Program-made: the position numbers and the translations under genes | The notes under the pieces: model-generated | Database searches by the model: none | The model's input: the letters and a program-made list of their open reading frames with translations, nothing else | What the model was told of the DNA's origin: nothing | In this document: piece after piece, positions 1-64,000 of the stretch | Layout: each line of letters begins with the position of its first letter | Position numbering within the stretch: position 1 is the stretch's first letter | IMG/VR virus record: IMGVR_UViG_3300025018_000005 | Reading direction: 5' to 3' (one strand) | Source of the DNA: an uncultured virus (IMG/VR IMGVR_UViG_3300025018_000005) | Taxonomy: Duplodnaviria > Heunggongvirae > Uroviricota > Caudoviricetes | DNA: 64,000 bases

Positions 1-31
1 ACTTTGATACTTAAGCTCTTACTAGCCATAC

Positions 32-556
32 TTATTTCTCCACCAAATCATACTTAGACTCAAGCCATTCAACGACACTGAGAAACCCCTTGTCCTGCCA
101 TTCATCAGCGTTACCATACAATTCAGCATCGCTGATACCTTTCATAGCCCCATTGAACGCATCGGTCATTTCCTTAACCATTGCAGTCTTACGCACCTGC
201 TCTTTCTCCATAGCCACCCTGTCTTTGGCATTAGCAAGTGCATTTAGCCAATCACCTGTCATTGTCTCGCATTTCATAATCATTTCGGCCAATAGCTCGA
301 CACCAGCAACCTCCTCAATCAGCTTGCCAACAAGAAACTCATCATACATAAGCTCCTCATGCAAATGATCATCAAATGCCCACTGATCAACCGAATGAGT
401 TGCCGTCATGTCATCATAAAAAAACAGATATGGCTTATCTTTATGTCCAACCTGATCACTGCCATCAGCCCACTTGAACCCATGCAAAAATGCATAGCGT
501 TGAACAACCTCACTCTGTTCTGGTGTTACTTTCATCTTCTTATTGCGTAAATCCAT
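32..556 (-). CDS. hypothetical phage protein
   Basis: 174-aa ORF with AGGAGG RBS; co-oriented with the early block. Confidence 0.7.
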   Translation of the reverse strand: MDLRNKKMKVTPEQSEVVQRYAFLHGFKWADGSDQVGHKDKPYLFFYDDMTATHSVDQWAFDDHLHEELMYDEFLVGKLIEEVAGVELLAEMIMKCETMTGDWLNALANAKDRVAMEKEQVRKTAMVKEMTDAFNGAMKGISDAELYGNADEWQDKGFLSVVEWLESKYDLVEK

Positions 557-795
557 GCTACCTCCTATTTAAATACCAATATAATACCAATCAGTCCAAT
601 CTAATACCAATCAGCCAATCACTCAACCACAATCAGCCAGTCAGCCCCAATCACTCACACCGACATAGAACTTGCCAATATGAATAACATAATGCCAGCC
701 AGCAGCATAGTTAGCATAAGCGCCAAATTTAGGCCTCTCAAAGCTTTCCCAGCCAATATGCCAGTTACCATGAATACATGTCGATAAAAACTGCT

Positions 796-1038
796 TCATA
801 ATCCATTATCCCCGACACGTCTCAGTCCACTTCCATCTAAAACATAGGGCTCATTGACATGCGGATGATACAGTCGCCACGGAATATCGACCGGCTCCTC
901 GATATTTCCGCTCACAACGAAACGCTTGCCAACACTCTCTGTGCCACAATCTACAACAATCTGATTCAATAACACCTTTTCTGCCATGTTCTCGGCAGTT
1001 AGCTTAATCTTTCCACTTTCTAATATTTCAGCTTTCAT
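796..1038 (-). CDS. hypothetical protein
   Basis: 80-aa ORF tightly packed in the leftward operon. Confidence 0.6.
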   Translation of the reverse strand: MKAEILESGKIKLTAENMAEKVLLNQIVVDCGTESVGKRFVVSGNIEEPVDIPWRLYHPHVNEPYVLDGSGLRRVGDNGL

Positions 1039-1043
1039 ACATC

Positions 1044-1472
1044 CTATTCACCCAGCAGCTCAGCCGGAACCTTGTAAATGTTTTTGTAAGCACTACCATT
1101 AGCGCATACCCAGCAAAACTCACCATCGTGCTTTCTGCTTAGCTTTGAAATGGTATGACCACCATTTGAAATAGACTCCTCAAGCGAATAATCCGAAAAC
1201 AAGTAAACCTTCCCAGCTTCAGGCTCCCATACCTTTTCTACTGGCTTAAAACCATCACCAGTCACTTCATATAGCCTATTTAAATACTCTTCATCAAAAA
1301 CAGTCTCGAAGTAAGTAGCAGAATCCAAGCTTACGCTATCCCAAGTACTGTCCAGAAACCAGAATAGAATCCTTCCGCCATTACCTTCCTTAAACAACAC
1401 AAACTCACTGTCATTATCAAAATAAACAACACCTTCTTTTAGCTTATAACCTTTATATTCAAACTCTTTCAT
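1044..1472 (-). CDS. hypothetical protein
   Basis: 142-aa ORF, AGGAGG RBS, upstream TTGCTT/TAAAAT promoter-like site. Confidence 0.7.
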   Translation of the reverse strand: MKEFEYKGYKLKEGVVYFDNDSEFVLFKEGNGGRILFWFLDSTWDSVSLDSATYFETVFDEEYLNRLYEVTGDGFKPVEKVWEPEAGKVYLFSDYSLEESISNGGHTISKLSRKHDGEFCWVCANGSAYKNIYKVPAELLGE

Positions 1473-1717
1473 AACAACCTCCTAATTTAATCCAATTCAA
1501 CCTAATTACCATTTTAATCCCATTTAAACCAAAAAGCAACCCTTTTTATCCAACTAGCCAAACAATACACCAATCAGCTAACTAATCCCATCTAACACTT
1601 ACAACGTAGGTATTGCTAGACATATTGTGACGCACTTCAACATACCCACCAGCAGTCACGTATCCATCCACAACACTACCAAGCTTCTCTGGCGGCAGTC
1701 CTGTGATAGTCACTGGC

Positions 1718-2101
1718 TTATTCTTCATAACCAGCCTCAACAAGCGCTAACTCAGCATCAACTCGATCTCTATGCAGGTCTTTTCTTTCTTTCATCTTAC
1801 TATCGTACACTTCCTGCTCTTTTTTGGAGTGTATTGCCAAAGACCTCTTAAACAGCCATTTCTCGTCATTTGTCATCTCAACAGTAGCGTTGTCAATAAG
1901 TAGATTGTAGTAATAACCAACAGGGTTAAGCTGAAGGTAAAGATCGGTTCCGCCTATATATCCACGGACACCTCCACGCTCCTTGCCAACCCATTTGACC
2001 TCACCAGCAGCAAGCTTATTGCACAATAATCTAAACCCAGCACGTACCTTGCTTGCGCGCCAGTTTACATATTTATCTATAATTAACTTAATCACGGTCA
2101 A
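1718..2101 (-). CDS. hypothetical protein
   Basis: 127-aa ORF overlapping its neighbour, GGAG RBS. Confidence 0.6.
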   Translation of the reverse strand: MTVIKLIIDKYVNWRASKVRAGFRLLCNKLAAGEVKWVGKERGGVRGYIGGTDLYLQLNPVGYYYNLLIDNATVEMTNDEKWLFKRSLAIHSKKEQEVYDSKMKERKDLHRDRVDAELALVEAGYEE

Positions 2102-2321
2102 ACTCCTTTGTTTCTTTAATTAAATTTTTTAGATACTCAAGCCAAGAACTACCATATGCGCACCTAATTACTTCACGGTACTTAATCCACAGGAATTTTC
2201 TTTCTTCTTTAAGCGCATGATATGGCTCATAGCCTCGATTCTGGCATCTTGCGATTATGAAATTACCATCACGATAAACGATCTTTTCTTTGTATTTAGC
2301 CATGATCAACCTCCAAAACAA
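2088..2321 (-). CDS. hypothetical protein
   Basis: Short ORF in packed operon; true start probably MAKYK after GGAGG. Confidence 0.55.
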   Translation of the reverse strand: MFWRLIMAKYKEKIVYRDGNFIIARCQNRGYEPYHALKEERKFLWIKYREVIRCAYGSSWLEYLKNLIKETKEFDRD

Positions 2322-2565
2322 TCGTACTATTCATATTGCCACTAGCAATATACTCATCTAAGCTGATGATATTAGGCTGTGCATCCTTCGTTGTCAAGAT
2401 GATTTTTCCATTAAATTCACCAACTCCAATACCGACATCAAACACAGCAATAGCACTTGGAATTCCGTAGCTTAACTTTAACTTGCTACCTATATAAAAT
2501 GGGTTGCCTTCCATGTCGAATCCTAGTGGCTCAACATTAAATCCAGCTTTGATCTCTTCAATCAT
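2296..2565 (-). CDS. hypothetical protein
   Basis: 89-aa ORF, AGGAGG RBS. Confidence 0.65.
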   Translation of the reverse strand: MIEEIKAGFNVEPLGFDMEGNPFYIGSKLKLSYGIPSAIAVFDVGIGVGEFNGKIILTTKDAQPNIISLDEYIASGNMNSTIVLEVDHG

Positions 2566-2616
2566 ACATCCTCCTAAGTTAATAATTAGCGCATAACCAC
2601 ACTCCTAACCGCACTC

Positions 2617-2883
2617 CTAACCACCCGTCTCTTGCTTGATGTCAATAATATCGTCCACAACAACAATCAGTCCATTGATGTACAGGTGCTTGCAATCTAT
2701 GTCAAACTCTTCACCAATAGTGAGTTTAGCGCCTTCACCGATGTAAATAGAGTCCTTTAACAATCGCTCAAGAACAGCCATTCTGACATAATCAACTGCA
2801 CCGATATACCATAGTTTTACCTCCATAAGCCAATTATTTGTTTCCATTTTCAACCTCCACGCAATTAAATTAATAACGCTCAC
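2617..2883 (-). CDS. hypothetical protein
   Basis: ORF in packed operon; start probably METNN after GGAGG. Confidence 0.55.
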   Translation of the reverse strand: MSVINLIAWRLKMETNNWLMEVKLWYIGAVDYVRMAVLERLLKDSIYIGEGAKLTIGEEFDIDCKHLYINGLIVVVDDIIDIKQETGG

Positions 2884-3249
2884 TTAATTTCTGCTTGCCT
2901 TCATCAGACTCTGGATCGACAAACTTGTAAATAGTGTATTGATGCTCGCTCCCGCGCTGTTGCGATCTAGTTCCATCATGCCAAAGCATCCATTCGTAGT
3001 CAAATCTCTTAAAATCCTCTAGCACCTCTTCTGGCGTTGCTCGGTAGCCAGCAAGCTCACTTTTTGGATCGGCATGAATTCCCACTCACAATCGACATTC
3101 CACATTCCAGTCATTGCATGGGCAAATTGATCTGCATTCATTTTAACTTCAGCGACTTTTACCCCGCTATTTTCATCTTTAATTTCAATATAAAAATCAG
3201 ATTCTGATTTGCTCATTCCTCTACGACTTATGGTTATTTTTGCTTTCAT
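2870..3249 (-). pseudogene. possibly frameshifted hypothetical gene (ORFs 3019-3255 and 2870-3085)
   Basis: Two ORFs overlap by 67 nt in different frames; only the first has a clear RBS. Confidence 0.35.
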
Positions 3250-3469
3250 TCTCAACCTCCTTCAACTTAGTATCTATAAAAAACACGATTTCATCTCTCA
3301 GCGTCCACTGATGATCGCCATCACACAGAGATCCAAGACCATCAATATCCTTTGATCTTACCAGCAACATCACCTGAAGTAAAGTGTGTTTAAGCTCATT
3401 TATTATCTCTTCATCGGTCATACAACCTCCTTGAAGTCCTTCAGCACACTGGCATGGACTCGCTTCCAC
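3221..3469 (-). CDS. hypothetical protein
   Basis: Start probably MTDEE, overlapping the upstream stop. Confidence 0.5.
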   Translation of the reverse strand: MEASPCQCAEGLQGGCMTDEEIINELKHTLLQVMLLVRSKDIDGLGSLCDGDHQWTLRDEIVFFIDTKLKEVENESKNNHKS

Positions 3470-3615
3470 TCAATAAACCCGTTCCCGTGATAGCCAACTA
3501 GGATATCGCCATTGCGTTCATTTAAGTCAACCTCAACCTTGTCACCAACGCACACCCTATGTATGTCGTTGTGTAGCCTTATTTCATGCTCATTAATACA
3601 CTTATACTCTTTCAT
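3418..3615 (-). CDS. hypothetical protein
   Basis: 65-aa ORF, GGAG RBS, ATGA coupling. Confidence 0.6.
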   Translation of the reverse strand: MKEYKCINEHEIRLHNDIHRVCVGDKVEVDLNERNGDILVGYHGNGFIEWKRVHASVLKDFKEVV

Positions 3616-3836
3616 AAAATCTCCATCTCAATTGACCTCATATACCCGCTTATGACAAGCTTTAACCTATTTAGGTCTTGCTTGTCTTCACCTTGCATTT
3701 CGAGTTAAGATATTTCCATCAGTTTCGCTGATGCTCTGGCGTGTTCTAGTCTTAATTCACTGATAGACACTGTTTTCATCGTCTCTATCGACATCATCCT
3801 AAAGTCCATAACCCCACCAAAACTGACATACTCCAT
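3612..3836 (-). pseudogene. small gene with internal TAA
   Basis: GGAGG RBS and ATG at 3836; in-frame TAA at 3705-3707; frame continues to a TGA overlapping the next ATG. Confidence 0.55.
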
Positions 3837-3895
3837 TTAAGCCTCCGTTCAATTAACAGCAATCGAACAGTATTCTACTCTATGCAGCATTTCTG

Positions 3896-4456
3896 TCAAT
3901 CCATTCCAGCGGAAAATAAATCCAAATAACGATAGCAACCCTTCATCAATACATTTATATAAAAAGCATCATCTATTTTCCTGTTATGCAATTTCTTGGC
4001 CTTTTGCTTCATTTTTAAGCCATTACCAACAACGTAGATACCTGCAAATTCAGTTATTTCGGAAATCTCATCAGGTGTTAGCTTTACATCTGGCCCAAGC
4101 ACATACCAAAAGTAATTCGGAGTACCAAGCCCTTGCCGATAGCACTCAAGCTTATTCATCTTCCATGGCTCAGTCCCTGCAATACGACCATCCGCCACCC
4201 ATCTCTGATATTCATTGCCATGAAATACATCCAGTGTTACATCTACCTCTCGGTACTTTATTCTTTTCTTTTTGTCCTTTAAGAAGTCTTGACGAGACAG
4301 TTTTACCTCGAATTCGTGGCAGATCTTATTTTTTTGAATGCAAAACATATCCGCCTCATTATCGCTGGCAATAAAGCAGTTTGGCATCATGACACTAAAT
4401 TTTTTCTTTAAATCGTATGACCTAGCAATGCTCTTTAGCACATCTTTTTCAGTCAT
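3896..4456 (-). CDS. PD-(D/E)xK nuclease-fold protein (MmcB-like)
   Basis: EAD...EFEVKLSRQDFLKD and PNYFWY motifs. Confidence 0.65.
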   Translation of the reverse strand: MTEKDVLKSIARSYDLKKKFSVMMPNCFIASDNEADMFCIQKNKICHEFEVKLSRQDFLKDKKKRIKYREVDVTLDVFHGNEYQRWVADGRIAGTEPWKMNKLECYRQGLGTPNYFWYVLGPDVKLTPDEISEITEFAGIYVVGNGLKMKQKAKKLHNRKIDDAFYINVLMKGCYRYLDLFSAGMD

Positions 4457-4659
4457 TTCAACAACACCCCGTTAGACTCAAGCGCCTCTCTTAGCTGTTC
4501 AAAAAAGTCGTAATCATCAAACTCACAGCGCACATTAACAACACTCCCGCCATACTCCTCCTCAACCGTCTCAAACTCAGTATGGTGCAGTATGAAGTGC
4601 TCGGCCTCGCTCTCTGGCGTCAACACGACATTTCCAAACTTATTCACTCGCGCTTTCAT
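4453..4659 (-). CDS. hypothetical protein
   Basis: ATGA overlaps on both sides. Confidence 0.6.
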   Translation of the reverse strand: MKARVNKFGNVVLTPESEAEHFILHHTEFETVEEEYGGSVVNVRCEFDDYDFFEQLREALESNGVLLK

Positions 4660-4985
4660 CGAAATCCTCCTGTCTTGCTCTCAATTTCTCGAATCTTGTT
4701 TATAATGATTGCACCTTCTTCTAGAGAAACAAGGATCTCCCGACCGTCACACATTAGCACCTTGGTGAATCTAACCTTATGCTCAGTCCTATAGTTCTCA
4801 TCCTTATTGAATGTTGAATAGGAACTATCAACATCAAAAACAGTACTCACATTAAGCAGATTTATCTCTATTTGACCGGCGTCCCTAAAGAACCCATCAA
4901 TGGTGTGCTGCGGCTTACTTTTTTTCCAGTGAAGCTCCCCAAACCAAGTATATCCACTATACAGGCTAAATGTATTCACTTTCAT
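4656..4985 (-). CDS. hypothetical protein
   Basis: ATGA overlaps on both sides. Confidence 0.6.
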   Translation of the reverse strand: MKVNTFSLYSGYTWFGELHWKKSKPQHTIDGFFRDAGQIEINLLNVSTVFDVDSSYSTFNKDENYRTEHKVRFTKVLMCDGREILVSLEEGAIIINKIREIESKTGGFR

Positions 4986-5242
4986 TTCTTAACTCCTTTC
5001 ATCCAATTCTTAACCGTGTCAACAATAAGATCTATCACATGAAGCGTAAACACGCCAAAGAACACTAGCACAATAAACAGAATAGGCCAGTAAAACGGCA
5101 GTAAAACTAACCACCAGCTCCAGTATGCGATTGAGCCAAGCTCAGCTAATTTAAGTGTGACGAACAGACAGCCTAGAATGGCTGACATGCTGGTTCCTTT
5201 CTTGATAACGACATTTTTTGTAACGACATTGTGTGTACTCAT
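4982..5242 (-). CDS. small membrane protein
   Basis: LFVTLKL...WSWWLVLLPFY hydrophobic pattern; GAGGAG RBS. Confidence 0.7.
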   Translation of the reverse strand: MSTHNVVTKNVVIKKGTSMSAILGCLFVTLKLAELGSIAYWSWWLVLLPFYWPILFIVLVFFGVFTLHVIDLIVDTVKNWMKGVKK

Positions 5243-5267
5243 ATTAATCTCCTCATAGTAAAGTGGA

Positions 5268-5299
5268 TGTTATAATAGCAGATCGATTTTATGTGTCAA
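5268..5299. promoter_or_regulatory. overlapping divergent promoters
   Basis: + strand TGTTATAAT at 5268-5276; - strand TTGACA (5294-5299), 16-nt spacer, TATTAT (5272-5277). Confidence 0.65.
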
Positions 5300-5312
5300 G
5301 AACCAACCGGTT

Positions 5313-6791
5313 TTGGTTGAAATGGAGAATAGTGTGGGCGATAGATTTTACGAGACAGACGATGAGATTAATGTCTTGAACACGGTTTTTAAGGACAAAC
5401 CTGAAGACTGGAAGGTAACTAGGAAATGGATTCACAGTAATCCAATGCAAGCAAAGACCGCAATAGCGACACTCTCCAATCAAGACCCTCGCTATCTTGA
5501 CATATTACACGATCCTGAACTTTGGTTGCGACCTGAGCAGCTTGTTGAGTGGGATGTTGAGACAATCCTATACCTAGCTGGTCGAGGATGGGGTAAGACA
5601 CATAGCTCAAGCAACATTCTGATCAAAGAAGCAATGAAAGAACCAAATCAGGTTATCGCTCTTTTTGGTGCAGACTTTAACAGTTTAAAGCGAGTCAATT
5701 GGGGCGGTGACTCAGGGATACTGAAAGCCATACACCCAAGCATATTAAAAAACAGCGTATTTAACAAGTCAGATTTAAGTCTTGTCCTACCAAATGGAAC
5801 GCAGATACTATCGTTCAGTGCTGAGAGTAGCGGCAAGAGCCGTGGTATGTCTGCACACATGGTGGTAGCCGACGAATTAGCGTCTTGGACTTACGCTCAA
5901 GAGGCGCTGGATGATGCTAGACTTATTCTCCGATCAGGTAGAAATCCGCGACTCCTTATTACGACAACACCAAGACCAACTCAAGTTATTAAAGATCTAG
6001 CAAGCGATCCTGATGTGAAGCTCATTAAGGGTATAACATCAATGAATTATTTTCTACCAGCTTCTTATGAGGAAGGTCTAAAAAAGAAGTTAACAGAGAG
6101 ACTATATAGGCAGGAGTGTCTTGCGGAAATCCTTGATGATAATCTATTCGCTATGTTCCAGATGAATGATATTATGGCAACTAGGGTTAAGCCAAGTGAT
6201 TTTGATTTTGATTCCTTGCGTCGAATAGTAGTTGGTGTTGATCCAGCGGTAACTGCAAATGAAAATTCTGACTTGACCGGTATAGTCGTTGTTGGGCAAG
6301 ACAACACAGGGCATTGCTACGTACTTGAGGATGCGAGTATGCAGATGGCATCCCCTGAGAAGTGGGCTGATGAAGTGATACGTATGTATAACAAATACAA
6401 CAAATATCCAGCCGATGTAAGAATTGTAGCAGAGAAAAACCAAGGCGGTGACATGGTTTCTACCATTATTCGCAACGCAGCTAAACGCAAAATGTCTATG
6501 ATTATGCCTCCTGTTAAGCTTGTTCACGCAACAAAAGGTAAAGAGGTTCGCGCTGAGCCAATTGCAGCCGTGTATGAGCGACATGAAGTTCACCACGTTG
6601 GTGAGTTTAGTGATCTTGAGCTTGAGATGACAAACTGGAACCCAACGGAAAAGAATTCAAAGAGCCCAGACCGTATGGACGCCCTTTGTTGGGCTTGTAC
6701 TGAGCTAACAAAATTTGGCACAACTCAGCTTGATAGTGGGTACAACTTATCAGCAGAGACTGGCTCAAGCAATCCGTACTCAACATACTAA
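5313..6791 (+). CDS. terL: terminase large subunit
   Basis: Walker A AGRGWGKT, Walker B VVADE, motif III ITTTP, nuclease VGVDPA...SPDRMDA. Confidence 0.95.
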   Translation: MVEMENSVGDRFYETDDEINVLNTVFKDKPEDWKVTRKWIHSNPMQAKTAIATLSNQDPRYLDILHDPELWLRPEQLVEWDVETILYLAGRGWGKTHSSSNILIKEAMKEPNQVIALFGADFNSLKRVNWGGDSGILKAIHPSILKNSVFNKSDLSLVLPNGTQILSFSAESSGKSRGMSAHMVVADELASWTYAQEALDDARLILRSGRNPRLLITTTPRPTQVIKDLASDPDVKLIKGITSMNYFLPASYEEGLKKKLTERLYRQECLAEILDDNLFAMFQMNDIMATRVKPSDFDFDSLRRIVVGVDPAVTANENSDLTGIVVVGQDNTGHCYVLEDASMQMASPEKWADEVIRMYNKYNKYPADVRIVAEKNQGGDMVSTIIRNAAKRKMSMIMPPVKLVHATKGKEVRAEPIAAVYERHEVHHVGEFSDLELEMTNWNPTEKNSKSPDRMDALCWACTELTKFGTTQLDSGYNLSAETGSSNPYSTY

Positions 6792-6831
6792 CTTAGCAGG
6801 AAATGATATAATTATAAAAAAGGAGGATGTT

Positions 6832-7137
6832 ATGTTAACACTTAGACGAAGACCGAGCGGCGATAGCTCGGCGTACATAGATATAGTTTATGGAGATGAA
6901 AATGTAACTCTCCAGCTACTATCTATTTTAAAGAACGAACAAGCAAGCTTATGGAGAATACAGTCGTCAGACTGGGGTGTTGAACGATACCACCCAAGAA
7001 CAATTGCACTTACATTTAATCAACAACTTCCAGTTAATGACTGGTTGAAGATTTACGGGTCTAATGTCGAAGACACGGAAGCCAGCATTCACTTGTCAGC
7101 TCCGAAACTAGCGCTAATTAATAGAAGAGATAGATAA
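6832..7137 (+). CDS. CsrA/RsmA-like protein, apparently two units in tandem
   Basis: Starts MLTLRRR and ends IHLSAPKLALINRRD, like the ends of CsrA; own TGATATAAT and AAGGAGG. Confidence 0.5.
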   Translation: MLTLRRRPSGDSSAYIDIVYGDENVTLQLLSILKNEQASLWRIQSSDWGVERYHPRTIALTFNQQLPVNDWLKIYGSNVEDTEASIHLSAPKLALINRRDR

Positions 7138-8648
7138 TGCTAAAAACAAGTGGCTTTCAAATGCGTTCGCAGTATTTTGCTAAGCAATACTCGCGTAATA
7201 GAATAGTTCGTGATCTTATTGTTGGGCTGCCAGCTTTGCGTGGCGTCAGTGATATTATTGGTGATAAGGTAGTAGAAACAGAATACCTTCCTAGATTCCC
7301 AAATGAGCCAAATGAGTTTTATGCTCTGCGAGTCATGAGAACATTTCTTACCAACTATTTTAAACGCACAGTAACTTCTGACAGCGGCAAGATCCTTGCA
7401 AATAATGTCATGGTGTCCGTTGACGAAAAGACAAATGACGACCTACCTGAGCCATTCCGAACGTGGATTGGTAATATGGACTTGGCAGAAAACAATCTTA
7501 CTATGCTAATTCAAAACCAATTGCAAGCCTCAATGTATAAAGGGTTGTCAATGGTGATGATTGACTACGACAATGACGGAAAGCGACCATATGCACGAGA
7601 GATTGATATTGACGATGTTATTTCGTTCAAGTCAAACCCAAAAACAGGCAGACTAAGCTATCTTAAGTTTTACTTCGATTACATTACCGATAGTGAAGAG
7701 CATGGATCAGAAATCGTTAGATCTGTATTTGAATTAACACCGACTTACTGGACTATCTATATTGATGGTGACGAAAAGAATACCGTAGAAGGTGAGATCA
7801 CTCGATATCGAAATGGCAGTCAGCGAATCCTAGATGAGGTTCCCGTCTCAGTATTCTACACAAATAAGAAAGGCACACTTCTTGCCGAGTCTCCATATCA
7901 GACATTAGCAGAATTAACAATCGAACATTTTCAGGTTTACAGCGATATAAAGAACATGATGTTTTATGCGCTGACGCCGATACTTGCTGCTAAAAACGTA
8001 CCAATGGATTTCAAAATCGAGATGCTCGCATCTTACATGATGGTACGTATGCCAGAGTCTGGTGACAAGTCGCCTGAGCTGAGCTGGATACAAGTTGATT
8101 CTGGTGCAATTCAAGAAGGAAACAAGCAGCTTGAAGGTATTCAACAACGCATTAGCACATTCTCTATTGATAGCAATGCCCTACGGCCTGGCACGTTAAC
8201 AGCTACACAGACGAGCATTGAGTCTCAAGGTACAAATGCAGCACTAAGATCTTTTGCAGTATCTTTATCACAACACGTTGAAGATATCCTGCGCCAAATG
8301 GAAAGCTATACCATTGGCAAGTCTAAAGACATTAAAGGTTACATTTCTCCTGAGTTTAATTCTCTCGAAAGCGATAAAGAGATGCGTATTCTTATGGAGA
8401 TGCGACGAAACCAAGACATATCTCGCAAAGCAATTGTTGAGGCTGCACTTCAGCGTAAGCTTTTATCTCCAGACTTCAATCTTGCCGATGATGCTGCAAA
8501 ACTAGAAGAAGAACTTAAAAAAGAAATGGAATTTCTTGATGCAAAAGAAGCGCAAAAGGCAAAGTTCGATAAAGCTCAACAAACATCACAAGGATTGCTG
8601 GCAGGCGCTGGCAATGAACAAATCAGCGACAAGCCACGAGACGCATAA
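7137..8648 (+). CDS. portal protein (DUF4055-like)
   Basis: 503 aa after terL; YLPRFPNE..YALR..R and LAELTIEHFQVYSD motifs. Confidence 0.85.
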   Translation: MLKTSGFQMRSQYFAKQYSRNRIVRDLIVGLPALRGVSDIIGDKVVETEYLPRFPNEPNEFYALRVMRTFLTNYFKRTVTSDSGKILANNVMVSVDEKTNDDLPEPFRTWIGNMDLAENNLTMLIQNQLQASMYKGLSMVMIDYDNDGKRPYAREIDIDDVISFKSNPKTGRLSYLKFYFDYITDSEEHGSEIVRSVFELTPTYWTIYIDGDEKNTVEGEITRYRNGSQRILDEVPVSVFYTNKKGTLLAESPYQTLAELTIEHFQVYSDIKNMMFYALTPILAAKNVPMDFKIEMLASYMMVRMPESGDKSPELSWIQVDSGAIQEGNKQLEGIQQRISTFSIDSNALRPGTLTATQTSIESQGTNAALRSFAVSLSQHVEDILRQMESYTIGKSKDIKGYISPEFNSLESDKEMRILMEMRRNQDISRKAIVEAALQRKLLSPDFNLADDAAKLEEELKKEMEFLDAKEAQKAKFDKAQQTSQGLLAGAGNEQISDKPRDA

Positions 8649-8725
8649 TCTCGTGGTATAATCCTGAACTCGGAGTTAGGAGTAGGTCTTCTAACGCAAG
8701 GCGTAAACAAGATAGGTAAAAATAA

Positions 8726-9520
8726 ATGGCTATTGATTTTAACGATCCAGAAGTACAAGAAGCAATAAAGCTTCAAGCAACAAAAATCGCAGAAGAAACA
8801 ATTAACGAAAACTACGTCCCAATCACTGAGATTGAAGGACTGAAAAACAAAAATTCAGAACTGCTTGGAAAGCTTGCAAAGCAAAAAGAGCGGTTTAATG
8901 GTGTTGATGAAAAAGACATTGCTGAGTTGCAGCGGGTAAAATCTGCGCGAGAGCATGACCGATTTGTTGACATGGTTTTGAACGGTAAAACAGAAGAAGC
9001 AAAAGCGATTGCTACCGAAGGCGCTATTGAGCCTTGGAAGAATAAAGCATCTGAGCTTGAAAATCAGTTCAAGACCGCACAGGAGCGAATTAATCAGTAT
9101 GAGACGGAGCTTTCAAGCTATCAAGATAAAGTAAGCACCATGCAGAAGCGAACATATCTGCGTGACTTAACTGGTAAAGACGATTCGTTCAAAGGCGATT
9201 ATTTTGAAGACTTCTTTGCGTTGAATGCAAATAAGATGGAGATCGATCAAGAAACAGGAAAGGTATTAGCGCTTGATGCTAGTGGTAAAGCTGTCCTTGA
9301 TACAAATGGTGAGCGAGTTTCTTACTCTGATTATTACGATAAGATGAAGGTGACAAACGGTCTGTTCTGGAATGGCGGTTCTGGTTCTGGCTCACAGGGC
9401 TCTGCTGGTGCTCCGGCTGGTGGTGATCCTATGAAATGGACTGATGCTCAGAAGCAAGAGTTCATCCGTGAGAAAGGCCCAAAAGCCTACGGTGAGTTAC
9501 TGGCTCGTTCACGAAAATAA
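8726..9520 (+). CDS. capsid scaffolding protein
   Basis: Coiled-coil (GLKNKNSELLGK), Gly/Ser linker, short C-terminal helix; directly before capsid gene. Confidence 0.8.
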   Translation: MAIDFNDPEVQEAIKLQATKIAEETINENYVPITEIEGLKNKNSELLGKLAKQKERFNGVDEKDIAELQRVKSAREHDRFVDMVLNGKTEEAKAIATEGAIEPWKNKASELENQFKTAQERINQYETELSSYQDKVSTMQKRTYLRDLTGKDDSFKGDYFEDFFALNANKMEIDQETGKVLALDASGKAVLDTNGERVSYSDYYDKMKVTNGLFWNGGSGSGSQGSAGAPAGGDPMKWTDAQKQEFIREKGPKAYGELLARSRK

Positions 9521-9652
9521 TATAAAAATACAAGGAGTGAAAACCCCTTAAAAACACTGTTTTTGAATATGCTATAATACGCATATTATAAGTTGCTAGG
9601 CAACTAAATTTTCAATACTACACGCTTAGTAATTTATATAGAGGTACAAAAT

Positions 9653-10630
9653 ATGGCTTTAATGTCTCCTGAATATCAAACAGAATTCTACCAAGGCTGG
9701 CTGGAAGGCTTGGCACAAGAAGTAGATTTGTTTAACGAAAAATCTGGCATGACTATCATGATGGGTTCTGAGGTTTATATCGGCTCTTTCTTTAAAGAAG
9801 CTGGTTATGACCGAGTTGCTGGCTTGATTGCTCGCCGCGACGTAACATCTGATGCGGGCGTTTCCGATAACCGCATGGCGCTTCAAGAATTGGTTGGCGT
9901 TGACCTAGCTCAGCGTATCGGCCCAGTTTTTGAAACTGACGAAAACTTCAAACGCCGAGGTCGATCTGTTGCTGAAATGGCTACCATTATCGGTCGTCAA
10001 GCTGCTGGTGACTACTTGAAATTAGCCTTGGATCACGTTGTTGCTGCCTTGATCGGTACAACTGAAGTTGGCACTGGCTTGGTTGATGCATCTGCTGCTG
10101 CTGCAACGACTAACGTGAAACACTTCACCAAAGCAATGCGCATGTTTGGCGACCGTGGCCGTGAAATCACTGCGTTCTTGATGAACTCAGAAGCTTTCTA
10201 TGACTTGGTAGAAGACAAGATGGATAACTATCAGATCGATACTGTAGCTGGCGCTCAGATCGTAACTGGTGTTACTCAAGGCGCAATGGGCAAGCCAATC
10301 ATTGTCTCTGACATTGAAGCGCTTCAGTATGATGCTGGTGCTGGTGACTTGAAAAACCGTATCTTCGGCTTGATGCAAGGTGCTGCTTCTACTTTACAGC
10401 GCGGTGACACTGAGATCGTAATTGATCGTGTTACTGGTAAAGAGAACTTAGGTTACCGTTACCACGGCGAATACAACTACTTATTGAAAGTGTTGGGTTA
10501 CGCTTACAAAACAGCTTCTGGTATTAACCCTACCGCTGCTACTATTGCAACCGCTGCTAACTGGACTCGTGTATTCGATCCTAAGTTGTGCGGTGCATGT
10601 CAGGTTGTTGCTGATTCAGCAGTTGCCTAA
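9653..10630 (+). CDS. major capsid protein
   Basis: 325 aa, highly biased codons, follows scaffold, followed by a terminator; GKPIIVSD and GINPT...ATAANW motifs. Confidence 0.9.
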   Translation: MALMSPEYQTEFYQGWLEGLAQEVDLFNEKSGMTIMMGSEVYIGSFFKEAGYDRVAGLIARRDVTSDAGVSDNRMALQELVGVDLAQRIGPVFETDENFKRRGRSVAEMATIIGRQAAGDYLKLALDHVVAALIGTTEVGTGLVDASAAAATTNVKHFTKAMRMFGDRGREITAFLMNSEAFYDLVEDKMDNYQIDTVAGAQIVTGVTQGAMGKPIIVSDIEALQYDAGAGDLKNRIFGLMQGAASTLQRGDTEIVIDRVTGKENLGYRYHGEYNYLLKVLGYAYKTASGINPTAATIATAANWTRVFDPKLCGACQVVADSAVA

Positions 10631-10645
10631 TTAAGTTCAAAAACC

Positions 10646-10671
10646 AAGGGAGCATTTAGCTCCCTTTTTTT
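10646..10671 (+). terminator. intrinsic terminator
   Basis: AAGGGAGC-attta-GCTCCCTT followed by a T tract. Confidence 0.85.
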
Positions 10672-10710
10672 ATGGTAAAATTATATTCCAATTAATTGCG
10701 AGGAAAATTT

Positions 10711-11220
10711 ATGAAGAAATTATTATTTATCGACAAAGGAGTGGTTACTGGTGAGCATTTTGCCTACCAGCATAATGAAACACAAAAAGGCAATCATGTA
10801 CTGTTTTGCAACGGCTCATTGAAATCAGGCTTTGAAGATAACTGTGATGTTGTTGTTATGGATTGCGTTAATGAGCGAGTCACTTCTTGGGCTGAATCAA
10901 AGTTTATTGACATCGAATACTTTCGTGATGGCATTAAAAAAGATGACAAAAAAGAAGAAACTGCTGTAGACCCAGAGCCAACATCTTATGATTACGCAGA
11001 ATTGGATAAGGTTTTTACAGAGCAGCTTACGAAAGCCGACATTCCAGTTCCGGTAGCAGAGCAAAAGGCTTTTGAGATTCCAGCTCCAGCAGATGTAGAG
11101 CCAGGAATTTATCGCTCACCTGATGGCAAAGAATACGAGAAAAAGAAAGGCCCAAAATTCAAGGGTGATTTTGAAGACGCAATTGTAAAATTCGGTTTTG
11201 AAAACTTCGTAAAAATCTGA
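10711..11220 (+). CDS. hypothetical protein, head region
   Basis: GAGG RBS; follows capsid gene. Confidence 0.65.
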   Translation: MKKLLFIDKGVVTGEHFAYQHNETQKGNHVLFCNGSLKSGFEDNCDVVVMDCVNERVTSWAESKFIDIEYFRDGIKKDDKKEETAVDPEPTSYDYAELDKVFTEQLTKADIPVPVAEQKAFEIPAPADVEPGIYRSPDGKEYEKKKGPKFKGDFEDAIVKFGFENFVKI

Positions 11221-11240
11221 TAATTTTAATATCAGTTAAA

Positions 11241-11277
11241 TGTTATAATGCTGGTTAGATTCTAACCGGCATTTTTT
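11241..11277 (+). promoter_or_regulatory. extended -10 promoter overlapping a terminator hairpin
   Basis: TGTTATAAT, then ATGCTGGTTAG/CTAACCGGCAT hairpin, T tract and immediately ATG. Confidence 0.65.
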
Positions 11278-11922
11278 ATGACTAAAGGAATGCATACCGG
11301 AATACCTACATCGTCTATGTATGACGACTACAGATTTAAAGTTGGATTACCTACTCAGTTATTTGATGGCAATAAGGCGATGACAGTCCAGAGCTTTATT
11401 GAACTTAATTGCAAGCTAGGGAACCAATACCAGCTCGGCTTTTATAATCCTTCTATAGCGCCAAATGGATCTGCTTATTTAGCAATGGAAGTCGGCGCAA
11501 GCAATCATGTGCTCATAAAATCAATATACTCTCAGTTCAGGTCTCAGCTCATTGCAAGTACTCTATTTAAGTCACCAGCACTATCTGCTGGTGCTGGGCT
11601 AGTTCTGCCTCACTTTAATATGAGGGACTTCGGAACCACGAATGGAGATGTCGTTATTAAGTATATTCAAGAGGCTGATGTTATCTCAGAAGGCGTTCAA
11701 GTTGGTGCGACAAATTACGCATTAGGTGACGACAGTAATAAACCATCTCCTGGTGCTACCGGTGTTGGATTGCTTCAAGACATTGAGCGCGTACTTGAGA
11801 AAGGAAATACGTATCTTTACAGAATACAAAACTTAGACCAATCAAATGCAACGGCATTAACAGGTACTGCAACTTGGTATCAGGGCGAGCTTTCCATAGA
11901 CACACCAATAGGCGACATATAG
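11278..11922 (+). CDS. putative virion-associated protein
   Basis: 214-aa beta-rich ORF in the structural block. Confidence 0.55.
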   Translation: MTKGMHTGIPTSSMYDDYRFKVGLPTQLFDGNKAMTVQSFIELNCKLGNQYQLGFYNPSIAPNGSAYLAMEVGASNHVLIKSIYSQFRSQLIASTLFKSPALSAGAGLVLPHFNMRDFGTTNGDVVIKYIQEADVISEGVQVGATNYALGDDSNKPSPGATGVGLLQDIERVLEKGNTYLYRIQNLDQSNATALTGTATWYQGELSIDTPIGDI

Positions 11923-11978
11923 CCATACATGGTATAATTAACAAATTATAATCCAGCTAAAATCAATGGGGCTATGAC

Positions 11979-13844
11979 GTGGCTATAAGTATCAATTCTA
12001 CGATCAAAAAAGGCGATACAATTGTAACTGAGATAGTTGGCGGTGGTCGCGTGTACAATATGTACACAGTAACTGGATCTGAGCTAAACAACGCTGGCGC
12101 AGGAATTAAGTTGACTTCCGGCGCATATTCAGTGGCTCAAACTTGGTACGGCGTCAATAATGTAGGTGCTGATCATTTCGAGATAGTTCCTACCGCCGCA
12201 GGTGTAACCATACCACTTACATCTCCAAATCATGTGGTATCACTAACCATATTTGACAATTCTGGTGATGGCAATTCTGTGCCAGTAAACTACCGTCGAG
12301 ATCGAACCACTGTTATTGATGTAATAGCGGCAAATGCTGACCTAACAGGAGCAAGCGTATTTAGTGTTTTCGTTGGAATGGGGGTTACTATTGCAGATGG
12401 ACAGCAGCTTCAATATGAAAACGTTGATGACTCAGGAAATGCGGTAAGTTACGCCGACACAGGTATAGGTACATTTACTAGCGGAGGCAGATCAAGACAT
12501 CGTGTCTGTTTATGGGATAGTGGAACTCTGTACGAGACTTACGTCGAATTTGATGATGATGGTTTGGCTGGAGATCCAGCTATATCAGTGTCACTTACAG
12601 AGCAATCAACAAGCCCAACATATGATGGCCGATCACCATCTTCACTAAGACCAGCAGCAGATCGACCCTTTGGTGCTGACTTATGGAATATTAAAGAGTT
12701 ATCCTTAGTTGGTGCTTGTAGAATACCAAATGGAACATTTAATGATGGATCTATCAGGTACAACTCTAACTGTTATTTCCATTATGATAATGCTAGGAAT
12801 TCCATTTTTGTAGCCGGCGCGCAGGTTAGCTCAGGTGCTGGTGCATTGATGGTCGGTGAATTTTCATTACCTGAATTTATTAACTCTACAGATCATAGTG
12901 CGCTTAATGTAGCAACAAACACACAGCCATTTTATAACGTGTTTTTAGGATCAGATGAGGCTGTTGGATTTCCGTATTTGGACAGAATAACTGGGATCTA
13001 CTCGAACGGTACCGATTCAGAATTAATAGTTAATGCAATCAACTGGTATGACAACTTAAACAGACCTGAAACTACGGTTGTTATTAACGACAAAACAAGC
13101 ATTTCAACAAGTTCAATTGATGGCTTGTATGATTTGGCTGGTGGTAGATCCGCAGCGGGTTGGATTGGCTCAATTCCAACAGAAGATCAAGCGGCGTTTG
13201 GTTGTGCACACTTCTATGGCTATGCAGCTAACGACTCTATTGATGGGTCACTGAGCATCGGGCCTAGTTGTCGAGGTCTAGATTTAACTGATTTAACAGC
13301 TAATCCAAGTTTAAATGGTGCTATTTCTGATCAGGGTATATTTATGAATTACCCATATGATCCTACTGGTGCGACTCACATTATGGGTGTTGATCATGCA
13401 ACAATAACTAATGCTGTGTATAACAAGACAACAACTATTAGGTCGATGGCATTTTTGCCAAGCACCGATACGATAATGTGCGTTGGTAAAAATGATGGCT
13501 TGCGATGGGGTGAGCAATACAAAATTGCAAATGACGCAGGCGACCCATTGAGCGGTGGTGACTCCCCTTTCGTTAAATCAGACCGATATAATTATTACTG
13601 GTTGTTTAAAAAATCTGACGTTTTAGCTGCGACAAATCCATGGGATATAGAACCGTATGACTTTGGCGTTTTAAATCTGCCATTCATGGAGATTGTTGAC
13701 GCTGAGTATGTACCAGAAGGATATAGCATGATGATTGGTGCAAGCTTTGACCCGATTGGCGGACATTGGTACTTCTTGCTGGATAGAGTTGGGCCGAATA
13801 ATGATGGCGCTGAGGATCGCGTCCTACTTAAGTATGGAGTGTAA
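11979..13844 (+). CDS. large beta-rich virion-associated protein
   Basis: 621 aa, Gly/Ser/Asp/Asn-rich; own extended -10 promoter. Confidence 0.55.
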   Translation: MAISINSTIKKGDTIVTEIVGGGRVYNMYTVTGSELNNAGAGIKLTSGAYSVAQTWYGVNNVGADHFEIVPTAAGVTIPLTSPNHVVSLTIFDNSGDGNSVPVNYRRDRTTVIDVIAANADLTGASVFSVFVGMGVTIADGQQLQYENVDDSGNAVSYADTGIGTFTSGGRSRHRVCLWDSGTLYETYVEFDDDGLAGDPAISVSLTEQSTSPTYDGRSPSSLRPAADRPFGADLWNIKELSLVGACRIPNGTFNDGSIRYNSNCYFHYDNARNSIFVAGAQVSSGAGALMVGEFSLPEFINSTDHSALNVATNTQPFYNVFLGSDEAVGFPYLDRITGIYSNGTDSELIVNAINWYDNLNRPETTVVINDKTSISTSSIDGLYDLAGGRSAAGWIGSIPTEDQAAFGCAHFYGYAANDSIDGSLSIGPSCRGLDLTDLTANPSLNGAISDQGIFMNYPYDPTGATHIMGVDHATITNAVYNKTTTIRSMAFLPSTDTIMCVGKNDGLRWGEQYKIANDAGDPLSGGDSPFVKSDRYNYYWLFKKSDVLAATNPWDIEPYDFGVLNLPFMEIVDAEYVPEGYSMMIGASFDPIGGHWYFLLDRVGPNNDGAEDRVLLKYGV

Positions 13845-13847
13845 TAA

Positions 13848-15854
13848 ATGGCTAATCAAGTAACGCTCACAAATTGCCGCATTGTTTTTGCTAACGCATT
13901 GGTCAACACCCTAAACGGTAGCTCGCAAGGTGACTGGGAGCTTAATTTTAGCGTTTACATGCCAAGTGGCGATACATCAAATGAGCGACTAATGGGCACA
14001 ATTGCTCAAGGTGCAAGCGCTAATCGGATTTATTTTTCAAGAGGTGCTACATCATTCACTATGCAGAATGCAGCGGCTGCTAGTGTTTCGTGGGGTAGTT
14101 TTCTATCTGATGTTGTTTTTGATGATGTAAATACGATCAAGATAGAGAAGTTAGCAGCAGCAACAATACCTACTCTGTACATAAACGGCGTATCTCAGGG
14201 TGTAGGAACATCAGCAGCAACTTGGCACACAGTACCGCTTTTTGGTAACTTGGGTGAAAACTTCAATACGTTCAGTGGACTGACTGTTAGCGCATTTAGC
14301 TTTATTGACAACGTTAATACCGCGAATAATATGATTTTTAGTTTCGACGGTGAGTCAGCTACTCCACCGATCAGCGAAACTGTTGATGGTGATAATCCTA
14401 GCTTTGCTGGTGCTGGTACCCCTATATGGTCAGTCGTTGGCGGTGGCAGTCCAAGTGCTGATACCGATGTTAACGAAGGAACATCAATAAATATTTACAC
14501 TGGCGATGGATTGACAGGAACTCCCGTTGTTTATATTAATGGTGTAAGCGTACCATATACCGGCACGCTCCCAAATTTAGTTGTTCCAACTGACTTAACA
14601 GCATTATCCGACGTATCGCACTTATTTAATTTGAATTACCCTTTGACGCTAACTGTTGAGTACGACGCAGGAACGCTTGATTTTGGTAATATAATAATAC
14701 GATCAAGAACAGGCTATTCATTAACCCAATTGACGTTCCCAGACACTGGTGCTGGCACGCTAAATGATGAAATAAGTGGCATATCATTAAATCACAATGA
14801 CCTAGTTTACTACCCAATAGTTAGCGGCACAGAAGTTCTCGAAAATGGGTATTTTTACACAGATGCCGCTAGTGTTGACCTGGTTATTGGCAAGTTTGAT
14901 GCTGGAGGATTGGGTGGCGGTGTTTTCTGGTATCCATACACACTAAATCTAAGTGCATACACTGGCCCAGACGTAACCAAGCCAGTAATAACATTAACTA
15001 GCGGTACAGACACAATTACAGCCGGTGATACTTGGGTCGATGCTGGTGCAACGGCTAGCGATAATGTTGACGGCGATATAACTGCAAATATCGTAGTGAC
15101 TGGTTCGGTTGATGACACTACAGTAGGGACTTATTACAAATACTACAACGTAAGTGATGCGGCAGGCAATGCGGCTGACCAAGTAACGCGAACAGTCACA
15201 GTTAATCACGATGTTACGCCTGATGTACCAGACTTAGGAGCTGACACAACAGGTGCTGAGCCTAGCGCTTATGTGACTAGATCATTCGTTACAAGTGGAA
15301 TCACAACTGCAATCGATTGGACTGCAACAGGTACCGCCGAAGTATCGCTAAGCTCAGGATCAGGTTTCGGCGCAAGTGTAAACGCTGGTAACGGTGTTAC
15401 AATATACGTCAGACTGCAAGCCAGTGCTTCGTTTGGTGGAGTTGTATCAGGTGGTGTAGCTGGCGATTCATTCAGCGTAACGACTAGAGCGCAATTAGCG
15501 CCTGTATTGGCACCAACAAAGACAATCTACGCAAAAGTAGGACAAGCACTAAGCAGAACACTTACAATCGCAGGCGGTGATGCTGCAACGAGCTGGACGA
15601 TAACTGGAGGCGCTGATCAAGCTAGTTACTCGCTAAGTAATGCGGGTGCACTAACACGGCTTGCTAACGATACTGAAGAAACAGAGACTATCACGGTAAC
15701 GGCTACCAACGCAGCAGGAACGAGTAACACGCAGATGATTAGCATTGTTTGGAGAGCTGTTAATTCACTGCCTCCAGCTTACGGTTATGAACCAGAGGAT
15801 CCTAAAGTATTGGTTCCAGCTTATGGCGCTTTAAGACCAACTAATGTGATATAA
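13848..15854 (+). CDS. Ig-like (DUF5011) domain protein, putative head fibre/decoration
   Basis: DVTKPVITL...DAGATASDNVDGDIT...YNVSDAAGNAA..VTRTVTV; LamG-like N-terminus, further beta-sandwich units. Confidence 0.7.
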   Translation: MANQVTLTNCRIVFANALVNTLNGSSQGDWELNFSVYMPSGDTSNERLMGTIAQGASANRIYFSRGATSFTMQNAAAASVSWGSFLSDVVFDDVNTIKIEKLAAATIPTLYINGVSQGVGTSAATWHTVPLFGNLGENFNTFSGLTVSAFSFIDNVNTANNMIFSFDGESATPPISETVDGDNPSFAGAGTPIWSVVGGGSPSADTDVNEGTSINIYTGDGLTGTPVVYINGVSVPYTGTLPNLVVPTDLTALSDVSHLFNLNYPLTLTVEYDAGTLDFGNIIIRSRTGYSLTQLTFPDTGAGTLNDEISGISLNHNDLVYYPIVSGTEVLENGYFYTDAASVDLVIGKFDAGGLGGGVFWYPYTLNLSAYTGPDVTKPVITLTSGTDTITAGDTWVDAGATASDNVDGDITANIVVTGSVDDTTVGTYYKYYNVSDAAGNAADQVTRTVTVNHDVTPDVPDLGADTTGAEPSAYVTRSFVTSGITTAIDWTATGTAEVSLSSGSGFGASVNAGNGVTIYVRLQASASFGGVVSGGVAGDSFSVTTRAQLAPVLAPTKTIYAKVGQALSRTLTIAGGDAATSWTITGGADQASYSLSNAGALTRLANDTEETETITVTATNAAGTSNTQMISIVWRAVNSLPPAYGYEPEDPKVLVPAYGALRPTNVI

Positions 15855-15884
15855 TTCAAACTAATAAAATTTCGAGGCAAGAAC

Positions 15885-16208
15885 ATGGCAAGAACATATA
15901 CAGTGATGGGAGTTGTTGGATCTGCACAGACAATCAGTGTTGATAAGGAGTTCTCTAATTGGACTGCGGCAGCAACCTATTACTCTGATCAATACATCAC
16001 AGAAGTGACGCCATCTGCTGGAACTCTAACAGTGACTGGTCGAATTGATGGTGCAGGTGATGATAGTGACTTCACTAATGGATCAATAGACAGTACATCT
16101 CTAGGTGACTATGCGAGTGCTGCTGGGCCTATTAAAACAGTAACTGTAACACCAGCAGGCATTGTCGGTGCTACGCATTATAAACTTAAAATTACCGGTA
16201 CAAAGTAG
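15885..16208 (+). CDS. small virion-associated protein
   Basis: 107-aa beta-rich ORF, GAGG RBS, own promoter. Confidence 0.55.
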   Translation: MARTYTVMGVVGSAQTISVDKEFSNWTAAATYYSDQYITEVTPSAGTLTVTGRIDGAGDDSDFTNGSIDSTSLGDYASAAGPIKTVTVTPAGIVGATHYKLKITGTK

Positions 16209-16271
16209 TCTCATCAAATCTTAATTTTAATCAATGATATAATAGAGCCTATACTTTTATAGGCTTTTTTT

Positions 16272-16817
16272 ATGGCTACAGAAAATTTTACTGGGTTCGA
16301 TGTTATTTCAGATGTTGGTGCAACAGCTAACTCTTATGTTTCTGTGGCAGATACAAAAGTATTTTGGCTTACTGATCCATACAAGATCATTGGCACGATA
16401 ACCGATGAAGAAATAGCAAAAGCAGTCATTACTGCAACCAAGCAGATTGATCTTGTCTACGGCAAATCATTTAATGGTGAGTTGTACGACGAAACTTATT
16501 CTTTGTTTTTCCCAAGGCTTTATTTGTACGATTCTCGTGGAGTATCGATAACAGATTACACTATCTTCCCAAAAGAAATTGCAGAAGCAACAGCACTTCA
16601 AGCTTGGTATGTTTTGCAGTCAAATCGAGTTGCAGATAATAGTGTTACCGGCGTTAAAAAGCAGGGCATGGATGGACTTGGATATCAAGAATACTTTTCT
16701 CCAAATGCACAGCTAAGTGCAAAGCCTTCAATAATTCAAGATGAAGTTTCTCTCGTTCTTGAGCCATACGTGTCATCAGGGACTGGTAAATACTCAATGA
16801 CTGTCGGGAGAGGTTAA
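16272..16817 (+). CDS. head-tail adaptor
   Basis: ANSYVSVAD...A.ITAT..ID...L.FPR motif; position in neck module. Confidence 0.75.
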   Translation: MATENFTGFDVISDVGATANSYVSVADTKVFWLTDPYKIIGTITDEEIAKAVITATKQIDLVYGKSFNGELYDETYSLFFPRLYLYDSRGVSITDYTIFPKEIAEATALQAWYVLQSNRVADNSVTGVKKQGMDGLGYQEYFSPNAQLSAKPSIIQDEVSLVLEPYVSSGTGKYSMTVGRG

Positions 16818-17197
16818 TGGCTGGTGCAAATGAGATATTTAATGAGCTATTTAAAAGCTTTCAAGCCAGTGAATTTTTTGCAGACGCATTCTATGAATTA
16901 TCTTGGACTGAAGTAATCTCTGGCGCAATAGACAGAGAGACAGGCGTTAGAATTACAACAGAGAACACCTATTCATGCTCTGCTGCATTAACGAATCCAT
17001 CAAAATCTGAAAGACCAATGGATAAGGTATTTAGTCAATATCAGATTGGCGATGTGGTTGTTATCGCAAGACAAGAAGAGCTTGAAAAGAAACCACCATT
17101 AGAACAGACAGTGACCTTTGATGGCCTTGAATACACATGTAAAGGCATTGCATCAGATCCAGTCAAAGTTTCTTGGAATCTATTACTGAGGCGATAA
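16817..17197 (+). CDS. head closure / head-tail joining protein
   Basis: Size, synteny, C-terminal DP..VSWNLLLRR. Confidence 0.65.
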   Translation: MAGANEIFNELFKSFQASEFFADAFYELSWTEVISGAIDRETGVRITTENTYSCSAALTNPSKSERPMDKVFSQYQIGDVVVIARQEELEKKPPLEQTVTFDGLEYTCKGIASDPVKVSWNLLLRR

Positions 17198-17604
17198 TGT
17201 TTAAAGTTGAGTCCTTTGACGATGATTTATTGGCTGATGAGTTGTTCGATGAAATATCAACGGACATTCAGAAGATGGCAGGATACGCATCAGCGTATGT
17301 CGTCAAAAATAGCCCAGTAGACACAGGATTATTCAAAGGTAACTGGAACGTCTCTATAAACCAAGAATACGATGGTCAGTTCATCAATGAAGACCCGTCT
17401 GGCACAGAAACACTAGCTGGGATGATGCTTGACATTGGCGGATTTAACTTAAAAGAAGATAATATAATTTTCATACAAAACTCAGTCATGGACATAGAGT
17501 CAGGTAATTTATATGCACCTACTGTTGGCTGGGATTTCACCACACAAACAGCAGACTCGCTTGTTAGCGGAGCTGTTATTGTTGCTGCCGAGGCTATTAA
17601 CTAA
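17197..17604 (+). CDS. HK97 gp10-like tail completion protein
   Basis: SPVDTGLFKGNWNVS motif. Confidence 0.75.
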   Translation: MFKVESFDDDLLADELFDEISTDIQKMAGYASAYVVKNSPVDTGLFKGNWNVSINQEYDGQFINEDPSGTETLAGMMLDIGGFNLKEDNIIFIQNSVMDIESGNLYAPTVGWDFTTQTADSLVSGAVIVAAEAIN

Positions 17605-18092
17605 TGCAGACTTTCAAGAAAGATTTAACACAGTTGTTTGTCGAGGGTTTTTCTGAGCCTTATATCTGTCACTTTCCAGATGGCTATCACAATGGCGCTC
17701 TTGATATTGGCGCTTCATACTTTGATATGAATAGCTTCACAGAGACCCCATCACAGCCCACTGATGACTATTGGATTAGAATGCTTGTTACAGAGGCGCT
17801 TACATTCAACTCAAGCATAACCGATGGTGTCAATAAGCATAAGAGAACGCTTGTATTTGTCGATTTCAGCGTGTATTGGCCTAACAGCAAGTCTTCCAAA
17901 GCAGTAGAAACAATAATTGAGCCAGCGCTTGATTTGATATACCTAAACAAGACGCTCAGAGGTAGTGACAACAGCGAGATATACTCACAACAAGATTCAC
18001 CAAAAGACATTGTTCGCGTTATGCGAGCATCCGGTAGCAATAAGTGGAACGAGAAGACAATCCGGTATCCATTTGTTGTTAGGTATATATGA
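17604..18092 (+). CDS. tail terminator
   Basis: Synteny before tail tube; size. Confidence 0.6.
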   Translation: MQTFKKDLTQLFVEGFSEPYICHFPDGYHNGALDIGASYFDMNSFTETPSQPTDDYWIRMLVTEALTFNSSITDGVNKHKRTLVFVDFSVYWPNSKSSKAVETIIEPALDLIYLNKTLRGSDNSEIYSQQDSPKDIVRVMRASGSNKWNEKTIRYPFVVRYI

Positions 18093-18131
18093 TATAATTG
18101 AGTTTGTTTAATTTAATAAAAGGGGCTACAA

Positions 18132-19316
18132 ATGCCAAATTCTATACAGGGGAACGCCGTATCATTTTGGGCAGTAGAACAGTCTACCCCTTCTGCTGGC
18201 GTTCCAGCAACACCGACTTGGAGTTCAATTCGACGCACTGGTGGCGATATTGACATACAGAAGTCATTCACCCAAAGCGAGATGGTTTCAACATCTCGCC
18301 AGCCAGGATATAACATTATCACTGGCTCCGATGTTTCAGGCTCTATCGACTCTGAACTTTCGGTCGCTGATCCACTACTTGAGTCTTTTGTTCAAGGCGC
18401 GCTGCAAGCTGATTCAGCAGCCGTCGTAAGCGCTACAGGATCTACAACTTTCACCAACGCGACTTCATCAATTAGTCAGGTTGGTGCTTTTGCTAACGCA
18501 GTTGTCGGTCAGTTCGTTGGTGCTTTCGGTACTGCAAATAACAATCGAGTATTTCGAATTACAAGTGTCGTGGATGACGATAACGTCAACGTTTCTCCTG
18601 CCCCCGTGGATGAAACGGTATCCGCAACACTGACAGGCAAGTCATATCGAAATTCAAACTTCGAGAAAGGCTTTGCTATTCAAAAGCGAATCCCAACAGA
18701 CTCTGGAACAATTTATAAAACGTTTGAGGGTGTTCAAATTAACTCTCTTAATGTGAATCTTACAACAGAGTCAATCGTAACATTAACTTACGACATGATT
18801 GGCCTTGGTCAAGTTTCTGGGATCGCTCAGATTGCTGGATCAACTGACAATGCAGTTGATACGTCTCGTGTATCTGGATCGGTAAAAGATGTGCTTGAGT
18901 TTTGGGTTGATGGTATTCCTGCTGACATGGCATCGATTTGCTATACCGACTTCTCATTCTCTATTGAGAACGGAGCAGATGGTCAGCCTGCAATTGGCAA
19001 GGAAGGCGCTTGCTTAATTTCATTTGATAAGTCAAATGTTACTGGCAGCTTGGTGTCTTATGTTGATGGAACGAATACCACAACAGCGGATTCTGAAGTT
19101 AATAAGCGTGACAATGAGACGTTGTTTGGCCTTGGCGTAACGTTTAAAGATGTTGACGGAAACTATCTTGTTGTAAACATGCCTTCAGTTCAGTATACAG
19201 AGCTCACACGAGACAATACTGGCAATGGCGAGACACTGCAAAACAATGGTACATTTGGTGCTGTTGGTACGCCAGAAGGTTATGCGGTTGAATTCAACTT
19301 CATCGCTGCACCATAA
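18132..19316 (+). CDS. major tail tube protein with an inserted domain
   Basis: E.TP.AGVP.TPTW..IRRTG...SEM...RQ; DVSGSIDSELS. Confidence 0.85.
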   Translation: MPNSIQGNAVSFWAVEQSTPSAGVPATPTWSSIRRTGGDIDIQKSFTQSEMVSTSRQPGYNIITGSDVSGSIDSELSVADPLLESFVQGALQADSAAVVSATGSTTFTNATSSISQVGAFANAVVGQFVGAFGTANNNRVFRITSVVDDDNVNVSPAPVDETVSATLTGKSYRNSNFEKGFAIQKRIPTDSGTIYKTFEGVQINSLNVNLTTESIVTLTYDMIGLGQVSGIAQIAGSTDNAVDTSRVSGSVKDVLEFWVDGIPADMASICYTDFSFSIENGADGQPAIGKEGACLISFDKSNVTGSLVSYVDGTNTTTADSEVNKRDNETLFGLGVTFKDVDGNYLVVNMPSVQYTELTRDNTGNGETLQNNGTFGAVGTPEGYAVEFNFIAAP

Positions 19317-19336
19317 AATTAATTGATATATAATGC

Positions 19337-19361
19337 AAGGCGTACTTAATGTACGCCTTTT
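19337..19361 (+). terminator. intrinsic terminator
   Basis: AAGGCGTAC-ttaat-GTACGCCTT followed by Ts. Confidence 0.75.
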
Positions 19362-19377
19362 ACTTTTGGAGAAAAAT

Positions 19378-19746
19378 ATGCGTAAACTTAAAACTGGTTT
19401 TAAAGATCGAAGTGCAAAAGATGTTGAGTTTGATGGAGTCACTTTCAAGGTGAAGCCAATGTCTCAGGAGATAATGACTTCGTTCGCAATGTATACAAAC
19501 GGCATGAAAGACACAATGTTGTCTTCTGGTCAGAAAAAAGAGTTTGTAAAAACTCACGTTGTTGGCTGGGATGATATGTACTTTGATGACGGTGAAAAGC
19601 TTGAGTATTCAGATGCTACAGCAGTTGAGTATCTAACTCATGATGATTACGATGACTTGCTCATGGTACTCTACTGGAAGTCAATTGAGATGGCTGGTGA
19701 TCGTGAGAAAGAGATTGAAGAATCACGAGAAGTTGCAAAAAAGTAG
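19378..19746 (+). CDS. tail assembly chaperone (gpG-like)
   Basis: VVGWDD motif; between tube and tape measure; ends in slippery A AAA AAG. Confidence 0.8.
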   Translation: MRKLKTGFKDRSAKDVEFDGVTFKVKPMSQEIMTSFAMYTNGMKDTMLSSGQKKEFVKTHVVGWDDMYFDDGEKLEYSDATAVEYLTHDDYDDLLMVLYWKSIEMAGDREKEIEESREVAKK

Positions 19747-20069
19747 TAAGTCATCAGCTTTTTGTTGCATCTGAGAAGAAGCACGCAATCGACAAGCTAA
19801 TTAAGTCTGGAATGTTAAAAGAACCAGAATCAAATGATCTTGTTGATTTATGTGCTGGATGGTACTACTCAACAATAGAAGCCCGCGAAGTTGATCACAT
19901 GAGTGGGCTTATTAAAAAGTTGACTTGGCGAGATGTTAAGGAGCTTCTTGAATACAGGCCGTCCCCAGTCCCAGTCAGGGATTTAGCTGCAATAGCGTTC
20001 GTCATTGATGATACGTACATAACACATTGCGCAAAGCAAAGAGAAAAGAATAGATCTGCCCAAAAATGA
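19737..20069 (+). CDS. -1 frameshift extension of the tail chaperone (gpGT-like)
   Basis: A AAA AAG at 19737-19743; -1 frame is open from there into ORF 19812-20069. Confidence 0.75.
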   Translation, partial: KKVVSHQLFVASEKKHAIDKLIKSGMLKEPESNDLVDLCAGWYYSTIEAREVDHMSGLIKKLTWRDVKELLEYRPSPVPVRDLAAIAFVIDDTYITHCAKQREKNRSAQK

Positions 20070-20106
20070 TATAATTGGATGACGAATTATATTATTGGGC
20101 ATCTCT

Positions 20107-22773
20107 ATGGCTATCGAAAAAAAAATTAAAGTTACAGTTGATGCTTCAGATGCAAAGAGGCAAATAGATGCGCTTGTTGGGAAGCTTAATGCAACAGCAG
20201 GCGCTACTGATAGAACATCATCTTCAACAAGCAGGCTTTCTAGCAACCAATCAAATCTAAACGGCAAGATCATAGGTGTTAATAGATCATTAAACGCCAT
20301 GAGCGGATTGCTTGCAAAAATAGCAAGTGCTGCGACCATCATTACCGGCATAAAGTTAGCCGACGACTTCAACGAGCTTCAAAACAAATTGCGCATCACT
20401 CTTGTTGAAGGTGAAAAGCTTGCTGATGTTCAGAAGAGATTGGTTGATGTCTCATTAAAGACTAGAACCAGCCTGCAAGAAAACGCAAACTTATATTTAA
20501 GACTTGCAAGCTCTGTTGATAGAACAAAAGTGTCTCAAGAAGAACTTTTTAGGATAACAGAGACGGTAAACAAGGCAATTCAGATTGGCGGCTCAAATGC
20601 TCAGGAAGCACAGGGTGCGTTACGTCAGTTTACGCAGATAATATCATCTGGATTTACAACAGGATTCTCGCAAGAATTAAACTCCATTTTCGAACAAGCT
20701 CCAGGATTAAGGGATGTTCTTGCAAACGGATTAAGAGAGGTTTCAGATGAATTTAGAAACATGGAAGCCTCTGGTGTGACTGCCATTAAAATCTTAAAAA
20801 CCTTCTCTGAAGAAGGTCTTGGAGATATTGATATGCTTCTCTCAGCTTTAGCATCTCAATTTCAAACTGTTAATGACCAATATGGAAACGTCAATGTAAC
20901 TGTAGCGAAAGCATTTGGTAATCTAAAAGCATCTCTGGAAAACTACATAGGAGCCGTGGATGATGCGACTGGATTTACCTCTGGACTTGCACTAAGAATA
21001 GATGACCTTGCTCAGAATTTCGACTCATTTGCTGACAAGGTTGCATCAGCGATGCAGACCGTAGGTGTTGCAATATTATCTTTCGGTGTTGTTGCCTTGG
21101 TGAAGTTTACAATAAGAGTATTGGCTGCTGGAAGGGCTGCTATTTTTGCTGCAATTGCAGCTACTAGGCTTGCAAAGGCGTTTTTGTTCTTTGCCAATCC
21201 AGCGGGCGGCCTAGCTCTTGCAGTTTTTGCCGTTGCAGAATTAATATTGAAGCTAGAGCAAGCTAGAAAATCATTTAGTGGACTTTCCGCAGTTGTTGCT
21301 GCATCTGGGACATTTCCAGATGCGCTATCGCTTGATCAGCTTTCTGGTGAAATACATACGCAGACAGATGTAATAAAAAAACTTAAAGAAGAATATTTTG
21401 ATCTTGGGAGCACAATAGAAGGTTTATCAAACCTTGGTGTTTCTGGCGATACTATAATAGATGGGATAGGTGATCAGAGCGGAAAAACATTAAATCAGAT
21501 AATATCCGAACAAGAAACTATAGCTAAACAGATAAGAAGTAATGTCGAATATTTGAATCAATTACTTAACAAGCAGGCAGAAAAGGAAAGAGAAATATCA
21601 AGAAAAACAATTGAAGCGGCGAATAAACTAATAGATACAGAAAAGTACAAGACATTTGAAAAGCTTAAAATTGAAAAAGAATATAATGACAGAATTGATG
21701 CGCTAAGAAAAGCTAGGGACATAGTTGAATCGGCACAAGTAAAAGCACAAGCAGATAAGATAATAGCTGAGTTGATTCGCCAGCGTGATGAAAAACTTGG
21801 TATAAAGGCTAAATATGATCAGGATGACCTAGACAAACTTATAAGTTCATTAAGAAGCGAAAGAGAGGCTTTAATTGCTCAGTCGAAAGAACGAAAAGAA
21901 ATAGTTGCTGCATTAGTTAATGATGAAAAACAAAAAGCTGATCTTATTTTAAAGATAAATAGGCAGCTACAAGATGGTCTTTCTGCATTGAATCAGAATT
22001 CAGATGCAGATGAGAGAAGAGATAGACTTCAATCCATCAAAGACTCATTAAAGTCAGAAGAGCAGCTTATAAAAGAAAGATATGATTCTGAAAGAAGATT
22101 TATTGATGCAAACGTGACATCACTTATTGAAGCAGAAATAATAAAGTCTCAGCTAAGAAAAAAAGAAGCTGATGAATTAGCTGCGCTTACTGAAAATATC
22201 AAAAAAAGCATGTGGGATCAGATGACCACAATGGAGAAATTGATAGAAACAATAAGTAGGATAGGGAATGCAGCCAAGGCATTCACAGATTTGTTTGGTA
22301 CTCTAGCATCAATTAGACAACAAGAACTTGATAAGGAATTGAGCACCTCAGAAGATTTGTCTGATGAGGAGCGGAAGACAAAAGAGAAAAATGCTGAGGC
22401 TGCATTTGAAGCAAACAAGAGATACACCATTGCTGGCATAGCGCTTCAGACTGGCTTGGCGATAATGAGCGCTTTTGCTGAGCCTGGGATGCCGTTTGCA
22501 CTAAAAGCAATAAACGCAGCAGCCGCCGCTGCTACAGGTGCAGCACAATTCGCAAAAGCAAAATCGCAGAACTATAGCGCACCATCTGCTCCGTCAGCAA
22601 GTGGAGTTTCGTCACAGCAGACTAGCAATACTGATAATAGACAGATAACGATAAATGTAACTTCTGGTACAGCTTCTCCAGAAGATATAGCTAAGGCGAT
22701 ATCAAGTTACATTGATAATGATGGTATAATCATCAACCCAGAATCAGCACAAGGCAGGGCTTTAAGTGTCTAA
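20107..22773 (+). CDS. tape measure protein
   Basis: Long helical Ala/Leu-rich ORF; GGSNAQEAQGALRQFTQ tape-measure motif. Confidence 0.92.
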   Translation: MAIEKKIKVTVDASDAKRQIDALVGKLNATAGATDRTSSSTSRLSSNQSNLNGKIIGVNRSLNAMSGLLAKIASAATIITGIKLADDFNELQNKLRITLVEGEKLADVQKRLVDVSLKTRTSLQENANLYLRLASSVDRTKVSQEELFRITETVNKAIQIGGSNAQEAQGALRQFTQIISSGFTTGFSQELNSIFEQAPGLRDVLANGLREVSDEFRNMEASGVTAIKILKTFSEEGLGDIDMLLSALASQFQTVNDQYGNVNVTVAKAFGNLKASLENYIGAVDDATGFTSGLALRIDDLAQNFDSFADKVASAMQTVGVAILSFGVVALVKFTIRVLAAGRAAIFAAIAATRLAKAFLFFANPAGGLALAVFAVAELILKLEQARKSFSGLSAVVAASGTFPDALSLDQLSGEIHTQTDVIKKLKEEYFDLGSTIEGLSNLGVSGDTIIDGIGDQSGKTLNQIISEQETIAKQIRSNVEYLNQLLNKQAEKEREISRKTIEAANKLIDTEKYKTFEKLKIEKEYNDRIDALRKARDIVESAQVKAQADKIIAELIRQRDEKLGIKAKYDQDDLDKLISSLRSEREALIAQSKERKEIVAALVNDEKQKADLILKINRQLQDGLSALNQNSDADERRDRLQSIKDSLKSEEQLIKERYDSERRFIDANVTSLIEAEIIKSQLRKKEADELAALTENIKKSMWDQMTTMEKLIETISRIGNAAKAFTDLFGTLASIRQQELDKELSTSEDLSDEERKTKEKNAEAAFEANKRYTIAGIALQTGLAIMSAFAEPGMPFALKAINAAAAAATGAAQFAKAKSQNYSAPSAPSASGVSSQQTSNTDNRQITINVTSGTASPEDIAKAISSYIDNDGIIINPESAQGRALSV

Positions 22774-23443
22774 CACGACAGTAAAATTTTATCCAAAAAG
22801 AAACCTAATTAAGCCAGCTCAAGAAAATCAATTGAAGCTGGCAACTGCGCTAACTGTAAATGATGTTACAGAGATCACTGTTGAATCTGGGACAATTCCT
22901 TTAGCAACTCCAACCTCTGGTTTTATTCTTGTCCAGAATGATTTCTATGAATGGAGAAGAATATCTTATGAAGACATCATTGGTGATTCGTTCATTGTCA
23001 ATCTAACTGAGAGTGATGATGATAACGATTTCGAATACGCAACAGCATCTGTTGGTAGAAACGTTTGGATCTCAGATCTCGATATTTATTCTGAATATGC
23101 AATACAATTAACACTGAGTCAGTTCAATCAGTCTCCATCAGATAGAACAATGCAGTCAGAGTCGCTTTCAGGCAGGGAAGTTTCATCTTTGTTCAATGCG
23201 AAGAACACTTACTCATGTGAGGTTAAGTTTGTCGGTGTTAATGATGAGGTATCGACAGAGGAGTTCGAGATGTTCAGGTCATCGGTTATGAATAAAGAAG
23301 ATTTCATTCACACAAATCTTGACGAGGATGATAGGGAAATGACTGTAACAATGGCAAATAGAGGATCGAGAGATAGAATAGGTAATAACTACATAAACAA
23401 ATATAACTATCAGTATTCTATCTCAGAGGTATTAGATGCTTAA
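22766..23443 (+). CDS. distal tail protein (putative)
   Basis: Directly after the tape measure gene. Confidence 0.55.
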   Translation: MSNTTVKFYPKRNLIKPAQENQLKLATALTVNDVTEITVESGTIPLATPTSGFILVQNDFYEWRRISYEDIIGDSFIVNLTESDDDNDFEYATASVGRNVWISDLDIYSEYAIQLTLSQFNQSPSDRTMQSESLSGREVSSLFNAKNTYSCEVKFVGVNDEVSTEEFEMFRSSVMNKEDFIHTNLDEDDREMTVTMANRGSRDRIGNNYINKYNYQYSISEVLDA

Positions 23444-26400
23444 TATTAGTGATCGTTTTTTAGCTGCAAATGTAAGTAACAGCAGAGAGCCAGCGTTAGT
23501 TATCGAGGTTCAAAATGAAAATGGAAACATTTACTTTACTACGTCAAAGCGAATAAAAATAGTTGATGCTGGATCTCACAGGTTTGATGAGTGCATAGTA
23601 TCTGCAACTGGCGGATCTCAGAAGATAACGCCAGAAAGAGGCCAGTCAACAATTGGTGATTACACCTTCACTGTTATTGACCAAGGATTAACTGATTTTC
23701 AACGCATCTTACTATCATCATTTAATGATACCCTTAATAACAACAAGGTTATATTTCATTACGGATTAATGAACATTCGGTTTGAAGATTACGTATCTCT
23801 TCCGCCGCAATACATAAATGAAGTAAACCAAGATGTAAATCAGTACACATTCAAGACAAGTGATACTCAGAGATTTATTCGGCAGAAGGTTTTTGGATCT
23901 AAGTCAAAAACAACTTTGGTCAAAGGTATCGGCTTCGCCGATGCAACACCTACGTCAACAAAAGAAATTGAGGTTTTAGATAACGCCGCCTTCAATGCCG
24001 TGTTTCATGATAGCAATTGGGTTGATGCGCCAGGAAGGGAGGTTGGTTATCTCGTTGCTTCCGGAACAGACTCAAATGGAGATGATGCGCTTGAGGTTAT
24101 CCGCTGGTCAGGAAAGACTGGCTCAAATAAATTTGTAGTTGATGGAAGAGCTTTATTTGGCACAAGACAGATAGACTTAGCTGGAAGTCAGGATGGTGGA
24201 TCAATAGAGCTTGAGGAATTTATTTATTTAGACCTTAATATTCCTAAAATGATCTTGGCGATAATGAATGGCAGTCTGTATGGTGACGCAGGAAAGCGAT
24301 TACCTGACAACTGGAATGCAGGCGTATCGTCTGTTTTTATAAACACACCATCATTTGAAGAAATTGGCGGAGATCTATGGGATTTTAATCTTCAATTTAT
24401 TGGGCTGAAAGAAGATTCTGCGAAAGAATTTATATATGAGCAATGCTTGAAGCCATTCAACCTATTCATGTATATCGATCAGGATGGTCAACTATATCTT
24501 AAAAGATTTTCAGATATACCTTATGACGCCCCAGCCGAGATCACGATAAACAATGAATCTATTTTAAGCTCCCCAGAAATCCTGAGAAATTCAAAGGCAA
24601 TAAGAAACGTTTTTAGGGTTAATTGGTCTTGGGATTGGAAGGAAGAAAAATACGCAAGAGAGAATGGCTACATAGATGCTGACAGTTTTGCAAGAAACAA
24701 TATATGGTCTGAAACGCTAGATATAAACATAAAAGGCATAAGAAATAGAGATACTGATAGTCAGGCTATTATATCATCGCTTGCAGAGGGCATAAGGGCA
24801 AGATACAGCGAGCCTCAAATAAAGCCTACTGTATCAGTGCTAATGAGTAGTGCGATAATGCTTGAGGTCGGATCTATAATAAAGCTAGATCTAGCAAATC
24901 AACCTGACTTTATATCAGATAGAAACCTGAATATGTCGTTCGAGGTTCAAGGTATTTCTTGGAACTTCCTTGAAGGAACAATGGATCTTGATCTGTTTGG
25001 AAGCTCGGGCAAAGCAACACCTATTGATTTCGATCTTGGGTCTAATTCCATAGATGTTGATTACGGTGCTATGGGCTGGACTGCAATTGAGTCTGTCGTG
25101 TCTGGAACTCCAGATGAAAATACTTTTGTTATTGATCAAAACCAAACAATAGGATCAAGAGATTCAATAACATTATTGCATAATTCTTTTGGCGACATTA
25201 AGATAGCTGACGGAATAACTCTAACCACGCTTGGCACTGTTTGGTTCGGGTGCAAAGACTTTACGATAGTTAATACTGGCAAAATAAACGCAAAGTCAGG
25301 TGGAGTTATCGGCGGTAAAGGTTATTTCGGAGGAGAAGATTCAAGCCAAGAGGGAATGAAGACATCGATAAAATGGAAAGGTTTTGGCCCATTCAAGATC
25401 CCAGACAGGTATGTCGTTAGGCAGAATCCTGGGGAAGGCAGAGGATTAATTGGCGCTTCTAATTCAGTTATTGAGAAGTTTTACCCGTCACTTAATAGTG
25501 ATGGATCAATCTCAAAACTACCGACAACCACAAAACTGTTTGGTAACGGCGGTGGAGCTGGTGGTGGATTAAGAAATTCTGCTGGACTTAATCAAGGATT
25601 GTATGCTGGAGGAGATGCGGTATCTGGCGGCGGAGGCATAGCATTTTGTGTTAATAATTTGTTTTTTGATAACGCAGAATGTATAGATGTATCTGGCAGT
25701 GATAATGACCCAAGCGTAGCGGTTATTGGTGTCGCTGGAACTGACTATGCGGCTGGAGCAGGTGGATTTGGGTGGCCGGGAGCTGTGTTGTGCTTTATTA
25801 CAGATATAACATCACCAAGACCAAATCTGTCTGGTGCTGGTGGTGCAGTAAAGGCAAGAGTTGGTAATTGGTCTGAAATATCAGGGGTAAATAAGCGACC
25901 GAAAGAAAATGGTGATAGATCTTACAAAACTGTATCTGGCGATAACTTTGCGCCATTACTTCCAAGCGGAAGGGTTGAAGCTGGAAAGGATTATAGTGCA
26001 AAGTGCTCTGGCTCTTTCTATGTCAAGAAAGATCCTGCGTTCTCGCCTGTTGCTGGCAAAGATATTATTGAGAATACTGGATCTCCGGTTATAAACATCA
26101 ACCAGAAAATAAACTTTCCAGATAGTCCAAAGGGTGACAAGATTACCCTTGAGTTGACTGCAACTGCTGTCGATAATAAATTTGGTTTTGCTTTTTTCGA
26201 TTACAGAATAAAAGGACAAACCGCTTGGTATCCGGCAAAATATGGTTTAACAAATGAATCCACTGTAGAAGTTACCGCACTTGGTGACACCTATGAAATA
26301 AGAGCAAGAGCATACAATACACAGGGTACGGCAGGTGGTATTTCTGCTGTTGAACACACTGTCCCTCTTATAACAAAGAATCCAGATGAATCTGCTGGTG

Positions 26401-28427
26401 GAAATGATGTTCCACCAATCGAAATCCAAGTGCCGACTGTAAAAGGTCTTGAGCTGGTCAATCGAATTGATAACAACGAGAATTGGAATCAATGGAAGTC
26501 ACCTAATGCTGAATTCAAATGGAAGCGATCTGCTATTTTAAATGCTGGCAGCATTGTGTCAATGAATGGCGTAGAAGACCTGCACCTTAAAGGTTACAAC
26601 GTCAGAATTAGACGATCAAAGGCAGGAGAGATTCTTCGAGAAGAAGAAATCAAAGAAAATATATACACCTACACTTTTGATAAAAACAAAAAAGATACAG
26701 GTGGAAGTCCAGTTCGTCAATTCTATATAGAAGTTCAAGCTGTAGCTAGTACAGGTCATTCGTCTACGTGGTCTGGATTTGATGTTGCAAACCCTGCTCC
26801 GGCTGCTGTTACTGGAATATCTACAGAGATCGGCTATAACTCGTTCAATGTTAAGTTTGATTTGCCTACAGACGTTGACTTTGTTGGTGTTGACTTCTAT
26901 CTAGTTCAAGGCACTGGCAATCCGTTCACTTCGACGCCTTTGCGCGTTCAAGGTAATACGGTTTCAATTGAAAACTTAGCTCAAGGAACAGAATATAGAT
27001 TTGGATTGACAAGTGTCGATCAGTTCGGCGTAGGTAGTAGCTCGTCAAGTGTCGCAGTAACCACCAAGCAATTAGCAGCTATTGATGTGGACGGTCTTGG
27101 GCCTTGGGCTACAGTTGACGGAGCTAGCTCAGCATTTATTCAATCTCAATTTGAAGGTGGCTCTATTAGTGAGGCTCTAATCGCTGCTGCTGCTGTTAGT
27201 CGATCAAAGATAGCTGACGATGCTATCAATGCTGAAAAGTTAGAGGCAAGTGCTGTTACAAATGAGAAGCTAGCCGCATTAGCTGTCGATGCTGCAAAGT
27301 TGGCGAATAGCTCAGTTACTTCAACTAAGATTGCAAATTTAGCAGTAGGCACAGCAGCCATTCAAGACCTAGCTGTTACTGACGCAAAGATAAATACCAT
27401 AACAGCAGCAAAAATAACAGCAGGAACAGTTACGGTTCAAGTTGATATAGGTACGGGGATAATCCTAGATGGTGCAAGTGGCGTAATTAAGAGCAGTAAT
27501 GCAGGTTATGAGATAACGATGGGCGCTGTTAGCGTACCTTCAGAATCATCAAATCCTTTAATACTAAATGCATATGATGGATCTGATTATGCTTTCTGGG
27601 TTGACTCGTCTGGCGCTTTTAGCTTTGGTTTTAGCGATGCAAACATTACTTTTAATTCTAGCCAAGGAATGAGGATTGGGCGTGGAACTGTATTTGCTGG
27701 TAACGATTCCTATGGTAATGACTATCTATATAGAAATGTGGTTGGCTATGACGCATTTAAATCAGAATCGGTAAGCTACGGTGTTACAGTTACAGGGATT
27801 AATAATAACAAGGCTACTAGCGTGTCACTAGCTGGTGCAGGCGCTGGAAGTAAATTTAGTCGAGTTGAGTTAGCGCCAGAAAGTCAATTTTCTTACGGGT
27901 TCCTAAACTTCGATACAGAATGTAGACTGAAAGTTAGATTTTTACCTGGTGGCAGCGCAAACAATGATGATGTTTTTATCATTGGAATGGGGAATGGACT
28001 AAATAATAGCCAAGGCGCTATATTAATACAGTTTAGAGGAACAGGCAGTGCATTTAGCTATGGAGTAAGAAGCTCAGTAACTAAGCCAAGTGACTCTTAT
28101 GCCTCAATGCCTCCTGAGTCTGTGGCTGTAGGTGCTTATTCAAGTGAAGTTACAAAGGCATTAACTTCACCAACTGATTTAGAAATAGTCTACATCCCAA
28201 ACACATCATTAAGAGTTTACATTAATGGTGTTGATGTTCCTGAGCTTGGCTACGGTGATGGTAACATCTATAACTCTGTATTCTATACGCATTTACCAGC
28301 TAGAAATCCACTGTATGACGGCTACCAGTTACCTTATTTTAACCTAGCTATACTCGATAGTGGAACTGACGCAGACGGTGCAATGTACTGGATTGGTGAT
28401 GTTAAGCTTATGAATGCGCCAGTTTAA
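23436..28427 (+). CDS. tail tip / central fibre (hub, FN3-like domains, beta-helix shaft)
   Basis: 1663 aa; YEIRARAYN and YRFGLTSVDQFG FN3-like motifs; 10-residue AVT..KLA repeats at about 27170-27420. Confidence 0.8.
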   Translation: MLNISDRFLAANVSNSREPALVIEVQNENGNIYFTTSKRIKIVDAGSHRFDECIVSATGGSQKITPERGQSTIGDYTFTVIDQGLTDFQRILLSSFNDTLNNNKVIFHYGLMNIRFEDYVSLPPQYINEVNQDVNQYTFKTSDTQRFIRQKVFGSKSKTTLVKGIGFADATPTSTKEIEVLDNAAFNAVFHDSNWVDAPGREVGYLVASGTDSNGDDALEVIRWSGKTGSNKFVVDGRALFGTRQIDLAGSQDGGSIELEEFIYLDLNIPKMILAIMNGSLYGDAGKRLPDNWNAGVSSVFINTPSFEEIGGDLWDFNLQFIGLKEDSAKEFIYEQCLKPFNLFMYIDQDGQLYLKRFSDIPYDAPAEITINNESILSSPEILRNSKAIRNVFRVNWSWDWKEEKYARENGYIDADSFARNNIWSETLDINIKGIRNRDTDSQAIISSLAEGIRARYSEPQIKPTVSVLMSSAIMLEVGSIIKLDLANQPDFISDRNLNMSFEVQGISWNFLEGTMDLDLFGSSGKATPIDFDLGSNSIDVDYGAMGWTAIESVVSGTPDENTFVIDQNQTIGSRDSITLLHNSFGDIKIADGITLTTLGTVWFGCKDFTIVNTGKINAKSGGVIGGKGYFGGEDSSQEGMKTSIKWKGFGPFKIPDRYVVRQNPGEGRGLIGASNSVIEKFYPSLNSDGSISKLPTTTKLFGNGGGAGGGLRNSAGLNQGLYAGGDAVSGGGGIAFCVNNLFFDNAECIDVSGSDNDPSVAVIGVAGTDYAAGAGGFGWPGAVLCFITDITSPRPNLSGAGGAVKARVGNWSEISGVNKRPKENGDRSYKTVSGDNFAPLLPSGRVEAGKDYSAKCSGSFYVKKDPAFSPVAGKDIIENTGSPVININQKINFPDSPKGDKITLELTATAVDNKFGFAFFDYRIKGQTAWYPAKYGLTNESTVEVTALGDTYEIRARAYNTQGTAGGISAVEHTVPLITKNPDESAGGNDVPPIEIQVPTVKGLELVNRIDNNENWNQWKSPNAEFKWKRSAILNAGSIVSMNGVEDLHLKGYNVRIRRSKAGEILREEEIKENIYTYTFDKNKKDTGGSPVRQFYIEVQAVASTGHSSTWSGFDVANPAPAAVTGISTEIGYNSFNVKFDLPTDVDFVGVDFYLVQGTGNPFTSTPLRVQGNTVSIENLAQGTEYRFGLTSVDQFGVGSSSSSVAVTTKQLAAIDVDGLGPWATVDGASSAFIQSQFEGGSISEALIAAAAVSRSKIADDAINAEKLEASAVTNEKLAALAVDAAKLANSSVTSTKIANLAVGTAAIQDLAVTDAKINTITAAKITAGTVTVQVDIGTGIILDGASGVIKSSNAGYEITMGAVSVPSESSNPLILNAYDGSDYAFWVDSSGAFSFGFSDANITFNSSQGMRIGRGTVFAGNDSYGNDYLYRNVVGYDAFKSESVSYGVTVTGINNNKATSVSLAGAGAGSKFSRVELAPESQFSYGFLNFDTECRLKVRFLPGGSANNDDVFIIGMGNGLNNSQGAILIQFRGTGSAFSYGVRSSVTKPSDSYASMPPESVAVGAYSSEVTKALTSPTDLEIVYIPNTSLRVYINGVDVPELGYGDGNIYNSVFYTHLPARNPLYDGYQLPYFNLAILDSGTDADGAMYWIGDVKLMNAPV

Positions 28428-28840
28428 AAAGAAAACTTAACCCCAGCATTGATAACAACGCCGCTAATCCAGTTGGCGGTTATGCTGGCACCGTTAAACA
28501 CATTTAAGTCAATTGAGACCAAAGGCATAGGAACCAAAGGAGTCGAGTCCAAGTAATCTTGCAAATATAGATTGATAGGCTCGTATCCAGTGGCTAGAAC
28601 TAAGCCAAATTTAACAGGCTTATCATTGTCTTGAACATAGCCAACCATTACCGAGTCGCGACCGTATGAATTAACCATCGATCCAATTGTCAATCCTCCA
28701 TCGAATTGAGCTATTACTACCTGATTAACTTCGTTAAATTTACCAGTTACTAGATGATCAGTGTATCCGCCAAAGTACACAGACCCAGCAAACGTTGACG
28801 ATGACATGATAAAGATAAATAGTGCTGCCATTAATCTCAT
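28424..28840 (-). CDS. outer-membrane beta-barrel, PagP-like
   Basis: Signal peptide, H..NE.N and NSYG..S..VGY motifs, terminal Phe; antisense to the tail operon. Confidence 0.6.
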   Translation of the reverse strand: MRLMAALFIFIMSSSTFAGSVYFGGYTDHLVTGKFNEVNQVVIAQFDGGLTIGSMVNSYGRDSVMVGYVQDNDKPVKFGLVLATGYEPINLYLQDYLDSTPLVPMPLVSIDLNVFNGASITANWISGVVINAGVKFSF

Positions 28841-28949
28841 AGTTAATCCCCTCTTATTTAATTTAATAAAGCAATACTAGCACCAAGCAACTTTAATGTA
28901 AATAGGTTTATCATGATATAATTGAAATAATTAAACTTAGGACTTAACC

Positions 28950-29972
28950 ATGCAATACAGAATTGGTACGGCATCATTTGCATCTGGATCTAATGTTATT
29001 ACTGGATCTGGAACTGAATGGCTTGCAAATGTGAGTGTAGGAGACTGGATCTTAGCTCCAAATAAGCTCGTATATATAATTCAATCAATCCCATCAGATA
29101 CCCAAGTGACAATCACTGTCAATTACGGTGGAACTACAGTAGCCTCTCAGCCTTATGTGATCCATCGAGACTTCTACGATGGCAAGCCTATTTTTGATGA
29201 CACAGATGTGCGTCCTGCTGCCATTATTAACGAATGGGTGAAGGATTCTCCAACGCTATCTGATCTTGGCACTGCTGCCAGCGCAGACTTGACAACATCA
29301 TCTACCGACACAACTGCTGGACGAGTGACAAAGGTTGGGGATTTTGGTTTAGGTACGATTGGGGCACGCCCACCTTCTAATAATTTGAACCTAATCGCGG
29401 CAACTGGGTTTTATAACATAAACGGCGGCGACTTGAACAAGCCTGGCACACTAGGCGGGCTACTATTTCACATCGAAAACGTCGAGGAGAACGGCGCGAC
29501 ACAGCAGCACACAGACTTTGACGGTAGCGCAGTATACACCCGAACGAAAGTTAGTGGGGTTTGGGGCGCTTGGCAAGAACTCTACCACACCGGAAACCTC
29601 CTAGGCACAGTCTCGCAATCAAGCGGCGTACCTACGGGTGCGGTTATTCAGCGTGGCTCTAACGCGAATGGTGAGTTTGTGCGGTTTGCTGATGGGACGC
29701 AGATTTGTACGCACAGAAGGTCTATAGGTGGTGGGTGGGCAGTAAATGCGGAGCTTGATAGGACATGGAGCTTTCCTGCTCCATTTCACAGCACTCCCGT
29801 AGTCATTCCGTTCGGATATGGCGGCACAAGTGCCGGTAGTGGCATCGCGCAGCTAGAAAAAACAATTTCCGTATCTGCTGTAACTATGCGAGTGAAAAAC
29901 AATACTGCGGTCAATATTGGCACGGAAGGATCAAACATAGAAGTTATGACAGTAATCGGGAGATGGTACTAA
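28950..29972 (+). CDS. tail fibre protein
   Basis: LGTAA..DLTTS.TDTTAGRV.KVGDFGLG; W..WQELYHTGN; GSNANGEFVRFADGTQIC. Confidence 0.88.
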   Translation: MQYRIGTASFASGSNVITGSGTEWLANVSVGDWILAPNKLVYIIQSIPSDTQVTITVNYGGTTVASQPYVIHRDFYDGKPIFDDTDVRPAAIINEWVKDSPTLSDLGTAASADLTTSSTDTTAGRVTKVGDFGLGTIGARPPSNNLNLIAATGFYNINGGDLNKPGTLGGLLFHIENVEENGATQQHTDFDGSAVYTRTKVSGVWGAWQELYHTGNLLGTVSQSSGVPTGAVIQRGSNANGEFVRFADGTQICTHRRSIGGGWAVNAELDRTWSFPAPFHSTPVVIPFGYGGTSAGSGIAQLEKTISVSAVTMRVKNNTAVNIGTEGSNIEVMTVIGRWY

Positions 29973-29974
29973 TT

Positions 29975-30286
29975 ATGATAAAAATTAACTTTAACCCTCG
30001 CTTCGATGGCGACAAACTAACCGCCGAAATCAACGACACAACGCTCACAGTCAACGGCACTGATTACGACTTGTCAGAGATACCGGACGGTGCAACGGTT
30101 GACCATCCAGTCGTTAAAAATTGCACGCGCAACGGCAACAACTTCGAGCTGACCATCACACTAACACACGGCGCAAACGCACCGCATGAAACGAGATTCC
30201 CTACACCTGTGGAAATTACCGCCGACACTTGGGAGCTTAACTACATTTACGAACCGGAGGCCGTGAGCAATGACTTGGCTGAATAA
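29975..30286 (+). CDS. tail fibre accessory protein
   Basis: LTVNGTDYDLSEIPDGAT...PHETRFP, a type usually following such fibres. Confidence 0.65.
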   Translation: MIKINFNPRFDGDKLTAEINDTTLTVNGTDYDLSEIPDGATVDHPVVKNCTRNGNNFELTITLTHGANAPHETRFPTPVEITADTWELNYIYEPEAVSNDLAE

Positions 30287-30611
30287 CGCAACCGTAACAA
30301 CGGCACAAGACAAAGCAGCAGAGGCAGCGGAACAAACGCGCCAAGCTGCTAAGGCCGCACGACAAGTCGCACTTGACTCAATCACGTATGAAACGGCGGA
30401 TGGTGACTTTATTCAATGCCGCGAACAAGACGAGATACGCCTACGCCGCAAATTGGAACGGATGACAGAGGACGGCGAGAGCACGACACCGTGGATAGCC
30501 GAGGATAACAGACTCGTAATGATAACCGCCGATGACATACGCGGCGCATTGCGACACGGTGAAGATGAAGTGGCACGCATATTTGAACAATACATGAGCA
30601 TTCTTTCATGA
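30270..30611 (+). CDS. tail fibre assembly protein (DUF4376-like)
   Basis: W..EDN..V.IT..D motif; synteny. Confidence 0.6.
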   Translation: MTWLNNATVTTAQDKAAEAAEQTRQAAKAARQVALDSITYETADGDFIQCREQDEIRLRRKLERMTEDGESTTPWIAEDNRLVMITADDIRGALRHGEDEVARIFEQYMSILS

Positions 30612-31021
30612 AAGCTCTCATTTCGATAATATACGCACTATGGTTTAATTTTCTGATAGTTGCTGCCGGTGTTCTTTTATTTATACTGCACCCATATATC
30701 ATATATTTTTATATTGGGTGTATTGTATTGATGTTCTTCAGGTATGCTTTAAACATAAAAATCCCACTAACCAAGTGGGGCGTTGACTGCTTAGTTAGCT
30801 TGGATCAGTGCTGGCAGGTTGTGTTTAAGTTCCTATTGAACTTGATTTATGACTGTCCAAATAAATTTGGAAATGCAGACCAAACAGCATCCAGTGTTGT
30901 TGGTAAAAACTTGCGTGATACCGGTGCATTACATTGGAAGATAATTGAATTTGAATTATCTTGGTTGCTTGAAGGTGGTAAGCCACACTCAATCAAAGCC
31001 ATTGAGGATGACGAAAAATGA
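30608..31021 (+). CDS. membrane protein
   Basis: Two hydrophobic helices; SLDQ...GNADQTASSVVGK. Confidence 0.6.
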   Translation: MKALISIIYALWFNFLIVAAGVLLFILHPYIIYFYIGCIVLMFFRYALNIKIPLTKWGVDCLVSLDQCWQVVFKFLLNLIYDCPNKFGNADQTASSVVGKNLRDTGALHWKIIEFELSWLLEGGKPHSIKAIEDDEK

Positions 31022-31569
31022 TAAAGAAATCAGAAGACGCTATAAACGAGATAATCAGAGTTGAAGGTGGTTATTCAAATGATCCATCTGACTCTGGCGG
31101 TGAAACAAAGTACGGTATAACAAAGGCTGTCGCCGAAAGTTTTGGCCTAACCAAGCCAGTAAAGTCGCTCACAAAAGATGATGCTAGATTAATTTATAAA
31201 TCAATGTATTGGGATTCTCTTCGGCTTAATGAAATCAGTGAAATAAATGAAGACCTTGCATTCGAATTATTCGATACCGGTGTAAATCTCGGTATTGGTG
31301 CAAGCGCTAAATTTTTGCAACGATGCCTGAATGTTCTGAACAACAAGCAAGAATTTTACAACGATATAAAGATTGATGGCGCCGTTGGAAATAACACTGT
31401 ATTGACGCTAAAAACTTTTTACAAGAAGCGCGGAGACGAAGGTATAGATGTTCTTGTAAATATGCTTAACTGTCTTCAGGGTGCGTTTTATGTAGAGCTT
31501 TGTGAGCGCAGAGAAAAAGATGAAAAATACATTTATGGCTGGATGGTGAATCGTGTCTCTAACACCTAG
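31018..31569 (+). CDS. endolysin, glycoside hydrolase family 108 with PG-binding domain
   Basis: EGGYSNDPSDSGGETKYGIT; FDTGVN.G; YIYGW..NR. Confidence 0.93.
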   Translation: MIKKSEDAINEIIRVEGGYSNDPSDSGGETKYGITKAVAESFGLTKPVKSLTKDDARLIYKSMYWDSLRLNEISEINEDLAFELFDTGVNLGIGASAKFLQRCLNVLNNKQEFYNDIKIDGAVGNNTVLTLKTFYKKRGDEGIDVLVNMLNCLQGAFYVELCERREKDEKYIYGWMVNRVSNT

Positions 31570-31780
31570 ACGAGCAAGACAAGTAGTTGTTTTCTGGATG
31601 ATGTTTATCGTTCAGACTGTCGTTGGATGGATGTTCCTACCTGGCGATATCGGAGCTAATGAGCTATCACTTTCAATGATAATAGTGCCAATGATGGTTT
31701 CCGGTATCATAGCATGGATTACTGGTGAGGCTATTGAGAAAGTTCAGCGCATGAAGCATTTACAGAAGGATGACGACTGA
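31553..31780 (+). CDS. holin candidate (2 TM)
   Basis: 75 aa, two TM segments, charged C-terminus, next to endolysin. Confidence 0.55.
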   Translation: MSLTPRRARQVVVFWMMFIVQTVVGWMFLPGDIGANELSLSMIIVPMMVSGIIAWITGEAIEKVQRMKHLQKDDD

Positions 31781-32190
31781 TGGATTTTATTCTTGGTATA
31801 GCTTTAATCTTATCACTAATCTTCAATGGCGGGCAGGCTATTGACAATATTAAAGATGAGAAGAAAATAGAAAAGCAGTCAACCTATATTGCTGTTATCG
31901 AAAACGATAATAAAACGCTGAAAGAATCAAGTGAAGCAAATCTCTTAGCTTACAAAGAGGCATTAAATCAAAATGATAAATATGACGATATTGTCGATGA
32001 TCTTGAGCGTAGGATCGAAAATTGTAACTCTGATCTCAGAAAGCAGATTGATAAGATTAATAATTGGAAAGACAGTGACAGGCTTAAACAAATTGCTATC
32101 GAAAACCTCAAAAGAGAAATTGACAGTCGTGGTGACATGCCTTCTTGTCGGGTTCCTGCTTGGGTGGATTTCGAAGCCGGTAAAAACTGA
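31780..32190 (+). CDS. i-spanin (Rz-like)
   Basis: N-terminal TM, coiled coil, C-terminal C.VP motif. Confidence 0.7.
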   Translation: MDFILGIALILSLIFNGGQAIDNIKDEKKIEKQSTYIAVIENDNKTLKESSEANLLAYKEALNQNDKYDDIVDDLERRIENCNSDLRKQIDKINNWKDSDRLKQIAIENLKREIDSRGDMPSCRVPAWVDFEAGKN

Positions 32191-32428
32191 GATAATATCT
32201 GTTGCTAGTCCTCCTGAGCCAATAGATAGGCCAGTAAAAGTAGTAGAGACCGTGTATTCGCTGCCTCCGCTTAATTGCTCAAAGACCAATATAAATCCTC
32301 ACGTTGGCGGTTTATCGATGTCTGAGTACGTAATATGGGGTCAGGAGGCATGGAATTGGATTGCTGATTGCAGTGACTCAATCATAGATTATCAAACACA
32401 GCTTGACAAAAAGAACAGCGGGAAATGA
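31973..32428 (+). CDS. o-spanin-like (Rz1-like) protein; start uncertain
   Basis: Overlaps the i-spanin end in another frame; hydrophobic leader, Pro-rich, two later Cys; no canonical lipobox Cys. Confidence 0.5.
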   Translation: MINMTILSMILSVGSKIVTLISESRLIRLIIGKTVTGLNKLLSKTSKEKLTVVVTCLLVGFLLGWISKPVKTEIISVASPPEPIDRPVKVVETVYSLPPLNCSKTNINPHVGGLSMSEYVIWGQEAWNWIADCSDSIIDYQTQLDKKNSGK

Positions 32429-32472
32429 TATAATCGACCTAATATAAAACTATAAACTTAAAATGGTCGAAC

Positions 32473-33141
32473 ATGGAAACAACATTTATCAACATTCTTG
32501 GTGGATTGGTGGCGTCTGGAAATTACGCTGGAGTAGCTGTAATGCTTGGTATTGCAGCTTTTTTTGCTATGTGGCGAAAATTAAAATCAATCGAGAACAA
32601 CCAGAAGCCTAAATTCAAGCACCAAGATTACAATAAGTTCATTGAGCATGACAGCATTGTCATGGACGATCTTGATCGGATTCGTCAAAAATACAACGCT
32701 GATCGAGCTATAGTCTTTGAACTAAGAAACGGTGAAGTAAATGTTGCAAATATACCTAGCATGAAAGTTCATATTAGGAATGAGCAGTTAAAGCCAAACG
32801 TACACTCAGTCAGCTCTGCAATTAACGGTGTTCCAGCGTCATTCTACTCAAGAATACTTAGACAGCTAGTAAAGAATGAAGTCTATTCCCTCCCTGATGT
32901 GTCAGACATAAAAGATACTGACTACGGCCTGTACCAAAACCTGATATACGCAAAAGTTAAGTCGCTCTATGCAATACCGTTGTTCGACTATTCAAACGCG
33001 CTCTATGGGTGTTTGATGATTGAATCCTGCGATAAGCACTTTAACTTCTCCGAGCAAGACATTGAGCGAATCGAAATAGACGCATCACGCTTGAACGGAG
33101 AAATTATGTCTATGAAGAAGGTTGAAGAAAGTCACTCGTAA
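32473..33141 (+). CDS. T4 gpT-like holin (TM plus GAF-like domain)
   Basis: N-terminal TM; ADRAIVFEL.NG...KSLYAIPLFD...YGCL.IE GAF-like pattern. Confidence 0.6.
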   Translation: METTFINILGGLVASGNYAGVAVMLGIAAFFAMWRKLKSIENNQKPKFKHQDYNKFIEHDSIVMDDLDRIRQKYNADRAIVFELRNGEVNVANIPSMKVHIRNEQLKPNVHSVSSAINGVPASFYSRILRQLVKNEVYSLPDVSDIKDTDYGLYQNLIYAKVKSLYAIPLFDYSNALYGCLMIESCDKHFNFSEQDIERIEIDASRLNGEIMSMKKVEESHS

Positions 33142-34781
33142 CCAATTATCTTGTGACCAATGTAGTTACCTGATGGTGTCACTTTTGCATTAGTGACATC
33201 AACATGTATCTTTGAGAATGGCTTTAAGCCGTAGTGATTTAACTCTGCGACAGCCGTTTCTATATGCTTTGGGCATTGGTGTGCTATGTCACCAGAAACC
33301 CTGTCTTCCCACCATCTACACGCCTCAATACGCTGCCAAGGCTCCCCACTAAAATACAAATAATCTTCAATTGAATTGATGCCAATTCCATACCGATAGC
33401 TTACCTTTAGCGAGTCATTTCCCTTTGCGTCTACGTGCTTAGCCCAAGACACATTATTAACATCAAATGCCTTAACAATCTGGTTAATGGTTGTTAGGTC
33501 GCCTTTGCTCGCCTCAGTGCCATGATTCGGTGTTGTATCTCCTCCAAATTCATATCCGCATTTAGGGCAGCTCTTATCAAGATATGGAACGATGTTATTG
33601 CACTGCCAACCATTTGATAAGATGCCTTGGCATTGCTTGAACGGAGTTTTCTTTGCTTGCTTCTTAGCTTCTTTAGTTGGTGGAGGTCCAATCATATCTA
33701 TTCGACCAAATCTCTCAACGTTTGAACCAAAATCAAGAATCAATGCGTTTATCTTTGACTCATGTGTTCTGAGCACTCTACCAAGTATCTGAAGCCACAG
33801 GCTGCTAGACTGCGTTGCTCTCAACACGATTAGCAAGTCTGCATTCTTTGCATTAAATCCTGTTGTTAGTGTGCCGACAGATATAATCCATCTCAGTTTG
33901 AAGTTCTTGAAATCATCAACGATTCGCTTGCGGTCTTCAGTGATAGTCTCACCAATGATAACCTCAGCAAATTCACCTCGATCTTCTAATGCTTTCTTAA
34001 TGTGCTCAGCATGGGCAACGTTGCACGCGAAGATCAATCCTGACTTTCTGTTGCTTGCATATCGCATAGCATCATCCAGCGCTGCATTGGTGACATTATC
34101 GTCATCCATGAGTCTAGCCATTTCTTCTTCATCAAATTCACCGGATTTTGCTTTTTTTATCTTACTAAAATCGAGAGTCAGGCTTGTTTTTGGAGTTATG
34201 ATTGGGCATAGAAATCCATCATTAAAGAGTTCGCTCATTGGAATGCTATAGACTATTTCAGTACAGATCCAAGTACCTTCAATGGTTCCAGATTCCAACT
34301 TCCAAGGAGTTGCTGACAGACTAACAATTCTAGCATGAGGGTTTTTCTTCCAAAGCTCAGTAAAGAACTGATGGTACATGCCACCAACTTTTAACGATGC
34401 TCTGTGAACTTCGTCAATGTAAACAACAGACACGTCGTTGAATAGTGATGCGTTCTTGTAAACAGATTGAATACCGCAAAACACAAGCTCACCAGTATGA
34501 TTTTTCTGCCCATAAGATGCGCTGTATGTTGTAGTTCTCGCGTCAGGCCATTGCTCAAGAAGTTCTTCTCTATTCTGGCCGATAAGCGCTGTTACATCTG
34601 TTAAGAACACCTGCTGCTTGTCAGGTGCTATGTCATACACCCTACGAGCTATCTCAGCTTGCATTAAGCTCTTGCCGGATGCCGTAGGTGCCTGAATGCA
34701 AGGATGACCATCTGTTTCAAACAAATAGTCAATCACTGCATTAATTGCGCCAAGCTGATATGGTCTTGGTATTAAAGCCAT
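33132..34781 (-). CDS. SF2 DExH helicase with zinc finger (RadD/YejH-like)
   Basis: PRPYQ, PTASGKS, IDEVH, LSATP, LTTGFN, QILGRVLR, CPKCGYEF. Confidence 0.92.
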   Translation of the reverse strand: MALIPRPYQLGAINAVIDYLFETDGHPCIQAPTASGKSLMQAEIARRVYDIAPDKQQVFLTDVTALIGQNREELLEQWPDARTTTYSASYGQKNHTGELVFCGIQSVYKNASLFNDVSVVYIDEVHRASLKVGGMYHQFFTELWKKNPHARIVSLSATPWKLESGTIEGTWICTEIVYSIPMSELFNDGFLCPIITPKTSLTLDFSKIKKAKSGEFDEEEMARLMDDDNVTNAALDDAMRYASNRKSGLIFACNVAHAEHIKKALEDRGEFAEVIIGETITEDRKRIVDDFKNFKLRWIISVGTLTTGFNAKNADLLIVLRATQSSSLWLQILGRVLRTHESKINALILDFGSNVERFGRIDMIGPPPTKEAKKQAKKTPFKQCQGILSNGWQCNNIVPYLDKSCPKCGYEFGGDTTPNHGTEASKGDLTTINQIVKAFDVNNVSWAKHVDAKGNDSLKVSYRYGIGINSIEDYLYFSGEPWQRIEACRWWEDRVSGDIAHQCPKHIETAVAELNHYGLKPFSKIHVDVTNAKVTPSGNYIGHKIIGYE

Positions 34782-34782
34782 A

Positions 34783-35001
34783 TTAAATAACGCCCTCCTT
34801 ATTCATCTTAATTATTTCATCAGAGTCGAATCCAGCCTCCTTTAATCGGATCAGATCTTTTATATCCATCTTTTCAGATTCAAAGGACTTCATTGAATCC
34901 ATCCAAGTTCCAATACAGCATCCTGTTGCGTCATAAACTAAGTTGTCATCGTGTACTTCAAGTAATACTTTTTTAGTCATTTTCTTCCTCGCTTTTACCA
35001 A
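34783..35001 (-). CDS. hypothetical protein
   Basis: Packed leftward operon. Confidence 0.5.
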   Translation of the reverse strand: MVKARKKMTKKVLLEVHDDNLVYDATGCCIGTWMDSMKSFESEKMDIKDLIRLKEAGFDSDEIIKMNKEGVI

Positions 35002-35320
35002 TTAATTTTATGGCTTCTTTCTCAAGCTCGACTCCAGAAACATTGTCTTTCGTATAAACATCAAGCTCAATTGCAGACTCGAACCAATCTCCATTATCAA
35101 GCAGCTTCCTCAAAATAGACTCAAGTGCATCAGTGCGCTTTTTTTGGTGTTCGATGCCTGCTTTGAATACGTCAAACATATCGTTAGAAAAATCTACGAC
35201 TGGAACCAACCATTCTTCTTTTGCTGTATAGCGGCCTAATTCTTCAGACCAGAATACACCATCCAATGGTAAGTCTTGAAATCTATCTTCAAACGCCTTT
35301 CTCATTGCTTCGTTATTCAT
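34973..35320 (-). CDS. hypothetical protein
   Basis: GGAG RBS, 115 aa. Confidence 0.6.
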   Translation of the reverse strand: MNNEAMRKAFEDRFQDLPLDGVFWSEELGRYTAKEEWLVPVVDFSNDMFDVFKAGIEHQKKRTDALESILRKLLDNGDWFESAIELDVYTKDNVSGVELEKEAIKLIGKSEEEND

Positions 35321-35352
35321 TATTTATTCTCCAATTGCGCTTTTATTATTTA

Positions 35353-35730
35353 TTAATCTGACTCATCAAGTACTCCGAGTTTTCTAAGTACTGTAATTTC
35401 AGCGTCACTAGGGTTGCTAATAGCTTTTTCCCATCCGTAAATTGTTGCTCCATAATATAGATCATGCAGCTCAAGATCTTCATCGAAATATTCACCTCCA
35501 ATCCTAATCATCTTTTCTTTAAATGTTTCAGTGCCAATAACGTCATACTTATCATCGTAAATATCGAAAGTTTCGCAATCTTCCTCTCTATCAGAAAAAG
35601 ATCCATATTGTTTTTCTTTATCAACCCACCGATAAACACTATCTACTGAGCTAGCAAGTAGAAATGTCTCAATTGATTCATGGCTGTCCTTCTGTGAAAA
35701 GTGTTGCACGTATATTTTATATATATCCAT
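35353..35730 (-). CDS. hypothetical acidic protein
   Basis: GGAGG RBS, 125 aa. Confidence 0.65.
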   Translation of the reverse strand: MDIYKIYVQHFSQKDSHESIETFLLASSVDSVYRWVDKEKQYGSFSDREEDCETFDIYDDKYDVIGTETFKEKMIRIGGEYFDEDLELHDLYYGATIYGWEKAISNPSDAEITVLRKLGVLDESD

Positions 35731-35739
35731 TTCACCCTC

Positions 35740-35925
35740 CTAATCTTCAACTATCTCATAGTCGCCATCGATATTATTATTTGCCCAGTCCTGCCAATAT
35801 TCACTCAGCAAGTCGTTTCGTTCTTCATCTGTCTCGCAATCGTTATATTCATCATCATCTACTTCAATAACGGCATTTTTACAAGCCGATGGAAATCCAA
35901 TTGATAAGCTAACTTTTAGTTTCAT
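35740..35925 (-). CDS. small acidic protein
   Basis: 61 aa, GGAGG RBS. Confidence 0.65.
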   Translation of the reverse strand: MKLKVSLSIGFPSACKNAVIEVDDDEYNDCETDEERNDLLSEYWQDWANNNIDGDYEIVED

Positions 35926-35932
35926 TGTTGCC

Positions 35933-35972
35933 CTCCATTAATCAATTCATAAAAATCTAAAGAGTTTTTATT
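35933..35972. repeat. 40-bp direct repeat, copy 1
   Basis: CTCCATTAATCAATTCATAAAAATCTAAAGAGTTTTTATT; 39/40 identical to 37162-37201. Confidence 0.95.
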
Positions 35973-37155
35973 TCAAAAACAACCCATAGTCAACAATCTT
36001 TAATGCGTTTTCCTTGAACTGCCTGTAGTTTACATGGTGGTGCCAACGATTAAATCGCCAAACAACTTTGGCAACATCTGGGTGTAAATCTGCTATCATT
36101 TGCGACTTAGGTTTAGTTCCCTCAATGTCATAAAACTCTTTGCTGTTGCCTCCACGCATACGCTGAGTTGTGACCTTTCCACAGAGAAATGCGTTCATTT
36201 GTATAGTGCATTTACCATCTTTTAACACTCGCAACGAGAGATCAGTGTCCTCATTGTACCGCCCTCTCCATCTGTATCCTGAATCGTTATCAATTAACAG
36301 GCAGGAGTATATTCGAGTATTAAATACAACTGGAGGAACCGCATCTCCATTTTTGCAAAATGAATAATAGTTAAGACCTGCAACTGGTACGTTTGTGTAA
36401 CGATCAACAAAATCCTCTGTCGCTGCCAATGTCGCACCAGTTCTAACCTCTAGCTTTTCATTATCAGTTAGGTAGTGAAAAGCGTCTAAGTTATCATCCA
36501 TAACCCAATGCTTTGAAAATCCATTTGCTTTTAAGTGATCTATGCAAAAATTTCTAGCGGCGCCTGGGCCTTTACTCTTGGTGTCACCAATATTATCGCA
36601 AGTGTCGTACTTATCAAGGTATTTTTTTGGTAGAACCAAAATTTTAGCATTTGTTTTTTCTTCGTACTCATTAGCTTCATGCTCCTCGCAAACAATGTAA
36701 TGGCTGACGCCCATTAAGTCCAATGCCTTTGTTGTAAGTCAATTGCTAGCTCTGCCTTTTGATACTATATAAACAGGGAATCTAGGCCCAGGATGATTAC
36801 TGTAATATTTTTTTTCGGTTATGCCACCCCAGTGAGACCTAAATGGATACCATATAGACTTTGTTTTTGATGTCAGCTTCTGATCAAGAACCACTTCTGC
36901 ATAATCAAGACTTTCAAAAACAACAAATTTCCCTAGAGCAACACCAAACGTCATACACCTATCAATAAACACACTATAATCATCTTCATTATCAAATCTG
37001 AGAAATATCTTTTGCAATCCAATAAGGCATATTATCTTTTTGTATTCAGTTTTTTTGTTTTGAACAAATCTAGGCATACCATGCCAATAGTTGTATTTAT
37101 TATTTATTGCCTTATTTGTTGCTTTTTCTTCCAGCTCAGTCATATCACTACCCAT
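35968..37155 (-). pseudogene. TET-associated/GREB1-like DNA glycosyltransferase with a fused N-terminal partner domain; one in-frame TGA
   Basis: ORFs 36739-37167 and 35968-36723 share a frame: FPVYIVSKGRASN*LTTKALD; GPGAARN, HWVMDDN, NTRIYSC, RYNEDTDL, MRGGN motifs. Confidence 0.75.
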
Positions 37156-37156
37156 A

Positions 37157-38143
37157 TCACACTCCATTAATTAATTCATAAAAATCTAAAGAGTTTTTAT
37201 TAATAAACTCGTTACCTGAGTCATCGCGATAAACAACGTTTCCAGATTCATCCATTTCGATGAGGTCAAGCCAATGTATGATGTTAGGATGATACTTGTG
37301 GCATTCCTTGAAGTCAACCATTTCTTTTTCATTTAAAGCATCTCCTGTCTTTGTGCAGTTCGCACCTGATAATGTAAATTCACAATAACCGCAATTTCTG
37401 CAATTAGGTTTTCCAATGTGACGACCTTTGCAGTACTCATAAGCTTCGCACTGACCTGTTTTCCAAACACACAGCGGCTTATCATATTGAAGGCTCCAAG
37501 CTGGTTCTGGTAATGCGTCACTAACTATAACGTCTTTTGCTTTTGCTTTCAACTCATTAAAGTAATTTTCATCAAAATCAGTCTCTACAACAACCGTTCG
37601 ATGATCTCCTGTTGAATTTAACTTCTCTCTTGCTCCGTGGCTGCAAGCCATAAGTATGTGTTTATGGATTCCAGAATAGCCGCAGTACAAAATTGCCTGA
37701 GCGTAATAGTTCTCATCCCATTTCTTTAATGCCGTTCCTTCGTCTTCTTGTATTAGCTTTGCGAGCTTCGCCTTCTTTTTGTCATCGGTAGACTTCGCTT
37801 CCCAAACATGAGGAGTTTTATCTATGACAATAATCCCATCCTGATGACCACGTAGCCAGTACATATCCTGAAGTGCGAACTGTTCTCCATTCTCTGCCTT
37901 GTCAAATAATTCAACGCCTGCTGCTTTTAGTCTTGAGATAAGTACATCTTCAGAGTGATGACCATCTGCAAAGTGCGATTCCGATTGGTAGTTTGTTTTT
38001 GGGTCGAATGCGTGTCTAAACTCAAGCCACTGTTTTCTGTTGCAGTGAGTGCCGAATGTAGACATGCCAAGGTACGTTCTACGCTGTTCAGGCTTATCTT
38101 CCATTGCCTTCCACATCTTTTCTAGTACGTTTTTATGCTTCAT
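37157..38143 (-). CDS. Cas4-like PD-(D/E)xK exonuclease
   Basis: YLGMS..G.HC.R..W..FR; GHQDGI..WEAKS; YYAQ..Y; C-terminal Cys clusters. Confidence 0.8.
   Translation of the reverse strand: MKHKNVLEKMWKAMEDKPEQRRTYLGMSTFGTHCNRKQWLEFRHAFDPKTNYQSESHFADGHHSEDVLISRLKAAGVELFDKAENGEQFALQDMYWLRGHQDGIIVIDKTPHVWEAKSTDDKKKAKLAKLIQEDEGTALKKWDENYYAQAILYCGYSGIHKHILMACSHGAREKLNSTGDHRTVVVETDFDENYFNELKAKAKDVIVSDALPEPAWSLQYDKPLCVWKTGQCEAYEYCKGRHIGKPNCRNCGYCEFTLSGANCTKTGDALNEKEMVDFKECHKYHPNIIHWLDLIEMDESGNVVYRDDSGNEFINKNSLDFYELINGV
37162..37201. repeat. 40-bp direct repeat, copy 2 (exonuclease 3' end)
   Basis: CTCCATTAATTAATTCATAAAAATCTAAAGAGTTTTTATT. Confidence 0.95.
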
Positions 38144-38154
38144 AAAACCTCCAT

Positions 38155-38179
38155 AAAAAAGGAGGCAATAAGCCTCCTT
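38155..38179 (-). terminator. intrinsic terminator
   Basis: AAGGAGGC-ttatt-GCCTCCTT followed by a T tract on the minus strand. Confidence 0.8.
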
Positions 38180-38199
38180 GATATTTAAATTAAATCAGA

Positions 38200-38775
38200 C
38201 TACTTACGTGCAAATGCGTTTGTATTCTGTTGTGTAAATCCACTAGCCTGACCGCCAAATCCGCCTTGTACTGGCTGAGCTTGTTGTGCAGGTTGTTGAG
38301 CTGCTTGCTGCAATGGTTGGCTTGAACCACCAACACCGGCCATCGGCTTGTAGTATGAAGGCTTAGCATCTTTCTCTCCAGATCCGTCATTCTTGTCAGC
38401 CAGTTTGGTTTTAACAACTAACATCTTCTGAATCAGGTTTGTTGGATCAGATGCCTGCTCTGGCGTTAAACCAGCAGCTTCACACAACTTAGCGTAGTTG
38501 ATCTTTCCGAAGTTTCGGTTATTGCCGTTATTGTCTTGGCGAATAACCTCAGTCTGACCATCTGACTCAAAAATAACAAAGTTATCAAACAACTTGCGAT
38601 TATCAAACTGTTGGTGATTTACAATTGATAGTTGAACTGAAACACCCCATTTACCTGACTTGTATTGCTTGTACTCAGCATTCTCTACAATGATAGGATA
38701 GTCACCATTTGGAATTGGTGCGTATGAGTTGTTTTCTTCCTGTGCTTGTTGGTAAGCGTCTGTCATATTTATCAT
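38200..38775 (-). CDS. single-stranded DNA-binding protein (DUF669-like)
   Basis: YAPIPNGDY; RKLFDNF; LCEAAG; Gln-rich tail; follows the Sak4-like gene. Confidence 0.75.
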   Translation of the reverse strand: MINMTDAYQQAQEENNSYAPIPNGDYPIIVENAEYKQYKSGKWGVSVQLSIVNHQQFDNRKLFDNFVIFESDGQTEVIRQDNNGNNRNFGKINYAKLCEAAGLTPEQASDPTNLIQKMLVVKTKLADKNDGSGEKDAKPSYYKPMAGVGGSSQPLQQAAQQPAQQAQPVQGGFGGQASGFTQQNTNAFARK

Positions 38776-38847
38776 AAAGTATATTCCTCTTGTTTGTTGA
38801 TTGTTGAGACTGATAATACCAGCCTCATTTCATTTGTCAAATACTAA

Positions 38848-39663
38848 TTAGTCTTGTTTGCTCCAAGAGCTCATTAATAAGTTTAAGTCCATAGGCATCT
38901 CAAGCGGCAATGGCGGATTAGATCGCGTTTTAGCCATGAAAGCAGGCATTTCGTTTGTGTACAAAATACGAGGACTCTCATTGTTAATAACCTTGTTTTC
39001 CTTCTGACCCATTTTGCCGTCAATTTTACGAACGATTGTTTTGTAGTTTGCAAACAAAACACCATCGCAATTCTTTTGCAGGTAACCAACAGCATCCCTA
39101 TGAAGCTCTGGAATCCATCGATCATAAGGTTCATTGTCTGGCACATTAACGTTCTTAACTTGTGAGTGACCAATCATCCAGACGTTGATATTAAGATCAT
39201 TGCGAATCGTCTCAAGCATAGAGAAAAAGTGCTGCCATTTCTTTAGTGCTCGCTTGTATCCACCACCAAAACCAAAATCTTCGATGTTCTTTTTGACGTT
39301 ACCCTTGTCATCACCTTCTGCACACACCACATCCCAAATCAAAGGCTCAAGTGCAGAAACAGAGTCGACAACTAAGTTGCTGATTGGGAATTTCTCACCG
39401 TTGGTTTTAGCTTCGATGCCAGCCATGTAAACCATCTCAAGCACACCAACAACTTCACCGTAATCTTGGAGTTTTACTCGACCATCATCAAACTGATACT
39501 GAGCAACATCAAGTTCACCGGTACCATCTTCGATTGGTACGAAGTAAGCGTCTGGCAGTAAACTGCACTGAGTTGACTTACCAATACCTGGGACTCCATA
39601 AAACAAGAAAATCTTTGCGTGATCTCGCTTGCCTTTTTTTACATTGTCAAAATTAAAACTCAT
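38848..39663 (-). CDS. Sak4-like AAA ssDNA-annealing ATPase
   Basis: YGVPGIGKST, LVVDS..LE, IGHSQVK, D.VLFANY, AKTR. Confidence 0.85.
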   Translation of the reverse strand: MSFNFDNVKKGKRDHAKIFLFYGVPGIGKSTQCSLLPDAYFVPIEDGTGELDVAQYQFDDGRVKLQDYGEVVGVLEMVYMAGIEAKTNGEKFPISNLVVDSVSALEPLIWDVVCAEGDDKGNVKKNIEDFGFGGGYKRALKKWQHFFSMLETIRNDLNINVWMIGHSQVKNVNVPDNEPYDRWIPELHRDAVGYLQKNCDGVLFANYKTIVRKIDGKMGQKENKVINNESPRILYTNEMPAFMAKTRSNPPLPLEMPMDLNLLMSSWSKQD

Positions 39664-39723
39664 ATTTGTTTATCTCCTATTTTAATTGAACCGCGAATAT
39701 TATCATATTTTCCAATTGCCATG

Positions 39724-42072
39724 TCATTCCTCCTCCGCTATAAATTTACTCGCATATATTCTATGCGGCTTTCTTCCCCTTCCACCATTATCATCCTCAA
39801 CCTGAATAATCTTCTGTGCGTCAATCAACAGATATTGGTAGATTTCGTTTCGAGTCTTGCCATCACAGGATTTGAAAGGATGTAGCTTGTTAAGATCTCG
39901 CTTTAGTACGCCTTCACTCCCAAATCTTTCAATCGTATCGTAAGCCTCTTTGTATCGCTTGTCAAATTGAGATTCGATCATCTCCATGCCAATGTAATCA
40001 ATTATCTGCTCGAACGTATAATCAACAAGCGCAATTGCAAACTCAACACTTTCAAGAGTTACCTTATCGCTATAAGGATTCATTGATAACTCGTATGAAA
40101 GCGCAATTCGCATTGCCTTCTCTCTGTTGCGCACAATCATATTCTCAAGTCGATGTTGTCGCAACTGCTTCTTGCGATTAAGAATACTTACCTCGTACTT
40201 ATCAAGTCTATTCATTGCATCCTTTGCAAACTCAAGAACAATCGGATCAAGTGGTCGCTCATAATTATTTCTGCCTTGTCCGTTCTTACCTTTATTCTCG
40301 TGCATGATCCTACGCTCAATGGTTTCAATCCAAGACAAGATGCTTTGCGGAACTGGAGTGCTCTTAGCTTTCTTGTTCATGAGCTGATCGCCTTCTTGAG
40401 CAAACAAAACCATGAATCGATTTAAGAATCCATCCTGAATCATCATTCGATTCATCGAGTCAGCAAGCTTGTCTGGAGTGGTCATACCAAGAAGTCCAAC
40501 ACTAGGCTTCTGAATGATAATCCTTGTCTTGCTGTCCTCAACGCCTTCCTCGCCCTTCAAGATCTCACGTAAGTTTGTAAACGAGTCTGATGCGTATGTC
40601 GTGTCGTGCTTGCTAAATAGCTCCATCCAAGATTTAACTTCGTTGATCTTATTCTCCGACACGTTCTTGGCTCCGATGATCTGCATCCAGTGAGCCATTT
40701 CATCTTTGACAAACAAGCATCGTGGATCACGATACAGCTCTGTGACGATTGCAGACTTGCCGGTTACTTCACCTTTGATCAGCGCCTCTTGCCTTGCTGC
40801 ATACATGATCTTTGAGATTGCAGTGTATGGATACTCCTTGCCACTACCAGTCTCCGCAACAGTCATCAAATACAATGGCGTATAGTTATCATAATCCGTT
40901 GTAAAGTCTCGGCCTGTTATCGTCCCACAAAAAGCCAAGGCTGCCGATATTGACGGCATATACAGCGGGTACTTTGCAGTCGATACAATGTAGCTGACAA
41001 CCTCACCCATGACACCCTTGATTGATCGCAAACACTCAGGGACATCTTTTATCTCAAGTGCTTCGTCTGTCGAATACTTTTTTAGTACAATTTTCTCCGA
41101 CTCTTTTTTTATGGCGAACTTGCTGAGGTCAATTTCATTTGCGTATGATTGCTCCCATCCATTCTCATAAGCCAGTCTGAAAATAGTCCCTGCTGTTCTT
41201 GGGTTTGAGTTATTTGGAATGCGAGTAAACGAGTCCCATTTCTTACTCATTAGGGTTCCATCATGCTTCTGTGACTTCTCACTCCAGTCCTCCCATAGAG
41301 CATACCCACGAAGGCTCCCTGATGTCTCGTAAGCCAGTCCCATACCGATGTTTAGCCAAGTATCATAGTCAGTGTTGTCGTCATTAGGTATGGCTGCTAA
41401 TGCGCTTTTAAGGTCGTCCAGTGACGATGATCCAGCCTCGTAAGCAGAGTCAAGTACAATGTCTTGACGCTCAACTAAGTTCAGTAAACATTCTGGAGCC
41501 TGACCAACAGATTTTGGATCTGACTTAGAGTGCTCTATAAACTCGTATGGGAATCCGCTCTTGTGATAAGACCCACAACCAACAACAAATGAGCCTTTGC
41601 TCAAAAAATCAATGCCTTTGATTTCTGGTAAATTCTTCACTGTGTTTACGGTTGTTGGCTTCTTGAAGAAGAAGTGCTTTCCGCCACTACCTGTTTTTAC
41701 TGTGAGTGTCGATTCCTTCTCAACATCGATACCAAGAACTTCATTGAGCTCCTTTATTGCGTTGAGATTGTTTCTAGGATCAAAGTCAACGACAAGATCA
41801 TCCTCTTTTAGTATGAGTCCGTATGACTGCTCAAACACTCTGTTCTCAATAAGCGATTCAACCTCGCTTGGCGCTGGCATTTTTGCAGATGACCAATTAC
41901 CAATGCGTGGGTGCTTGTATTGATTCTCGCAGTCTGGGTTTCCGCATTTACACTTGCCTTTGTCATCGACTCCACGGATCAATAGGATATGGTATCCTGC
42001 CTCAGCAAAATCCATTATGTTTTCGTGCATGGTGTCTTCGTTAAAATTATCTCTCAAGTTTACCTCTCTCAT
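39724..42072 (-). CDS. primase-polymerase / PriCT-2 / helicase fusion
   Basis: KHP, VVDFDPRN, TGSGGKHFFF; YDTWLNIGMGL..WEDWS; ETGSGKE, KDE, DGFLNRF. Confidence 0.88.
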   Translation of the reverse strand: MREVNLRDNFNEDTMHENIMDFAEAGYHILLIRGVDDKGKCKCGNPDCENQYKHPRIGNWSSAKMPAPSEVESLIENRVFEQSYGLILKEDDLVVDFDPRNNLNAIKELNEVLGIDVEKESTLTVKTGSGGKHFFFKKPTTVNTVKNLPEIKGIDFLSKGSFVVGCGSYHKSGFPYEFIEHSKSDPKSVGQAPECLLNLVERQDIVLDSAYEAGSSSLDDLKSALAAIPNDDNTDYDTWLNIGMGLAYETSGSLRGYALWEDWSEKSQKHDGTLMSKKWDSFTRIPNNSNPRTAGTIFRLAYENGWEQSYANEIDLSKFAIKKESEKIVLKKYSTDEALEIKDVPECLRSIKGVMGEVVSYIVSTAKYPLYMPSISAALAFCGTITGRDFTTDYDNYTPLYLMTVAETGSGKEYPYTAISKIMYAARQEALIKGEVTGKSAIVTELYRDPRCLFVKDEMAHWMQIIGAKNVSENKINEVKSWMELFSKHDTTYASDSFTNLREILKGEEGVEDSKTRIIIQKPSVGLLGMTTPDKLADSMNRMMIQDGFLNRFMVLFAQEGDQLMNKKAKSTPVPQSILSWIETIERRIMHENKGKNGQGRNNYERPLDPIVLEFAKDAMNRLDKYEVSILNRKKQLRQHRLENMIVRNREKAMRIALSYELSMNPYSDKVTLESVEFAIALVDYTFEQIIDYIGMEMIESQFDKRYKEAYDTIERFGSEGVLKRDLNKLHPFKSCDGKTRNEIYQYLLIDAQKIIQVEDDNGGRGRKPHRIYASKFIAEEE

Positions 42073-42605
42073 TGTCGCGTAAGTCCGAGAATCTCTTTTA
42101 TCTCGTTGTGATCTTTTTCGAGCCAGATATTATATACCGGAACGCCATGTGCATAAGCTATAGCAACCGCAGTTGCTGTACCACCTTTCACACGAGTACG
42201 TTTATCTGGCTCAGCCCAACAAACTAGCACTTGGCTTGGGTTGTTAAGCTCAAAACCAAGAACCTGAAACACGTTTCTTGTATGCAAAAGTTTGGCTGCT
42301 GGACTACACTTGTCCCAAGCTGGATGATGTATCGACGCAATATACTCTGCTTCCTTGTGCGTGTAAAGTGTTTTCGAGTTTACGTATACGCCATTCTCGT
42401 CAGACCTTCCGTTGAAGTTATTCCAAGGCAAGTACACGTTATGGTTTGATCCAGCTCCAAGCTCAAATGCTGTATCGCATCCGGTAGCTCCACCTGAGCG
42501 AAGAACGATTAGCTTTTTGCTCATAGCCTCTGCAATCTGCTTGCAGTCCTGAAAACCTTTGTCAGTTACGTTTCTACTGCCGACACCGGTATAAAACTCG
42601 GTCAT
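42069..42605 (-). CDS. SLOG/DprA-like nucleotide-binding protein
   Basis: YTGVGSR, LRSGGATGCDTAFE.G, YLPW..FN, GGTATAV. Confidence 0.8.
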   Translation of the reverse strand: MTEFYTGVGSRNVTDKGFQDCKQIAEAMSKKLIVLRSGGATGCDTAFELGAGSNHNVYLPWNNFNGRSDENGVYVNSKTLYTHKEAEYIASIHHPAWDKCSPAAKLLHTRNVFQVLGFELNNPSQVLVCWAEPDKRTRVKGGTATAVAIAYAHGVPVYNIWLEKDHNEIKEILGLTRQ

Positions 42606-42871
42606 AGTGGAAGTCCGATGAATGGGTTTGGCTTGATGCTAGCTGACTCGCACGCCGTAAAATCAACCGCAAACCAATTGTCTTTCAGCTCGATGATATT
42701 AATCTCCACTGGCGCAAGCATCTGATCATCTCCGCAAGTATTTTGTGTTGTCGATACAGCATCCAGATCGCCTTGAGTCTCAAGTATTGCGACCAGTGTA
42801 TGAATTATCTCTGATATTTTCATTGCAAACCTCCTATCTCGATTATATTGCTTGATCCGCAAAGCGGGCAT
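42602..42871 (-). CDS. hypothetical protein
   Basis: Start probably MKISE; ATGA overlaps. Confidence 0.5.
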   Translation of the reverse strand: MPALRIKQYNRDRRFAMKISEIIHTLVAILETQGDLDAVSTTQNTCGDDQMLAPVEINIIELKDNWFAVDFTACESASIKPNPFIGLPL

Positions 42872-43020
42872 CTCATTTCGTTGTGATTTATATCAACGTA
42901 CTTGCAGCATGTCAAGCACTTTACGGTTATCGTGTCGTCAATCAGATCGGGCTTGGACTTCTCGGTATGAAATCCAGCACCGGATGTTTGTGCGTGTTTG
43001 GCGACGAAGTTGTTTTTCAT
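42820..43020 (-). CDS. small zinc-ribbon protein
   Basis: C..CC...CPLCG; GGAG RBS; promoter upstream. Confidence 0.6.
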   Translation of the reverse strand: MKNNFVAKHAQTSGAGFHTEKSKPDLIDDTITVKCLTCCKYVDINHNEMRCPLCGSSNIIEIGGLQ

Positions 43021-43091
43021 GGTTGCTCCTGTGATTCGTTTTTCAGGAGAGTACCTGAATGGATTGCTGATGTCAAGTTTTGTATTCTGAG

Positions 43092-43293
43092 GAATAAAAG
43101 GATTAAAAATAGGGAGTAATACTACTGGGGGTGGTTGGATAGTTAGTAGTAACTATTATATATATTATTTTAATTAATTAATTATATATATATTACTATA
43201 TACCCTTCTACTATGCCGTCTCGAACGGTGTTTTATTTAAGGAGGATTTACTCTCCTTTTTTTCTCCTTTTTTAAAAATCGATCCTTTTATTC
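43092..43293. other. putative replication origin
   Basis: Non-coding, near-pure AT core at about 43150-43200; 12-bp inverted repeat GAATAAAAGGAT (43092-43103 / 43282-43293); between divergent TTGACA promoters near the primase gene. Confidence 0.5.
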
Positions 43294-43354
43294 TGGATTT
43301 GACAACTGAAACGGTTGGTGTAGGATTCGTCGAAATAGTTTTCGAGGTGTGGAT

Positions 43355-43864
43355 ATGAAGTTTTTAGGGGTTGACCCAGGCGCTAGTGGTGCAGTCTCAG
43401 TTTTCGATGATCTCTCGTTCCTTGGCGTAATGGATCTCTCTCATGAGGTTGTTTCTGGCGAGAAGATGTTTGACTTGATCTCTGTGCGAGATGAGATTAT
43501 TGAGATTGCTGGTGGCCAAATTGACATGGTGTTTATTGAGAAGGTTGGGGCGAGATCAGCGCAAGGCGTCAAGTCAATGTTCTCGTTTGGTGAGCGTTTC
43601 GCTGAAGTCAAATGTCTTGGTTTGACATTGACGAAAAACGTAGTATTCTTAACACCGCAATCTTGGAAAGCATCCGCTGGCTTGATTGGTCAAGATAAGA
43701 ACATGAGCGCAAAGAAATGCGCAAAGCTGTATCCTGACTTAGCTGATTCGTTTGTTCAAGCAAACAGCAGGTGCAAAGATGGGTTTAAGTATTTCGATGG
43801 TCGCGGTGATTCTGCGCTAATCGGGTTAATGGGTTACAAGAAATTCAAGAAGGAGAAGTTATGA
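43355..43864 (+). CDS. RuvC-like Holliday junction resolvase
   Basis: LGVDPGASGA, VFIEKV, SMFSFG, PQSWK, DGRGDSALI. Confidence 0.85.
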   Translation: MKFLGVDPGASGAVSVFDDLSFLGVMDLSHEVVSGEKMFDLISVRDEIIEIAGGQIDMVFIEKVGARSAQGVKSMFSFGERFAEVKCLGLTLTKNVVFLTPQSWKASAGLIGQDKNMSAKKCAKLYPDLADSFVQANSRCKDGFKYFDGRGDSALIGLMGYKKFKKEKL

Positions 43865-44166
43865 CAAAGTTGGTAACTGGTAAGTACGGTGCTTTTACGA
43901 AGGCAAGGAAAATGCCAGTAGGTGGTTTGATTTTCGCAGCGTACACAGGAGAGAGCGTTATTTACGTTACGGATCTTGCGAAAGATGCTCGCAATGCAAT
44001 GTTCTCCTACATGGGAATGTTTCAGGATCTATTTGACAGCGTTGTGCTTAGCGATATGCTTATGAAGTTCCCAAGCGGAGGCAGCATTCGGTTTACCTCA
44101 CTTGATCGAGGAAACGACAGCTTGCGTGGATTGATGGCTGATTTTTATGTGATGGATGGCGAGTGA
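43861..44166 (+). CDS. small protein resembling a terminase ATPase fragment
   Basis: FPSGGSIRFTS.D...LRGL.AD..VMD. Confidence 0.45.
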   Translation: MTKLVTGKYGAFTKARKMPVGGLIFAAYTGESVIYVTDLAKDARNAMFSYMGMFQDLFDSVVLSDMLMKFPSGGSIRFTSLDRGNDSLRGLMADFYVMDGE

Positions 44167-44169
44167 TTT

Positions 44170-45018
44170 ATGACTAAGCAGTATTTGGATTTATGCAAGC
44201 GAATCCTAGATGAAGGCCATTGGGTTGAGAACGAACGCACTGGGAAGCGCTGCCTTACGGTTATTAATGCCGACCTAACTTACGATGTTGAGGCAGGAGA
44301 CTTTCCGCTTGTGACGACTCGAAAGAGCTACTGGAAGGCTGCAATAAGCGAGATGATTGGCTATTTGCGAGGCTACACAAACGCATACGATTTTTCTGAG
44401 CTTGGGACGAATACTTGGATTGCAAATGCAAATGAGAATAAGAGCTGGCTTGACAACAAGCATCGAAATGCCGATGGCGACATGGGGAAAGTGTACGGAT
44501 ACCAGATGCGAAACTTTGCTGGATCTGGGTATGATCAGCTAATGAAAGTCGTCAGTAATTTGTCTAATGGAGTTGATGATCGTGGAGAAATTCTTCAGAT
44601 GTGGAATCCGGCGGATTTTGACAAAGGCTGTTTGCGCCCATGTATGTATGAGCATCAATTCTCAATCCTTGATGGAAAGCTGTACTTAAACAGCGCTCAG
44701 CGCTCGTGCGATGTTCCTTTGGGGTTAAACTTCAATATGGTTCAGGTTTACTTCTTTCTTTTCATCATGTCTGCTGTTACAAAAATTCCAGCAGGTAAGG
44801 CATTTCATAAAATTGTGAATGCTCATATTTACGAGGATCAGCTTGATGGTGTACTTGAGCAGGTTAAGCGAGATCCATATCCTAGTCCAAAGTTTGACTT
44901 TAGTGAGCCGCATCCAAACCTAAGTATTGATGACGTGTTGAGTTGGATTGATTTAAGTTCGTTTGAAGTAAGTGATTACAGTCACCACGATCCTATAGCA
45001 TACAAATTTAGCGTGTAG
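44170..45018 (+). CDS. thyA: thymidylate synthase
   Basis: [34 protein letters not shown]. Confidence 0.95.
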
Positions 45019-45099
45019 CAATTATGATGCGTACTGGTTAAAAACTAGCCGCATCAATCAATGCTATCATTTAAACTCCATTCAAAGAGGGGTAGTTAT

Positions 45100-45807
45100 A
45101 TGTCAAAACGTCAACCAGCAATCCTTGATCATTACCGTGACAAGAAAGGGCCACAGGTTTACGGAATTAAAGATTGGAAGCTTTCGCCAGAACAGCAAGA
45201 GCTTTCAGATATTATAGATTCAAGCGATATGGTGATGGTTTCTGGGAAGGCTGGCGTTGGTAAAACTGCCGCAATTCTCCACAACTTCGTAAAAACATAT
45301 CTAAAAGATAATACGAAGAAAATCATTGTAATCAGAACTCCAGTAGAAGTTGGTATGGACAAGATTGGTGCATTGCCGGGAAGCGAAGAAGATAAACTTG
45401 GCCCACACTTCTCGTCAGCAAAACGAATCCTTGAGCAACTACTGTCAAAAGAAAAGGTTAGATGCGATATTGATAAGAGAATTCAATTCCGCATACCAAA
45501 TTTCATCATCGGAGATAGTCTAGACGATTCTCTTATTATAATCTCTGAAGCCCAGCAAATGTCTCCAGAAATTATCAAACTACTGCTTGAGCGAACTGGC
45601 AAGAATTCAAAGGTTGTGGTTGAAGGTGACGAAAGCCAGAAGTATACATCAACTGGCAAGCGGTCTGGTCTAAGCAAAACCATTGAGATCTTTAACAAAA
45701 ACCCACAGAAAGGCATTGAGTATTTTGAGTTCAGCAAATACAACAATATGCGTTCTGATTTTGTTGCTCGCATTAATTTAGTTTACGAATCAACAGACTT
45801 GATTTGA
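45100..45807 (+). CDS. phoH: PhoH-like ATPase
   Basis: GKAGVGKT, IGALPG, EAQ, LLERTG..SKVVVEGD.SQ, SGL, RS.FV. Confidence 0.85.
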   Translation: MSKRQPAILDHYRDKKGPQVYGIKDWKLSPEQQELSDIIDSSDMVMVSGKAGVGKTAAILHNFVKTYLKDNTKKIIVIRTPVEVGMDKIGALPGSEEDKLGPHFSSAKRILEQLLSKEKVRCDIDKRIQFRIPNFIIGDSLDDSLIIISEAQQMSPEIIKLLLERTGKNSKVVVEGDESQKYTSTGKRSGLSKTIEIFNKNPQKGIEYFEFSKYNNMRSDFVARINLVYESTDLI

Positions 45808-45842
45808 CAAGTCGTTAATTTTACTAGATAATCCTCCTATGA

Positions 45843-46349
45843 TTGTTTAAATCGAAGTCTGGGAGGATTAATATGAAAGAAGATACACCTAAAGAAAAAT
45901 CACAAAGAATCGTCAACGAAATAATTGACTCATGCACTCACGAAGTTGCCTTGCAAGTAGCAAGTTCGCTTTTTCAACATACACTAGAAATCAAGAAAAA
46001 ATCACAATGGTCTTCAGCAGAAGACAGTATGATTCTTACTTTCTTTTACCTATCAAGCAAAGAGGAGTTGTGTGAAGCTCTATCATGTGATATGGCATCA
46101 CTTTACTCACGAGCAAGACATCTTGGTGTTGTCTCGCCAACATCGACAGGCATCACAGCTACAGATTTAGCGAATGCAGTTTACATGTTTTCTGATGGAT
46201 GTTCGCAGGATGAAGTTCTAAAGCTGTACGGAATCGATTCAATAACCGTACCCGTAAAATCATTAACATCGGTTGATTATCAGCGGATTAATGATCACAT
46301 ACGCTTTGTAGACTCTGCTCAAATGGAGTTATTCGCTGATGAAGATTAA
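45843..46349 (+). CDS. putative HTH/Myb-like DNA-binding protein
   Basis: WSSAED..L...ELCEAL....SLYSRARHLG. Confidence 0.45.
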   Translation: MFKSKSGRINMKEDTPKEKSQRIVNEIIDSCTHEVALQVASSLFQHTLEIKKKSQWSSAEDSMILTFFYLSSKEELCEALSCDMASLYSRARHLGVVSPTSTGITATDLANAVYMFSDGCSQDEVLKLYGIDSITVPVKSLTSVDYQRINDHIRFVDSAQMELFADED

Positions 46350-47433
46350 TTTTAAGGTAGAAGACTTACTTGAGGCAATGAATAGACTTGCTGTTGTTGC
46401 GGCAAAAGCAAAAGACGAGCCAAGCAAACACGTTTTGATTTCATCGAATGATGGAGAAGCAATACTTACAGCAGTTGATGGCAGAATACAAAAATCAGTA
46501 ACCATTAACTCGACTGGAGATCCTCTTGAGATAGCTGTTCGTTTTGACAAGCTAATTAGTTTACTAAAGACATTGCCAAAGGATAAATTCATCTCAATAA
46601 AAGCAGATAATGGATCGGCAGTTATTGTTTGTGGAAAGTCTCGCGTAAAGTCACCGGTTATTGACCAATCTCTGATACCTACAATCAATACAGGTTCGTT
46701 CATTGATATAGATATTGATTTTGTCGCGCTGTCAGAGGCAATAAGCATGGTTTCATTTGCTAGTGCGAAGGACGATATAAACAAAGCGATAAATGGCGTT
46801 GTTGTTTCGAGAGATGAAGACAGTGCAAAAGTTGCTGCAACAAATAAGCATTTCATCGCAATAAAATCAGTGCCATGCTCAGGATTATTTGATGAGTTTA
46901 TTATTCCAATCAATCTAATTACTGTTGCTGCTAAGGATATTGCAGAATGCACAAGAATGCAGTTAAGTAGAAGTCATGTGATTATTTCTGGAACTGACTT
47001 TAAGACTTTCTTGCCGCTGATTGACATGAAGTATTTAAACTTTAGAGCTGCAAATCCAAGTGGAAGATTTAATATCAAGCATGAACTAACTTTCAGTAAA
47101 GAGCAAATGACAGAGTGTTTGAAACGTGTTAGCTCTATCGCTGACGACCCAAGAAATAGTCGCTGTATCATTAATGCGGATATTGGCGATGTTGAGGCTG
47201 TTGTTGTTGGTAAATTTATTATCGGTGATGCCAATGAGATTAGCGATGCAATTCCAATGACTCATGTAGGGTCTGAGCCAATGAAGCTAGCCTATGATCC
47301 AAGTTTTGTGTTACATGGGTTAAGGCACATAAAGTCTGATACAATCACATGCAAAATTTACGACAACAAGGTAAGTCCAATGGTTATTGAAGAAGACGGA
47401 TTTACCTGCATAATCAGCCAAGTAATGGTTTAA
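46339..47433 (+). CDS. dnaN: DNA polymerase III beta sliding clamp-like protein
   Basis: 364 aa; three-domain clamp pattern (LTAVDG, INGV..AATN.H, SP.VI). Confidence 0.8.
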   Translation: MKINFKVEDLLEAMNRLAVVAAKAKDEPSKHVLISSNDGEAILTAVDGRIQKSVTINSTGDPLEIAVRFDKLISLLKTLPKDKFISIKADNGSAVIVCGKSRVKSPVIDQSLIPTINTGSFIDIDIDFVALSEAISMVSFASAKDDINKAINGVVVSRDEDSAKVAATNKHFIAIKSVPCSGLFDEFIIPINLITVAAKDIAECTRMQLSRSHVIISGTDFKTFLPLIDMKYLNFRAANPSGRFNIKHELTFSKEQMTECLKRVSSIADDPRNSRCIINADIGDVEAVVVGKFIIGDANEISDAIPMTHVGSEPMKLAYDPSFVLHGLRHIKSDTITCKIYDNKVSPMVIEEDGFTCIISQVMV

Positions 47434-47446
47434 ATTAGGAGGGATA

Positions 47447-48028
47447 ATGGAAGATATAGATATTTTACTGCCAACAGCTAATGAGAGTACAGCAACAGAA
47501 TATTCATTTCACCTTGATGAGGAGATCAAGTCGCCAGAATATTATAGGGCGCTTGTAGAGGTCATGGTCTCTGCAAAACAAGATGATAATATTATTCTTT
47601 ATATAAACTCACCTGGTGGTGACGCATACGGAATGAAAAGCATCTTATCTGCAATGAGCTTGTGTCAATGCAATATTGGCGGCTTTTTGATTGGCGATGC
47701 GTCTAGTGCTGCTTCTGCAATTTTTTTGAACTGTGATTATTTCTATATTAGCGATCACGCGACAATGATGATCCATGAAGGATTTTTGCAATCTGGCGGA
47801 ACACCATCAAACTTGGCAAAACACGTAACCTCTGTCATGAGCAACATCAATAAATTTATCGACGATACTTATGGTGTGTTCTTGACACTAGACGAGATTG
47901 AGAAAGTAAAAACCGCTGGCGATGTTTACTTAAACGCTGATGAAATAAAAGAGCGATTGGATGTTCTCATCGAGCACAGAGCGCTTCTTGCTGAAGAACA
48001 GGAAGAACTAGAGCAGACAGTACACTAA
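47447..48028 (+). CDS. ClpP-like serine protease
   Basis: LYINSPGG, ASSAASAIF, MMIH, YLNADE. Confidence 0.85.
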   Translation: MEDIDILLPTANESTATEYSFHLDEEIKSPEYYRALVEVMVSAKQDDNIILYINSPGGDAYGMKSILSAMSLCQCNIGGFLIGDASSAASAIFLNCDYFYISDHATMMIHEGFLQSGGTPSNLAKHVTSVMSNINKFIDDTYGVFLTLDEIEKVKTAGDVYLNADEIKERLDVLIEHRALLAEEQEELEQTVH

Positions 48029-48042
48029 AACTAGGAGGAAAT

Positions 48043-49626
48043 ATGAGTGGATTAACGAATGACGATCTTTTAGAGATCGTCAGGCTATCGCTTGATGAGG
48101 GAATGTCTCATCGGGAGATAGCGAATCATATTGGCTCATCTAAGACCGCCGTTGGGCGGTTTCTTAGGCGCGAGTCGTTTAGTGATTTCTGGGAAGCAAA
48201 CGACAAGAAGCCTGTCGCAAGCGGAACAAAAGTTGCTATGCACGAAAAAAGAAAGCGACTTGATGGAAGGCGATTCGTTCTGTTTTCTGCACAGAACAAT
48301 ACGTTTGTTCACAATGAATTTCTTGAATCGCTAAAGGTTTTTGCAAAGGAAAATGACGCAAGACTAATCGCCGGAAGATTCCATTACAATAAAAATGGAT
48401 TTCAAAACACCACTGAAGACGATAACAATTGGTTCGATCCAAAAATTCAAGAATACGTTCTTGATGAAGATTGTTTTTTGGCCAATGATTTAATTTGGTG
48501 TGGATCACTCGACATTCTACCAACAGCAGCAAATCCACTATCTGGATTTCATAGCTATACAGGAACGAATAGCGGCATTATTCCTCACGCGAAGGTACAA
48601 CTGCAATCCCTTCCAACAAGCAAGCACACGCCTGCTAAGATGCTTTACACAACCGGAAGTGTTACGCAGATGAATTACATTCAACGAAAAGCAGGACAAA
48701 AGGCAGAGTTCCATCATGTGTTTGGTGCGCTGTACGTAACTGTTGACGATGATGGAGACTGGTTTGTTCGTCAGTTGAATGCAGACTCTAAGACAGGCTG
48801 CTTTTATGACCTTGATAAATACTACACTCCAGAAGGGGTTTCCTCTGGTAATGCAATTGAAGCGGTTAATTGGGGTGACATTCATGCGGCTCAGTTAGAC
48901 GATGATGTGGCTGATATTAGCTGGAATAACGAAAGCTCAATACTTGATACATTGAAACCAAAGTATCAGTTCATTCACGATGTTTTTGACATGAAATATC
49001 GAAACCATCACAATATTGGCAATCAATACTTCAGATTTGAGATGCACTGTAATAACACTGACTCAGTGAGTGATGAGGTTGCAATTACTCTTGATGTTAT
49101 GCAGTCAATGAAACGAGAGTGGAGTAAGGTTATTGTCGTCGAGAGCAATCACGATCTTGCATTAAAACGGTGGTTGACATCATCTGACTATAGACTTGAT
49201 CCTGCAAATGCTTTATTCTTCCTTGAACTGCAACTTGAGAGCTACAAAGCAATCGCAAGTGGAGACAAAGCGTTTAATGTCTTTAAAAAGGCTTGCGAAA
49301 TGGCTGGTGATATTTCTGGCATAGAGTTCTTGAAGACGGATGAGCAATTTGTGATATGCGGAGGCATTGAGTGCGGTCAACATGGTCATAATGGCAATAA
49401 TGGCGGCAGAGGCTCTATTCGAGCTTTTCAGGTTCAAGGAAGCAAGTCGAACATAGGTCACGGTCACTCTGCAACTATCCTAGATGGTGTGTATATGGCT
49501 GGCGTAAGTGGCAATTTGGATATGGGGTACAACGTTGGCGGAAGTAGCTGGTCTAACTCACATATTTTGACCTATAAGAACGGAAAACGAGCCATTGTTA
49601 CAATTAAAAATGGAAAATGGAGGTAG
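48043..49626 (+). CDS. T5 A1-like protein (HTH plus metallophosphoesterase)
   Basis: SAQNNT.VH, GDIH, HD, NHH, SNHD, HGH.G.NG.RG, GHGHS, SSW motifs. Confidence 0.75.
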   Translation: MSGLTNDDLLEIVRLSLDEGMSHREIANHIGSSKTAVGRFLRRESFSDFWEANDKKPVASGTKVAMHEKRKRLDGRRFVLFSAQNNTFVHNEFLESLKVFAKENDARLIAGRFHYNKNGFQNTTEDDNNWFDPKIQEYVLDEDCFLANDLIWCGSLDILPTAANPLSGFHSYTGTNSGIIPHAKVQLQSLPTSKHTPAKMLYTTGSVTQMNYIQRKAGQKAEFHHVFGALYVTVDDDGDWFVRQLNADSKTGCFYDLDKYYTPEGVSSGNAIEAVNWGDIHAAQLDDDVADISWNNESSILDTLKPKYQFIHDVFDMKYRNHHNIGNQYFRFEMHCNNTDSVSDEVAITLDVMQSMKREWSKVIVVESNHDLALKRWLTSSDYRLDPANALFFLELQLESYKAIASGDKAFNVFKKACEMAGDISGIEFLKTDEQFVICGGIECGQHGHNGNNGGRGSIRAFQVQGSKSNIGHGHSATILDGVYMAGVSGNLDMGYNVGGSSWSNSHILTYKNGKRAIVTIKNGKWR

Positions 49627-49643
49627 CCATAAAGGAAGCTCCA

Positions 49644-49681
49644 TGATATAATTCACAACCGCCCTGAAGTCAGGGCTTTTT
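49644..49681 (+). promoter_or_regulatory. extended -10 promoter plus terminator hairpin
   Basis: TGATATAAT then GCCCTGA/TCAGGGC and a T tract. Confidence 0.6.
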
Positions 49682-49697
49682 ATTCTAAGGAGATCAA

Positions 49698-49943
49698 GTG
49701 GAAGTAATCTTATTCAGCGCATCTTGGTGCGCACCATGCAAGCAATTAAAAGAATTCACAAACAACAATGGAATGAGTTTTAGTAAGGTCTACGACATAG
49801 ATACTGATGAAGGCTCTGAAGCAGCACGTAAGTTTGGTGTAAGGGGTGTGCCGACAACGATTGCTATGAAAGATGGCGGTGAATCCAAGCGAGTCATTGG
49901 GTTTAATATTAACGAGATAAACGAAATTTTTAAGGGGATTTGA
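49698..49943 (+). CDS. thioredoxin/glutaredoxin-like protein
   Basis: FSASWCAPCK, VRGVPT; adjacent to the reductase. Confidence 0.88.
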   Translation: MEVILFSASWCAPCKQLKEFTNNNGMSFSKVYDIDTDEGSEAARKFGVRGVPTTIAMKDGGESKRVIGFNINEINEIFKGI

Positions 49944-52900
49944 TGGACTATACAAATGAAATGAGCAAGTACAACTTCATAAAAGGGTATTCAGCTTGGA
50001 ATGACAAAGAAGGCCGCTACGAGACTTGGGATGAGGCTGTTGATCGTGTCATGGATATGCACAAGGAAAAGTATAAAAGCAAAATAAGCTTAAGTGAGCG
50101 TCTTTCAGATTTGATTGATTTTGCAACTCACGCTTACAAGGATAAGTTTTGCTTGGCATCACAGCGAAGTCTTCAATTTGGCGGTGAACCAATGTTGCGT
50201 AAAAATGGAAGGCAATTTAATTGTCTTACCAGTTATGCTGATCGACCATCGTTTTTCCAAGACACGATGTGGTGGTTATTGCAAGGTGGTGGCGTTGGTT
50301 TTAGCGTACAAAAGCATCACGTGAAAAAATTACCGAAAATAAAGCAGCGATCAGGAGAGGCGAAAATCTTCGTTGTCCCCGATACCATCGAAGGATGGTC
50401 TGATGCAATTGGTGTTTTAATGTCATCTTATTTTGAAGGTGGCGGTACTTTCAAGGAGTATTCTGGGTGTAATGTTCTTTTTGATTTCAGTGAGATTCGA
50501 CCAGAGGGATCACTTATTTCTGGCGGGTTTAAAGCTCCTGGCCCTGACGGATTACGTGCTTCGCTAAATAAAATCGAATCGGTGATTGAAAGCGCAATAA
50601 AAGATGGAGATGTATTGCGTCCAATTCATGTGTACGACATTGTAATGCACACATCTGATGCTGTACTTTCAGGCGGGATTCGAAGAAGCGCAAGTATCTC
50701 AATTTGCAGTCCAGATGACGAAGAAATGATCGAAGCTAAAACTGGTGACTGGTTTGTTAAAAACCCTCAGAGAGCAAGATCAAATAATTCAGTGATGCTG
50801 GTAAGGAGTGAGACAGCGAGAGAAACTTATGGAAAGCTTTTTAAATCAATAAAGCAGTTTGGAGAGCCGGGAATTATTTGGAGCGAAAGCACCGAATTTA
50901 TGTTCAATCCGTTAGCCAATTAAATAACGTGCGGATTTAAAACCTTCTCTGATTGACTTGGACGGTGATGACACACTTACAGGGCGCAAGGGTAAAGCCA
51001 GCGTGAGAGACTAAGCGAGAGGGGCATCTTAATAGGTGCGAGCGATAGTCCAGCGCACAGCAAGAAAGTCATTGATACTTGCGGTGTGAGGCGTAGAAAT
51101 ATCATTCATGCCTGTATCTCCTTCTGGAGTCAGTGCATTTCAGGGATGTAACCTTTATTGAGTAGAGGTTGTAAAAGAGGGTGAATTGCTGGGAAGCCTA
51201 AGTGCGTAGCATAAGGTAATCAGCAGCCAAGCTTTAGGGGCGACCCTTTAGAAGGTTCAACGACTAGAAGATACCTACTCTTTATGAGTAGATGAACTTC
51301 GTACTCTCAAGTGAGAGGAAGCACCCTCCACCAAGTAGCGATTGGTGATGATATAGTCTGAGCTGCATGGAAACATGCAGGAGTTTCTTCATAGATCAAC
51401 ATGAGGGTGATTTATGAGAAAAAATAGGAATGGGTATTTTGAGACTGAGACACATAGAGAATGTACTATGTGCGGCTGTATTTTTGAGAAGAGAAAGTTT
51501 GGTTGCAGAATGAAAATATGCAAACCATGCAATTCAAAAAGAGTCAAATCGCAGACTCCTGAAAAAAGAATGTGGCAAAGAGCGAAACAGAGAGCAAGAG
51601 CAAAAGGAATGGAATCTACTCTTGAGGTTGAAGATATATTTTTGCCAAAAGTATGTCCTATATTAGGGATTGAGTTAAAGGTTAATTCTGGAAGGCCAGG
51701 AGCTTATGATAGCTCGTATTCTTTAGATAGAATTGACAACTCAAAAGGGTATACACAAGATAATATCCAAGTAATAAGCCAAATAGCAAATGCTATGAAG
51801 GCAAATGCAAGTGCAGAGCAATTATTGTTATTTGCAAAATACATACTAAAAACCTATGAAGAAACCGGAGAGGATTAACGACCCTCTTTCAACATAACTG
51901 ACCGAATGTAATGGAGGCGTAATGAATAACATGGAAAATGCAAAGAGGGCTGTGAAGGCTGCAACAATTATTGGGACGTTGCAAGCTGGTTACACAGATT
52001 TTGAATATGGAGACAAAGCAACTAAGGAGGCATTTGAGAAAGAAGCATTGCTTGGCGTAAGCATTACTGGGTGGATGGAGAATCCAGATTTTCTTTTCGA
52101 CGACGACAACATGAAATGCTTGGCTGAGTACGCAAAAGAAATTAACGCTGAGGTTGCCGACTTGATTGGCATCAACAAGGCTGCGAGAATAAGTTGCACA
52201 AAACCCGCTGGCAACTCGTCGGTATTGCTTGGCACTGCTTCAGGGATTCACCCTCACCATAGCAAGCGGTACTTCAGAAATATGCAGGCGAACGTTAATG
52301 AGGATGTACCAAAGGAATTTAAGCGAATAAATCCAGATGCTGTTGAAGACTCTGTATGGTCTGCGAGCGGGAAAGATGTTGTAATTTCATTCCCAATCAT
52401 AGCTCCAGAAGGCGCTAAGTTTAAAAAGGATTTAATGGGTGTTAAGCTTTTAGAGTACGTTAAAAAAGCACAGAACTCTTGGGTTGAGCATGGAACTAGA
52501 CCTGAGCTTGGCAATCACCCAATGTTGCGACACAACATCTCAAACACAATTACTGTTGATGATTGGGATGAGGTTGAGGAATATGTTTGGGAGAACAAGG
52601 AGAGCTTTGCTGGCATTAGCTTCCTTCCTCCGAGTGGAGACAAGGATTATGCTCAAGCACCATTTACAGAGGTAAAAACTGAGCAAGAAATAATCGATGA
52701 ATATGGAGTTGCATCGATGTTCGCATCAGGGTTAATTGTTGATGCGCTAAATGCTTATGAAGCTGACCTGTGGAGAGCTTGTGCTGTTGCGGATGGATCA
52801 AACCCAGATGGGAAGGCTGAACTAACTCATGCCACAAGTAAAAATGCTTTGAAGCGCGACTGGGTTCGTAGGTTCGATAAGTTTGCAGATAAGTATTTTG

Positions 52901-53082
52901 ATGGAGATAAGCGCCAAACAACTTACTTGTTAAAGGATGTGCATCTTCTTCATAAATGGGAGAATGTCACTAAAGCATTCAAGGCAATTGATTGGGAAAA
53001 TGCAGACATAAAGCCAAAGTACGTTGATGTTAATACGACAGGTGCGCAAGCTTGTTCTGGTGGAGTTTGCGAAATAGTATAA
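49943..53082 (+). CDS. nrdJ: ribonucleotide reductase, probably monomeric class II (B12-dependent); exons 49943-50912, 51091-51155, 51901-53082; 738 aa spliced
   Basis: FNC, GVGFSV, GGIRRSA, spliced NPCVEI...CNLTE, TKPAG, C-terminal CSGGVC; no beta-subunit gene in the window. Confidence 0.85.
50913..51090 (+). ncRNA. group I intron 1 (178 nt, no ORF)
   Basis: P1 AAUCCGU/GCGGAUU with U.G; P3 50943-49/51017-23; P7 GACUA/UAGUC; P8; P9; terminal G 51090; removal restores T|GC Cys. Confidence 0.9.
51156..51900 (+). ncRNA. group I intron 2 (745 nt, IA2-like)
   Basis: P1 AACCUU/GAGGUU; AAUUGCUGG and AAUCAGCAG; P3 GAGGGUG/CACCCUC; P7; two extra hairpins between P7 and P3'; P9 with GAAA loop; terminal G 51900. 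Confidence 0.93.
51414..51878 (+). CDS. intron-encoded HNH homing endonuclease
   Basis: N-terminal C..C/C..C; CPILG; SLDRIDNSKGY..DN..VIS..AN..K. Confidence 0.88.
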   Translation: MRKNRNGYFETETHRECTMCGCIFEKRKFGCRMKICKPCNSKRVKSQTPEKRMWQRAKQRARAKGMESTLEVEDIFLPKVCPILGIELKVNSGRPGAYDSSYSLDRIDNSKGYTQDNIQVISQIANAMKANASAEQLLLFAKYILKTYEETGED

Positions 53083-53088
53083 AAACTA

Positions 53089-53131
53089 TTGACACCATTA
53101 AAAAAGACCTGCATACTGTGCAGGTCTTTTG
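53089..53131 (+). promoter_or_regulatory. promoter fused with the reductase terminator
   Basis: TTGACA-17-CATACT; hairpin AAAAGACCTGCA/TGCAGGTCTTTT centred on the -10 box. Confidence 0.75.
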
Positions 53132-53150
53132 ATTTTAGGAGAGAAATGAT

Positions 53151-53522
53151 ATGAGTGAAGTCGTAAAATACGGTAAATGGGGTTCAGTGTGTATTTGTAA
53201 TAATTGCGCATCTGAAGTTAATGGATACGATATATATAAAAGCTGTACATGCTGGAGTTGCGGTAATGTTAGTCAGTATTCGGCTCTTCCACACATAGTA
53301 GTTCCTCGTCGAAAAGCAATAACTGGATATAAAGGCTTCTGGCCTTTCAAAAAGGAAGTTTACCATTACGAGTACAAAGAGCTGGTAATACCAGAAAAAT
53401 TTAGAGGCATGGAAAAATTTAATTTACCAATCAAGCCAAAATTTATTGACACAATTAAAGTCGGATCTGATGGATTTGGAGCTGTCTTATTTAAGAGGAG
53501 TAAACTAAATGAGAGAAATTAA
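53151..53522 (+). CDS. zinc-finger hypothetical protein
   Basis: C..C / C..CG pairs; AGGAG RBS. Confidence 0.6.
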   Translation: MSEVVKYGKWGSVCICNNCASEVNGYDIYKSCTCWSCGNVSQYSALPHIVVPRRKAITGYKGFWPFKKEVYHYEYKELVIPEKFRGMEKFNLPIKPKFIDTIKVGSDGFGAVLFKRSKLNERN

Positions 53523-53877
53523 GTTTGAGTATGGATTTGAGAGTCATCCACCATTGAGATACACATTACAGCAAATAGAGTTTGGCTTGGACTTCTCAGA
53601 AACAGGCCCAGTGAAGTATCGACGCCAATACACAGGCATAAAGGATAAGAATGCCGTTGAAGTTTACGAGGGTGATATTGTCACAGCAAAAACAGAGGTA
53701 AATGATATTTGCGATGTGAGAGGCGTAGTGTTCTTTAGTGAAGACTGGCTTGAATACCAAATAGAACAAGAAGATTGCAGTTTTCCAGTTTGTAGCTTTG
53801 GAGTTATTGATTTTAAATCTGTAGAAGTTATCGGCAACATTCACCAAAACCATGAGCTAATGCAGAAAGGGGAATGA
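53509..53877 (+). CDS. YopX family protein
   Basis: MREIKF, QYTGIKDKN..EVYEGDIV, EVIGNIHQN.EL. Confidence 0.9.
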   Translation: MREIKFEYGFESHPPLRYTLQQIEFGLDFSETGPVKYRRQYTGIKDKNAVEVYEGDIVTAKTEVNDICDVRGVVFFSEDWLEYQIEQEDCSFPVCSFGVIDFKSVEVIGNIHQNHELMQKGE

Positions 53878-54042
53878 TATGGACGACTTAGAGCTCCAAG
53901 TGGAAGTATTTAGGATAATTAGGTCAAATTTAGAGTATTCGAAAAAACAAATAATCAAGGAAATTAAGTGACAGTTGCCCGATGTAACAGATAATCAAAT
54001 AGCTGACGCTTTGTATCAGCTAAGTAAATAGGAAGGATTTAT

Positions 54043-54543
54043 ATGAACAAGTATAGCAAGCAATTAAGAGAATGCCCAGATTGCGGCAATGATGACATTA
54101 GCTGGTGCGGAATATCGCATAGGCCATATTGCGAATGCGGGCGATGGGGCAAGACCAATTTCGGATCAGATCAAGACGCCATTGATGACTGGAATAAGAA
54201 AACCGAGCATGAATTGCTTCTTGAAGCGCGAGAAGAAAACGCACAGCTAAAGTCCCGTATCGCTGAGCTTGAATTGGTAGCAGATAGCTTCAATAGGTTC
54301 AGAGCTAGTCTGTGTGATACTTGCGGTGGTTATGGCTCTGTAGGTAGTGCGCCTGATGATTATTATGATTGCCCAGAGTGCACTAAACGAAACAATCAAA
54401 TCAAGGCGGATGCTATTCGTGAGATGTTGAGACATTTCAATAACTTTTCACTTGGGTGGGCAAAAGATGGTCACGGAAATGTTTACTGGCTTGAAAAGTC
54501 AGCAGAAGAATACGCAGACGCGATAGAGCGAGGCGAATCATGA
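54043..54543 (+). CDS. Lar-like zinc-finger protein
   Basis: LRECPDCG...CECG...AIDDWN; second Cys cluster. Confidence 0.6.
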   Translation: MNKYSKQLRECPDCGNDDISWCGISHRPYCECGRWGKTNFGSDQDAIDDWNKKTEHELLLEAREENAQLKSRIAELELVADSFNRFRASLCDTCGGYGSVGSAPDDYYDCPECTKRNNQIKADAIREMLRHFNNFSLGWAKDGHGNVYWLEKSAEEYADAIERGES

Positions 54544-54786
54544 TAACCGGACTAATATGGCTGTGGGTATTTGCAATCGGATCAATACTGGCAATGTGGC
54601 TGGTTAGGGGTGGGAAATGAAAGCTGAATTAACAATAGACGGATATATCAAAATAACCGCCGAGACTATCGTTGAAGCATGGGCGCTTAATGGCGTTTGG
54701 CCTGTTGGTGTTGAAATTGCAGATAGGATGAAAAATGAAGATCGTGTAATTGTTGACTGTTCAATATTGGACAAAGGGGCGGCGCG

Positions 54787-55152
54787 ATGAGCACAGAACT
54801 AAAAGAATGCCCGTTTTGCGGCGGTGATGCAGAATACTTTGAAACAAAGTTTGTAAGGTGTAGCAACGCAAATTGCTTTCAGTATGACATGGGCGTAACA
54901 GCAGATGGCTGGAATCACCGCGCCAATCGTGACCAGTGGATAAGCGTTGCCGATGATCTGCCAAAAGAGCGCGCATCAGCTTACCAAGTGTTAGTTGCTT
55001 GCAACAAACCTCAAGGGGGGATGTACGAAGGCATGTGTGTTCGCAGGTACGTTCAGGACTGGGTTGTAAGATCATGGCCAGATCAATTTGTGGCATGGAT
55101 GTATGACCCAGTTGGACATTTTTGCATGCCAGCACCACCGGAGGCACCATGA
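54787..55152 (+). CDS. Lar-like zinc finger fused to a DUF551-like domain
   Basis: ELKECPFCGG...WN.R; WISVADDLP...V.AWM. Confidence 0.7.
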   Translation: MSTELKECPFCGGDAEYFETKFVRCSNANCFQYDMGVTADGWNHRANRDQWISVADDLPKERASAYQVLVACNKPQGGMYEGMCVRRYVQDWVVRSWPDQFVAWMYDPVGHFCMPAPPEAP

Positions 55153-55474
55153 AAACACGCTTCAAGCACTGGAAATGGCGCGATATGCCGTGGATCATCA
55201 TTGGCGTTATCATCGTTCAGGTAGCAATTTGGCACGTAAGCAGCAAGATAGACTGGCCTAGCGCCGGTTATCCTGCACACGTAGAAACAGATAGATAATG
55301 GGTAGGTTATGGAAGGTACAACATAGATAATTATAATCTTAGGCATTGCAAGCCTATCTTTCTTGGGTCTATGCGTGTGGCTATATGCGGTGATAGAAGA
55401 CTTACGTCTTGATATTCTATTACTGAAAGCTGACCTAAAGGACGCCAATTGGCGCTTACGCAATAACACCCATA

Positions 55475-55505
55475 AAAAAGCCCGTTGATTATAAGTCATA
55501 CGGGC
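55475..55505 (-). terminator. minus-strand intrinsic terminator
   Basis: GCCCGT...ACGGGC followed by T6 on the minus strand. Confidence 0.55.
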
Positions 55506-55679
55506 GTGGCGATGGGCATCAAGTACCGCATCTCAGCGATTACGCTTTATAGACTCTCTTGGGATGTCAGCCAGTGGCCGGTAGCTACCAACTTTCGTTA
55601 TCGGTCATAGTAGCAATTAACTTGCATTGTACATTAGTTTGGATTATCATGATTTTGTGGACTTTATTCAGGAGGATTT

Positions 55680-56138
55680 ATGAAAATAGAAACAGGAAAT
55701 GTAATTGACGCATTTGAGGAGTATCGCAAAACAGGAATCGCTTGCTTGATTCATGTCGTTAATTGTCAAGGTATTATGGGCAGTGGTATTGCGAAAGAAA
55801 TCAAGGAGCGTTACCCAAATGTTGCAAAGTCTTATTTTGAGGCACATGCTTGTGGTGACTTGCGACTTGGAGAGAACATTATTAACGACTATGTTGTCAA
55901 TATGCCAGCACAGAATTATTATGGTGGTTCACGCAGAAACCTAGACTACGGCGCATTTGCTGCGTGCGTATTTGATGTTGCGCAAAGAATTAACATTCGC
56001 AAGACACAAGGTGAGAAGTTTAAGGTATTTACTCCTTATTTGATTGGATGTGATCGCGCAGGAGGAGATTGGGATGTTGTTTCAGAAATACTTGACTTTG
56101 CATTTGGCGACAGTATAATCTGTTATAAATTGAATTAG
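55680..56138 (+). CDS. macrodomain ADP-ribose hydrolase (TARG1/DarG-like)
   Basis: IHVVNCQGIMGSGIAKEIKERYP; PYLIGCDRAGGDW..V. Confidence 0.88.
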   Translation: MKIETGNVIDAFEEYRKTGIACLIHVVNCQGIMGSGIAKEIKERYPNVAKSYFEAHACGDLRLGENIINDYVVNMPAQNYYGGSRRNLDYGAFAACVFDVAQRINIRKTQGEKFKVFTPYLIGCDRAGGDWDVVSEILDFAFGDSIICYKLN

Positions 56139-56146
56139 GAGGACTT

Positions 56147-56356
56147 ATGAGCGACTTGAAATATCAAACAGTAAACCAGCTTCTAGCGTCAAAAGCATCT
56201 TGCGAGATGTACATCTCTAATCTTACGTCAAAGTTAAATGGACAGAAAGAAAGGCTGAAGTGGATAGAAAAATATATCTACGAAAAGACACCAGTAGAGC
56301 TTTCGATCAATGAGATTGAAGCAAGATTAGGTCATAAAGTAATTATTAAGGAGTAA
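56147..56356 (+). CDS. hypothetical protein
   Basis: AGGAGG RBS; ELSINEIEARLGHKVII tail. Confidence 0.65.
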   Translation: MSDLKYQTVNQLLASKASCEMYISNLTSKLNGQKERLKWIEKYIYEKTPVELSINEIEARLGHKVIIKE

Positions 56357-57361
56357 ATGATGAAACTTAAAACATACGACTCAGATGATGGCCTATATAT
56401 AAGTGCTGTTACTGGCGGATATTCACACAGCTTTTTGTCATCGGCACTTAATTTTAATGGAAAAAAGTGCGAAAAAACTTGGAGTGAAAAGTGGGTGTTT
56501 CTAAGTGGTGAGCATGAAATAAAATCAATCACACGAGACAAGGTAATGCATCCCAAAATTGAGTTTTACGAATTGGTTGACAAATCGTTTGCCTCTGACA
56601 AGATACCGGAGAAGCTTTCACCGGAAGATGTTGGTCGATATTACGATGACGACATGGAATGCTATTGCTGGCTTAATTATGAGCAAATACGAGGCTTATA
56701 TAAAGAAGTTCTTGGCGATAGCAATGTAATCAAGGAGAATATTGACTTTGAGGAGGAGAGTCTTGGAAAGATAAATATATCTAACAAGGACGCTCCAGAG
56801 AAGCTTTCTGTCAGGGTTGATACCCTTTATGGCAACTCCTCTGAAGTTGATATATCGTCATGTGTCACATACGATGAGCTTTCAAGTATGCTTGTACCAG
56901 ATTTGCTTATTCATAAGCAACCATGCTCAATTACTTCAGAGCAGGCTTATTCTGTTATAAGAAATCACGTCAAAGAGCATATAGACGTAAAGCAGGCGAT
57001 AATTACATCTGACTATGATTTTTGCTTTAATGTCAAAAAGCTGGTATCAATAAAGCCATACGTAAAGACAACTGAAGAAAGGAAAGCTAATGGTCGATCC
57101 TACGCAAAGCCAAGGATTCATAAAAGAACCATAGAGCACAAACAAATTGACTGGTTTGAGATGACGACAAAGAAAAAGCGACACGGCAGTTACACGCCAA
57201 TAGAGGGATTCTCTGGCGATTCGCTTGATGATCTTATTGCCAATATAAAAAATTACTTGGATGAGCTAATGGATAGCATTAATTGCGAGCTAAAGGAATG
57301 CAGTCATTGTTCAGGATCTGGTATAGTCCATGTCGAAAAATTCAAAGCAAACGAGAGGTAA
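56357..57361 (+). CDS. hypothetical protein with C-terminal CxxCxG
   Basis: 334-aa ORF; ITSDYDFCF.VKK; CSHCSGSG. Confidence 0.7.
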   Translation: MMKLKTYDSDDGLYISAVTGGYSHSFLSSALNFNGKKCEKTWSEKWVFLSGEHEIKSITRDKVMHPKIEFYELVDKSFASDKIPEKLSPEDVGRYYDDDMECYCWLNYEQIRGLYKEVLGDSNVIKENIDFEEESLGKINISNKDAPEKLSVRVDTLYGNSSEVDISSCVTYDELSSMLVPDLLIHKQPCSITSEQAYSVIRNHVKEHIDVKQAIITSDYDFCFNVKKLVSIKPYVKTTEERKANGRSYAKPRIHKRTIEHKQIDWFEMTTKKKRHGSYTPIEGFSGDSLDDLIANIKNYLDELMDSINCELKECSHCSGSGIVHVEKFKANER

Positions 57362-57363
57362 GA

Positions 57364-57600
57364 ATGATTGTAATTCAAAAAAGCTTTTCAGATAGTAATC
57401 TTAGCAATCGAGATTATATGGATAAGGTTGTTGTAAGAATTGATGGTGTGAACGTATTTTCTGTTCATGATGGTGAGCCAGAGGATAACAACCTTCGCAG
57501 GAACTTTAACGACTGTTACTCTGTTTTGCGATTAATGGAGAGGATGTACGAGGCAGGAAAGGCTGGAGAGGTGGTCGAGTTTAGGGAAGATGAAATATGA
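57364..57600 (+). CDS. hypothetical protein
   Basis: GAGG RBS; DGEPEDNNL.RNFND. Confidence 0.6.
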   Translation: MIVIQKSFSDSNLSNRDYMDKVVVRIDGVNVFSVHDGEPEDNNLRRNFNDCYSVLRLMERMYEAGKAGEVVEFREDEI

Positions 57601-58118
57601 GCATACTTATAACAGGATATGGAAGAGCTGGCAAGGACACATTCTGCGAGATTCTTCGGGATAAGTTCGGAATGACATTCACAAGCAGTAGCTGGTTCAT
57701 GGCAAATGAGTTTATTTTTGACGAGTTAAAGGAATCTCGCGGATACAAGACTGTTGAGGATTGCTATAATGATCGTCATTCTGAAGGCTCTCGTGAATTG
57801 TGGTACAACATGATTTCAGATTACAATAAAGACGATCCGACAAAACTAGCAAGAAAGATACTTGAGGTTAATGATATTTATTGCGGGATGCGAAGCAAGC
57901 GGGAACTTGATGCGTGTGTAGAGAGCGGTGTTTTTGATCTTACAGTATGGATTGATGCTGAAGCTAGATGCGGGATAACTGAAACGAAAGAATCAATAAC
58001 CGTATCAAAGCATGATTGCGATATTATTATTTACAACAATGGAACTGAAAAAGACCTTGAAGTTGAGGCCAGTAAATTCTATAATAAATTGCAGAGGCTA
58101 GAACACAGAAGCAAATAA
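57597..58118 (+). CDS. deoxynucleoside monophosphate kinase-like protein
   Basis: ITGYGRAGKDT, GMRS.RE, DIIIYNNGT..DL. Confidence 0.75.
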   Translation: MSILITGYGRAGKDTFCEILRDKFGMTFTSSSWFMANEFIFDELKESRGYKTVEDCYNDRHSEGSRELWYNMISDYNKDDPTKLARKILEVNDIYCGMRSKRELDACVESGVFDLTVWIDAEARCGITETKESITVSKHDCDIIIYNNGTEKDLEVEASKFYNKLQRLEHRSK

Positions 58119-58162
58119 CTGTGATAGAATCCGACTTGTTTATTATTTAATTTGGAATTAAT

Positions 58163-58432
58163 ATGAGTGGATTAGACTTGGGCCATTACCCAAAAAGCGG
58201 AGATGATGGCGATATAGCTGCAATAAGCTCTGAAAATGATTTGAAAATTGCAATGTATCGCCATAAAATAGATAGTCACAACAGTGAGATAGCAGTAACG
58301 GGTTTTTGTGCGTTTTGCGGCATTGAGATAGATGAAGGAAAGTTCTGCCCTCCAGACCACGAATATAATTATTCGTGTGCAAGTGAATATCAGCGGGAGC
58401 AGGATGCAAAGAAAAGAAACGGATTGGCGTAA
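58163..58432 (+). CDS. TraR/DksA-like zinc-finger protein
   Basis: DDGDIA tip, GFCAFCG.EI, FC...C...Q. Confidence 0.6.
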   Translation: MSGLDLGHYPKSGDDGDIAAISSENDLKIAMYRHKIDSHNSEIAVTGFCAFCGIEIDEGKFCPPDHEYNYSCASEYQREQDAKKRNGLA

Positions 58433-58501
58433 TTGGTGTTAGTGGTAGCATATCTGACTTCCAATCAGATGGGACGAGTTCGATACTCGTATTACGCTCC
58501 A
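58427..58501 (+). tRNA. tRNA-Gly(TCC)
   Basis: Acceptor GCGTAAT/ATTACGC, anticodon arm TCTGA-CTTCCAA-TCAGA, GTTCGA T-loop, encoded CCA. Confidence 0.93.
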
Positions 58502-58516
58502 AAATAGAGGAATGTT

Positions 58517-59173
58517 ATGAATAGGCTACACAGATTTAAAGCAAACCAAAAAGGAAATGACTATGTTGTCGGTGATATTCACGGTAACTACGATACCTTA
58601 ATGGATAAGCTTGATGAAATAGGTTTCGATAAGTCATCAGATCGACTGTTTTCTGTTGGCGATGTTATTGACCGTGGACCTAGGAACGTTGAGTGCTTGT
58701 CATTGCATTACGAGACGTGGTTTTTTGGCGTTCGAGGAAATCACGAGCAGATGATGTTTGATTCTGTTATTGGAAGCGGAGACGTACATACTTGGTTTGC
58801 TAATGGTGGTAGCTGGTTTGCCTTAGAGGACTCTGATGAGCTAAGAGCAACTATTCATGATTTATCAGAGAGATTACCATTAGGTATTGAAATTGATTAC
58901 GGCGATAAACTGATTGGGTTGGTTCATGCTGAGGTTCCATTTAGCAATTGGAGCAAGGCATTCGAGAACGACAGCTTTGCCGTAACAAACACCATCCTGT
59001 GGGCGAGAAGACGAATATCACGAGGATATGGTCATGACGTATCTGATATTGATCAGGTTTATGTAGGACATTCGTTTGTAGACGAGCCCAAAAATATAGG
59101 TAATGTACGATACATTGACACTGGAATGGGTTGGGCCGGAAACGCAAAGCTCACCATTGAGAAAATAAATTAA
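58517..59173 (+). CDS. NinI-like metallophosphoesterase (Ser/Thr phosphatase)
   Basis: GDIHG, GDVIDRG, RGNHE, VHA, GHS, IDTG. Confidence 0.92.
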   Translation: MNRLHRFKANQKGNDYVVGDIHGNYDTLMDKLDEIGFDKSSDRLFSVGDVIDRGPRNVECLSLHYETWFFGVRGNHEQMMFDSVIGSGDVHTWFANGGSWFALEDSDELRATIHDLSERLPLGIEIDYGDKLIGLVHAEVPFSNWSKAFENDSFAVTNTILWARRRISRGYGHDVSDIDQVYVGHSFVDEPKNIGNVRYIDTGMGWAGNAKLTIEKIN

Positions 59174-59250
59174 GGCCTGTAGCTTATTGGTAAAAGCACC
59201 ATACCTGATAAAGTGGAGATCGCTGGTTCGATTCCAGCGCGGGCGTATCA
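59173..59250 (+). tRNA. degenerate tRNA-Ile(GAT)
   Basis: AGGCCTGTAGCT start, CTGATAA loop, GCTGG-TTCGATT-CCAGC T arm; mismatched acceptor and anticodon stems, ends ATCA. Confidence 0.6.
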
Positions 59251-59323
59251 TATTAAATGTTGGTATATAGAAACTAATTATTGGTACACAAAAAAACTAT
59301 TGACATTTGGACTTGTCAATCTT

Positions 59324-59360
59324 AAAATCCCCTTATTAGAAATGTTAAGGGGATTTTTTT
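59324..59360 (+). terminator. terminator overlapping a TTGACA promoter
   Basis: AAAATCCCCTTA/TAAGGGGATTTT plus T tract; TTGACA at 59299. Confidence 0.7.
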
Positions 59361-59489
59361 ATGCACAAAGAAACTTATCGTGGTTTTTTAATCGAAGAAG
59401 GAAGCAGCTTGACTTGGAAAGATGTCGGGTCTGCCGTTAGTAAAAAAGCAAGAAAGTGGTTTATTGAGAATTACGGCTGAGGAGAATTC

Positions 59490-59732
59490 ATGAATTGCAG
59501 TAATTGTAAGTTTGCAAGAAAGCTTGTATTGAGTGATGCAGGGTATATTGGATGCCAGAAGGCATCACGACGAGAGGATATTGAAGAAGCGCTAATATCA
59601 ATGAATAGAAAGGCTGGAGATCACTATATGTACTGGAGCTGCAAGCTAAACCAGAATAAAAAAGGTGTCATGAAAGTTGGTGTCTGTGTATATCCAAGTG
59701 CAAAATGTCATGAATGGGAGGAGTTAAAATGA
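59490..59732 (+). CDS. small Cys-rich protein
   Basis: CSNCKF...C; GAGGAG RBS. Confidence 0.55.
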   Translation: MNCSNCKFARKLVLSDAGYIGCQKASRREDIEEALISMNRKAGDHYMYWSCKLNQNKKGVMKVGVCVYPSAKCHEWEELK

Positions 59733-60871
59733 GTCACTTAATTAAGTATCTTGAGTCGTTTGCCACAAAAGATCTTGCGCTAGAAGCCATAAATCAGGAG
59801 CTTGGTGTAAAAGTAAAAGAGTATGAAGAAGGTCTTTATGTGTTTAATTATTCTCAAATAGAAAGCCCAAAAACACATCCTGTTGTTCGTCAGTGTCGCG
59901 GCTCTGTGCTGGCTTATGGCGATAATGGTTGGTATTATGTTGCAAGGACGTTTGATCGATTTTTCAATTATGGCGAAGCACCAGATACACTTACTGATTT
60001 TGATTTTGATCGGGCTGTGGTTATGGAGAAAAGCGATGGTTCGTTTCTAAAAGTGTTCTATAATCCACTTGCATTGCGATGGGAGATAGGCACTCGCGGA
60101 ACTGCGTTTGCTGAGTCAGAAAATCAGCGAGGCCATGTGTTTTTTGATCTTACTCTTGACACGCTTGGCTTTATTGAGCACGAATTTCAAGTTGCATGTA
60201 CTCGATACATGAGTGAAGGCAACACTTATTGTTTTGAACTTATTTCGCCAGAGAATAGAATTGTAACGCCTTATGAGAAGTCAGAGCTTGTCTATCTTGG
60301 TACTGTCATTAACTCGACTGGTATGCTGCTCTTTAACCCATCTGTCACGCTAATGAGTAATGGAATGCGGCCTGCAAAGACATACTCAATTAAGACCATT
60401 GAAGACTGCGTAGAGGCTGCAAAAGAACTCGAAGGTCTTGAAGAGGGCTTTGTTGTGAGGGATACAGTTAGCGGTCAGATGGTTAAAATCAAATCACCAC
60501 TTTATTTGAAGGCGCACAAGGCTAGAGGAGACTATGGTCTAACTGAAAAAGTGGCAATGAAACTTGTGTTTGATAACGAGCAAGAAGAGTATCTTCAGTA
60601 TTTTCCAGAAGACAAGGAGAAGCTCGATGTTATTAAATGGCGTTTTGATTCAATGATCTGGCACGTTATTGGAAGTTTTACTGCGGCAAGCGAAATTTCA
60701 AATGGAGATCAAAAGCAGTTTGCTCTATCGGTTAAAGACTCTATTTTTAAGCCGCTACTGTTCTCGATGAAAAACAGAGGAGAAACACCTTGGCAGGCAT
60801 TTGCTGGATTGACAGAAAAAAACAAGATCGCTATGTTCAAAAAATTCATAGAATATGTTGACTTTGATTAG
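59729..60871 (+). CDS. RNA ligase 1 (T4 RnlA-like)
   Basis: CRG, FDRFFNYGE, EKSDGS, TRG, FELISPENRIV, EGFVV, VKIKS. Confidence 0.9.
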   Translation: MSHLIKYLESFATKDLALEAINQELGVKVKEYEEGLYVFNYSQIESPKTHPVVRQCRGSVLAYGDNGWYYVARTFDRFFNYGEAPDTLTDFDFDRAVVMEKSDGSFLKVFYNPLALRWEIGTRGTAFAESENQRGHVFFDLTLDTLGFIEHEFQVACTRYMSEGNTYCFELISPENRIVTPYEKSELVYLGTVINSTGMLLFNPSVTLMSNGMRPAKTYSIKTIEDCVEAAKELEGLEEGFVVRDTVSGQMVKIKSPLYLKAHKARGDYGLTEKVAMKLVFDNEQEEYLQYFPEDKEKLDVIKWRFDSMIWHVIGSFTAASEISNGDQKQFALSVKDSIFKPLLFSMKNRGETPWQAFAGLTEKNKIAMFKKFIEYVDFD

Positions 60872-60914
60872 ATAGTCGATTATTCTCGATTGAAATTAAA
60901 CAGCAGGAGGCTTT

Positions 60915-61157
60915 ATGAATATATCTGACAACTTACTTAACAAGCTAACAGATTCAGAATTTGTTGTTTGTGATGGATATGAAGACGAAGCAGATCCGTC
61001 AACCTACATGGTTTCAATTTATCGAAAGCGAGATGGGTTTCACATATCTGAGGAAGATTATGGTGAATATCTTGGGCAGAAAGTCCGAGATGTGATTGTA
61101 GAGCTTTGCGAGGAAGGATTTTGGGAGGTAGAATATGCAGAACTACAAAATCGATAA
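60915..61157 (+). CDS. small acidic protein
   Basis: AGGAGG RBS, own promoter. Confidence 0.6.
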   Translation: MNISDNLLNKLTDSEFVVCDGYEDEADPSTYMVSIYRKRDGFHISEEDYGEYLGQKVRDVIVELCEEGFWEVEYAELQNR

Positions 61158-61896
61158 GGCGTTGTGTGAAGATTTACTCAATCTTAGGATTAATGAATTT
61201 TGTTTTGGAAGGAAAGAAAGCGAAGGCGGGCATGATGTTGATATGGTATTCATATTGCCAAACTAAGCAGAGATACTAACGGCACCTGTAGACCATAAGA
61301 ACTGGCTGCATTATAAGGGTGAGTTCGATGGGGTTAAGGTTGACTATCTCTTTGTCTTAGAGTGTGTTTTTTATGATTCGATCATCAACGGGTTAAGTCA
61401 CGTACCTTACGAGTGCTTGCGTAGTGATTTCGGTGTCAATGAAGAACTTGCTGGAGAGGTAGATGACTATTTATTTACCTATCGCGCCTTAAAAAGCTAT
61501 CGTGGATTATTGAGAAAGGATATAAAGCAGGCTCGTGCTTATAAAGCAAATAAATCTACTTATAAATACGAAAAGAAGGTTGGATTTATATCAGATGCAA
61601 TATTACTGATCAGTAAGTATGTGAAAAATGTTGGCGTATCTGAGACAGAGCTTAATATACTAAAAGGCGATGACTTCTTGATAAGTGCTCAAGTTATACA
61701 CGACAAAATGCAGCTCGAAATGAATAAGATGTTTGATCGTGGTGAGCTACCAGAGATGTACAGTGGTTGGGAATATGAGTACGGATATTGGGGAAGCGTA
61801 GACACATCAAAAAGTCATGTTGATATTGTTGAAAAAATTGTACATGTTTTTTCGAAAGGAGTAATAAATGAAAGCAATTATTTGTGTAGGAATTAG
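61135..61896 (+). pseudogene. putative Pol-beta-fold nucleotidyltransferase (RlaP-like) with internal TAA
   Basis: GGAGG RBS and ATG at 61135; FG.......HDVDMVFILP motif; TAA at 61264-61266; same frame continues into ORF 61417-61896. Confidence 0.55.
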
Positions 61897-62737
61897 CGGT
61901 AGCGGAAAGACTACTTGGGCGGAAGAGTATGTTCGGAATCGTGCCGACTGGATTGTTGTGTGTCGAGACGATATTCGATTTAATGGTGGGTCCAAGATCT
62001 GGAATAACTGGACATTCAACAAAAAGAATGAAGATGAAGTTACTCGCAAGTACTGGGAGTTAATTGAGTACGCTGCATTACAGGGGATGAATGTTATTCT
62101 TGCTGATACCAATTTGAATATCGGTCGTAGGATCGACATGGCTAATAAGCTGATTGAGATGGGGTATGAAGTCGAAGAAAAGCACTTCGACGTTGATCTT
62201 CGAGACGCCATTTCACGAGACAATCAGCGATTTGGCGGTGTCGGTAGTGATGTTATTTTACGCCAGTGGTGCCAGTACAAAGGTGATGAATATGGTAAGT
62301 ATGTCGCTGGTGATGGTGAAAAGGTTTATGTTGTTGACATTGATGGAACAGTAGCAGAATCACAAGGGCGAGGCTGGTACGACTGGGAGCGTGTCGGTGA
62401 AGACTTGCCTAAGACTTGGGTCATGGACATTGTGAAAGGGTTAAACGCACAGGGTTACGGCATTGTGTTCCTGAGTGGTCGAGATGGATCTTGCTATGAC
62501 ATTACCAAGCAATGGCTATACGATCATTTCGGTAGCGATTTTGAGCTGTTTATGCGTGAAGCTGGCGATATGCGCAGAGACAGCATTATCAAGCGGGAAT
62601 TGTTTGACACACATATCCGAAATGTGTATAACGTACAGGCTGTGATTGATGATCGTCAGCAGGTGCTGCACGAGACTTGGGGGCCATTAGGCGTAAACGT
62701 TCTTTGTGTTGGATTGCCAGCACTTAATAATTTTTAA
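61868..62737 (+). CDS. pseT: polynucleotide 5'-kinase / 3'-phosphatase
   Basis: GISGSGKTT, RDDIR, DTNL; HAD motifs DIDGT, LSGR, DDR. Confidence 0.92.
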   Translation: MKAIICVGISGSGKTTWAEEYVRNRADWIVVCRDDIRFNGGSKIWNNWTFNKKNEDEVTRKYWELIEYAALQGMNVILADTNLNIGRRIDMANKLIEMGYEVEEKHFDVDLRDAISRDNQRFGGVGSDVILRQWCQYKGDEYGKYVAGDGEKVYVVDIDGTVAESQGRGWYDWERVGEDLPKTWVMDIVKGLNAQGYGIVFLSGRDGSCYDITKQWLYDHFGSDFELFMREAGDMRRDSIIKRELFDTHIRNVYNVQAVIDDRQQVLHETWGPLGVNVLCVGLPALNNF

Positions 62738-62748
62738 CAGGAGGCTTT

Positions 62749-63336
62749 ATGACAATTCATATTATGTTGGATTTAGAGACAATGGGCGTAGGCATTTCTC
62801 CTGCGATTATGGAGATTGCTGCTGTTGTGTTTGATCCAGAAGGCAATACTCAAGATATTGAACACCACTTTCATTCAGGAGTGACGCTTGCGTCGTCTGT
62901 TATGTCTGGATTAAAGATAACAGACAGCACCATCGATTTTTGGCGCAAGCAGTCTGATGCCGCAAAGCAGAGTATGTACAGCTCTCAAACAACCGGCAAT
63001 GAGCTTCTTGGTGTTGCTCTTGAGTGGTTTTTTGAGTGGATTGGTGAGCTAAAAGCTGAGTTCAAGGACGACGATATTCGCCTATGGGGAAATGGCATCC
63101 TTGCAGACAACCTATGGCTCTATTCAGCCTGCGAGGCTGTTGGAATAGATTTTAGCAGTAATGTTAGTCACTGGGAGCACTCAGACTTCAGGACGCTAAT
63201 GGAGACATGTGAGGCGGTTACAGGAGTCAATCCAAAGAAAGAGCTTGATTTTGTTGGCGTGCAGCACAATCCAGTTGATGACTGCATTCATCAAATTAAG
63301 TGTGTACAAGCTGCTTTTGCAGAGTTAAAAAAATAA
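62749..63336 (+). CDS. DEDDh 3'-5' exonuclease
   Basis: IMLDLETMG, WGNG..AD, DFRT, HNPVDDCIHQ. Confidence 0.88.
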   Translation: MTIHIMLDLETMGVGISPAIMEIAAVVFDPEGNTQDIEHHFHSGVTLASSVMSGLKITDSTIDFWRKQSDAAKQSMYSSQTTGNELLGVALEWFFEWIGELKAEFKDDDIRLWGNGILADNLWLYSACEAVGIDFSSNVSHWEHSDFRTLMETCEAVTGVNPKKELDFVGVQHNPVDDCIHQIKCVQAAFAELKK

Positions 63337-63347
63337 ATTAAAAAGTG

Positions 63348-63392
63348 TTGACAGTTGTTTGGTGTAGGCTTAATATACTTACATCAAACAAC
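63348..63392 (+). promoter_or_regulatory. sigma70 promoter with -10 in the loop of a 15-bp inverted repeat
   Basis: TTGACA-17-TAATAT; arms 63354-63368 and 63378-63392. Confidence 0.75.
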
Positions 63393-63407
63393 GGCAGGAG
63401 AAACAAA

Positions 63408-63728
63408 ATGATTGATAAAGTTAAAACACTAAAAGATTTAATCTCATCAAGCAACTCACGAGTTATGTCTGTAAAATTTATCAAAGCTGATGGCACTGAG
63501 CGTGTCATGGCTTTCAACCCAAAAACAGCGAAGGGCATTAAAGGCGAAGCTGCATCTGATTCAGCAAAACAAGCGGTAGCTACTCGCAAGAAAAATAATC
63601 CAAACTTAATTTCTGTTTGTGATCAGTCTCTGCTTGCAAAAGGCGATCCAGCAGAAAGATGCTGGCGGTCAATCAATTGTGAAACAGCAATTGAAGCGCA
63701 TATTGGGGGTCGAGTGATTCCGCTGTGA
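63408..63728 (+). CDS. WYL-like SH3-fold protein
   Basis: VKFIKADGTERVM...V.D...WRSI. Confidence 0.7.
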   Translation: MIDKVKTLKDLISSSNSRVMSVKFIKADGTERVMAFNPKTAKGIKGEAASDSAKQAVATRKKNNPNLISVCDQSLLAKGDPAERCWRSINCETAIEAHIGGRVIPL

Positions 63729-63985
63729 AGATGAGTGCTACAGAGTTTGCAAGCAAGTGCGAAGATCTTGCTAGAGTATTGCAGACGCAAAAAGCTGTAA
63801 GAAGTGTGCATAGTCCAATATACAAGTCTGGCATTACACTATACGCATACACGCAAGGCTATTTTGGAATGGAAGAGACGTTTTACGTGCTAAATACGGA
63901 TAATGGCGTTATCTATACTCGTCACCTAGATTTAGATGTTAAACTAAAAAGCTCAAACGAGTTTTTGGAGGTTGTGAATGCTTAA
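63725..63985 (+). CDS. hypothetical protein
   Basis: Overlaps the upstream stop; 86 aa. Confidence 0.5.
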   Translation: MKMSATEFASKCEDLARVLQTQKAVRSVHSPIYKSGITLYAYTQGYFGMEETFYVLNTDNGVIYTRHLDLDVKLKSSNEFLEVVNA

Positions 63986-64000
63986 AGTATTATGGTATCT

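Follow-up and report, generated by a model that had tools for sequence, protein, structure and literature searches.

A 40-nt direct repeat was found to bracket a single glycosyltransferase (GT) gene in the 64-kb stretch of uncultured phage DNA analyzed here (hereafter, the window). The repeat is likely the scar of an insertion in which a GT gene of the TAGT family entered the junction of a translationally coupled exonuclease gene and DUF7167 gene; the cargo would later have suffered a nonsense mutation that probably inactivated it, and its deletion through the repeat is possible. Single-gene additions inside coupled phage operons are usually ascribed to unspecified illegitimate recombination followed by selection. 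At this locus the joints are legible base by base, and two parallel cases offer both filled and empty alleles in sequence.

The repeat and the locus around it

A repeat search of the window revealed two copies, 1229 nt apart, that are identical at 39 of 40 positions (98%) and share a perfect core of 29 nt. The sole mismatch is TTA/TTG, which encodes Leu either way. With up to three mismatches allowed, the 40-mer had exactly two matches in the 64-kb window and none in 100 dinucleotide-preserving shuffles; a scan of the 64 kb detected no second direct repeat of at least 24 nt with more than 83% identity. Both copies were present at the same spacing and with 100% identity in four IMG/VR contigs, each from a different metagenome assembly, in G001 (the nearest record, the same phage as the window) and in metagenome locus L186, some of which may be the source of the window itself. 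Logan contigs from four further runs each spanned one junction without differences, at the downstream copy in record 2 and at the upstream copy in records 14, 22 and 29. A pattern scan of IMG/VR found the repeat core in this phage only. An assembly or chimera artefact can be given practically no weight, because independent assemblies are identical in structure and short contigs of further runs bridge the junctions. The 40-nt repeat is far beyond chance and reproducible across assemblies. An earlier note on this DNA had described the pair as 39/40 identical with a synonymous difference, and the repeat search, the shuffles and the other assemblies confirmed this description.

All genes of the locus are on the minus strand (Table 1). 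In the upstream copy the exonuclease ends as ...NKNSLDFYELINGV. The translation of the downstream copy is NKNSLDFYELINGGQQ, with the in-frame continuation ...INGGQQ*, and its TGA shares bases with the ATG of the DUF7167 gene (61 aa), which was probably the ancestral, translationally coupled downstream neighbor of the exonuclease gene, judging from this arrangement. The stop codon of the GT gene, TAA, sits within the first bases of the downstream copy. The likely GT start is the ATG at 37155 (residue M5), while the ATG at 37167 falls within the repeat; GT, from the ATG at 37155, and DUF7167 each begin 5–6 nt past the GGAG that ends a copy. Within the cargo, no promoter or terminator was detected above chance (26 promoter-like sites in the region vs 25.7 expected from shuffles), and neither repeat copy contains a promoter-like or terminator-like site. 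Among the remaining five junctions within the accessory block, none held a decayed older copy of the exonuclease end (scores of at most 10.5). The phage itself is siphovirus-like.

Table 1. Features of the repeat-bracketed locus, listed in the direction of transcription (window positions)
Feature	Position	Strand	Remarks
Sak4-like AAA_24 single-strand annealing protein	38848..39663	-	PF13479, E 8e-31; PHROG 124, E 8e-31
DUF669 / SSB-like protein	38200..38775	-	DUF669; SSB PHROG 378, E 8e-9
Cas4-domain PD-(D/E)XK exonuclease with C-terminal Cys cluster	37157..38143	-	PHROG 1990, E 3e-36; its 3′ end is the duplicated part
Upstream repeat copy	37162..37201	-	Last 13 exonuclease codons (NKNSLDFYELING) ending in GGAG, the Shine-Dalgarno site for GT
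Unique cargo	35973..37161	-	1189 nt: 6-nt spacer and GT open reading frame; own promoter/terminator absent
GT part 1	36742..37155	-	Variable leader, N-terminal alpha/beta domain (W-GMPxF-Q motif), beta1 and SKGR loop of TAGT
In-frame TGA, residue 143	36739..36741	-	Gly in 65/66 aligned homologs
GT part 2	35968..36738	-	Rest of TAGT / predicted GT-A catalytic domain including invariant D224-D225; open
Downstream repeat copy	35933..35972	-	39/40; exonuclease-end relic; GT stop TAA at 5′ edge, GGAG for DUF7167 at 3′ edge
DUF7167 gene, 61 aa	35740..35925	-	PF23768, E 4.8e-16; ATGA overlap with relic frame
Three small accessory ORFs (125, 115, 72 aa)	34783..35730	-	
SF2 helicase (ResIII / Helicase_C)	33132..34781	-	~35 nt past exonuclease in 7 related loci

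Directly upstream, HMM matches were obtained for all three members of a Sak4-like/SSB-like/Cas4-exonuclease module within one operon, and the order of these genes is kept in relatives. The phage homologs of the exonuclease carry the annotation Cas4-domain exonuclease. The recombination module recognized at this place by the earlier note is thus borne out by Pfam and PHROG profiles.

The repeated peptide NSLDFYELIN aligns with a C-terminus (consensus NSxDFYxEFN) conserved in 13 exonuclease homologs of 47–75% identity. The repeat is therefore native to the exonuclease gene, whose ancestral end survives as the downstream copy, as the earlier note had suspected. Fourteen related loci were available, and GT, DUF7167 and the three small ORFs, which together form a 2.4-kb block, are present in none of them. 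In seven that span the junction, the exonuclease gene is followed by the helicase gene after a gap of ~35 nt; one further locus has two unrelated ORFs there. Comparison of related phages, which the earlier note had proposed, thus revealed sites without cargo (seven) or with other cargo (one) but no empty exonuclease-to-DUF7167 junction.

More distant searches returned mostly the GT gene. At the DNA level, only the GT body matched cultured phages (~70% identity, 13 records), and in the two Vibrio phages examined it lies in different contexts. A near-mode DNA search of the phage collection gave no match and the distant mode gave the GT body only, while the exonuclease protein reached at best 31.7% identity in the same collection. 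The nearest exonuclease homologs (P0001, P0002 and P0004) are 60–75% identical, and a search of genome contigs with P0001 found no match. When metagenome contigs were searched with DUF7167, the sole match was a contig of 80.6 kb that showed no difference from the window over the part compared. No relative close enough to carry the exact empty exonuclease-to-DUF7167 junction was found among the phage collection, IMG/VR and the metagenome contigs searched, and the order of insertion within the 2.4-kb block is for this reason deduced from the repeat alone. The 39/40 identity of the copies could reflect gene conversion instead of recency.

An interrupted glycosyltransferase

Read through its internal stop, the cargo matched the TAGT family PF20691 with E 2.3e-52 (178.4 bits, cutoff 27.5), over the whole profile (1–205 of 205) and residues 130–340 of the read-through translation. 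It also matched PHROG 842 (E 7.6e-58). The family assignment given in the earlier note is supported by the PF20691 match. An AF2 model (pLDDT 83.9, pTM 0.81) had its best PDB matches among GT-A glycosyltransferases (LH3, TarS, TarP and POMGnT1; E 4e-5 to 1e-3), with a TM of ~0.3 that is normalized to the whole two-domain query; a GT-A fold is predicted for the cargo. The pair D224-D225 is invariant in 67 sequences and may form the DxD metal-binding motif. For the N-terminal domain there was no Pfam match and no usable Atlas structure match (TM <0.5), and the family profile gave no PDB sequence match.

The coding sequence, which in a TAGT gene should be uninterrupted, contains a TGA at residue 143 in every assembly covering the position. 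The AF2 model places this residue between strand 132–135 and helix 145–151, in the first strand-to-helix (beta1-alpha1) loop of the catalytic domain. The corresponding column holds Gly in 13/13 and 65/66 aligned homologs; in distant family members Arg (13/75), Met (5/75) or other residues (3/75) are also found. Since the three closest IMG/VR loci use GGA here, a single G-to-T change would have been enough. Among the best 120 of 7863 matches there was no intact allele above 87% identity, and a 248-aa fragment was present on 24 contigs. Suppression or recoding of the TGA was rejected: the phage has a single tRNA, a tRNA-Gly(UCC) of standard form whose anticodon loop measures 7 nt, and TGA serves it as an ordinary stop, found at the end of 25 of 83 ORFs.

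The window GT is probably inactive or nearly so. It is rather unlikely that the gene is still functional and kept as an active glycosyltransferase, either by low-level UGA read-through or as two associating polypeptides. Such a gene would fit the insertion scar equally, the two views differing on activity alone. For activity speak the 256 codons that stay open past the TGA, with every invariant column of the family alignment retained, the two-ORF versions of the family in three other phages (L053, L087 and L108) and the Arg or Met found at the stop column in some distant members. UGA followed by C is a weak termination context in E. coli, and the base after this stop is indeed C. However, TGA followed by C also ends eight ordinary window ORFs, the phage tRNA is no suppressor, and the break lies inside the catalytic domain, past beta1 and the SKGR loop, whereas the natural split forms break before beta1.

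As to substrate, DNA is suggested by the family assignment, and it is the family name from which an anti-restriction role would follow. TAGT genes are expected in association with TET/JBP or pyrimidine hydroxymethylase genes; Pfam searches found no hydroxymethylase or TET/JBP among the 87 window ORFs; of the 80.6-kb genome, 16.6 kb or more lies outside the window. The thymidylate synthase (PF00303) scored as a canonical ThyA (equivalog NF002498, 427.2 bits vs a cutoff of 427). The working DNA-modification module envisaged in the earlier note is doubtful, given an in-frame TGA where 65 of 66 aligned homologs have Gly. With a stop inside the gene and no substrate pathway found in the window, the GT should not be counted as an active counter-defense.

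Parallel insertions, excision and gene gain

Two other GT genes of this family, at unrelated junctions in other phages, are also flanked by repeats. In the first case (L053, L113 and L114) the repeat is 37 nt long, matches at 31 of 36 aligned bases with one indel, and corresponds to the end of an upstream 74-aa gene including its ATGA overlap. Empty sites are available for this case, as in L115 and L116 the flanking genes are directly coupled and a single repeat copy is present. In the second case (L108) a 23-nt repeat (20/23) flanks the GT gene. Of 64 loci with the downstream gene of this case, one has the GT; the flanking genes are adjacent in 52, separated by gaps of 40–832 nt in five, and six have no match to the upstream gene. 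The left joint is at ATGA in both parallel cases and at GGAG in the window, and the right joints are at the GT stop or up to 8 nt past it. The duplications in the three events thus measure 40, 37 and 23 nt.

Flank-repeat scores were calculated for 73 GT loci. The highest were 37.5 (the window phage), 23.0, 15.5 and 15.5, whereas 1500 non-cognate pairs reached 14.5 at most. In a control on the same loci, scores of 15.5 or more were obtained around 17 of 447 non-GT ORFs, vs 4 of 73 GT genes; some of the control repeats are promoter or terminator elements, not insertion scars. Mobility specific to the GT was rejected on this basis. Since flank repeats are about equally common around non-GT ORFs, the window case appears to be an instance of general phage gene gain rather than a GT-specific element.

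The insertion could have proceeded as follows. A promoter-less GT ORF with a 6-nt spacer would have been joined, nearly ORF-precisely, into the coupled exonuclease-DUF7167 junction, with the left joint at the shared translation signal GGAG and the right joint at the GT stop, the recipient being re-entered 40 nt upstream of where it had been left. With the exonuclease 3′ end and the ribosome-binding site duplicated, GT as well as DUF7167 is preceded by a functional initiation region, and the conserved C-terminus of the exonuclease stays intact. The joints may have been made between phage genomes replicating together, by template switching or by microhomology-mediated illegitimate recombination, and selection would then have favored those preserving expression. 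The nonsense codon in the loop between beta1 and alpha1 of the catalytic domain, probably a GGA changed to TGA, would have been gained later. Occasional precise deletion between the repeats by the phage's own Sak4, SSB and exonuclease proteins would be a consequence of the scar, not a demonstrated switch, and rare deletion of the cargo is plausible.

The earlier note had gone further, proposing an integrase-free GT module that the Sak4/SSB/exonuclease proteins excise, reintegrate or amplify, so that an anti-restriction modification is toggled. The geometry agrees with this: repeats with a 29-nt perfect core bracket exactly one gene, removal of the cargo and one copy restores an ATGA-coupled operon, the Sak4-like annealing protein, SSB-like and exonuclease genes lie directly upstream, and PeSL cassettes of T4-type phages are described as recombining between short flanking repeats to give mini-circles (PMC2839356). 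The sequences, in contrast, contain the filled form in every assembly examined (the four IMG/VR contigs, G001 and L186). The 24 runs that contain the phage are represented by Logan contigs, which are consensus sequences and blind to low-frequency excision. Four runs that shared 0.41–0.56 of the words, and so might have contained an empty allele, turned out to have the filled form in fragments of low depth; their contigs contained no empty junction, circle or tandem copy, and the one apparent joint in them (skips 795, side 21, loose ends) was below the reliability threshold. The premature stop is fixed wherever the position is covered, and the window has no detectable gene for a hydroxymethylated base. 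In the L053 lineage the repeats have drifted to 31/36, yet two diverged phages both retain the insertion, so that insertion is stable. Finally, the repeat is target-derived, and each parallel insertion lies in a different target, so the locus cannot have originated by reintegration of a circle from the same context. We therefore regard a toggled cassette as improbable.

About equally improbable is a Campbell-type single crossover of a small circle, carrying GT and one 40-nt copy, excised from a close relative with the same exonuclease-GT arrangement in the manner of PeSL mini-circles. A single crossover through the 40-nt homology would yield exactly repeat-cargo-repeat, and the 1229-nt unit resembles many ~1.2-kb contigs with GT homologs, which contig-length bias explains equally well. 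Yet such a circle requires an earlier identical arrangement and pushes the origin back one step. GT genes are found at unrelated junctions with each repeat derived from its own target, and no further copy of the 40-mer was detected in the window, nor in IMG/VR beyond this phage.

The insertion scar may have a wider counterpart. It is possible, and we suggest it tentatively, that aquatic phages routinely gain promoter-less operon genes by ORF-precise capture at translation signals, the products being the window GT, the two other GT insertions and ~3–4% of other ORFs on these contigs, and Sak4-type proteins perhaps driving the process. An incoming ORF would join at a Shine-Dalgarno or ATGA start/stop motif that it shares with the recipient, and replication or annealing would re-enter the recipient 20–40 nt upstream, duplicating the end of the upstream gene and the initiation region. 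If this is true, the product is expressed at once, both neighbors are unharmed, and the gain is reversible through the repeat until the copies drift. The outcome repeated in the window and the parallel cases, a joint at a translation signal with a 23–40-nt duplication of the initiation region, provides a concrete, testable rule for recognizing recent gene gains in metagenomic phage contigs and also explains mosaic boundaries that fall exactly at gene boundaries.

Comparison with known systems

No published account of initiation-region duplication at phage gene insertions was found in the literature searched, by titles and the starts of abstracts. The closest described elements are the PeSL (promoter-early stem-loop) cassettes of T4-type phages (Arbiol et al. 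2010, PMC2839356; Comeau et al. 2014, PMC4122927). Like the window locus, they consist of short direct repeats around a non-essential ORF in a variable region and involve no integrase; as outlined in these accounts, the phage's own recombination is thought to act on patches of homology below 50 bp, and circle excision is possible in principle. In contrast to PeSLs, described there as conserved promoter and terminator motifs that occur many times and recur from phage to phage, the window repeat is a local target duplication of coding sequence and a Shine-Dalgarno site, present in only two copies, and its cargo has neither promoter nor terminator. The window repeat is thus neither a σ70-like promoter with a terminator stem-loop nor a sequence with many dispersed copies.

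Morons (Hendrix et al. 2000, via PMC2839356) are, according to that source, likewise single accessory genes between two genes of a conserved module, presumably placed there by illegitimate recombination and then selected. They carry a promoter and terminator of their own and frequently run in the opposite direction, whereas the window cargo is co-oriented, depends on operon transcription and borrows the ribosome-binding site of its neighbor.

The window GT belongs to the same Pfam family (PF20691) and PHROG (842) as the TAGT of T-even phages such as T6, where the enzyme is thought, in the account of PMC13390438, to add a second glucose to glucosyl-5hmC. It differs in its extra N-terminal domain, its stop codon and its siphovirus-like setting, and in that the window yielded no hmC, hmU or TET gene.

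Among phage annealing proteins, recombination at short homologies is described for Sak4 with SSB (PMC5928155) and for lambda Red (PMC2327257), systems that, in these descriptions, use short, diverged homologies. The window encodes Sak4-like, SSB-like and exonuclease proteins beside the repeat; the action of this module on the window repeat is predicted from the genes.

The repeat also resembles the target-site duplications of transposons in being a target-derived direct repeat around inserted DNA. A transposon or insertion sequence was rejected: the cargo encodes no transposase, only GT, the repeat search of the window found no inverted repeat at the cargo ends, and the duplication length is not fixed. 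Unlike transposon duplications, those in the window and the parallel cases vary in length by event, between 23 and 40 nt, and have their joints at translation signals.

The direct repeat and its site

A repeat search of the window detected a direct repeat of 40 nt (29 nt perfect plus 10 nt, one mismatch) at 35933–35972 and 37162–37201, with a spacing of 1229 nt. Allowing up to 3 mismatches, the window contains the 40-mer exactly twice; 100 dinucleotide-preserving shuffles contain it nowhere, and no other direct repeat of at least 24 nt above 83% identity was found in the 64 kb. The sole mismatch is TTA/TTG, Leu both ways. The exonuclease ORF terminates in NKNSLDFYELINGV and a stop codon; the downstream copy translates as NKNSLDFYELINGGQQ and a stop, a TGA that overlaps the start codon (ATG) of the 61-aa DUF7167 gene. 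GGAG terminates each copy. The repeat, its synonymous difference and the reading frames are thus as described in the earlier note. The structure is present at 100% identity in the nearest record, G001, which is the same phage, in four IMG/VR contigs, each from a different metagenome assembly, and in one JGI metagenome locus; short Logan contigs of four further runs span the junctions with no difference. An assembly artefact, the concern raised earlier, is ruled out by this recurrence in independent assemblies.

Thirteen exonuclease homologues (47–75% identity) all end in the motif NSxDFYxEFN and a short, variable tail. The three nearest exonuclease proteins are 60–75% identical. Since the motif is common to all thirteen, the repeat stems from the exonuclease's own coding sequence and its downstream copy is a relic, which upholds the proposal that this copy marks the ancestral gene end.

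The window phage is siphovirus-like (terminase, portal, Gp13-like capsid protein, tail tube, tape measure and endolysin genes) and also encodes replication and nucleotide-metabolism modules. In the region of interest every gene lies on the minus strand.

Genes of the region of interest, in gene order
Feature	Coordinates	Strand	Remark
Primase-polymerase/helicase	39724–42072	minus	first in gene order
Sak4-like AAA_24 protein	38848–39663	minus	
DUF669/SSB-like protein	38200–38775	minus	
Cas4-domain exonuclease	37157–38143	minus	cargo next
Cargo (glycosyltransferase, GT), unique part	35973–37161	minus	between exonuclease and DUF7167
DUF7167, 61 aa	35740–35925	minus	then three small ORFs
SF2 helicase	33132–34781	minus	after three small ORFs

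We compared 14 related IMG/VR loci at the exonuclease junction. Seven span it (L010, L011, L012, L014, L015, L016 and L022; exonuclease 51–56% identical): the helicase follows about 35 nt after the exonuclease, and its ribosome-binding site lies inside the exonuclease end. At the cargo position L018 (50% identical) carries a pair of unrelated ORFs (150 and 107 aa), L021 (33% identical) shows a gap of about 170 nt, and the remaining five loci end short of the junction. GT, DUF7167 and the three small ORFs had no tblastn match in any of the 14. Helicase-adjacent, other-cargo and gapped relatives together indicate that the site is a variable spot within a conserved module. The comparison for empty sites and other cargo, suggested earlier, thus revealed a variable site; the exact exonuclease-to-DUF7167 empty allele was not seen among the 14 loci, none of which is closely enough related to show such a junction.

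A second junction of the module, between the SSB-like gene and the exonuclease, also varies: it measures about 680 nt in L010 (2281–2964), L011 (4318–5001) and L019 (4132–4815) and about 64 nt in sister loci L012, L013 and L015. In the window it holds a terminator-like hairpin (38159–38179, minus strand: AAGGAGGC...GCCTCCTT, then a T run), so the exonuclease, cargo and DUF7167 may form their own transcription unit or be attenuated. At the boundary of the lysis and replication modules, a 222-aa GAF-domain protein (32473–33141; weak match, E 8e-5) is convergent with the helicase. Further away, 56357–62737 encodes a homologue of the Gabija anti-defence protein Gad1 (PF25705, E 2e-63), a T4-type RNA ligase, a PNKP-type kinase/phosphatase and tRNA-Gly(UCC) (58427–58501), a combination that suggests a cluster for counter-defence and tRNA repair. 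A B12-dependent (class II) ribonucleotide reductase is apparently in two ORFs, 49940–50923 (RNR alpha and insertion-domain matches) and 51922–53082 (RTPR C-terminal region matches); the separating ~1 kb holds a 154-aa ORF without Pfam match. The arrangement could reflect an intervening element or splitting of the gene.

The cargo gene and its in-frame stop codon

The cargo is a single gene of 399 residues when read through one in-frame TGA (36739–36741). Its most plausible start is the ATG at 37155 (M5), leader length being normally variable in this family. This ATG and the DUF7167 start each lie 5–6 nt past the GGAG of the respective repeat copy, and the GT stop TAA falls inside the first bases of the downstream copy; the unique cargo therefore consists of a 6-nt spacer and the ORF. 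No promoter or terminator signal above chance was found in it.

Residues 130–340 match Pfam TAGT (PF20691) end to end (E 2.3e-52), and PHROG 842 was also matched. Homologues (7863 matches at E ≤0.001 among 8000 scored candidates) are uninterrupted, about 385–395 aa long and of the same two-domain layout. In an AlphaFold2 model (67 aligned sequences; pLDDT 83.9, pTM 0.81) the catalytic domain has a predicted GT-A fold, with LH3, TarS, TarP and POMGnT1 as best PDB matches (E about 4e-5); searches gave no family or fold assignment for the N-terminal alpha/beta domain of ~100 residues. Many full-length homologues among the matches listed lie on contigs of ~1.2–1.3 kb, barely exceeding the gene, which could reflect contig-length bias or assembly breaks where a conserved gene meets its many different flanks. 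In three other phages, L053 (2986–4066), L087 (2983–4135) and L108 (2958–4059), overlapping ORFs in different frames encode the N-terminal and catalytic domains separately. The break immediately precedes strand beta1 (MNPxxPIYIVSKGR), and the arrangement appears to be a split form that occurs naturally in the family.

According to PMC13390438, the TAGT enzymes of T6-like phages are thought to attach a second glucose to glucosyl-5hmC. A scan of the 87 ORFs of the window, outside which lie at least 16.6 kb of the genome, turned up no TET/JBP or hydroxymethylase, and the PF00303 protein of the window meets the ThyA equivalog cutoff (427.2 bits versus 427). Neither a TET/JBP nor a hydroxymethylase was annotated in Vibrio phage 1.124.O, which has an intact GT homologue (64 of 71 features viewed, mostly hypothetical proteins). 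The designation "DNA glycosyltransferase" is therefore an inference from the family name.

The TGA lies at residue 143, in a loop of the model between strand 132–135 (PVYIVSKGR) and helix 145–151. Its column is Gly in 13/13 and 65/66 aligned homologues, and the codon is GGA in the three closest IMG/VR loci, so one G-to-T change is enough. Among the best 120 of the 7863 matches the closest intact relative is 86–87% identical, and a 248-aa C-terminal fragment is recorded on 24 contigs. Leaky or two-piece function despite the TGA is a minority possibility: the rest of the ORF is open with all invariant residues retained, the column holds other residues too in the wider family (Gly 54, Arg 13, Met 5, other 3 in 75 motif instances), and two-ORF forms occur naturally. 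However, TGA is an ordinary stop in this phage, ending 25 of 83 ORFs (8 with C next), the only phage tRNA is a normal tRNA-Gly(UCC), and natural forms split before beta1, whereas this TGA falls after it. Most likely, the GT was recently inactivated.

Target-derived duplications at other junctions

A DNA-level search of 50,697 phage records matched only the GT body, at ~70% identity, in phages of Vibrio, Aeromonas (T4-like), Paraglaciecola and Pectobacterium; the flanks had no match. In 1.124.O the homologue has Dam methylase and dUTPase genes nearby, and in phage 1.076.O it lies between portal and head-morphogenesis genes. The cargo is a horizontally travelling gene.

Eighty IMG/VR loci with GT relatives were fetched; dropping three window-phage duplicates, three contig-edge GTs and one locus by flank length left 73, some of them near-duplicates of one another. 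Sequence just upstream of the GT was aligned with sequence just downstream. Against a null of 1500 non-cognate pairs (mean 9.2, maximum 14.5), the window phage scored 37.5, L053 23.0, and L087 and L108 15.5 each. In L053 the upstream 74-aa gene ends in DNAKEVCE and a TGA that overlaps the GT start (ATGA). Directly after the GT stop, 37 nt of this gene end recur (31/36 aligned bases, one indel) and give the next gene's ATGA start. In the related L115 and L116 the flanking genes are directly coupled, with one sequence copy and without the GT, which is present in L114, a diverged sister of L053. L108 carries, after the GT, a 23-nt copy (20/23) of the upstream 77-aa gene end, up to ATGA. Among 64 loci with its downstream gene, one has the GT, 52 have adjacent flanking genes, five have gaps of 40–832 nt and six lack an upstream-gene match. 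The repeat of L087 is intergenic, measures 28 nt and ends in GGAG. The left joint of all three clear events falls on a translation signal shareable by donor and target (ATGA twice, GGAG once), the right joint is at the GT stop or up to 8 nt beyond, and the duplication is target-derived and of varying length (40, 37 and 23 nt). Thus, the near ORF-precise cargo of the window lies in a coupled junction between two copies of target-derived sequence, and two other junctions are alike, with sequenced empty alleles.

The same test was run on 447 other ORFs of the 73 loci. With near-duplicate loci counted, 17 (3.8%) scored at least 15.5 and 13 at least 20, compared with 4/73 and 2/73 for GT. Nine cases were inspected. 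Duplicated initiation regions, holding a stop, Shine-Dalgarno site, ATG and first codons, were found in L096 (42 nt; 265–507), L040 (25 nt exact; 275–910) and L039 (29 nt exact; 1745–2500), together with a promoter-like element in L096 and terminator hairpins reminiscent of promoter-early stem-loops (PeSLs) in L104 (501–1322) and L085 (1764–2111). The window repeat is therefore one instance of general accessory-ORF carriage in these phages; a signature special to GT is ruled out by the 17 non-GT cases.

Origin of the repeat and known systems

Joining probably occurred between co-replicating genomes, by microhomology-mediated illegitimate recombination or by template switching, with left microhomology at GGAG/ATGA and right microhomology probably at AATAA of the stop codon. 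Selection would then retain only products preserving the upstream protein's end and an initiation region for both cargo and downstream gene. Longer duplications would vanish fast by recombination and insertions without duplication would harm a neighbour gene, consistent with the observed 23–40 nt. Each event duplicated its own target, which rules out an origin by reintegration of a circle that had been excised from the same context.

T4 recombination acts on patches under 50 bp, as cited in the Discussion of PMC2839356, and Sak4 is described in PMC5928155 as a single-strand annealing protein stimulated by its SSB. Given this length range and Sak4 annealing, rare precise deletion between the repeats is plausible. 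In the L053 lineage the insertion persists while the repeat copies diverge. What stands of the cassette proposed in the earlier note is that a horizontally travelling gene was inserted at a variable site, its body recurring in other contexts and relatives differing; an excisable, amplifiable, toggled anti-restriction module found no support in anything measured, and the cargo, with its in-frame TGA, looks broken.

Flanking repeats may be a mark that gene gain generally leaves in aquatic phages. In literature searches, titles and opening parts of abstracts contained no description of initiation-region duplication at inserted genes. The closest known concept, as presented in PMC2839356, is the modular shuffling mediated by PeSLs of T4-type phages; a PeSL is a dispersed regulatory motif, whereas the window repeat is a one-off duplication of coding sequence and ribosome-binding site.

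Follow-up and report, generated by a model that had tools for sequence, protein, structure and literature searches.

A phage gene for an RTPR-like ribonucleotide reductase is divided by two unrelated group I introns, predicted to be spliced out, that lie 65 nt apart in its active-site coding stretch

The window analyzed here is a 64,000-nt stretch of DNA from an uncultured virus of the Caudoviricetes (IMG/VR record IMGVR_UViG_3300025018_000005). It carries a redoxin gene whose stop overlaps the start of a class II ribonucleotide reductase gene lying in three pieces (Table 1), and the neighboring redoxin is likely the reductant for this enzyme. Exon 1 ends in TTC AAT CCG T, that is, with the Asn-Pro codons and the first base of the codon for the catalytic cysteine. 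Exon 2 completes that codon (T/GC; here and below the slash marks the splice junction) and encodes VEISFMPVSPSGVSAFQGCNL, with the catalytic Cys and Glu and the second redox Cys, while exon 3 opens with ACCGAATGT and runs from TECNGG to a C-terminal CSGGVCEIV.

Table 1. Features of the reductase locus and of its two introns (positions are those of the window)
Feature	Position	Strand	Evidence or remark
Thioredoxin/glutaredoxin-like redoxin gene	49698..49943	+	Pfam Thioredoxin 1e-12; NCBIfam thioredoxin 1.3e-13
Exon 1, class II (RTPR-like) ribonucleotide reductase	49943..50912	+	TIGR02505 RTPR 1.5e-31; PF21995; phrog_367 3.6e-50
Intron 1, compact group I, 178 nt, ORF-less, without P2	50913..51090	+	same-codon homologs, RNAalifold, pair counts, MFE fold
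Intron 1 P1	50906-50912/50931-50937		U50912.G50931
Intron 1 in-frame stop	50921-50923		TAA
Intron 1 P10	50927-50930/51091-51094
Intron 1 P3	50943-50949/51017-51023
Intron 1 P4	50957-50960/50980-50983
Intron 1 P5	50964-50967/50974-50977
Intron 1 P6	50984-50987/51001-51004
Intron 1 P7	51009-51013/51046-51050
Intron 1 P8	51024-51029/51034-51039
Intron 1 P9	51054-51064/51078-51088
Intron 1 terminal G	51090
Exon 2, 65 nt	51091..51155	+	begins GCGTAGAA, ends TGTAACCTT
Intron 2, group I, 745 nt	51156..51900	+	Rfam RF00028; homologous introns in L100, L101
Intron 2 P1	51150-51158/51162-51170		U51155.G51165
Intron 2 in-frame stop	51159-51161		TGA
Intron 2 core, 3' limit	51380
Putative endonuclease gene of intron 2, 154 aa, 3' of the ribozyme core	51414..51878	+	phrog_3322 2.8e-34; phrog_1035 1.3e-17
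Intron 2 terminal hairpin	51867-51873/51883-51889
Intron 2 terminal G	51900
Exon 3 of the reductase	51901..53082	+	TIGR02505 3.3e-11; phrog_367 1.1e-27

Together the three exons amount to 2217 nt and form a single frame of 738 aa with one terminal stop, which reads EFMFNPCVEISFMPVSPSGVSAFQGCNLTECNGG across the junctions. Left unspliced, the ORF that opens at 49940 ends inside intron 1, and both introns place an in-frame stop no more than 11 nt from their 5' splice site. Retention of intron 2 leads to an early stop, and skipping of exon 2 shifts the frame to FNPYRM followed by a stop, so both splicing events are needed. Exon 2 is not covered by any plus-strand ORF of at least 40 aa in the ORF list, and gene callers would start exon 3 at the ATG at 51922. 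The original prediction had described the premature stop, the 738-aa frame left by removal of the two introns, the need for both splicing events and the absence of the middle exon from the ORF track, and each of these points is borne out.

The same prediction had the spliced protein aligning continuously to reductases, and it does. Compared with uninterrupted phage B12-type (RTPR-like) reductases, the frame aligned by tblastn as a single segment on each of three homologs (residues 8-737, 7-736, and 7-737; 47-57% identity), and the alignment holds column by column over both junctions. TIGR02505 was the best match for exon 1 and for exon 3, in both cases under the curated full-length cut-off, and Pfam placed the B12-RNR insertion domain (PF21995) in exon 1. 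An uninterrupted homolog matched a single PDB entry, 1L1L (3.7e-21); by model and structure matches, the exons and this homolog are thus of the RTPR type of class II. The spliced product carries NPCVEI, GCNL, and a C-terminal CSGGVC, corresponding to N-P-C-x-E, C-N-L, and the C-terminal Cys pair, whose roles we take to be those given in the RTPR literature. In the 1L1L chain, from which our numbering is taken, these residues are N406-P-C408-G-E410 and C419-N-L (chain motif NPCGEISLANGEPCNL). Exon 2 therefore holds the last two bases of the codon for the Cys408 equivalent together with the Glu410 equivalent and the CNL of the Cys419 equivalent, in line with the earlier reading that it completes the first Cys codon and carries the Glu and the second Cys. 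A megablast comparison of the entire gene with phages gave no match.

Intron 2 begins with TATTGAG and ends with ATAACTG. RF00028 matches it at 51146-51380 with 92.5 bits (gathering threshold 50; E 1.9e-22; full model, positions 1-253), which excludes chance. In the Rfam alignment a 66-nt insertion between P7 and P3' contains two hairpin-forming stretches, P7.1/P7.2-like as judged by eye, and on inspection P10 is weak and not evident. Intron-plus-endonuclease units homologous to intron 2 interrupt the reductase genes of RHph_N3_13 (RF00028 83.6 bits) and CRP-7 (79.2 bits), and all three share a covarying terminal hairpin and an AACAUAAYUG tail immediately before the 3' splice site; the window tail AACAUAACUG recurs in CRP-7 and appears as AACAUAAAUG in RHph_N3_13. 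A long-range pairing of 51174-51181 with 51882-51889 was discarded, as it is not conserved in these two relatives and the local terminal hairpin explains the sequence better.

The gene behind the ribozyme core encodes a putative endonuclease of the HNH/endonuclease VII type, an assignment that draws on profile matches (phrog_3322, endonuclease; phrog_1035, endonuclease VII) and on its intron-borne relatives, the closest of which lie inside the split reductase genes of RHph_N3_13 (60.8%) and CRP-7 (50%). Neither Pfam nor NCBIfam matched the product, and its motif reads SLDRIDNSKGY...N...N, with no His at that spot.

Intron 1 (5' end TAGCC, 3' end GTGTGAG) is a different kind of element. In Roseobacter phage CRP-118, the gap that separates two coding sequences annotated as ribonucleotide reductase matches it at 77% identity, with identical splice positions, and KLEP7 carries the type at the same site. 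In nine copies from reductase sites, 98.1% of the cells for 35 pairs (P1, P3-P8, and the P7 pseudoknot) are paired, with double, compensatory changes at 15 of the 35; none of 500 shuffles reached this value, and slid controls gave 32-46%. These results delineate a group I core with P3-P8, a P3/P7 pseudoknot, and covariation, and the window copy retains all of its core helices. The U.G pair of P1 at the 5' splice site and the terminal G are found in 9/9 copies. P1 spans 6-8 bp, and changes on one strand are compensated on the other (AAUCCAU/GUGGAUU, AAUGCCU/GGGCAUU, CUUGCGU/GCGCAAG; here the slash separates the two strands). P10, which tracks each copy's own 3' exon, has 4 bp in the window copy and between 1 and 6 bp elsewhere. 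P9 was assessed sequence by sequence because its MAFFT alignment was inconsistent, and hairpins of ∼9-11 bp were present in all nine.

For intron 1, chance is ruled out by covariation and by the homologs that occupy the identical codon in further phages. Folded singly, intron 1 is no more stable than shuffled sequences (z -0.48), of which 57 in 200 equaled or exceeded its stability, and RF00028 did not match it even at E up to 10; weak Rfam matches to FTHFS (E 0.4) and bxd_6 (E 4.5) were set aside as chance. The evidence supports a group I intron of another type than intron 2, for which self-splicing is predicted. The original prediction had named two different group I introns with U.G splice sites, P3/P7 pairings, and terminal Gs, all of which hold up, the core pairings by covariation for intron 1 and by RF00028 for intron 2; a group I model search, proposed as a check, recovered intron 2 and missed intron 1.

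The intron 1 family extends well beyond the window. Its core motif AAAACCTTNNCTGATNGACTTGGA was found at 40 viral-contig loci in IMG/VR and at only 6 loci among 185,579 prokaryotic species genomes. Over 29 distinct cores, P3, P4, P6, and P7 are 99.7% paired, with double changes at 6 of 20 pairs, and 169-184 nt is the usual size. A 16-mer scan (GCGGATTTAAAACCTT) returned 50 loci, eight of which showed blastn similarity past the seed; among five short-match loci judged by eye, L042, L056/L054, and L033/L013 were rejected as chance matches. No Rfam match was obtained for 20 loci at the gathering threshold or for 6 loci at E up to 1. PMC11878797 describes the Rfam model for group I introns as incomplete, so that variants in phages may go unrecognized. 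The family's target, hit again and again in reductase genes that differ greatly, is the first base of the codon for the catalytic Cys (AAYCCNT/GY).

Among the phages compared, the intron 1 type occurs alone in CRP-118, KLEP7, L078, and L086, the relative of intron 2 alone in CRP-7 and RHph_N3_13, and neither in RHph_I1_18, L006, and L007. This distribution supports two independent invasions of neighboring sites, as had been proposed. CRP-118 and KLEP7 (GenBank) have the intron 1 type at the identical codon position of a homologous reductase gene, and CRP-7 and RHph_N3_13 (GenBank) the intron 2 type with a homologous endonuclease; CRP-118 and CRP-7 (both Roseobacter), KLEP7 (Pseudaeromonas), and RHph_N3_13 (Rhizobium) thus have one of the two introns each, whereas the window has both. 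Their GenBank records annotate two separate reductase coding sequences and no introns. In the relatives examined, at least four insertion positions and a probable fifth fall in the active-site stretch (GEP...NPC...CNL), which emerges as an insertion hot spot. A candidate intron in the terminase gene was rejected, its ORF being complete.

Of 24 sequencing runs listed, 2 were RNA, with small shares; we examined these and 2 DNA runs. The RNA runs gave five short contigs (49900-49957, 51152-51326, 51270-51434, 51657-51807, and 52469-52684), none of which contains a splice joint. They may derive from DNA and so speak neither for nor against splicing. One DNA contig joined 51089 to 51344 with five mismatches; it looks like a related intron of another organism and was ignored. 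The record nearest to the window (G001) contains the Rfam match of intron 2 only.

The anatomy, the homologies, the covariation, and the continuous spliced frame lead us to conclude that two unrelated group I introns very probably split this gene and are both removed to give the 738-aa enzyme. In this reading the window comes from a tailed phage of aquifer metagenomes, and its RTPR-like class II gene, of the adenosylcobalamin type, has taken up two unrelated mobile introns, 65 nt from each other within the stretch that encodes the active-site loop. Intron 1 belongs to a family of phage introns and is minimal and ORF-less, while intron 2 would be T4-like (IA-type), its endonuclease gene lying after the core. 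We infer that both ribozymes are active, and the pre-mRNA would lose both introns by guanosine-initiated self-splicing at the predicted junctions CCGT/GCGTA and AACCTT/ACCGAA. Intron 1 may spread together with intron 2 by co-conversion, which would be set off if the intron 2 endonuclease cleaved, at a distance of 65 nt, an allele that lacks introns.

The very small size of intron 1, its lack of P2 and of any Rfam match, a single-sequence stability no higher than that of shuffles, and the absence of spliced RNA from the two metatranscriptome runs would also suit a decayed or protein-dependent remnant that does not self-splice, in a reductase that is a pseudogene or expressed at a low level. We regard this as improbable, since the window copy keeps every core helix, the reductase exons are open and conserved, and 169-184 nt is normal for the family and no exception; the family also stays 98-99.7% paired, with compensatory changes, in many different phages, which implies selection on the fold. 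It is also conceivable that ORFs 49940-50923 and 51922-53082 are translated apart and assemble without splicing, as in the NrdA of Aeromonas phage Aeh1 that is split by mobE. Gene callers and the GenBank relatives do give two reductase coding sequences, and a functional split NrdA is reported (Dwivedi 2013), but here neither ORF would include the catalytic Cys, the Glu, or the CNL Cys; exon 2 alone encodes them and has no start codon, and both inserts carry ribozyme cores and splice-site pairings, making such an assembly very unlikely.

A further uncertainty concerns the boundaries of intron 2, which could differ from ours through use of the relatives' site or of an alternative 3' splice site. 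The introns of CRP-7 and RHph_N3_13 follow TGT (C/NL), 6 nt upstream, so that the site chosen here draws its support solely from the reading frame, the U.G pair, the terminal G, and the protein alignment; P10 is not evident for the window copy of intron 2. Splicing after TGT would, however, delete the conserved Asn-Leu, which no AAC CTN at the 3' end restores; in the Rfam alignment U51155, which pairs with G51165, occupies the position of the consensus splice-site U, and 51155/51901 is the only choice that agrees at once with a U.G pair, a terminal G, an uninterrupted frame, and CNLTE in the protein alignment. We therefore give different boundaries hardly any weight and retain two introns with the ends in Table 1.

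The layout of intron 2 is that of the intron of phage T4 nrdD (sunY), in which the ORF lies downstream of the catalytic core: an apparently IA-type core is followed by the endonuclease ORF and by a short 3' tail with the splice site. It differs in host gene class, insertion site, and endonuclease family (phrog_3322). Intron 1, with its compact bacterial-type core and short peripheral elements, resembles the Azoarcus tRNA-Ile intron, which at ∼205 nt is frequently named as the smallest group I intron to self-splice and has a similar P7-P3 junction motif. In contrast to it, the intron 1 family is smaller (169-184 nt), lacks P2, and resides in phage protein genes.

As a whole, the two-intron reductase gene is a familiar phage arrangement and not unusual. 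Its precedent is Twort nrdE, a reductase large-subunit gene in which, as described in Dwivedi 2013, two group I introns lie close to residues of conserved function, one of them with an HNH-type endonuclease. That gene is of class Ib, from a myovirus of Gram-positive bacteria, and its splicing is proven; the window gene, whose splicing is predicted, is RTPR-like class II, and its introns are of unrelated types and just 65 nt apart. A three-intron ORF of Twort likewise has short internal exons between group I introns and exon skipping (Landthaler and Shub 1999, as described in Edgell 2011), a possible by-product here too, although those introns are mutually similar whereas the window introns are unrelated and skipping shifts the frame.

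The additional interest of this gene is modest and lies in the small intron family that Rfam misses. We tentatively raise the possibility, on balance doubtful, that intron 1 represents an uncatalogued minimal group I subclass: 169-184 nt, without P2 or P7.1/7.2, with a near-invariant P3-J3/4-P4, common in phage contigs at several host-gene sites and rare in prokaryotes, whose ORF-less copy would here hitch-hike on its neighbor's endonuclease. Should the family self-splice unaided, it would lie below the smallest natural group I ribozymes known to us. The case exposes a gap in the Rfam model for group I introns: this compact and widespread phage family scores nothing there and so escapes intron censuses based on RF00028. 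Gene callers and GenBank split such genes into two partial coding sequences and lose the catalytic exon, as in four deposited phage genomes among those examined, so that surveys undercount and misclassify phage reductases. For the phage itself, deoxynucleotide supply would depend on two independent predicted ribozymes within 65 nt.

The three exons, joined by script, give 2217 nt, divisible by three, and 738 amino acids with a terminal stop only, exactly the coordinates and translation of the original prediction, and read ...FNPCVEISFMPVSPSGVSAFQGCNLTECNGG... across the junction region. Left unspliced, the frame ends within intron 1 at the stop 50921-50923; scripted translation also shows that retaining intron 2 leads to an early stop and that joining exon 1 directly to exon 3 shifts the frame, as had been anticipated for skipping of the 65-nt exon. 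No plus-strand ORF of at least 40 amino acids covers exon 2, which had rightly been described as missed by the ORF track. Exon 1 matches TIGR02505, adenosylcobalamin-dependent ribonucleoside-triphosphate reductase (1.5e-31, profile 180-336), and exon 3 matches the same model further along (3.3e-11, profile 476-678), while PHROG 367 matches both halves (3.6e-50 and 1.1e-27) and PF21995 is an additional match. The reductase starts where a thioredoxin-like gene ends.

Coordinates of the reductase exons, introns and ORFs and of other features in the window
Feature	Position	Strand	Remarks
Exon 1	49943-50912		
Intron 1	50913-51090		178 nt, ORF-less
Exon 2	51091-51155		65 nt
Intron 2	51156-51900		745 nt
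Exon 3	51901-53082		
5' reductase ORF	start 49940/49943, stop 50923	+	ORF list; stops directly after ...EFMFNPLAN
3' reductase ORF	51922-53082	+	ORF list; frame compatible with the 5' ORF
Intron-2 ORF	51414-51878	+	154 aa, 3' of ribozyme core; PHROG 3322 'endonuclease', 2.8e-34
tRNA gene	58427-58498		first of two flanking the NinI-like ORF
NinI-like Ser/Thr phosphatase ORF	58517-59173		between the two tRNA genes
Second tRNA gene	59173-59247		first base is the last base of the NinI-like ORF

The spliced protein aligns continuously to reductases, as the prediction required. In tblastn, it matched three intron-less homologs each as a single unbroken segment: Rhizobium phage RHph_I1_18 (residues 8-737, 54% identity) and the viral contigs L006 (residues 7-736, 56.5%) and L007 (residues 7-737, 47%). 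The multiple alignment is unbroken across both junctions, with NPCVEI and GCNL(T/V/C)E(C/L/I)NG in register and the length between these motifs varying by one residue. The sole solved structure matched by an uninterrupted homolog is the Lactobacillus leichmannii RTPR (1L1L, 3.7e-21), whose chain reads N406-P-C408-G-E410-I-S-L-A-N-G-E-P-C419-N-L. The phmmer alignment places one of the two similar motifs over the other; by inspection, NPC corresponds to NPC and CNL to CNL, the phage proteins having 8 additional residues. In RTPR, C408 is the thiyl-radical cysteine and C419 is the partner of C119. Exon 2 therefore holds two of the three bases of the catalytic Cys codon, together with the Glu and the second active-site Cys, the content originally proposed for it.

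The Rfam group I intron model RF00028 covers 51146-51380 over its whole length with 92.5 bits (gathering score 50, E 1.9e-22). The splice-site U of its consensus falls on U51155, which pairs with G51165, and the intron ends in ...AACAUAACUG, with G51900 as its last base, in agreement with the predicted U.G in P1 and terminal G. The junction 51155|51901 is the only one in the window combining the U.G pair, a terminal G, an open frame and conserved CNLTE; we looked for a convincing P10 in this intron and found none. In the Rfam alignment, 66 inserted nucleotides, among them two hairpin-like stretches, lie between P7 and P3', the location of P7.1/P7.2 in subgroup IA introns. The intron-2 ORF also matches endonuclease VII/HNH families and has no Pfam or NCBIfam match. 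At the usual His position of HNH enzymes, the putative endonuclease and its two closest relatives have SLD(R/K)(I/V)D.

These relatives, in Rhizobium phage RHph_N3_13 (60.8% identity) and Roseobacter phage CRP-7 (50%), both sit between two CDS annotated as partial ribonucleotide reductase, and their loci are themselves RF00028 introns (83.6 and 79.2 bits, respectively). The intron 3' ends are homologous in all three phages. An 8-nt perfect complement between 51174-51181 (P3 5' strand) and 51882-51889 (3' tail) raised a long-range pairing as a candidate, and this pairing is not conserved in the two relatives. A local hairpin in the tail is more plausible; its arms diverge yet remain complementary (GGAGAGG/CCUCUUU in the window, CAGGG/CCCUG in CRP-7 and CGUGAGU/ACUUACG in RHph_N3_13) and are followed in all three by AACAUAA(C/A)UG|. 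In both relatives, the intron directly follows the Cys codon (...TTCTGT|...|AAYTTA, C|NL; guide GCAGAA), whereas the window intron lies after CNL (AACCTT|ACC; guide GAGGUU), so one intron lineage is present at two sites 6 nt apart.

For intron 1, Rfam gave no group I match at E values up to 10 and, from other families, only two chance hits, so the covariance-model check held for intron 2 alone. Blastn found a 77% identical sequence in Roseobacter phage CRP-118, within the 400 nt that separate two CDS annotated as ribonucleotide reductase. There, the exon ends ...ACAAATCCGT and resumes GCTCAGAAATC..., the spliced reading is NPCSEI...FCNLTECVV, the splice positions are those of intron 1, and the second intron is absent. 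The reductase of Pseudaeromonas phage KLEP7, the second-closest named relative (53.6%), is also interrupted after AATCCGT; the insert there is 230 nt long and has a related core.

Nine reductase-site copies with 10-nt exon flanks were aligned, omitting KLEP7 for its divergence, L065 and L061 for their ORF insertions and L094 as a near-duplicate of L070. RNAalifold independently predicts P1, P3, P4, P5, P6 and P8, to which the P7 pseudoknot (GACUA/UAGUC) was added. Among 315 cells in 35 pairs, P7 included, 98.1% are standard pairs, and in 15 of the pairs both sides have changed; none of 500 column shuffles reached any of five measures, and sliding partners by 1 to 3 columns reduced pairing to 32-46%. 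P1 has 6-8 bp per copy and a U.G at the splice site without exception, with compensatory exon/guide changes (AAUCCAU/GUGGAUU, AAUGCCU/GGGCAUU and CUUGCGU/GCGCAAG). A P9 hairpin of ∼9-11 bp, differing in sequence, and a last-base G occur in all nine copies, and a P10 of 1-6 bp follows each copy's own 3' exon (ACGU/GCGU in the window). The P3/P7 pairings claimed for intron 1 are borne out by covariation, and the U.G pair and terminal G recur in every aligned copy. A second alignment took 29 of the 30 distinct family cores with the P7 3' strand at most 260 nt away (L092 omitted for its long insert); pairing in P3, P4, P6 and P7 reaches 99.7%, 6 of the 20 pairs have double changes, and a single measure of the five, further pair types, was not above shuffles (384/500). 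Intron 1 alone folds into P1, P3-P6, P8 and P9, with an energy no better than that of shuffled sequences (z -0.48; 57/200 at least as stable). It has neither P2 nor P7.1/7.2 and is therefore of a different type from intron 2, to which blastn found no similarity at E values up to 1e-3.

The P3-J3/4-P4 sequence AAAACCTTNNCTGATNGACTTGGA, in which 21 bases are fixed, occurs once in the window, where none is expected by chance, and a scan of IMG/VR for it gave 40 loci, 35 of them distinct. Their guides and upstream exons vary, so the family inhabits several genes. Copies lie at the reductase Cys codon in the window, L059, L065, L068, L078, L086, L087, L092, L093 and KLEP7; the downstream exons of L059, L087, L092 and L093 are PF02867 reductase barrels (2e-62 to 2.1e-24), very unlike the RTPR-like enzyme of the window. 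ORF-less copies measure 169-184 nt, and L092 measures 223 nt. Some members (L065/L096/L018/L057, L061, L066, L067 and L085) have ORFs in peripheral loops, that of L065 with a GIY-YIG-like start (...YIYCEGYVGIT), so the compact ribozyme also carries endonuclease genes. Among 185,579 prokaryote species, each represented by one genome, the 24-nt motif occurred at 6 loci, versus 40 viral ones; of the 6 (L102-L107), five are on MAG contigs and the other is in an isolate, Mesobacillus maritimus, probably within a prophage. Rfam matched 0 of 20 family copies at gathering threshold (its only two hits there were separate introns in L071 and L077), none at 6 family loci with any family at E values up to 1, and none of the copies in L001, L003, L018 and L036. 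Its group I model was built without ID/IE seeds and may miss phage variants, according to a 2025 paper (PMC11878797).

Occupancy across homologs supports two separate invasions, as predicted: the intron-1 type occurs alone in CRP-118, KLEP7, L078/L036 and L086, the intron-2 type alone in CRP-7 and RHph_N3_13, neither in RHph_I1_18, L006 and L007, and both in the window and in L004/L005, which are identical copies from metagenomes. At two other loci, RF00028 introns (L077:2-244, plus strand, 76.9 bits; L071:120-388, minus strand, 72.9 bits) lie ∼1 kb from an intron-1-family copy, which suggests further genes bearing two different intron types. Judged from where inserts fall, the active-site coding stretch is an insertion hot spot. 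L036 (minus strand, reverse-strand ∼575-1440) has a further insert of ∼830 nt after ...YGEP|, with a LAGLIDADG-type ORF (ILGDGY..., MDDGW) and undetected by Rfam, and a 43-nt exon (GFIFTDNLEFTYNP plus T) separates it from the Cys-codon intron. The intron-1 family lies 5 nt downstream of the Cys-codon site in L070/L094 (after TGCGT|) and apparently after the next codon in L061 (TGTGGT|, a candidate site, with an ORF inserted there), the guides being altered to match the shifted sites. A tblastn match in another reductase homolog has a 262-nt gap (L008:5953-6215) between query residues 648 and 663; it has no Rfam match and may be another insertion, near the C-terminus.

The window comes from a tailed phage, with genes for terminase, portal, major head protein, tape measure, helicase, primase, thymidylate synthase, a clamp-like protein, RNA ligase and two tRNAs, and the region is present in many aquifer metagenome runs. 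Four deposited relatives, OR420741 (L001), OM654377 (L003), MN988507 (L100) and MK613349 (L101), annotate the reductase as two CDS and no intron. The RHph_N3_13 intron endonuclease bears the annotation 'Srd postulated decoy of host sigma factor', and the start of KLEP7 gp197 falls within the intron. Dwivedi et al. (2013; PMC3653736) found that 16 of 128 phage genomes have split reductase genes, including Twort nrdE, which like the gene studied here has two group I introns, there close to conserved residues, and Brochothrix A9 nrdE, interrupted by three introns plus an intein; the available text does not present their two split nrdJ genes, in phiYS40 and P60, as intron cases. Our search of titles and abstract openings, mostly outside subscription journals, found no report of introns in phage class II reductase genes. 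An intron-split reductase is of a known kind, and only the compact family missed by Rfam has some claim to novelty.

Both introns are ribozyme-type inserts with intact pairings, and exon 2 is meaningful only once both are removed. Each would self-splice with exogenous guanosine, and the early in-frame stops TAA (50921-50923) and TGA (51159-51161) would keep ribosomes off the ribozyme cores. Early in-frame stops likewise keep ribosomes out of the cores of T4 introns. A break made by the intron-2 endonuclease would leave intron 1 within co-conversion range, so, by analogy with homing co-conversion tracts, both introns could move together.

Follow-up and report, generated by a model that had tools for sequence, protein, structure and literature searches.

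A small ORF-less group I intron at the catalytic cysteine codon of a phage class II ribonucleotide reductase and its family of relatives

The Azoarcus intron is usually taken as the minimum size for group I introns. It is small and ORF-less and has a compact P3–P9 core, in which direct RNA–RNA contacts are used instead of large peripheral domains; its features include a P2 helix, the tetraloop-receptor contacts L2–P8 and L9–P5, and an insertion site in a tRNA anticodon loop. A statement of the Azoarcus size record was not found in the literature covered, which lay mostly outside subscription journals. The reductase introns of the phages T4 and Twort have extra P7.1/P7.2 helices. Group I introns in T4 nrdB and nrdD and in Twort nrdE adjoin conserved catalytic residues, and both endonuclease-bearing and endonuclease-less forms are known from phage reductase genes (survey passages of PMC3653736). 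Degenerate 'group I' introns of 56–81 nt from fungal rDNA keep only P1, P7 and P10, as described in passages of Harris & Rogers (2011, PMC3160393).

The stretch of DNA analysed here, referred to as the window, comprises 64,000 nt of an uncultured virus of the Caudoviricetes (IMG/VR record IMGVR_UViG_3300025018_000005). It contains a gene for a monomeric class II (B12-dependent) ribonucleotide reductase that is interrupted by a 178-nt intron. Compared to the Azoarcus intron this element has no P2, carries an L5–L9 kissing helix, is 178 nt long (166–191 nt in its family) and is located in a phage protein-coding gene; its J6/7-P7-J7/3 stretch presumably resembles that of Azoarcus. The T4 and Twort introns are larger and reside in class I or III genes according to the passages of PMC3653736, whereas the window intron lies in a class II gene. 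A small form in class II reductase genes is absent from these passages, and no description of one was found in a literature search with subscription journals mostly outside its scope. In contrast to the fungal rDNA introns, as far as passages of PMC3160393 portray them, the small introns described here retain the complete P3–P9 core. The gene is organised as follows.

49940..50912, plus strand: reductase exon 1, ending ...FNP plus T (first base of the Cys codon)
50913..51090, plus strand: ORF-less group I intron, 178 nt (intron-less homologues, CRP-118 homologue, family covariation)
51091..51155, plus strand: micro-exon 2, 65 nt, encoding (C)VEISFMPVSPSGVSAFQGCNL with the NPC-x-E motif and the second conserved Cys
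51150-51155 / 51165-51170, plus strand: P1 of intron 2, exon AACCUU with GAGGUU (from the sequence)
51156..51900, plus strand: intron 2, conventional group I, 745 nt (Rfam RF00028, 92.5 bits; boundaries from sequence and homologue alignment)
51414-51878, plus strand: endonuclease ORF of intron 2 (PHROG 3322 'endonuclease', 2.8e-34; HNH families to 8e-9)
51901..53082, plus strand: reductase exon 3, TECNGG...AATIIGTLQAGYTDF... (frame and homologue alignment)

Exon 1 matched the Pfam family RNR-II_ins_dom (1.2e-6) and the ribonucleoside triphosphate reductase of PDB entry 1L1L (4.8e-21). No match was obtained for exon 3 among PDB sequences or for the whole gene among phage records (megablast). 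There are 72 related loci, the nearest relatives being 56% identical to the window. These loci are uninterrupted except for L001 and L002, which are identical to the window, one intein-bearing locus and one locus with an in-frame insertion. The intron-less relatives are continuous over the junction (...TNPCVEIGMFP..GWQGCNLTE..., with the conserved NPCVEI...GCNL). Since exon 1 ends with FNP plus T and exon 2 provides GC followed by VEISFMPVSPSGVSAFQGCNL, this continuity fixes the intron boundaries, and the insertion point is T|GC within the catalytic Cys codon. Open frames and conserved catalytic motifs are kept in all three exons. Exon 2 consists of just 21 codons and lacks a start codon; a working reductase therefore needs RNA splicing. 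The preliminary description had proposed that a 178-nt group I intron at 50913..51090 splits the catalytic Cys codon, and intron-less relatives, a homologue in phage CRP-118 and covariation confirm this. Very probably, 50913-51090 is thus a genuine ORF-less group I intron at the catalytic Cys codon, which best explains the whole of the data and whose splicing we infer. It is composed of the following elements.

50906..50912, plus strand: P1 5′ strand, exon AAUCCGU, with U50912 in the U-G wobble at the 5′ splice site
50927..50930, plus strand: P10 5′ strand ACGU, pairing with exon 2 bases 51091-51094 (GCGU)
50931..50937, plus strand: internal guide sequence (IGS) GCGGAUU, P1 3′ strand (sequence and covariation)
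50943..50949 / 51017-51023, plus strand: P3, CCUUCUC with GAGAGGG (covariation)
50957-60 / 50980-83, plus strand: P4, CUUG with CAGG, within 50957..50983 and enclosing P5
50964-67 / 50974-77, plus strand: P5, a small hairpin, GGUG with CACU (covariation)
50968..50972, plus strand: L5 loop AUGAC, kissing partner of L9 GUCAU
50984..51004, plus strand: P6/P6a, GCGC..GG with CC..GCGU (covariation)
51007..51013 / 51046-51051, plus strand: P7, G-A(bulge)-GACUA with UAGUCC; core GACUA 51009-13 with UAGUC 51046-50
51024..51039, plus strand: P8 hairpin GCAUCU-UAAU-AGGUGC, strands 51024-29 / 51034-39, 6 bp with a 4-nt loop
51054..51088, plus strand: P9/P9a hairpin, CGCAC..GCAAG with CUUGC..GUGUG, holding L9 (covariation)
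51068..51072, plus strand: L9 loop GUCAU, kissing partner of L5
51090..51090, plus strand: terminal G (omega-G) at the 3′ splice site, the sole boundary restoring TGC-GUA-GAA (Cys-Val-Glu)

The IGS, P10, P3, P5, P7, P8 and single P9 named in the preliminary description were all found at the positions given there. The sequence likewise bore out the reported lack of P2, P5abc, P7.1/7.2 and an ORF, which supports the near-minimal architecture claimed for the intron. The linker between P1 and P3 is UAAAA alone, and the ORF list of the intron holds only a mechanical 42-aa minus-strand ORF and no homing-endonuclease gene. The register of P4 and P6 is ambiguous: either a 7-nt J3/4 is followed by a 4-bp P4, or a 6-bp P4 with an A-G mismatch is combined with a shortened P6. 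By analogy to P7 of Tetrahymena, G51009-C51050 in P7 is the putative guanosine-binding pair. Within the window the P4-P5 motif has a single occurrence, compared to 0 expected. The single-sequence minimum free energy fold (−45 kcal/mol) includes P3, P4, P5, P6, P8 and P9 and shows no extra stability versus shuffled sequences (z = −0.34).

A homologue search at the same reductase codon, as suggested in the preliminary description, yielded 53 distinct introns with covarying helices. They were gathered by pattern scans from 33 viral loci, 61 metagenome loci and 2 MAG contigs and are inserted at the same or the adjoining codon of the reductase gene. Their length ranges from 166 to 191 nt with a median of 175 nt. 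The uniqueness of the 178-nt size that had been implied does not hold, as 33 of the 53 distinct introns are shorter. Five candidates were left out before counting: L130 and L142 because of false 3′ ends, L260 (213 nt) and L218 (223 nt) as doubtful cases, and L271 (164 nt) for its questionable P1 at the end of a contig. The 3′ boundary rule required a G before G[CT]NNNGA[AG], so that the uniform terminal G of the family exists partly by construction. Some loci in which the rules found no P1 or no 3′ end have the same intron type with the insertion shifted by a few bases. The cultured Roseobacter phage CRP-118, whose host strain FZCC0023 is likewise in culture (PMC11092137), carries a 172-nt intron at the same codon with 74–77% identity to the window intron (E 4e-19 and 7e-19, the latter in a 2.3 Gb search). 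Its helices P3, P5, P6a, P8 and P9 are altered in sequence and retain their pairing. The family spans very different phages, habitats and several reductase lineages; no intron annotation was present in the records examined for this large, apparently unannotated family.

In an alignment of 23 sequences 96.1% of the cells are paired, compared to 36–48% with slid partners, and 30 of 53 pairs show changes on both sides; for 68 distinct rows the values are 97.5%, 35–45% and 34 of 49 pairs, and these cell counts overstate the independent events because the family sequences share descent. All pairs of P1 (7/7; 98.5% of cells paired), P5 (4/4) and P8 (5/5) covary, as do 6/7 pairs of P3 (99.4%), 3/6 of P6 (100%) and 8/10 of P9 (91.3%). 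P10 shows both-side changes in 3/4 pairs with 84.8% of cells paired (23 sequences). The U-G wobble of P1 is present in 64 of the 68 distinct rows. The two helices at the heart of catalysis, P4 and P7, are paired in 100% of cells and nearly invariant, and covariation therefore neither supports nor refutes these two helices. In the 68 distinct rows the P7 sequence G-A(bulge)-GACUA/UAGUCC is invariant apart from its terminal pair, AU in 59 rows and GC in 9, which is exactly the variation that the scan pattern permitted. Alignments made with a covariance model (CM) are biased towards the structure of that model. RNAalifold was also applied to a plain MAFFT alignment not fitted to the proposed structure, and it returned the same P1, P3, P4, P5, P6, P8 and P9, with compensatory changes in 23 of 41 pairs.

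The guide sequence changes together with the exon. AAUCCGU is combined with GCGGAUU in 42 introns and with GCGGAUG in 4, and AAUGCCU with GGGCAUU in 4; the pairs AAUCCAU/GUGGAUU, AAUCCUU/GAGGAUU and AAUCCCU/GGGGAUU occur in one intron each. The IGS thus matches the third base of the Pro codon (CCG/GCGG, CCA/GUGG, CCU/GAGG, CCC/GGGG). Among 45 distinct intron-less alleles only 3 have AATCCGT at the insertion site.

Across the 53 introns, L9 is a loop of 13–16 nt that pairs with L5 in a covarying kissing helix of 4–8 bp, represented by 40 distinct pair types. The complementarity of the two loops of the same intron is 5.9 nt on average compared to 4.2 nt for cross pairs, and its sum of 314 was reached in 0 of 5000 permutations (permuted mean 224, sd 6.8). 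This helix stands where the usual L9–P5 contact would be. A kissing helix of this kind in group I introns was not found described in the literature, as surveyed mostly outside subscription journals. An assignment to the Azoarcus-like subgroup IC3 does not fit the intron, in which P2 and an L2–P8 contact are missing and L9 pairs with L5 rather than placing a tetraloop into P5.

At the gathering threshold, Rfam detected only intron 2 and two tRNAs in the whole window. A search of 50850-51150 at E ≤ 10 gave no RF00028 match, only chance-level hits to FTHFS and bxd_6. RF00028 at E ≤ 1 did not match a small intron in any of 20 family loci, 13 small members included; the single match among family loci (L086) is a different, downstream intron. 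According to passages of PMC6125680 and PMC2238919 the single RF00028 model does not span all group I subgroups. As one model leaves subgroups uncovered, we consider the miss a limit of the model and not a defining feature of the introns.

Siblings of the small introns at the same site (L118, L184 and L161) contain a GIY-YIG ORF in the P8 loop (Pfam, E 2e-7 to 2.7e-9). They share the codon, the guide and the P3–P7 core with the window intron and differ from it by this ORF of more than 118 codons, where the window intron has only a 4-nt loop on a 6-bp P8 stem. Over the 5′ ~120 nt L184 and the small intron L080 are almost identical, and L161 has the P1-loop and P5 type in common with the window intron. 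The GIY-YIG gene in P8 of the siblings suggests that the small form is an endonuclease-less derivative, and the direction of change was presumably a loss of the endonuclease gene.

We propose that the 178-nt intron would leave the reductase pre-mRNA by two-step guanosine-initiated transesterification, by which the TGC Cys codon would be restored. Exon AAUCCGU and guide GCGGAUU would form P1 with the cleavage site at the U-G wobble. The predicted core consists of the P3–P7 pseudoknot with P4–P5, P6–P6a and P8; a single P9 and the terminal G follow, and P10 adds 4 bp with exon 2. The Watson-Crick helix of L5 (AUGAC) and L9 (GUCAU) would tie the P4–P6 domain to P9, where larger introns rely on tetraloop-receptor contacts and peripheral domains. 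The spread of the family is probably driven by the GIY-YIG-bearing siblings, and the small endonuclease-less forms may persist through retained splicing. Position, boundaries, helices, kissing helix and endonuclease-bearing siblings are demonstrated here; catalysis and independence from proteins we infer.

The intron could instead be too reduced to fold alone and depend in vivo on a helper protein for splicing, be it an RNA chaperone of the host or a factor encoded by the phage or an intron. The lack of P2, a short or mismatched P4, a single detected long-range contact and a single-sequence fold without unusual stability are in line with this explanation. Nevertheless, we consider it unlikely: one specific partner fits poorly with the diversity of phages, habitats and reductase lineages, and in 49 of the 53 copies neither a second intron nor an ORF that might provide a maturase lies nearby. 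The covarying L5–L9 helix speaks in the same direction as a putative RNA-only clamp between the domains, and by itself would decide neither way on the need for a protein cofactor. A different question is the route of spread. The preliminary description suggested co-conversion with the neighbouring HNH intron, and in this phage passive spread of the small intron together with the endonuclease-bearing intron 2, 65 nt downstream, is conceivable, as co-conversion tracts in phage homing (T4) reach hundreds of bases. L102 and L240 also have a further interruption 12 codons downstream. Intron 2 is a group I intron of the same gene, but it has a standard Rfam-type core with the usual P4 sequence and an endonuclease ORF (without a match in Pfam), and in core sequence the two introns are not evidently related. 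We regard this route as rather doubtful even here, since CRP-118 holds the small intron only, the GIY-YIG gene of the siblings offers a more direct route, and no close intron-minus allele with a conversion tract was found, the nearest relatives being those with 56% identity. It is not the general route of the family, as a second interruption lies nearby in 3 of the 53 distinct introns only; 49 stand alone with at least 40 open codons downstream.

In addition, the element could be a dead insertion, the reductase a pseudogene, or its pieces functional without RNA splicing. The reductase of CRP-118 is annotated in GenBank as two CDSs (gp44/gp45), and spliced RNA was not seen: in the 2 RNA runs among 24 sequencing runs, contigs covered only 51152-51434 and 51657-51807, inside intron 2, with no joints. 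As these contigs cover neither intron 1 nor the exon junctions, they are no evidence either way on splicing. This explanation is very improbable, because the three exons keep their frames and catalytic motifs, 53 diverged copies preserve every helix by compensatory change, the guide tracks synonymous exon changes, and the short exon 2 lacks its own start codon. An intein in the relative L051 occupies the same Cys codon, and one might think of another intervening element, namely an intein, a group II intron or a translational bypass. However, 178 nt is not a multiple of three, stop codons lie inside, a group II intron would be much longer, and helices and splice-site bases are of the group I type, which leaves hardly any probability for such an element.

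If the self-splicing group I intron proposed here is active on its own, it would be a natural full-core ribozyme ~15–40 nt shorter than the Azoarcus intron, and the programmable Watson-Crick kissing helix would represent a different way to join two core domains. Such an RNA would be attractive for structural work, folding studies and compact engineered splicing or RNA circularisation. Only tentatively, and as a possibility rather than an expectation, we suggest that the family forms an undescribed group I subclass without P2, of 166–191 nt, with a nearly invariant unusual P4 and the L5–L9 clamp, which would comprise the smallest natural group I ribozymes with a full P3–P9 core, splice without protein and constitute an annotation blind spot (missed by Rfam, with genes called as two). 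The endonuclease-bearing and endonuclease-less siblings and the intein at one codon provide a natural system for the cycle of gain and loss of homing elements.

The sequence motif AUUGACUUGGA...ACAGGGCG furthermore defines a broader phage intron class with at least 119 viral loci. It has the same nearly invariant P3-J3/4-P4 and P4′-P6 sequences as the small introns, and Rfam missed 7 of 7 tested members. As the family and the broader class are invisible to the Rfam model, reductase genes of carrier phages are annotated as split or duplicated, as in CRP-118, and such annotation can distort surveys that use the reductase as a viral marker gene. Unlike the small introns, members of the broader class carry several P9 helices in an enlarged 3′ domain and occur in many different genes; some contain LAGLIDADG or other ORFs.

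The interrupted gene in the window encodes a monomeric, B12-dependent class II ribonucleotide reductase (Pfam RNR-II_ins_dom, 1.2e-6); its match to 1L1L, the enzyme of Lactobacillus leichmannii, reaches 4.8e-21. Its frame is open from 49940 and runs into a stop at 50923 right after ...EFMFNP; conceptual translation from 51093 gives VEISFMPVSPSGVSAFQGCNL, and from 51901 it yields TECNGG...AATIIGTLQAGYTDF. The comparison covered 72 related loci. Wherever both exon 1 and exon 3 were matched, the two matches are 64-110 nt apart in all but four loci: two identical to the window (L001, L002), one carrying an intein (L051) and one an in-frame insertion (L045). Uninterrupted relatives are continuous across the junction (...TNPCVEIGMFPKLGNKSGWQGCNLTEINGG...), and Asn-Pro-Cys-Val-Glu is restored only if exon 1 ends with T50912 and exon 2 starts with G51091. 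Thus, the intervening sequence comprises exactly 50913-51090, which bears out the 178-nt extent proposed in the preliminary description. A U precedes this small intron and G is its last base. Since a second intron begins 65 nt downstream, the reductase gene consists of three exons around a micro-exon.

Exons, introns and intron ORF of the reductase gene, and the homologous insert of phage CRP-118
49940-50912: exon 1
50913-51090: small intron
51091-51155: micro-exon 2, 65 nt, 21 codons, without a start codon of its own
51156-51900: intron 2, 745 nt, conventional group I intron (Rfam, 92.5 bits)
51414-51878: endonuclease ORF of intron 2, 154 aa (PHROG 3322, 2.8e-34; HNH families, to 8e-9; no Pfam match)
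from 51901: exon 3
2491-2662 of L073 (OR420741.1, Roseobacter phage CRP-118): 172-nt insert at the same place, between T and GC

The intein of L051 (4548-5621) contains a LAGLIDADG domain (Pfam LAGLIDADG_3, 3.5e-15) and occupies the same catalytic Cys codon; intron and intein therefore target one codon in related genes. The insertion in L045 (4883-5200), about 40 codons long, separates the NPC motif from the next conserved Cys and is a coding expansion, not an intron. Directly upstream of the reductase gene an 81-aa ORF (49698-49943) with a WCAPC motif is located; judged by this motif alone its product is thioredoxin-like and may be the reductant of the enzyme.

All helices listed in the preliminary description were found in the small intron: the internal guide sequence GCGGAUU faces exon AAUCCGU including the U-G wobble, and a 4-bp P10, P3, a small P5, P6a, P7 (GACUA/UAGUC), P8 and a single P9 are present, while P2 and an ORF are indeed missing. 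Taken from the window alone these helices would be weak evidence, since the single-sequence fold is as stable as that of shuffles (z = -0.34) and the Rfam group I model gives no match even at E ≤ 10. In an alignment of 23 sequences that takes in P10 and the P3-P7 pseudoknot, standard pairs make up 96.1% of cells vs. 36-48% when the partners are shifted, and 30 of 53 pairs show changes on both sides; for 86 matches (68 distinct rows) the values are 97.5% vs. 35-45%, with changes on both sides in 34 of 49 pairs. A covariance model produced both alignments, which hence lean towards the model structure, and the pair counts refer to sequences related by descent and thus not to independent events. 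RNAalifold, applied to a plain MAFFT alignment, predicts the same P1, P3, P4, P5, P6, P8 and P9, with 23 of 41 pairs compensatory. Covariation is silent on P4 and P7 because both hardly vary. P4 may form 4 bp with a long J3/4, or 6 bp with an A-G mismatch at the expense of two P6 pairs; the mismatch noted earlier belongs to the second of these readings, between which covariation cannot decide.

Furthermore, the guide tracks the exon. The Pro codons CCG, CCA, CCU and CCC lie opposite GCGG, GUGG, GAGG and GGGG, respectively, and AAUGCCU exons opposite the guide GGGCAUU. In the reductase clade of the window, AATCCGT stands at the insertion site in only three of 45 distinct alleles that lack the intron, a rarity that fits an exon selected, or co-converted, by the intron.

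In a sensitive BLAST search of 50,697 phage records a single genuine relative emerged, the insert of Roseobacter phage CRP-118 (E 4e-19, 7e-19). Its spliced reading is NPCSEIILRPYQFCNLTE. Identity between the window's intron and this insert is about 75%, and the sequences of P3, P5, P6a, P8 and P9 differ and still pair. In the GenBank record the CRP-118 reductase appears as two CDSs, gp44 and gp45, and the interval between the two has no annotation; the frame of the downstream exon is open from 2663, far ahead of 2893, where gp45 is annotated to start. The word "intron" was not found in the accessible part of the paper describing this phage.

A pattern built from the conserved P7 region was then used for a wider scan. 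Matches were obtained at 33 loci of viral contigs, at 61 of metagenome contigs and in two MAG contigs (185,579 species genomes). After removal of duplicates and doubtful cases (L130, L142, L260, L218, L271) 53 distinct introns were left, with lengths of 166-191 nt (median 175); 33 are shorter than the 178 nt of the window's intron, four equal and 16 longer. In all 53 the insertion point is the first base of the codon for Cys in an N-P/A-C-x-E motif. The family spans several reductase lineages, with downstream peptides such as CSEIILRPYQFCNL, CGEQPLPP..CLLG, CAEEPLP.., CAEILLGNKSFCNL and CTEV...CNL. The uniqueness of the small intron was accordingly not upheld: it is one of many. Five further loci (L230, L276, L283, L287, L267) carry the same type of intron a few bases off the main site, e.g. 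behind TGCGT or where the Ala codon meets the Cys codon, with the guide changed to match.

The P5 loop is complementary to the P9 loop in every member of the family, although the sequences differ (40 distinct pair types).

Loop-loop pairs (L5/L9)
Window, 50968-72 and 51068-72: AUGAC/GUCAU
CRP-118: GUAGC/GCUAC
Other members: UAACUAU/AUAGUUG; UCGAAGU/ACUUCGA

The longest loop-loop duplex has a mean of 5.9 nt for an intron's own loops vs. 4.2 nt for loops of different introns. On random reassignment of L9 the total averaged 224 (sd 6.8) vs. 314 observed, a value reached in none of 5000 permutations. This contact was absent from the preliminary description. Some loop-loop pairings of group I introns bear names of their own, such as P11; the term "L5-L9" was not found for a group I intron in the literature searched, which mostly excludes older structural papers. 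An L9-P5 tetraloop-receptor contact is named for other group I introns in the accessible text of PMC2813881; the same two elements are joined here by Watson-Crick pairing. This kissing helix is likely the reason why so small an RNA, lacking P2 and peripheral domains, can hold both core domains together.

The sequences of P3-J3/4-P4 and P4'-P6, AUUGACUUGGA ... ACAGGGCG, are nearly invariant in the family and unlike the usual consensus seen in intron 2. A scan for this motif alone gave at least 119 viral loci (including contigs L108-L187), representing larger introns with larger 3' domains. They interrupt many other genes, and some contain ORFs, LAGLIDADG among them. None of seven tested introns of this broader class was matched by Rfam at E ≤ 1. 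As described in the available parts of two papers, the single Rfam alignment cannot capture all group I subgroups and the seed is dominated by a few (PMC6125680, PMC2238919); that Rfam fails to report the small intron therefore reflects the limits of its model and does not argue against an intron.

The group I assignment made earlier is right: by structural tests the small intron is a group I intron, and it would work like any other. According to the established group I mechanism, guanosine would be bound at the G-C pair adjoining the bulged A in P7 and would attack after U50912; G51090 would then replace it, P10 would align exon 2, and joining of the exons would produce TGC. Only if both introns leave the RNA can the 21-codon micro-exon, which has no start codon, be functional. 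In two metatranscriptome runs (X23, X24) contigs map to intron 2 only (51152-51434 and 51657-51807) and not to the flanking exons. Covering intron 2 alone and not intron 1, these contigs contain no joints and have no bearing on splicing of intron 1; they could represent intron RNA that is stable after excision, or carried-over DNA.

The Azoarcus intron of about 205 nt is usually given as the smallest self-splicing example, although no statement of this length or rank was found in the literature searched. With 178 nt the window's intron is shorter, and it lacks P2 and the tetraloop contacts of this type (IC3). Degenerate group I introns of 56-81 nt in fungal rDNA, according to the accessible part of PMC3160393, are much shorter than the phage introns but lack the conserved core. 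Introns in nrdA, B, D, E and F, as well as a spacer of 210 nt in Listeria phages, are listed in a survey of split reductase genes of phages; a small class II intron was not found in its accessible text (PMC3653736). The family looks unannotated and structurally distinctive, combining a full core at 166-191 nt with the lack of P2, the kissing helix and invisibility to Rfam.

Three loci carry the same intron at the same site, but with an ORF in the P8 loop whose product has a GIY-YIG domain; the Pfam matches (2e-7 to 2.7e-9) exceed the curated cut-off. In the first ~120 nt one of the three (L184) agrees at nearly every base with a small intron (L080), and the P8 loop of the latter is longer where the ORF would be; another (L161) shares the P1-loop and P5 type of the window. 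Because of these siblings the best reading of the small introns is that of derivatives without an endonuclease in the usual homing cycle, loss being the probable direction of change. Spread together with the neighbouring HNH intron, as suggested previously, is possible for the window's phage but not general: a second interruption within 40 codons occurs in only three of the 53 distinct copies, the window included, while the exon is open for at least 40 codons in 49 and the flank is too short in one. In L102, L240 and L107 a second interruption follows the small intron after only a few codons (after ...QFC or CG), which suggests more pairs of introns, with the second site slightly displaced. 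The window also contains two tRNA genes (58427-58498 and 59173-59247; Rfam, 54.3 and 37.7 bits).
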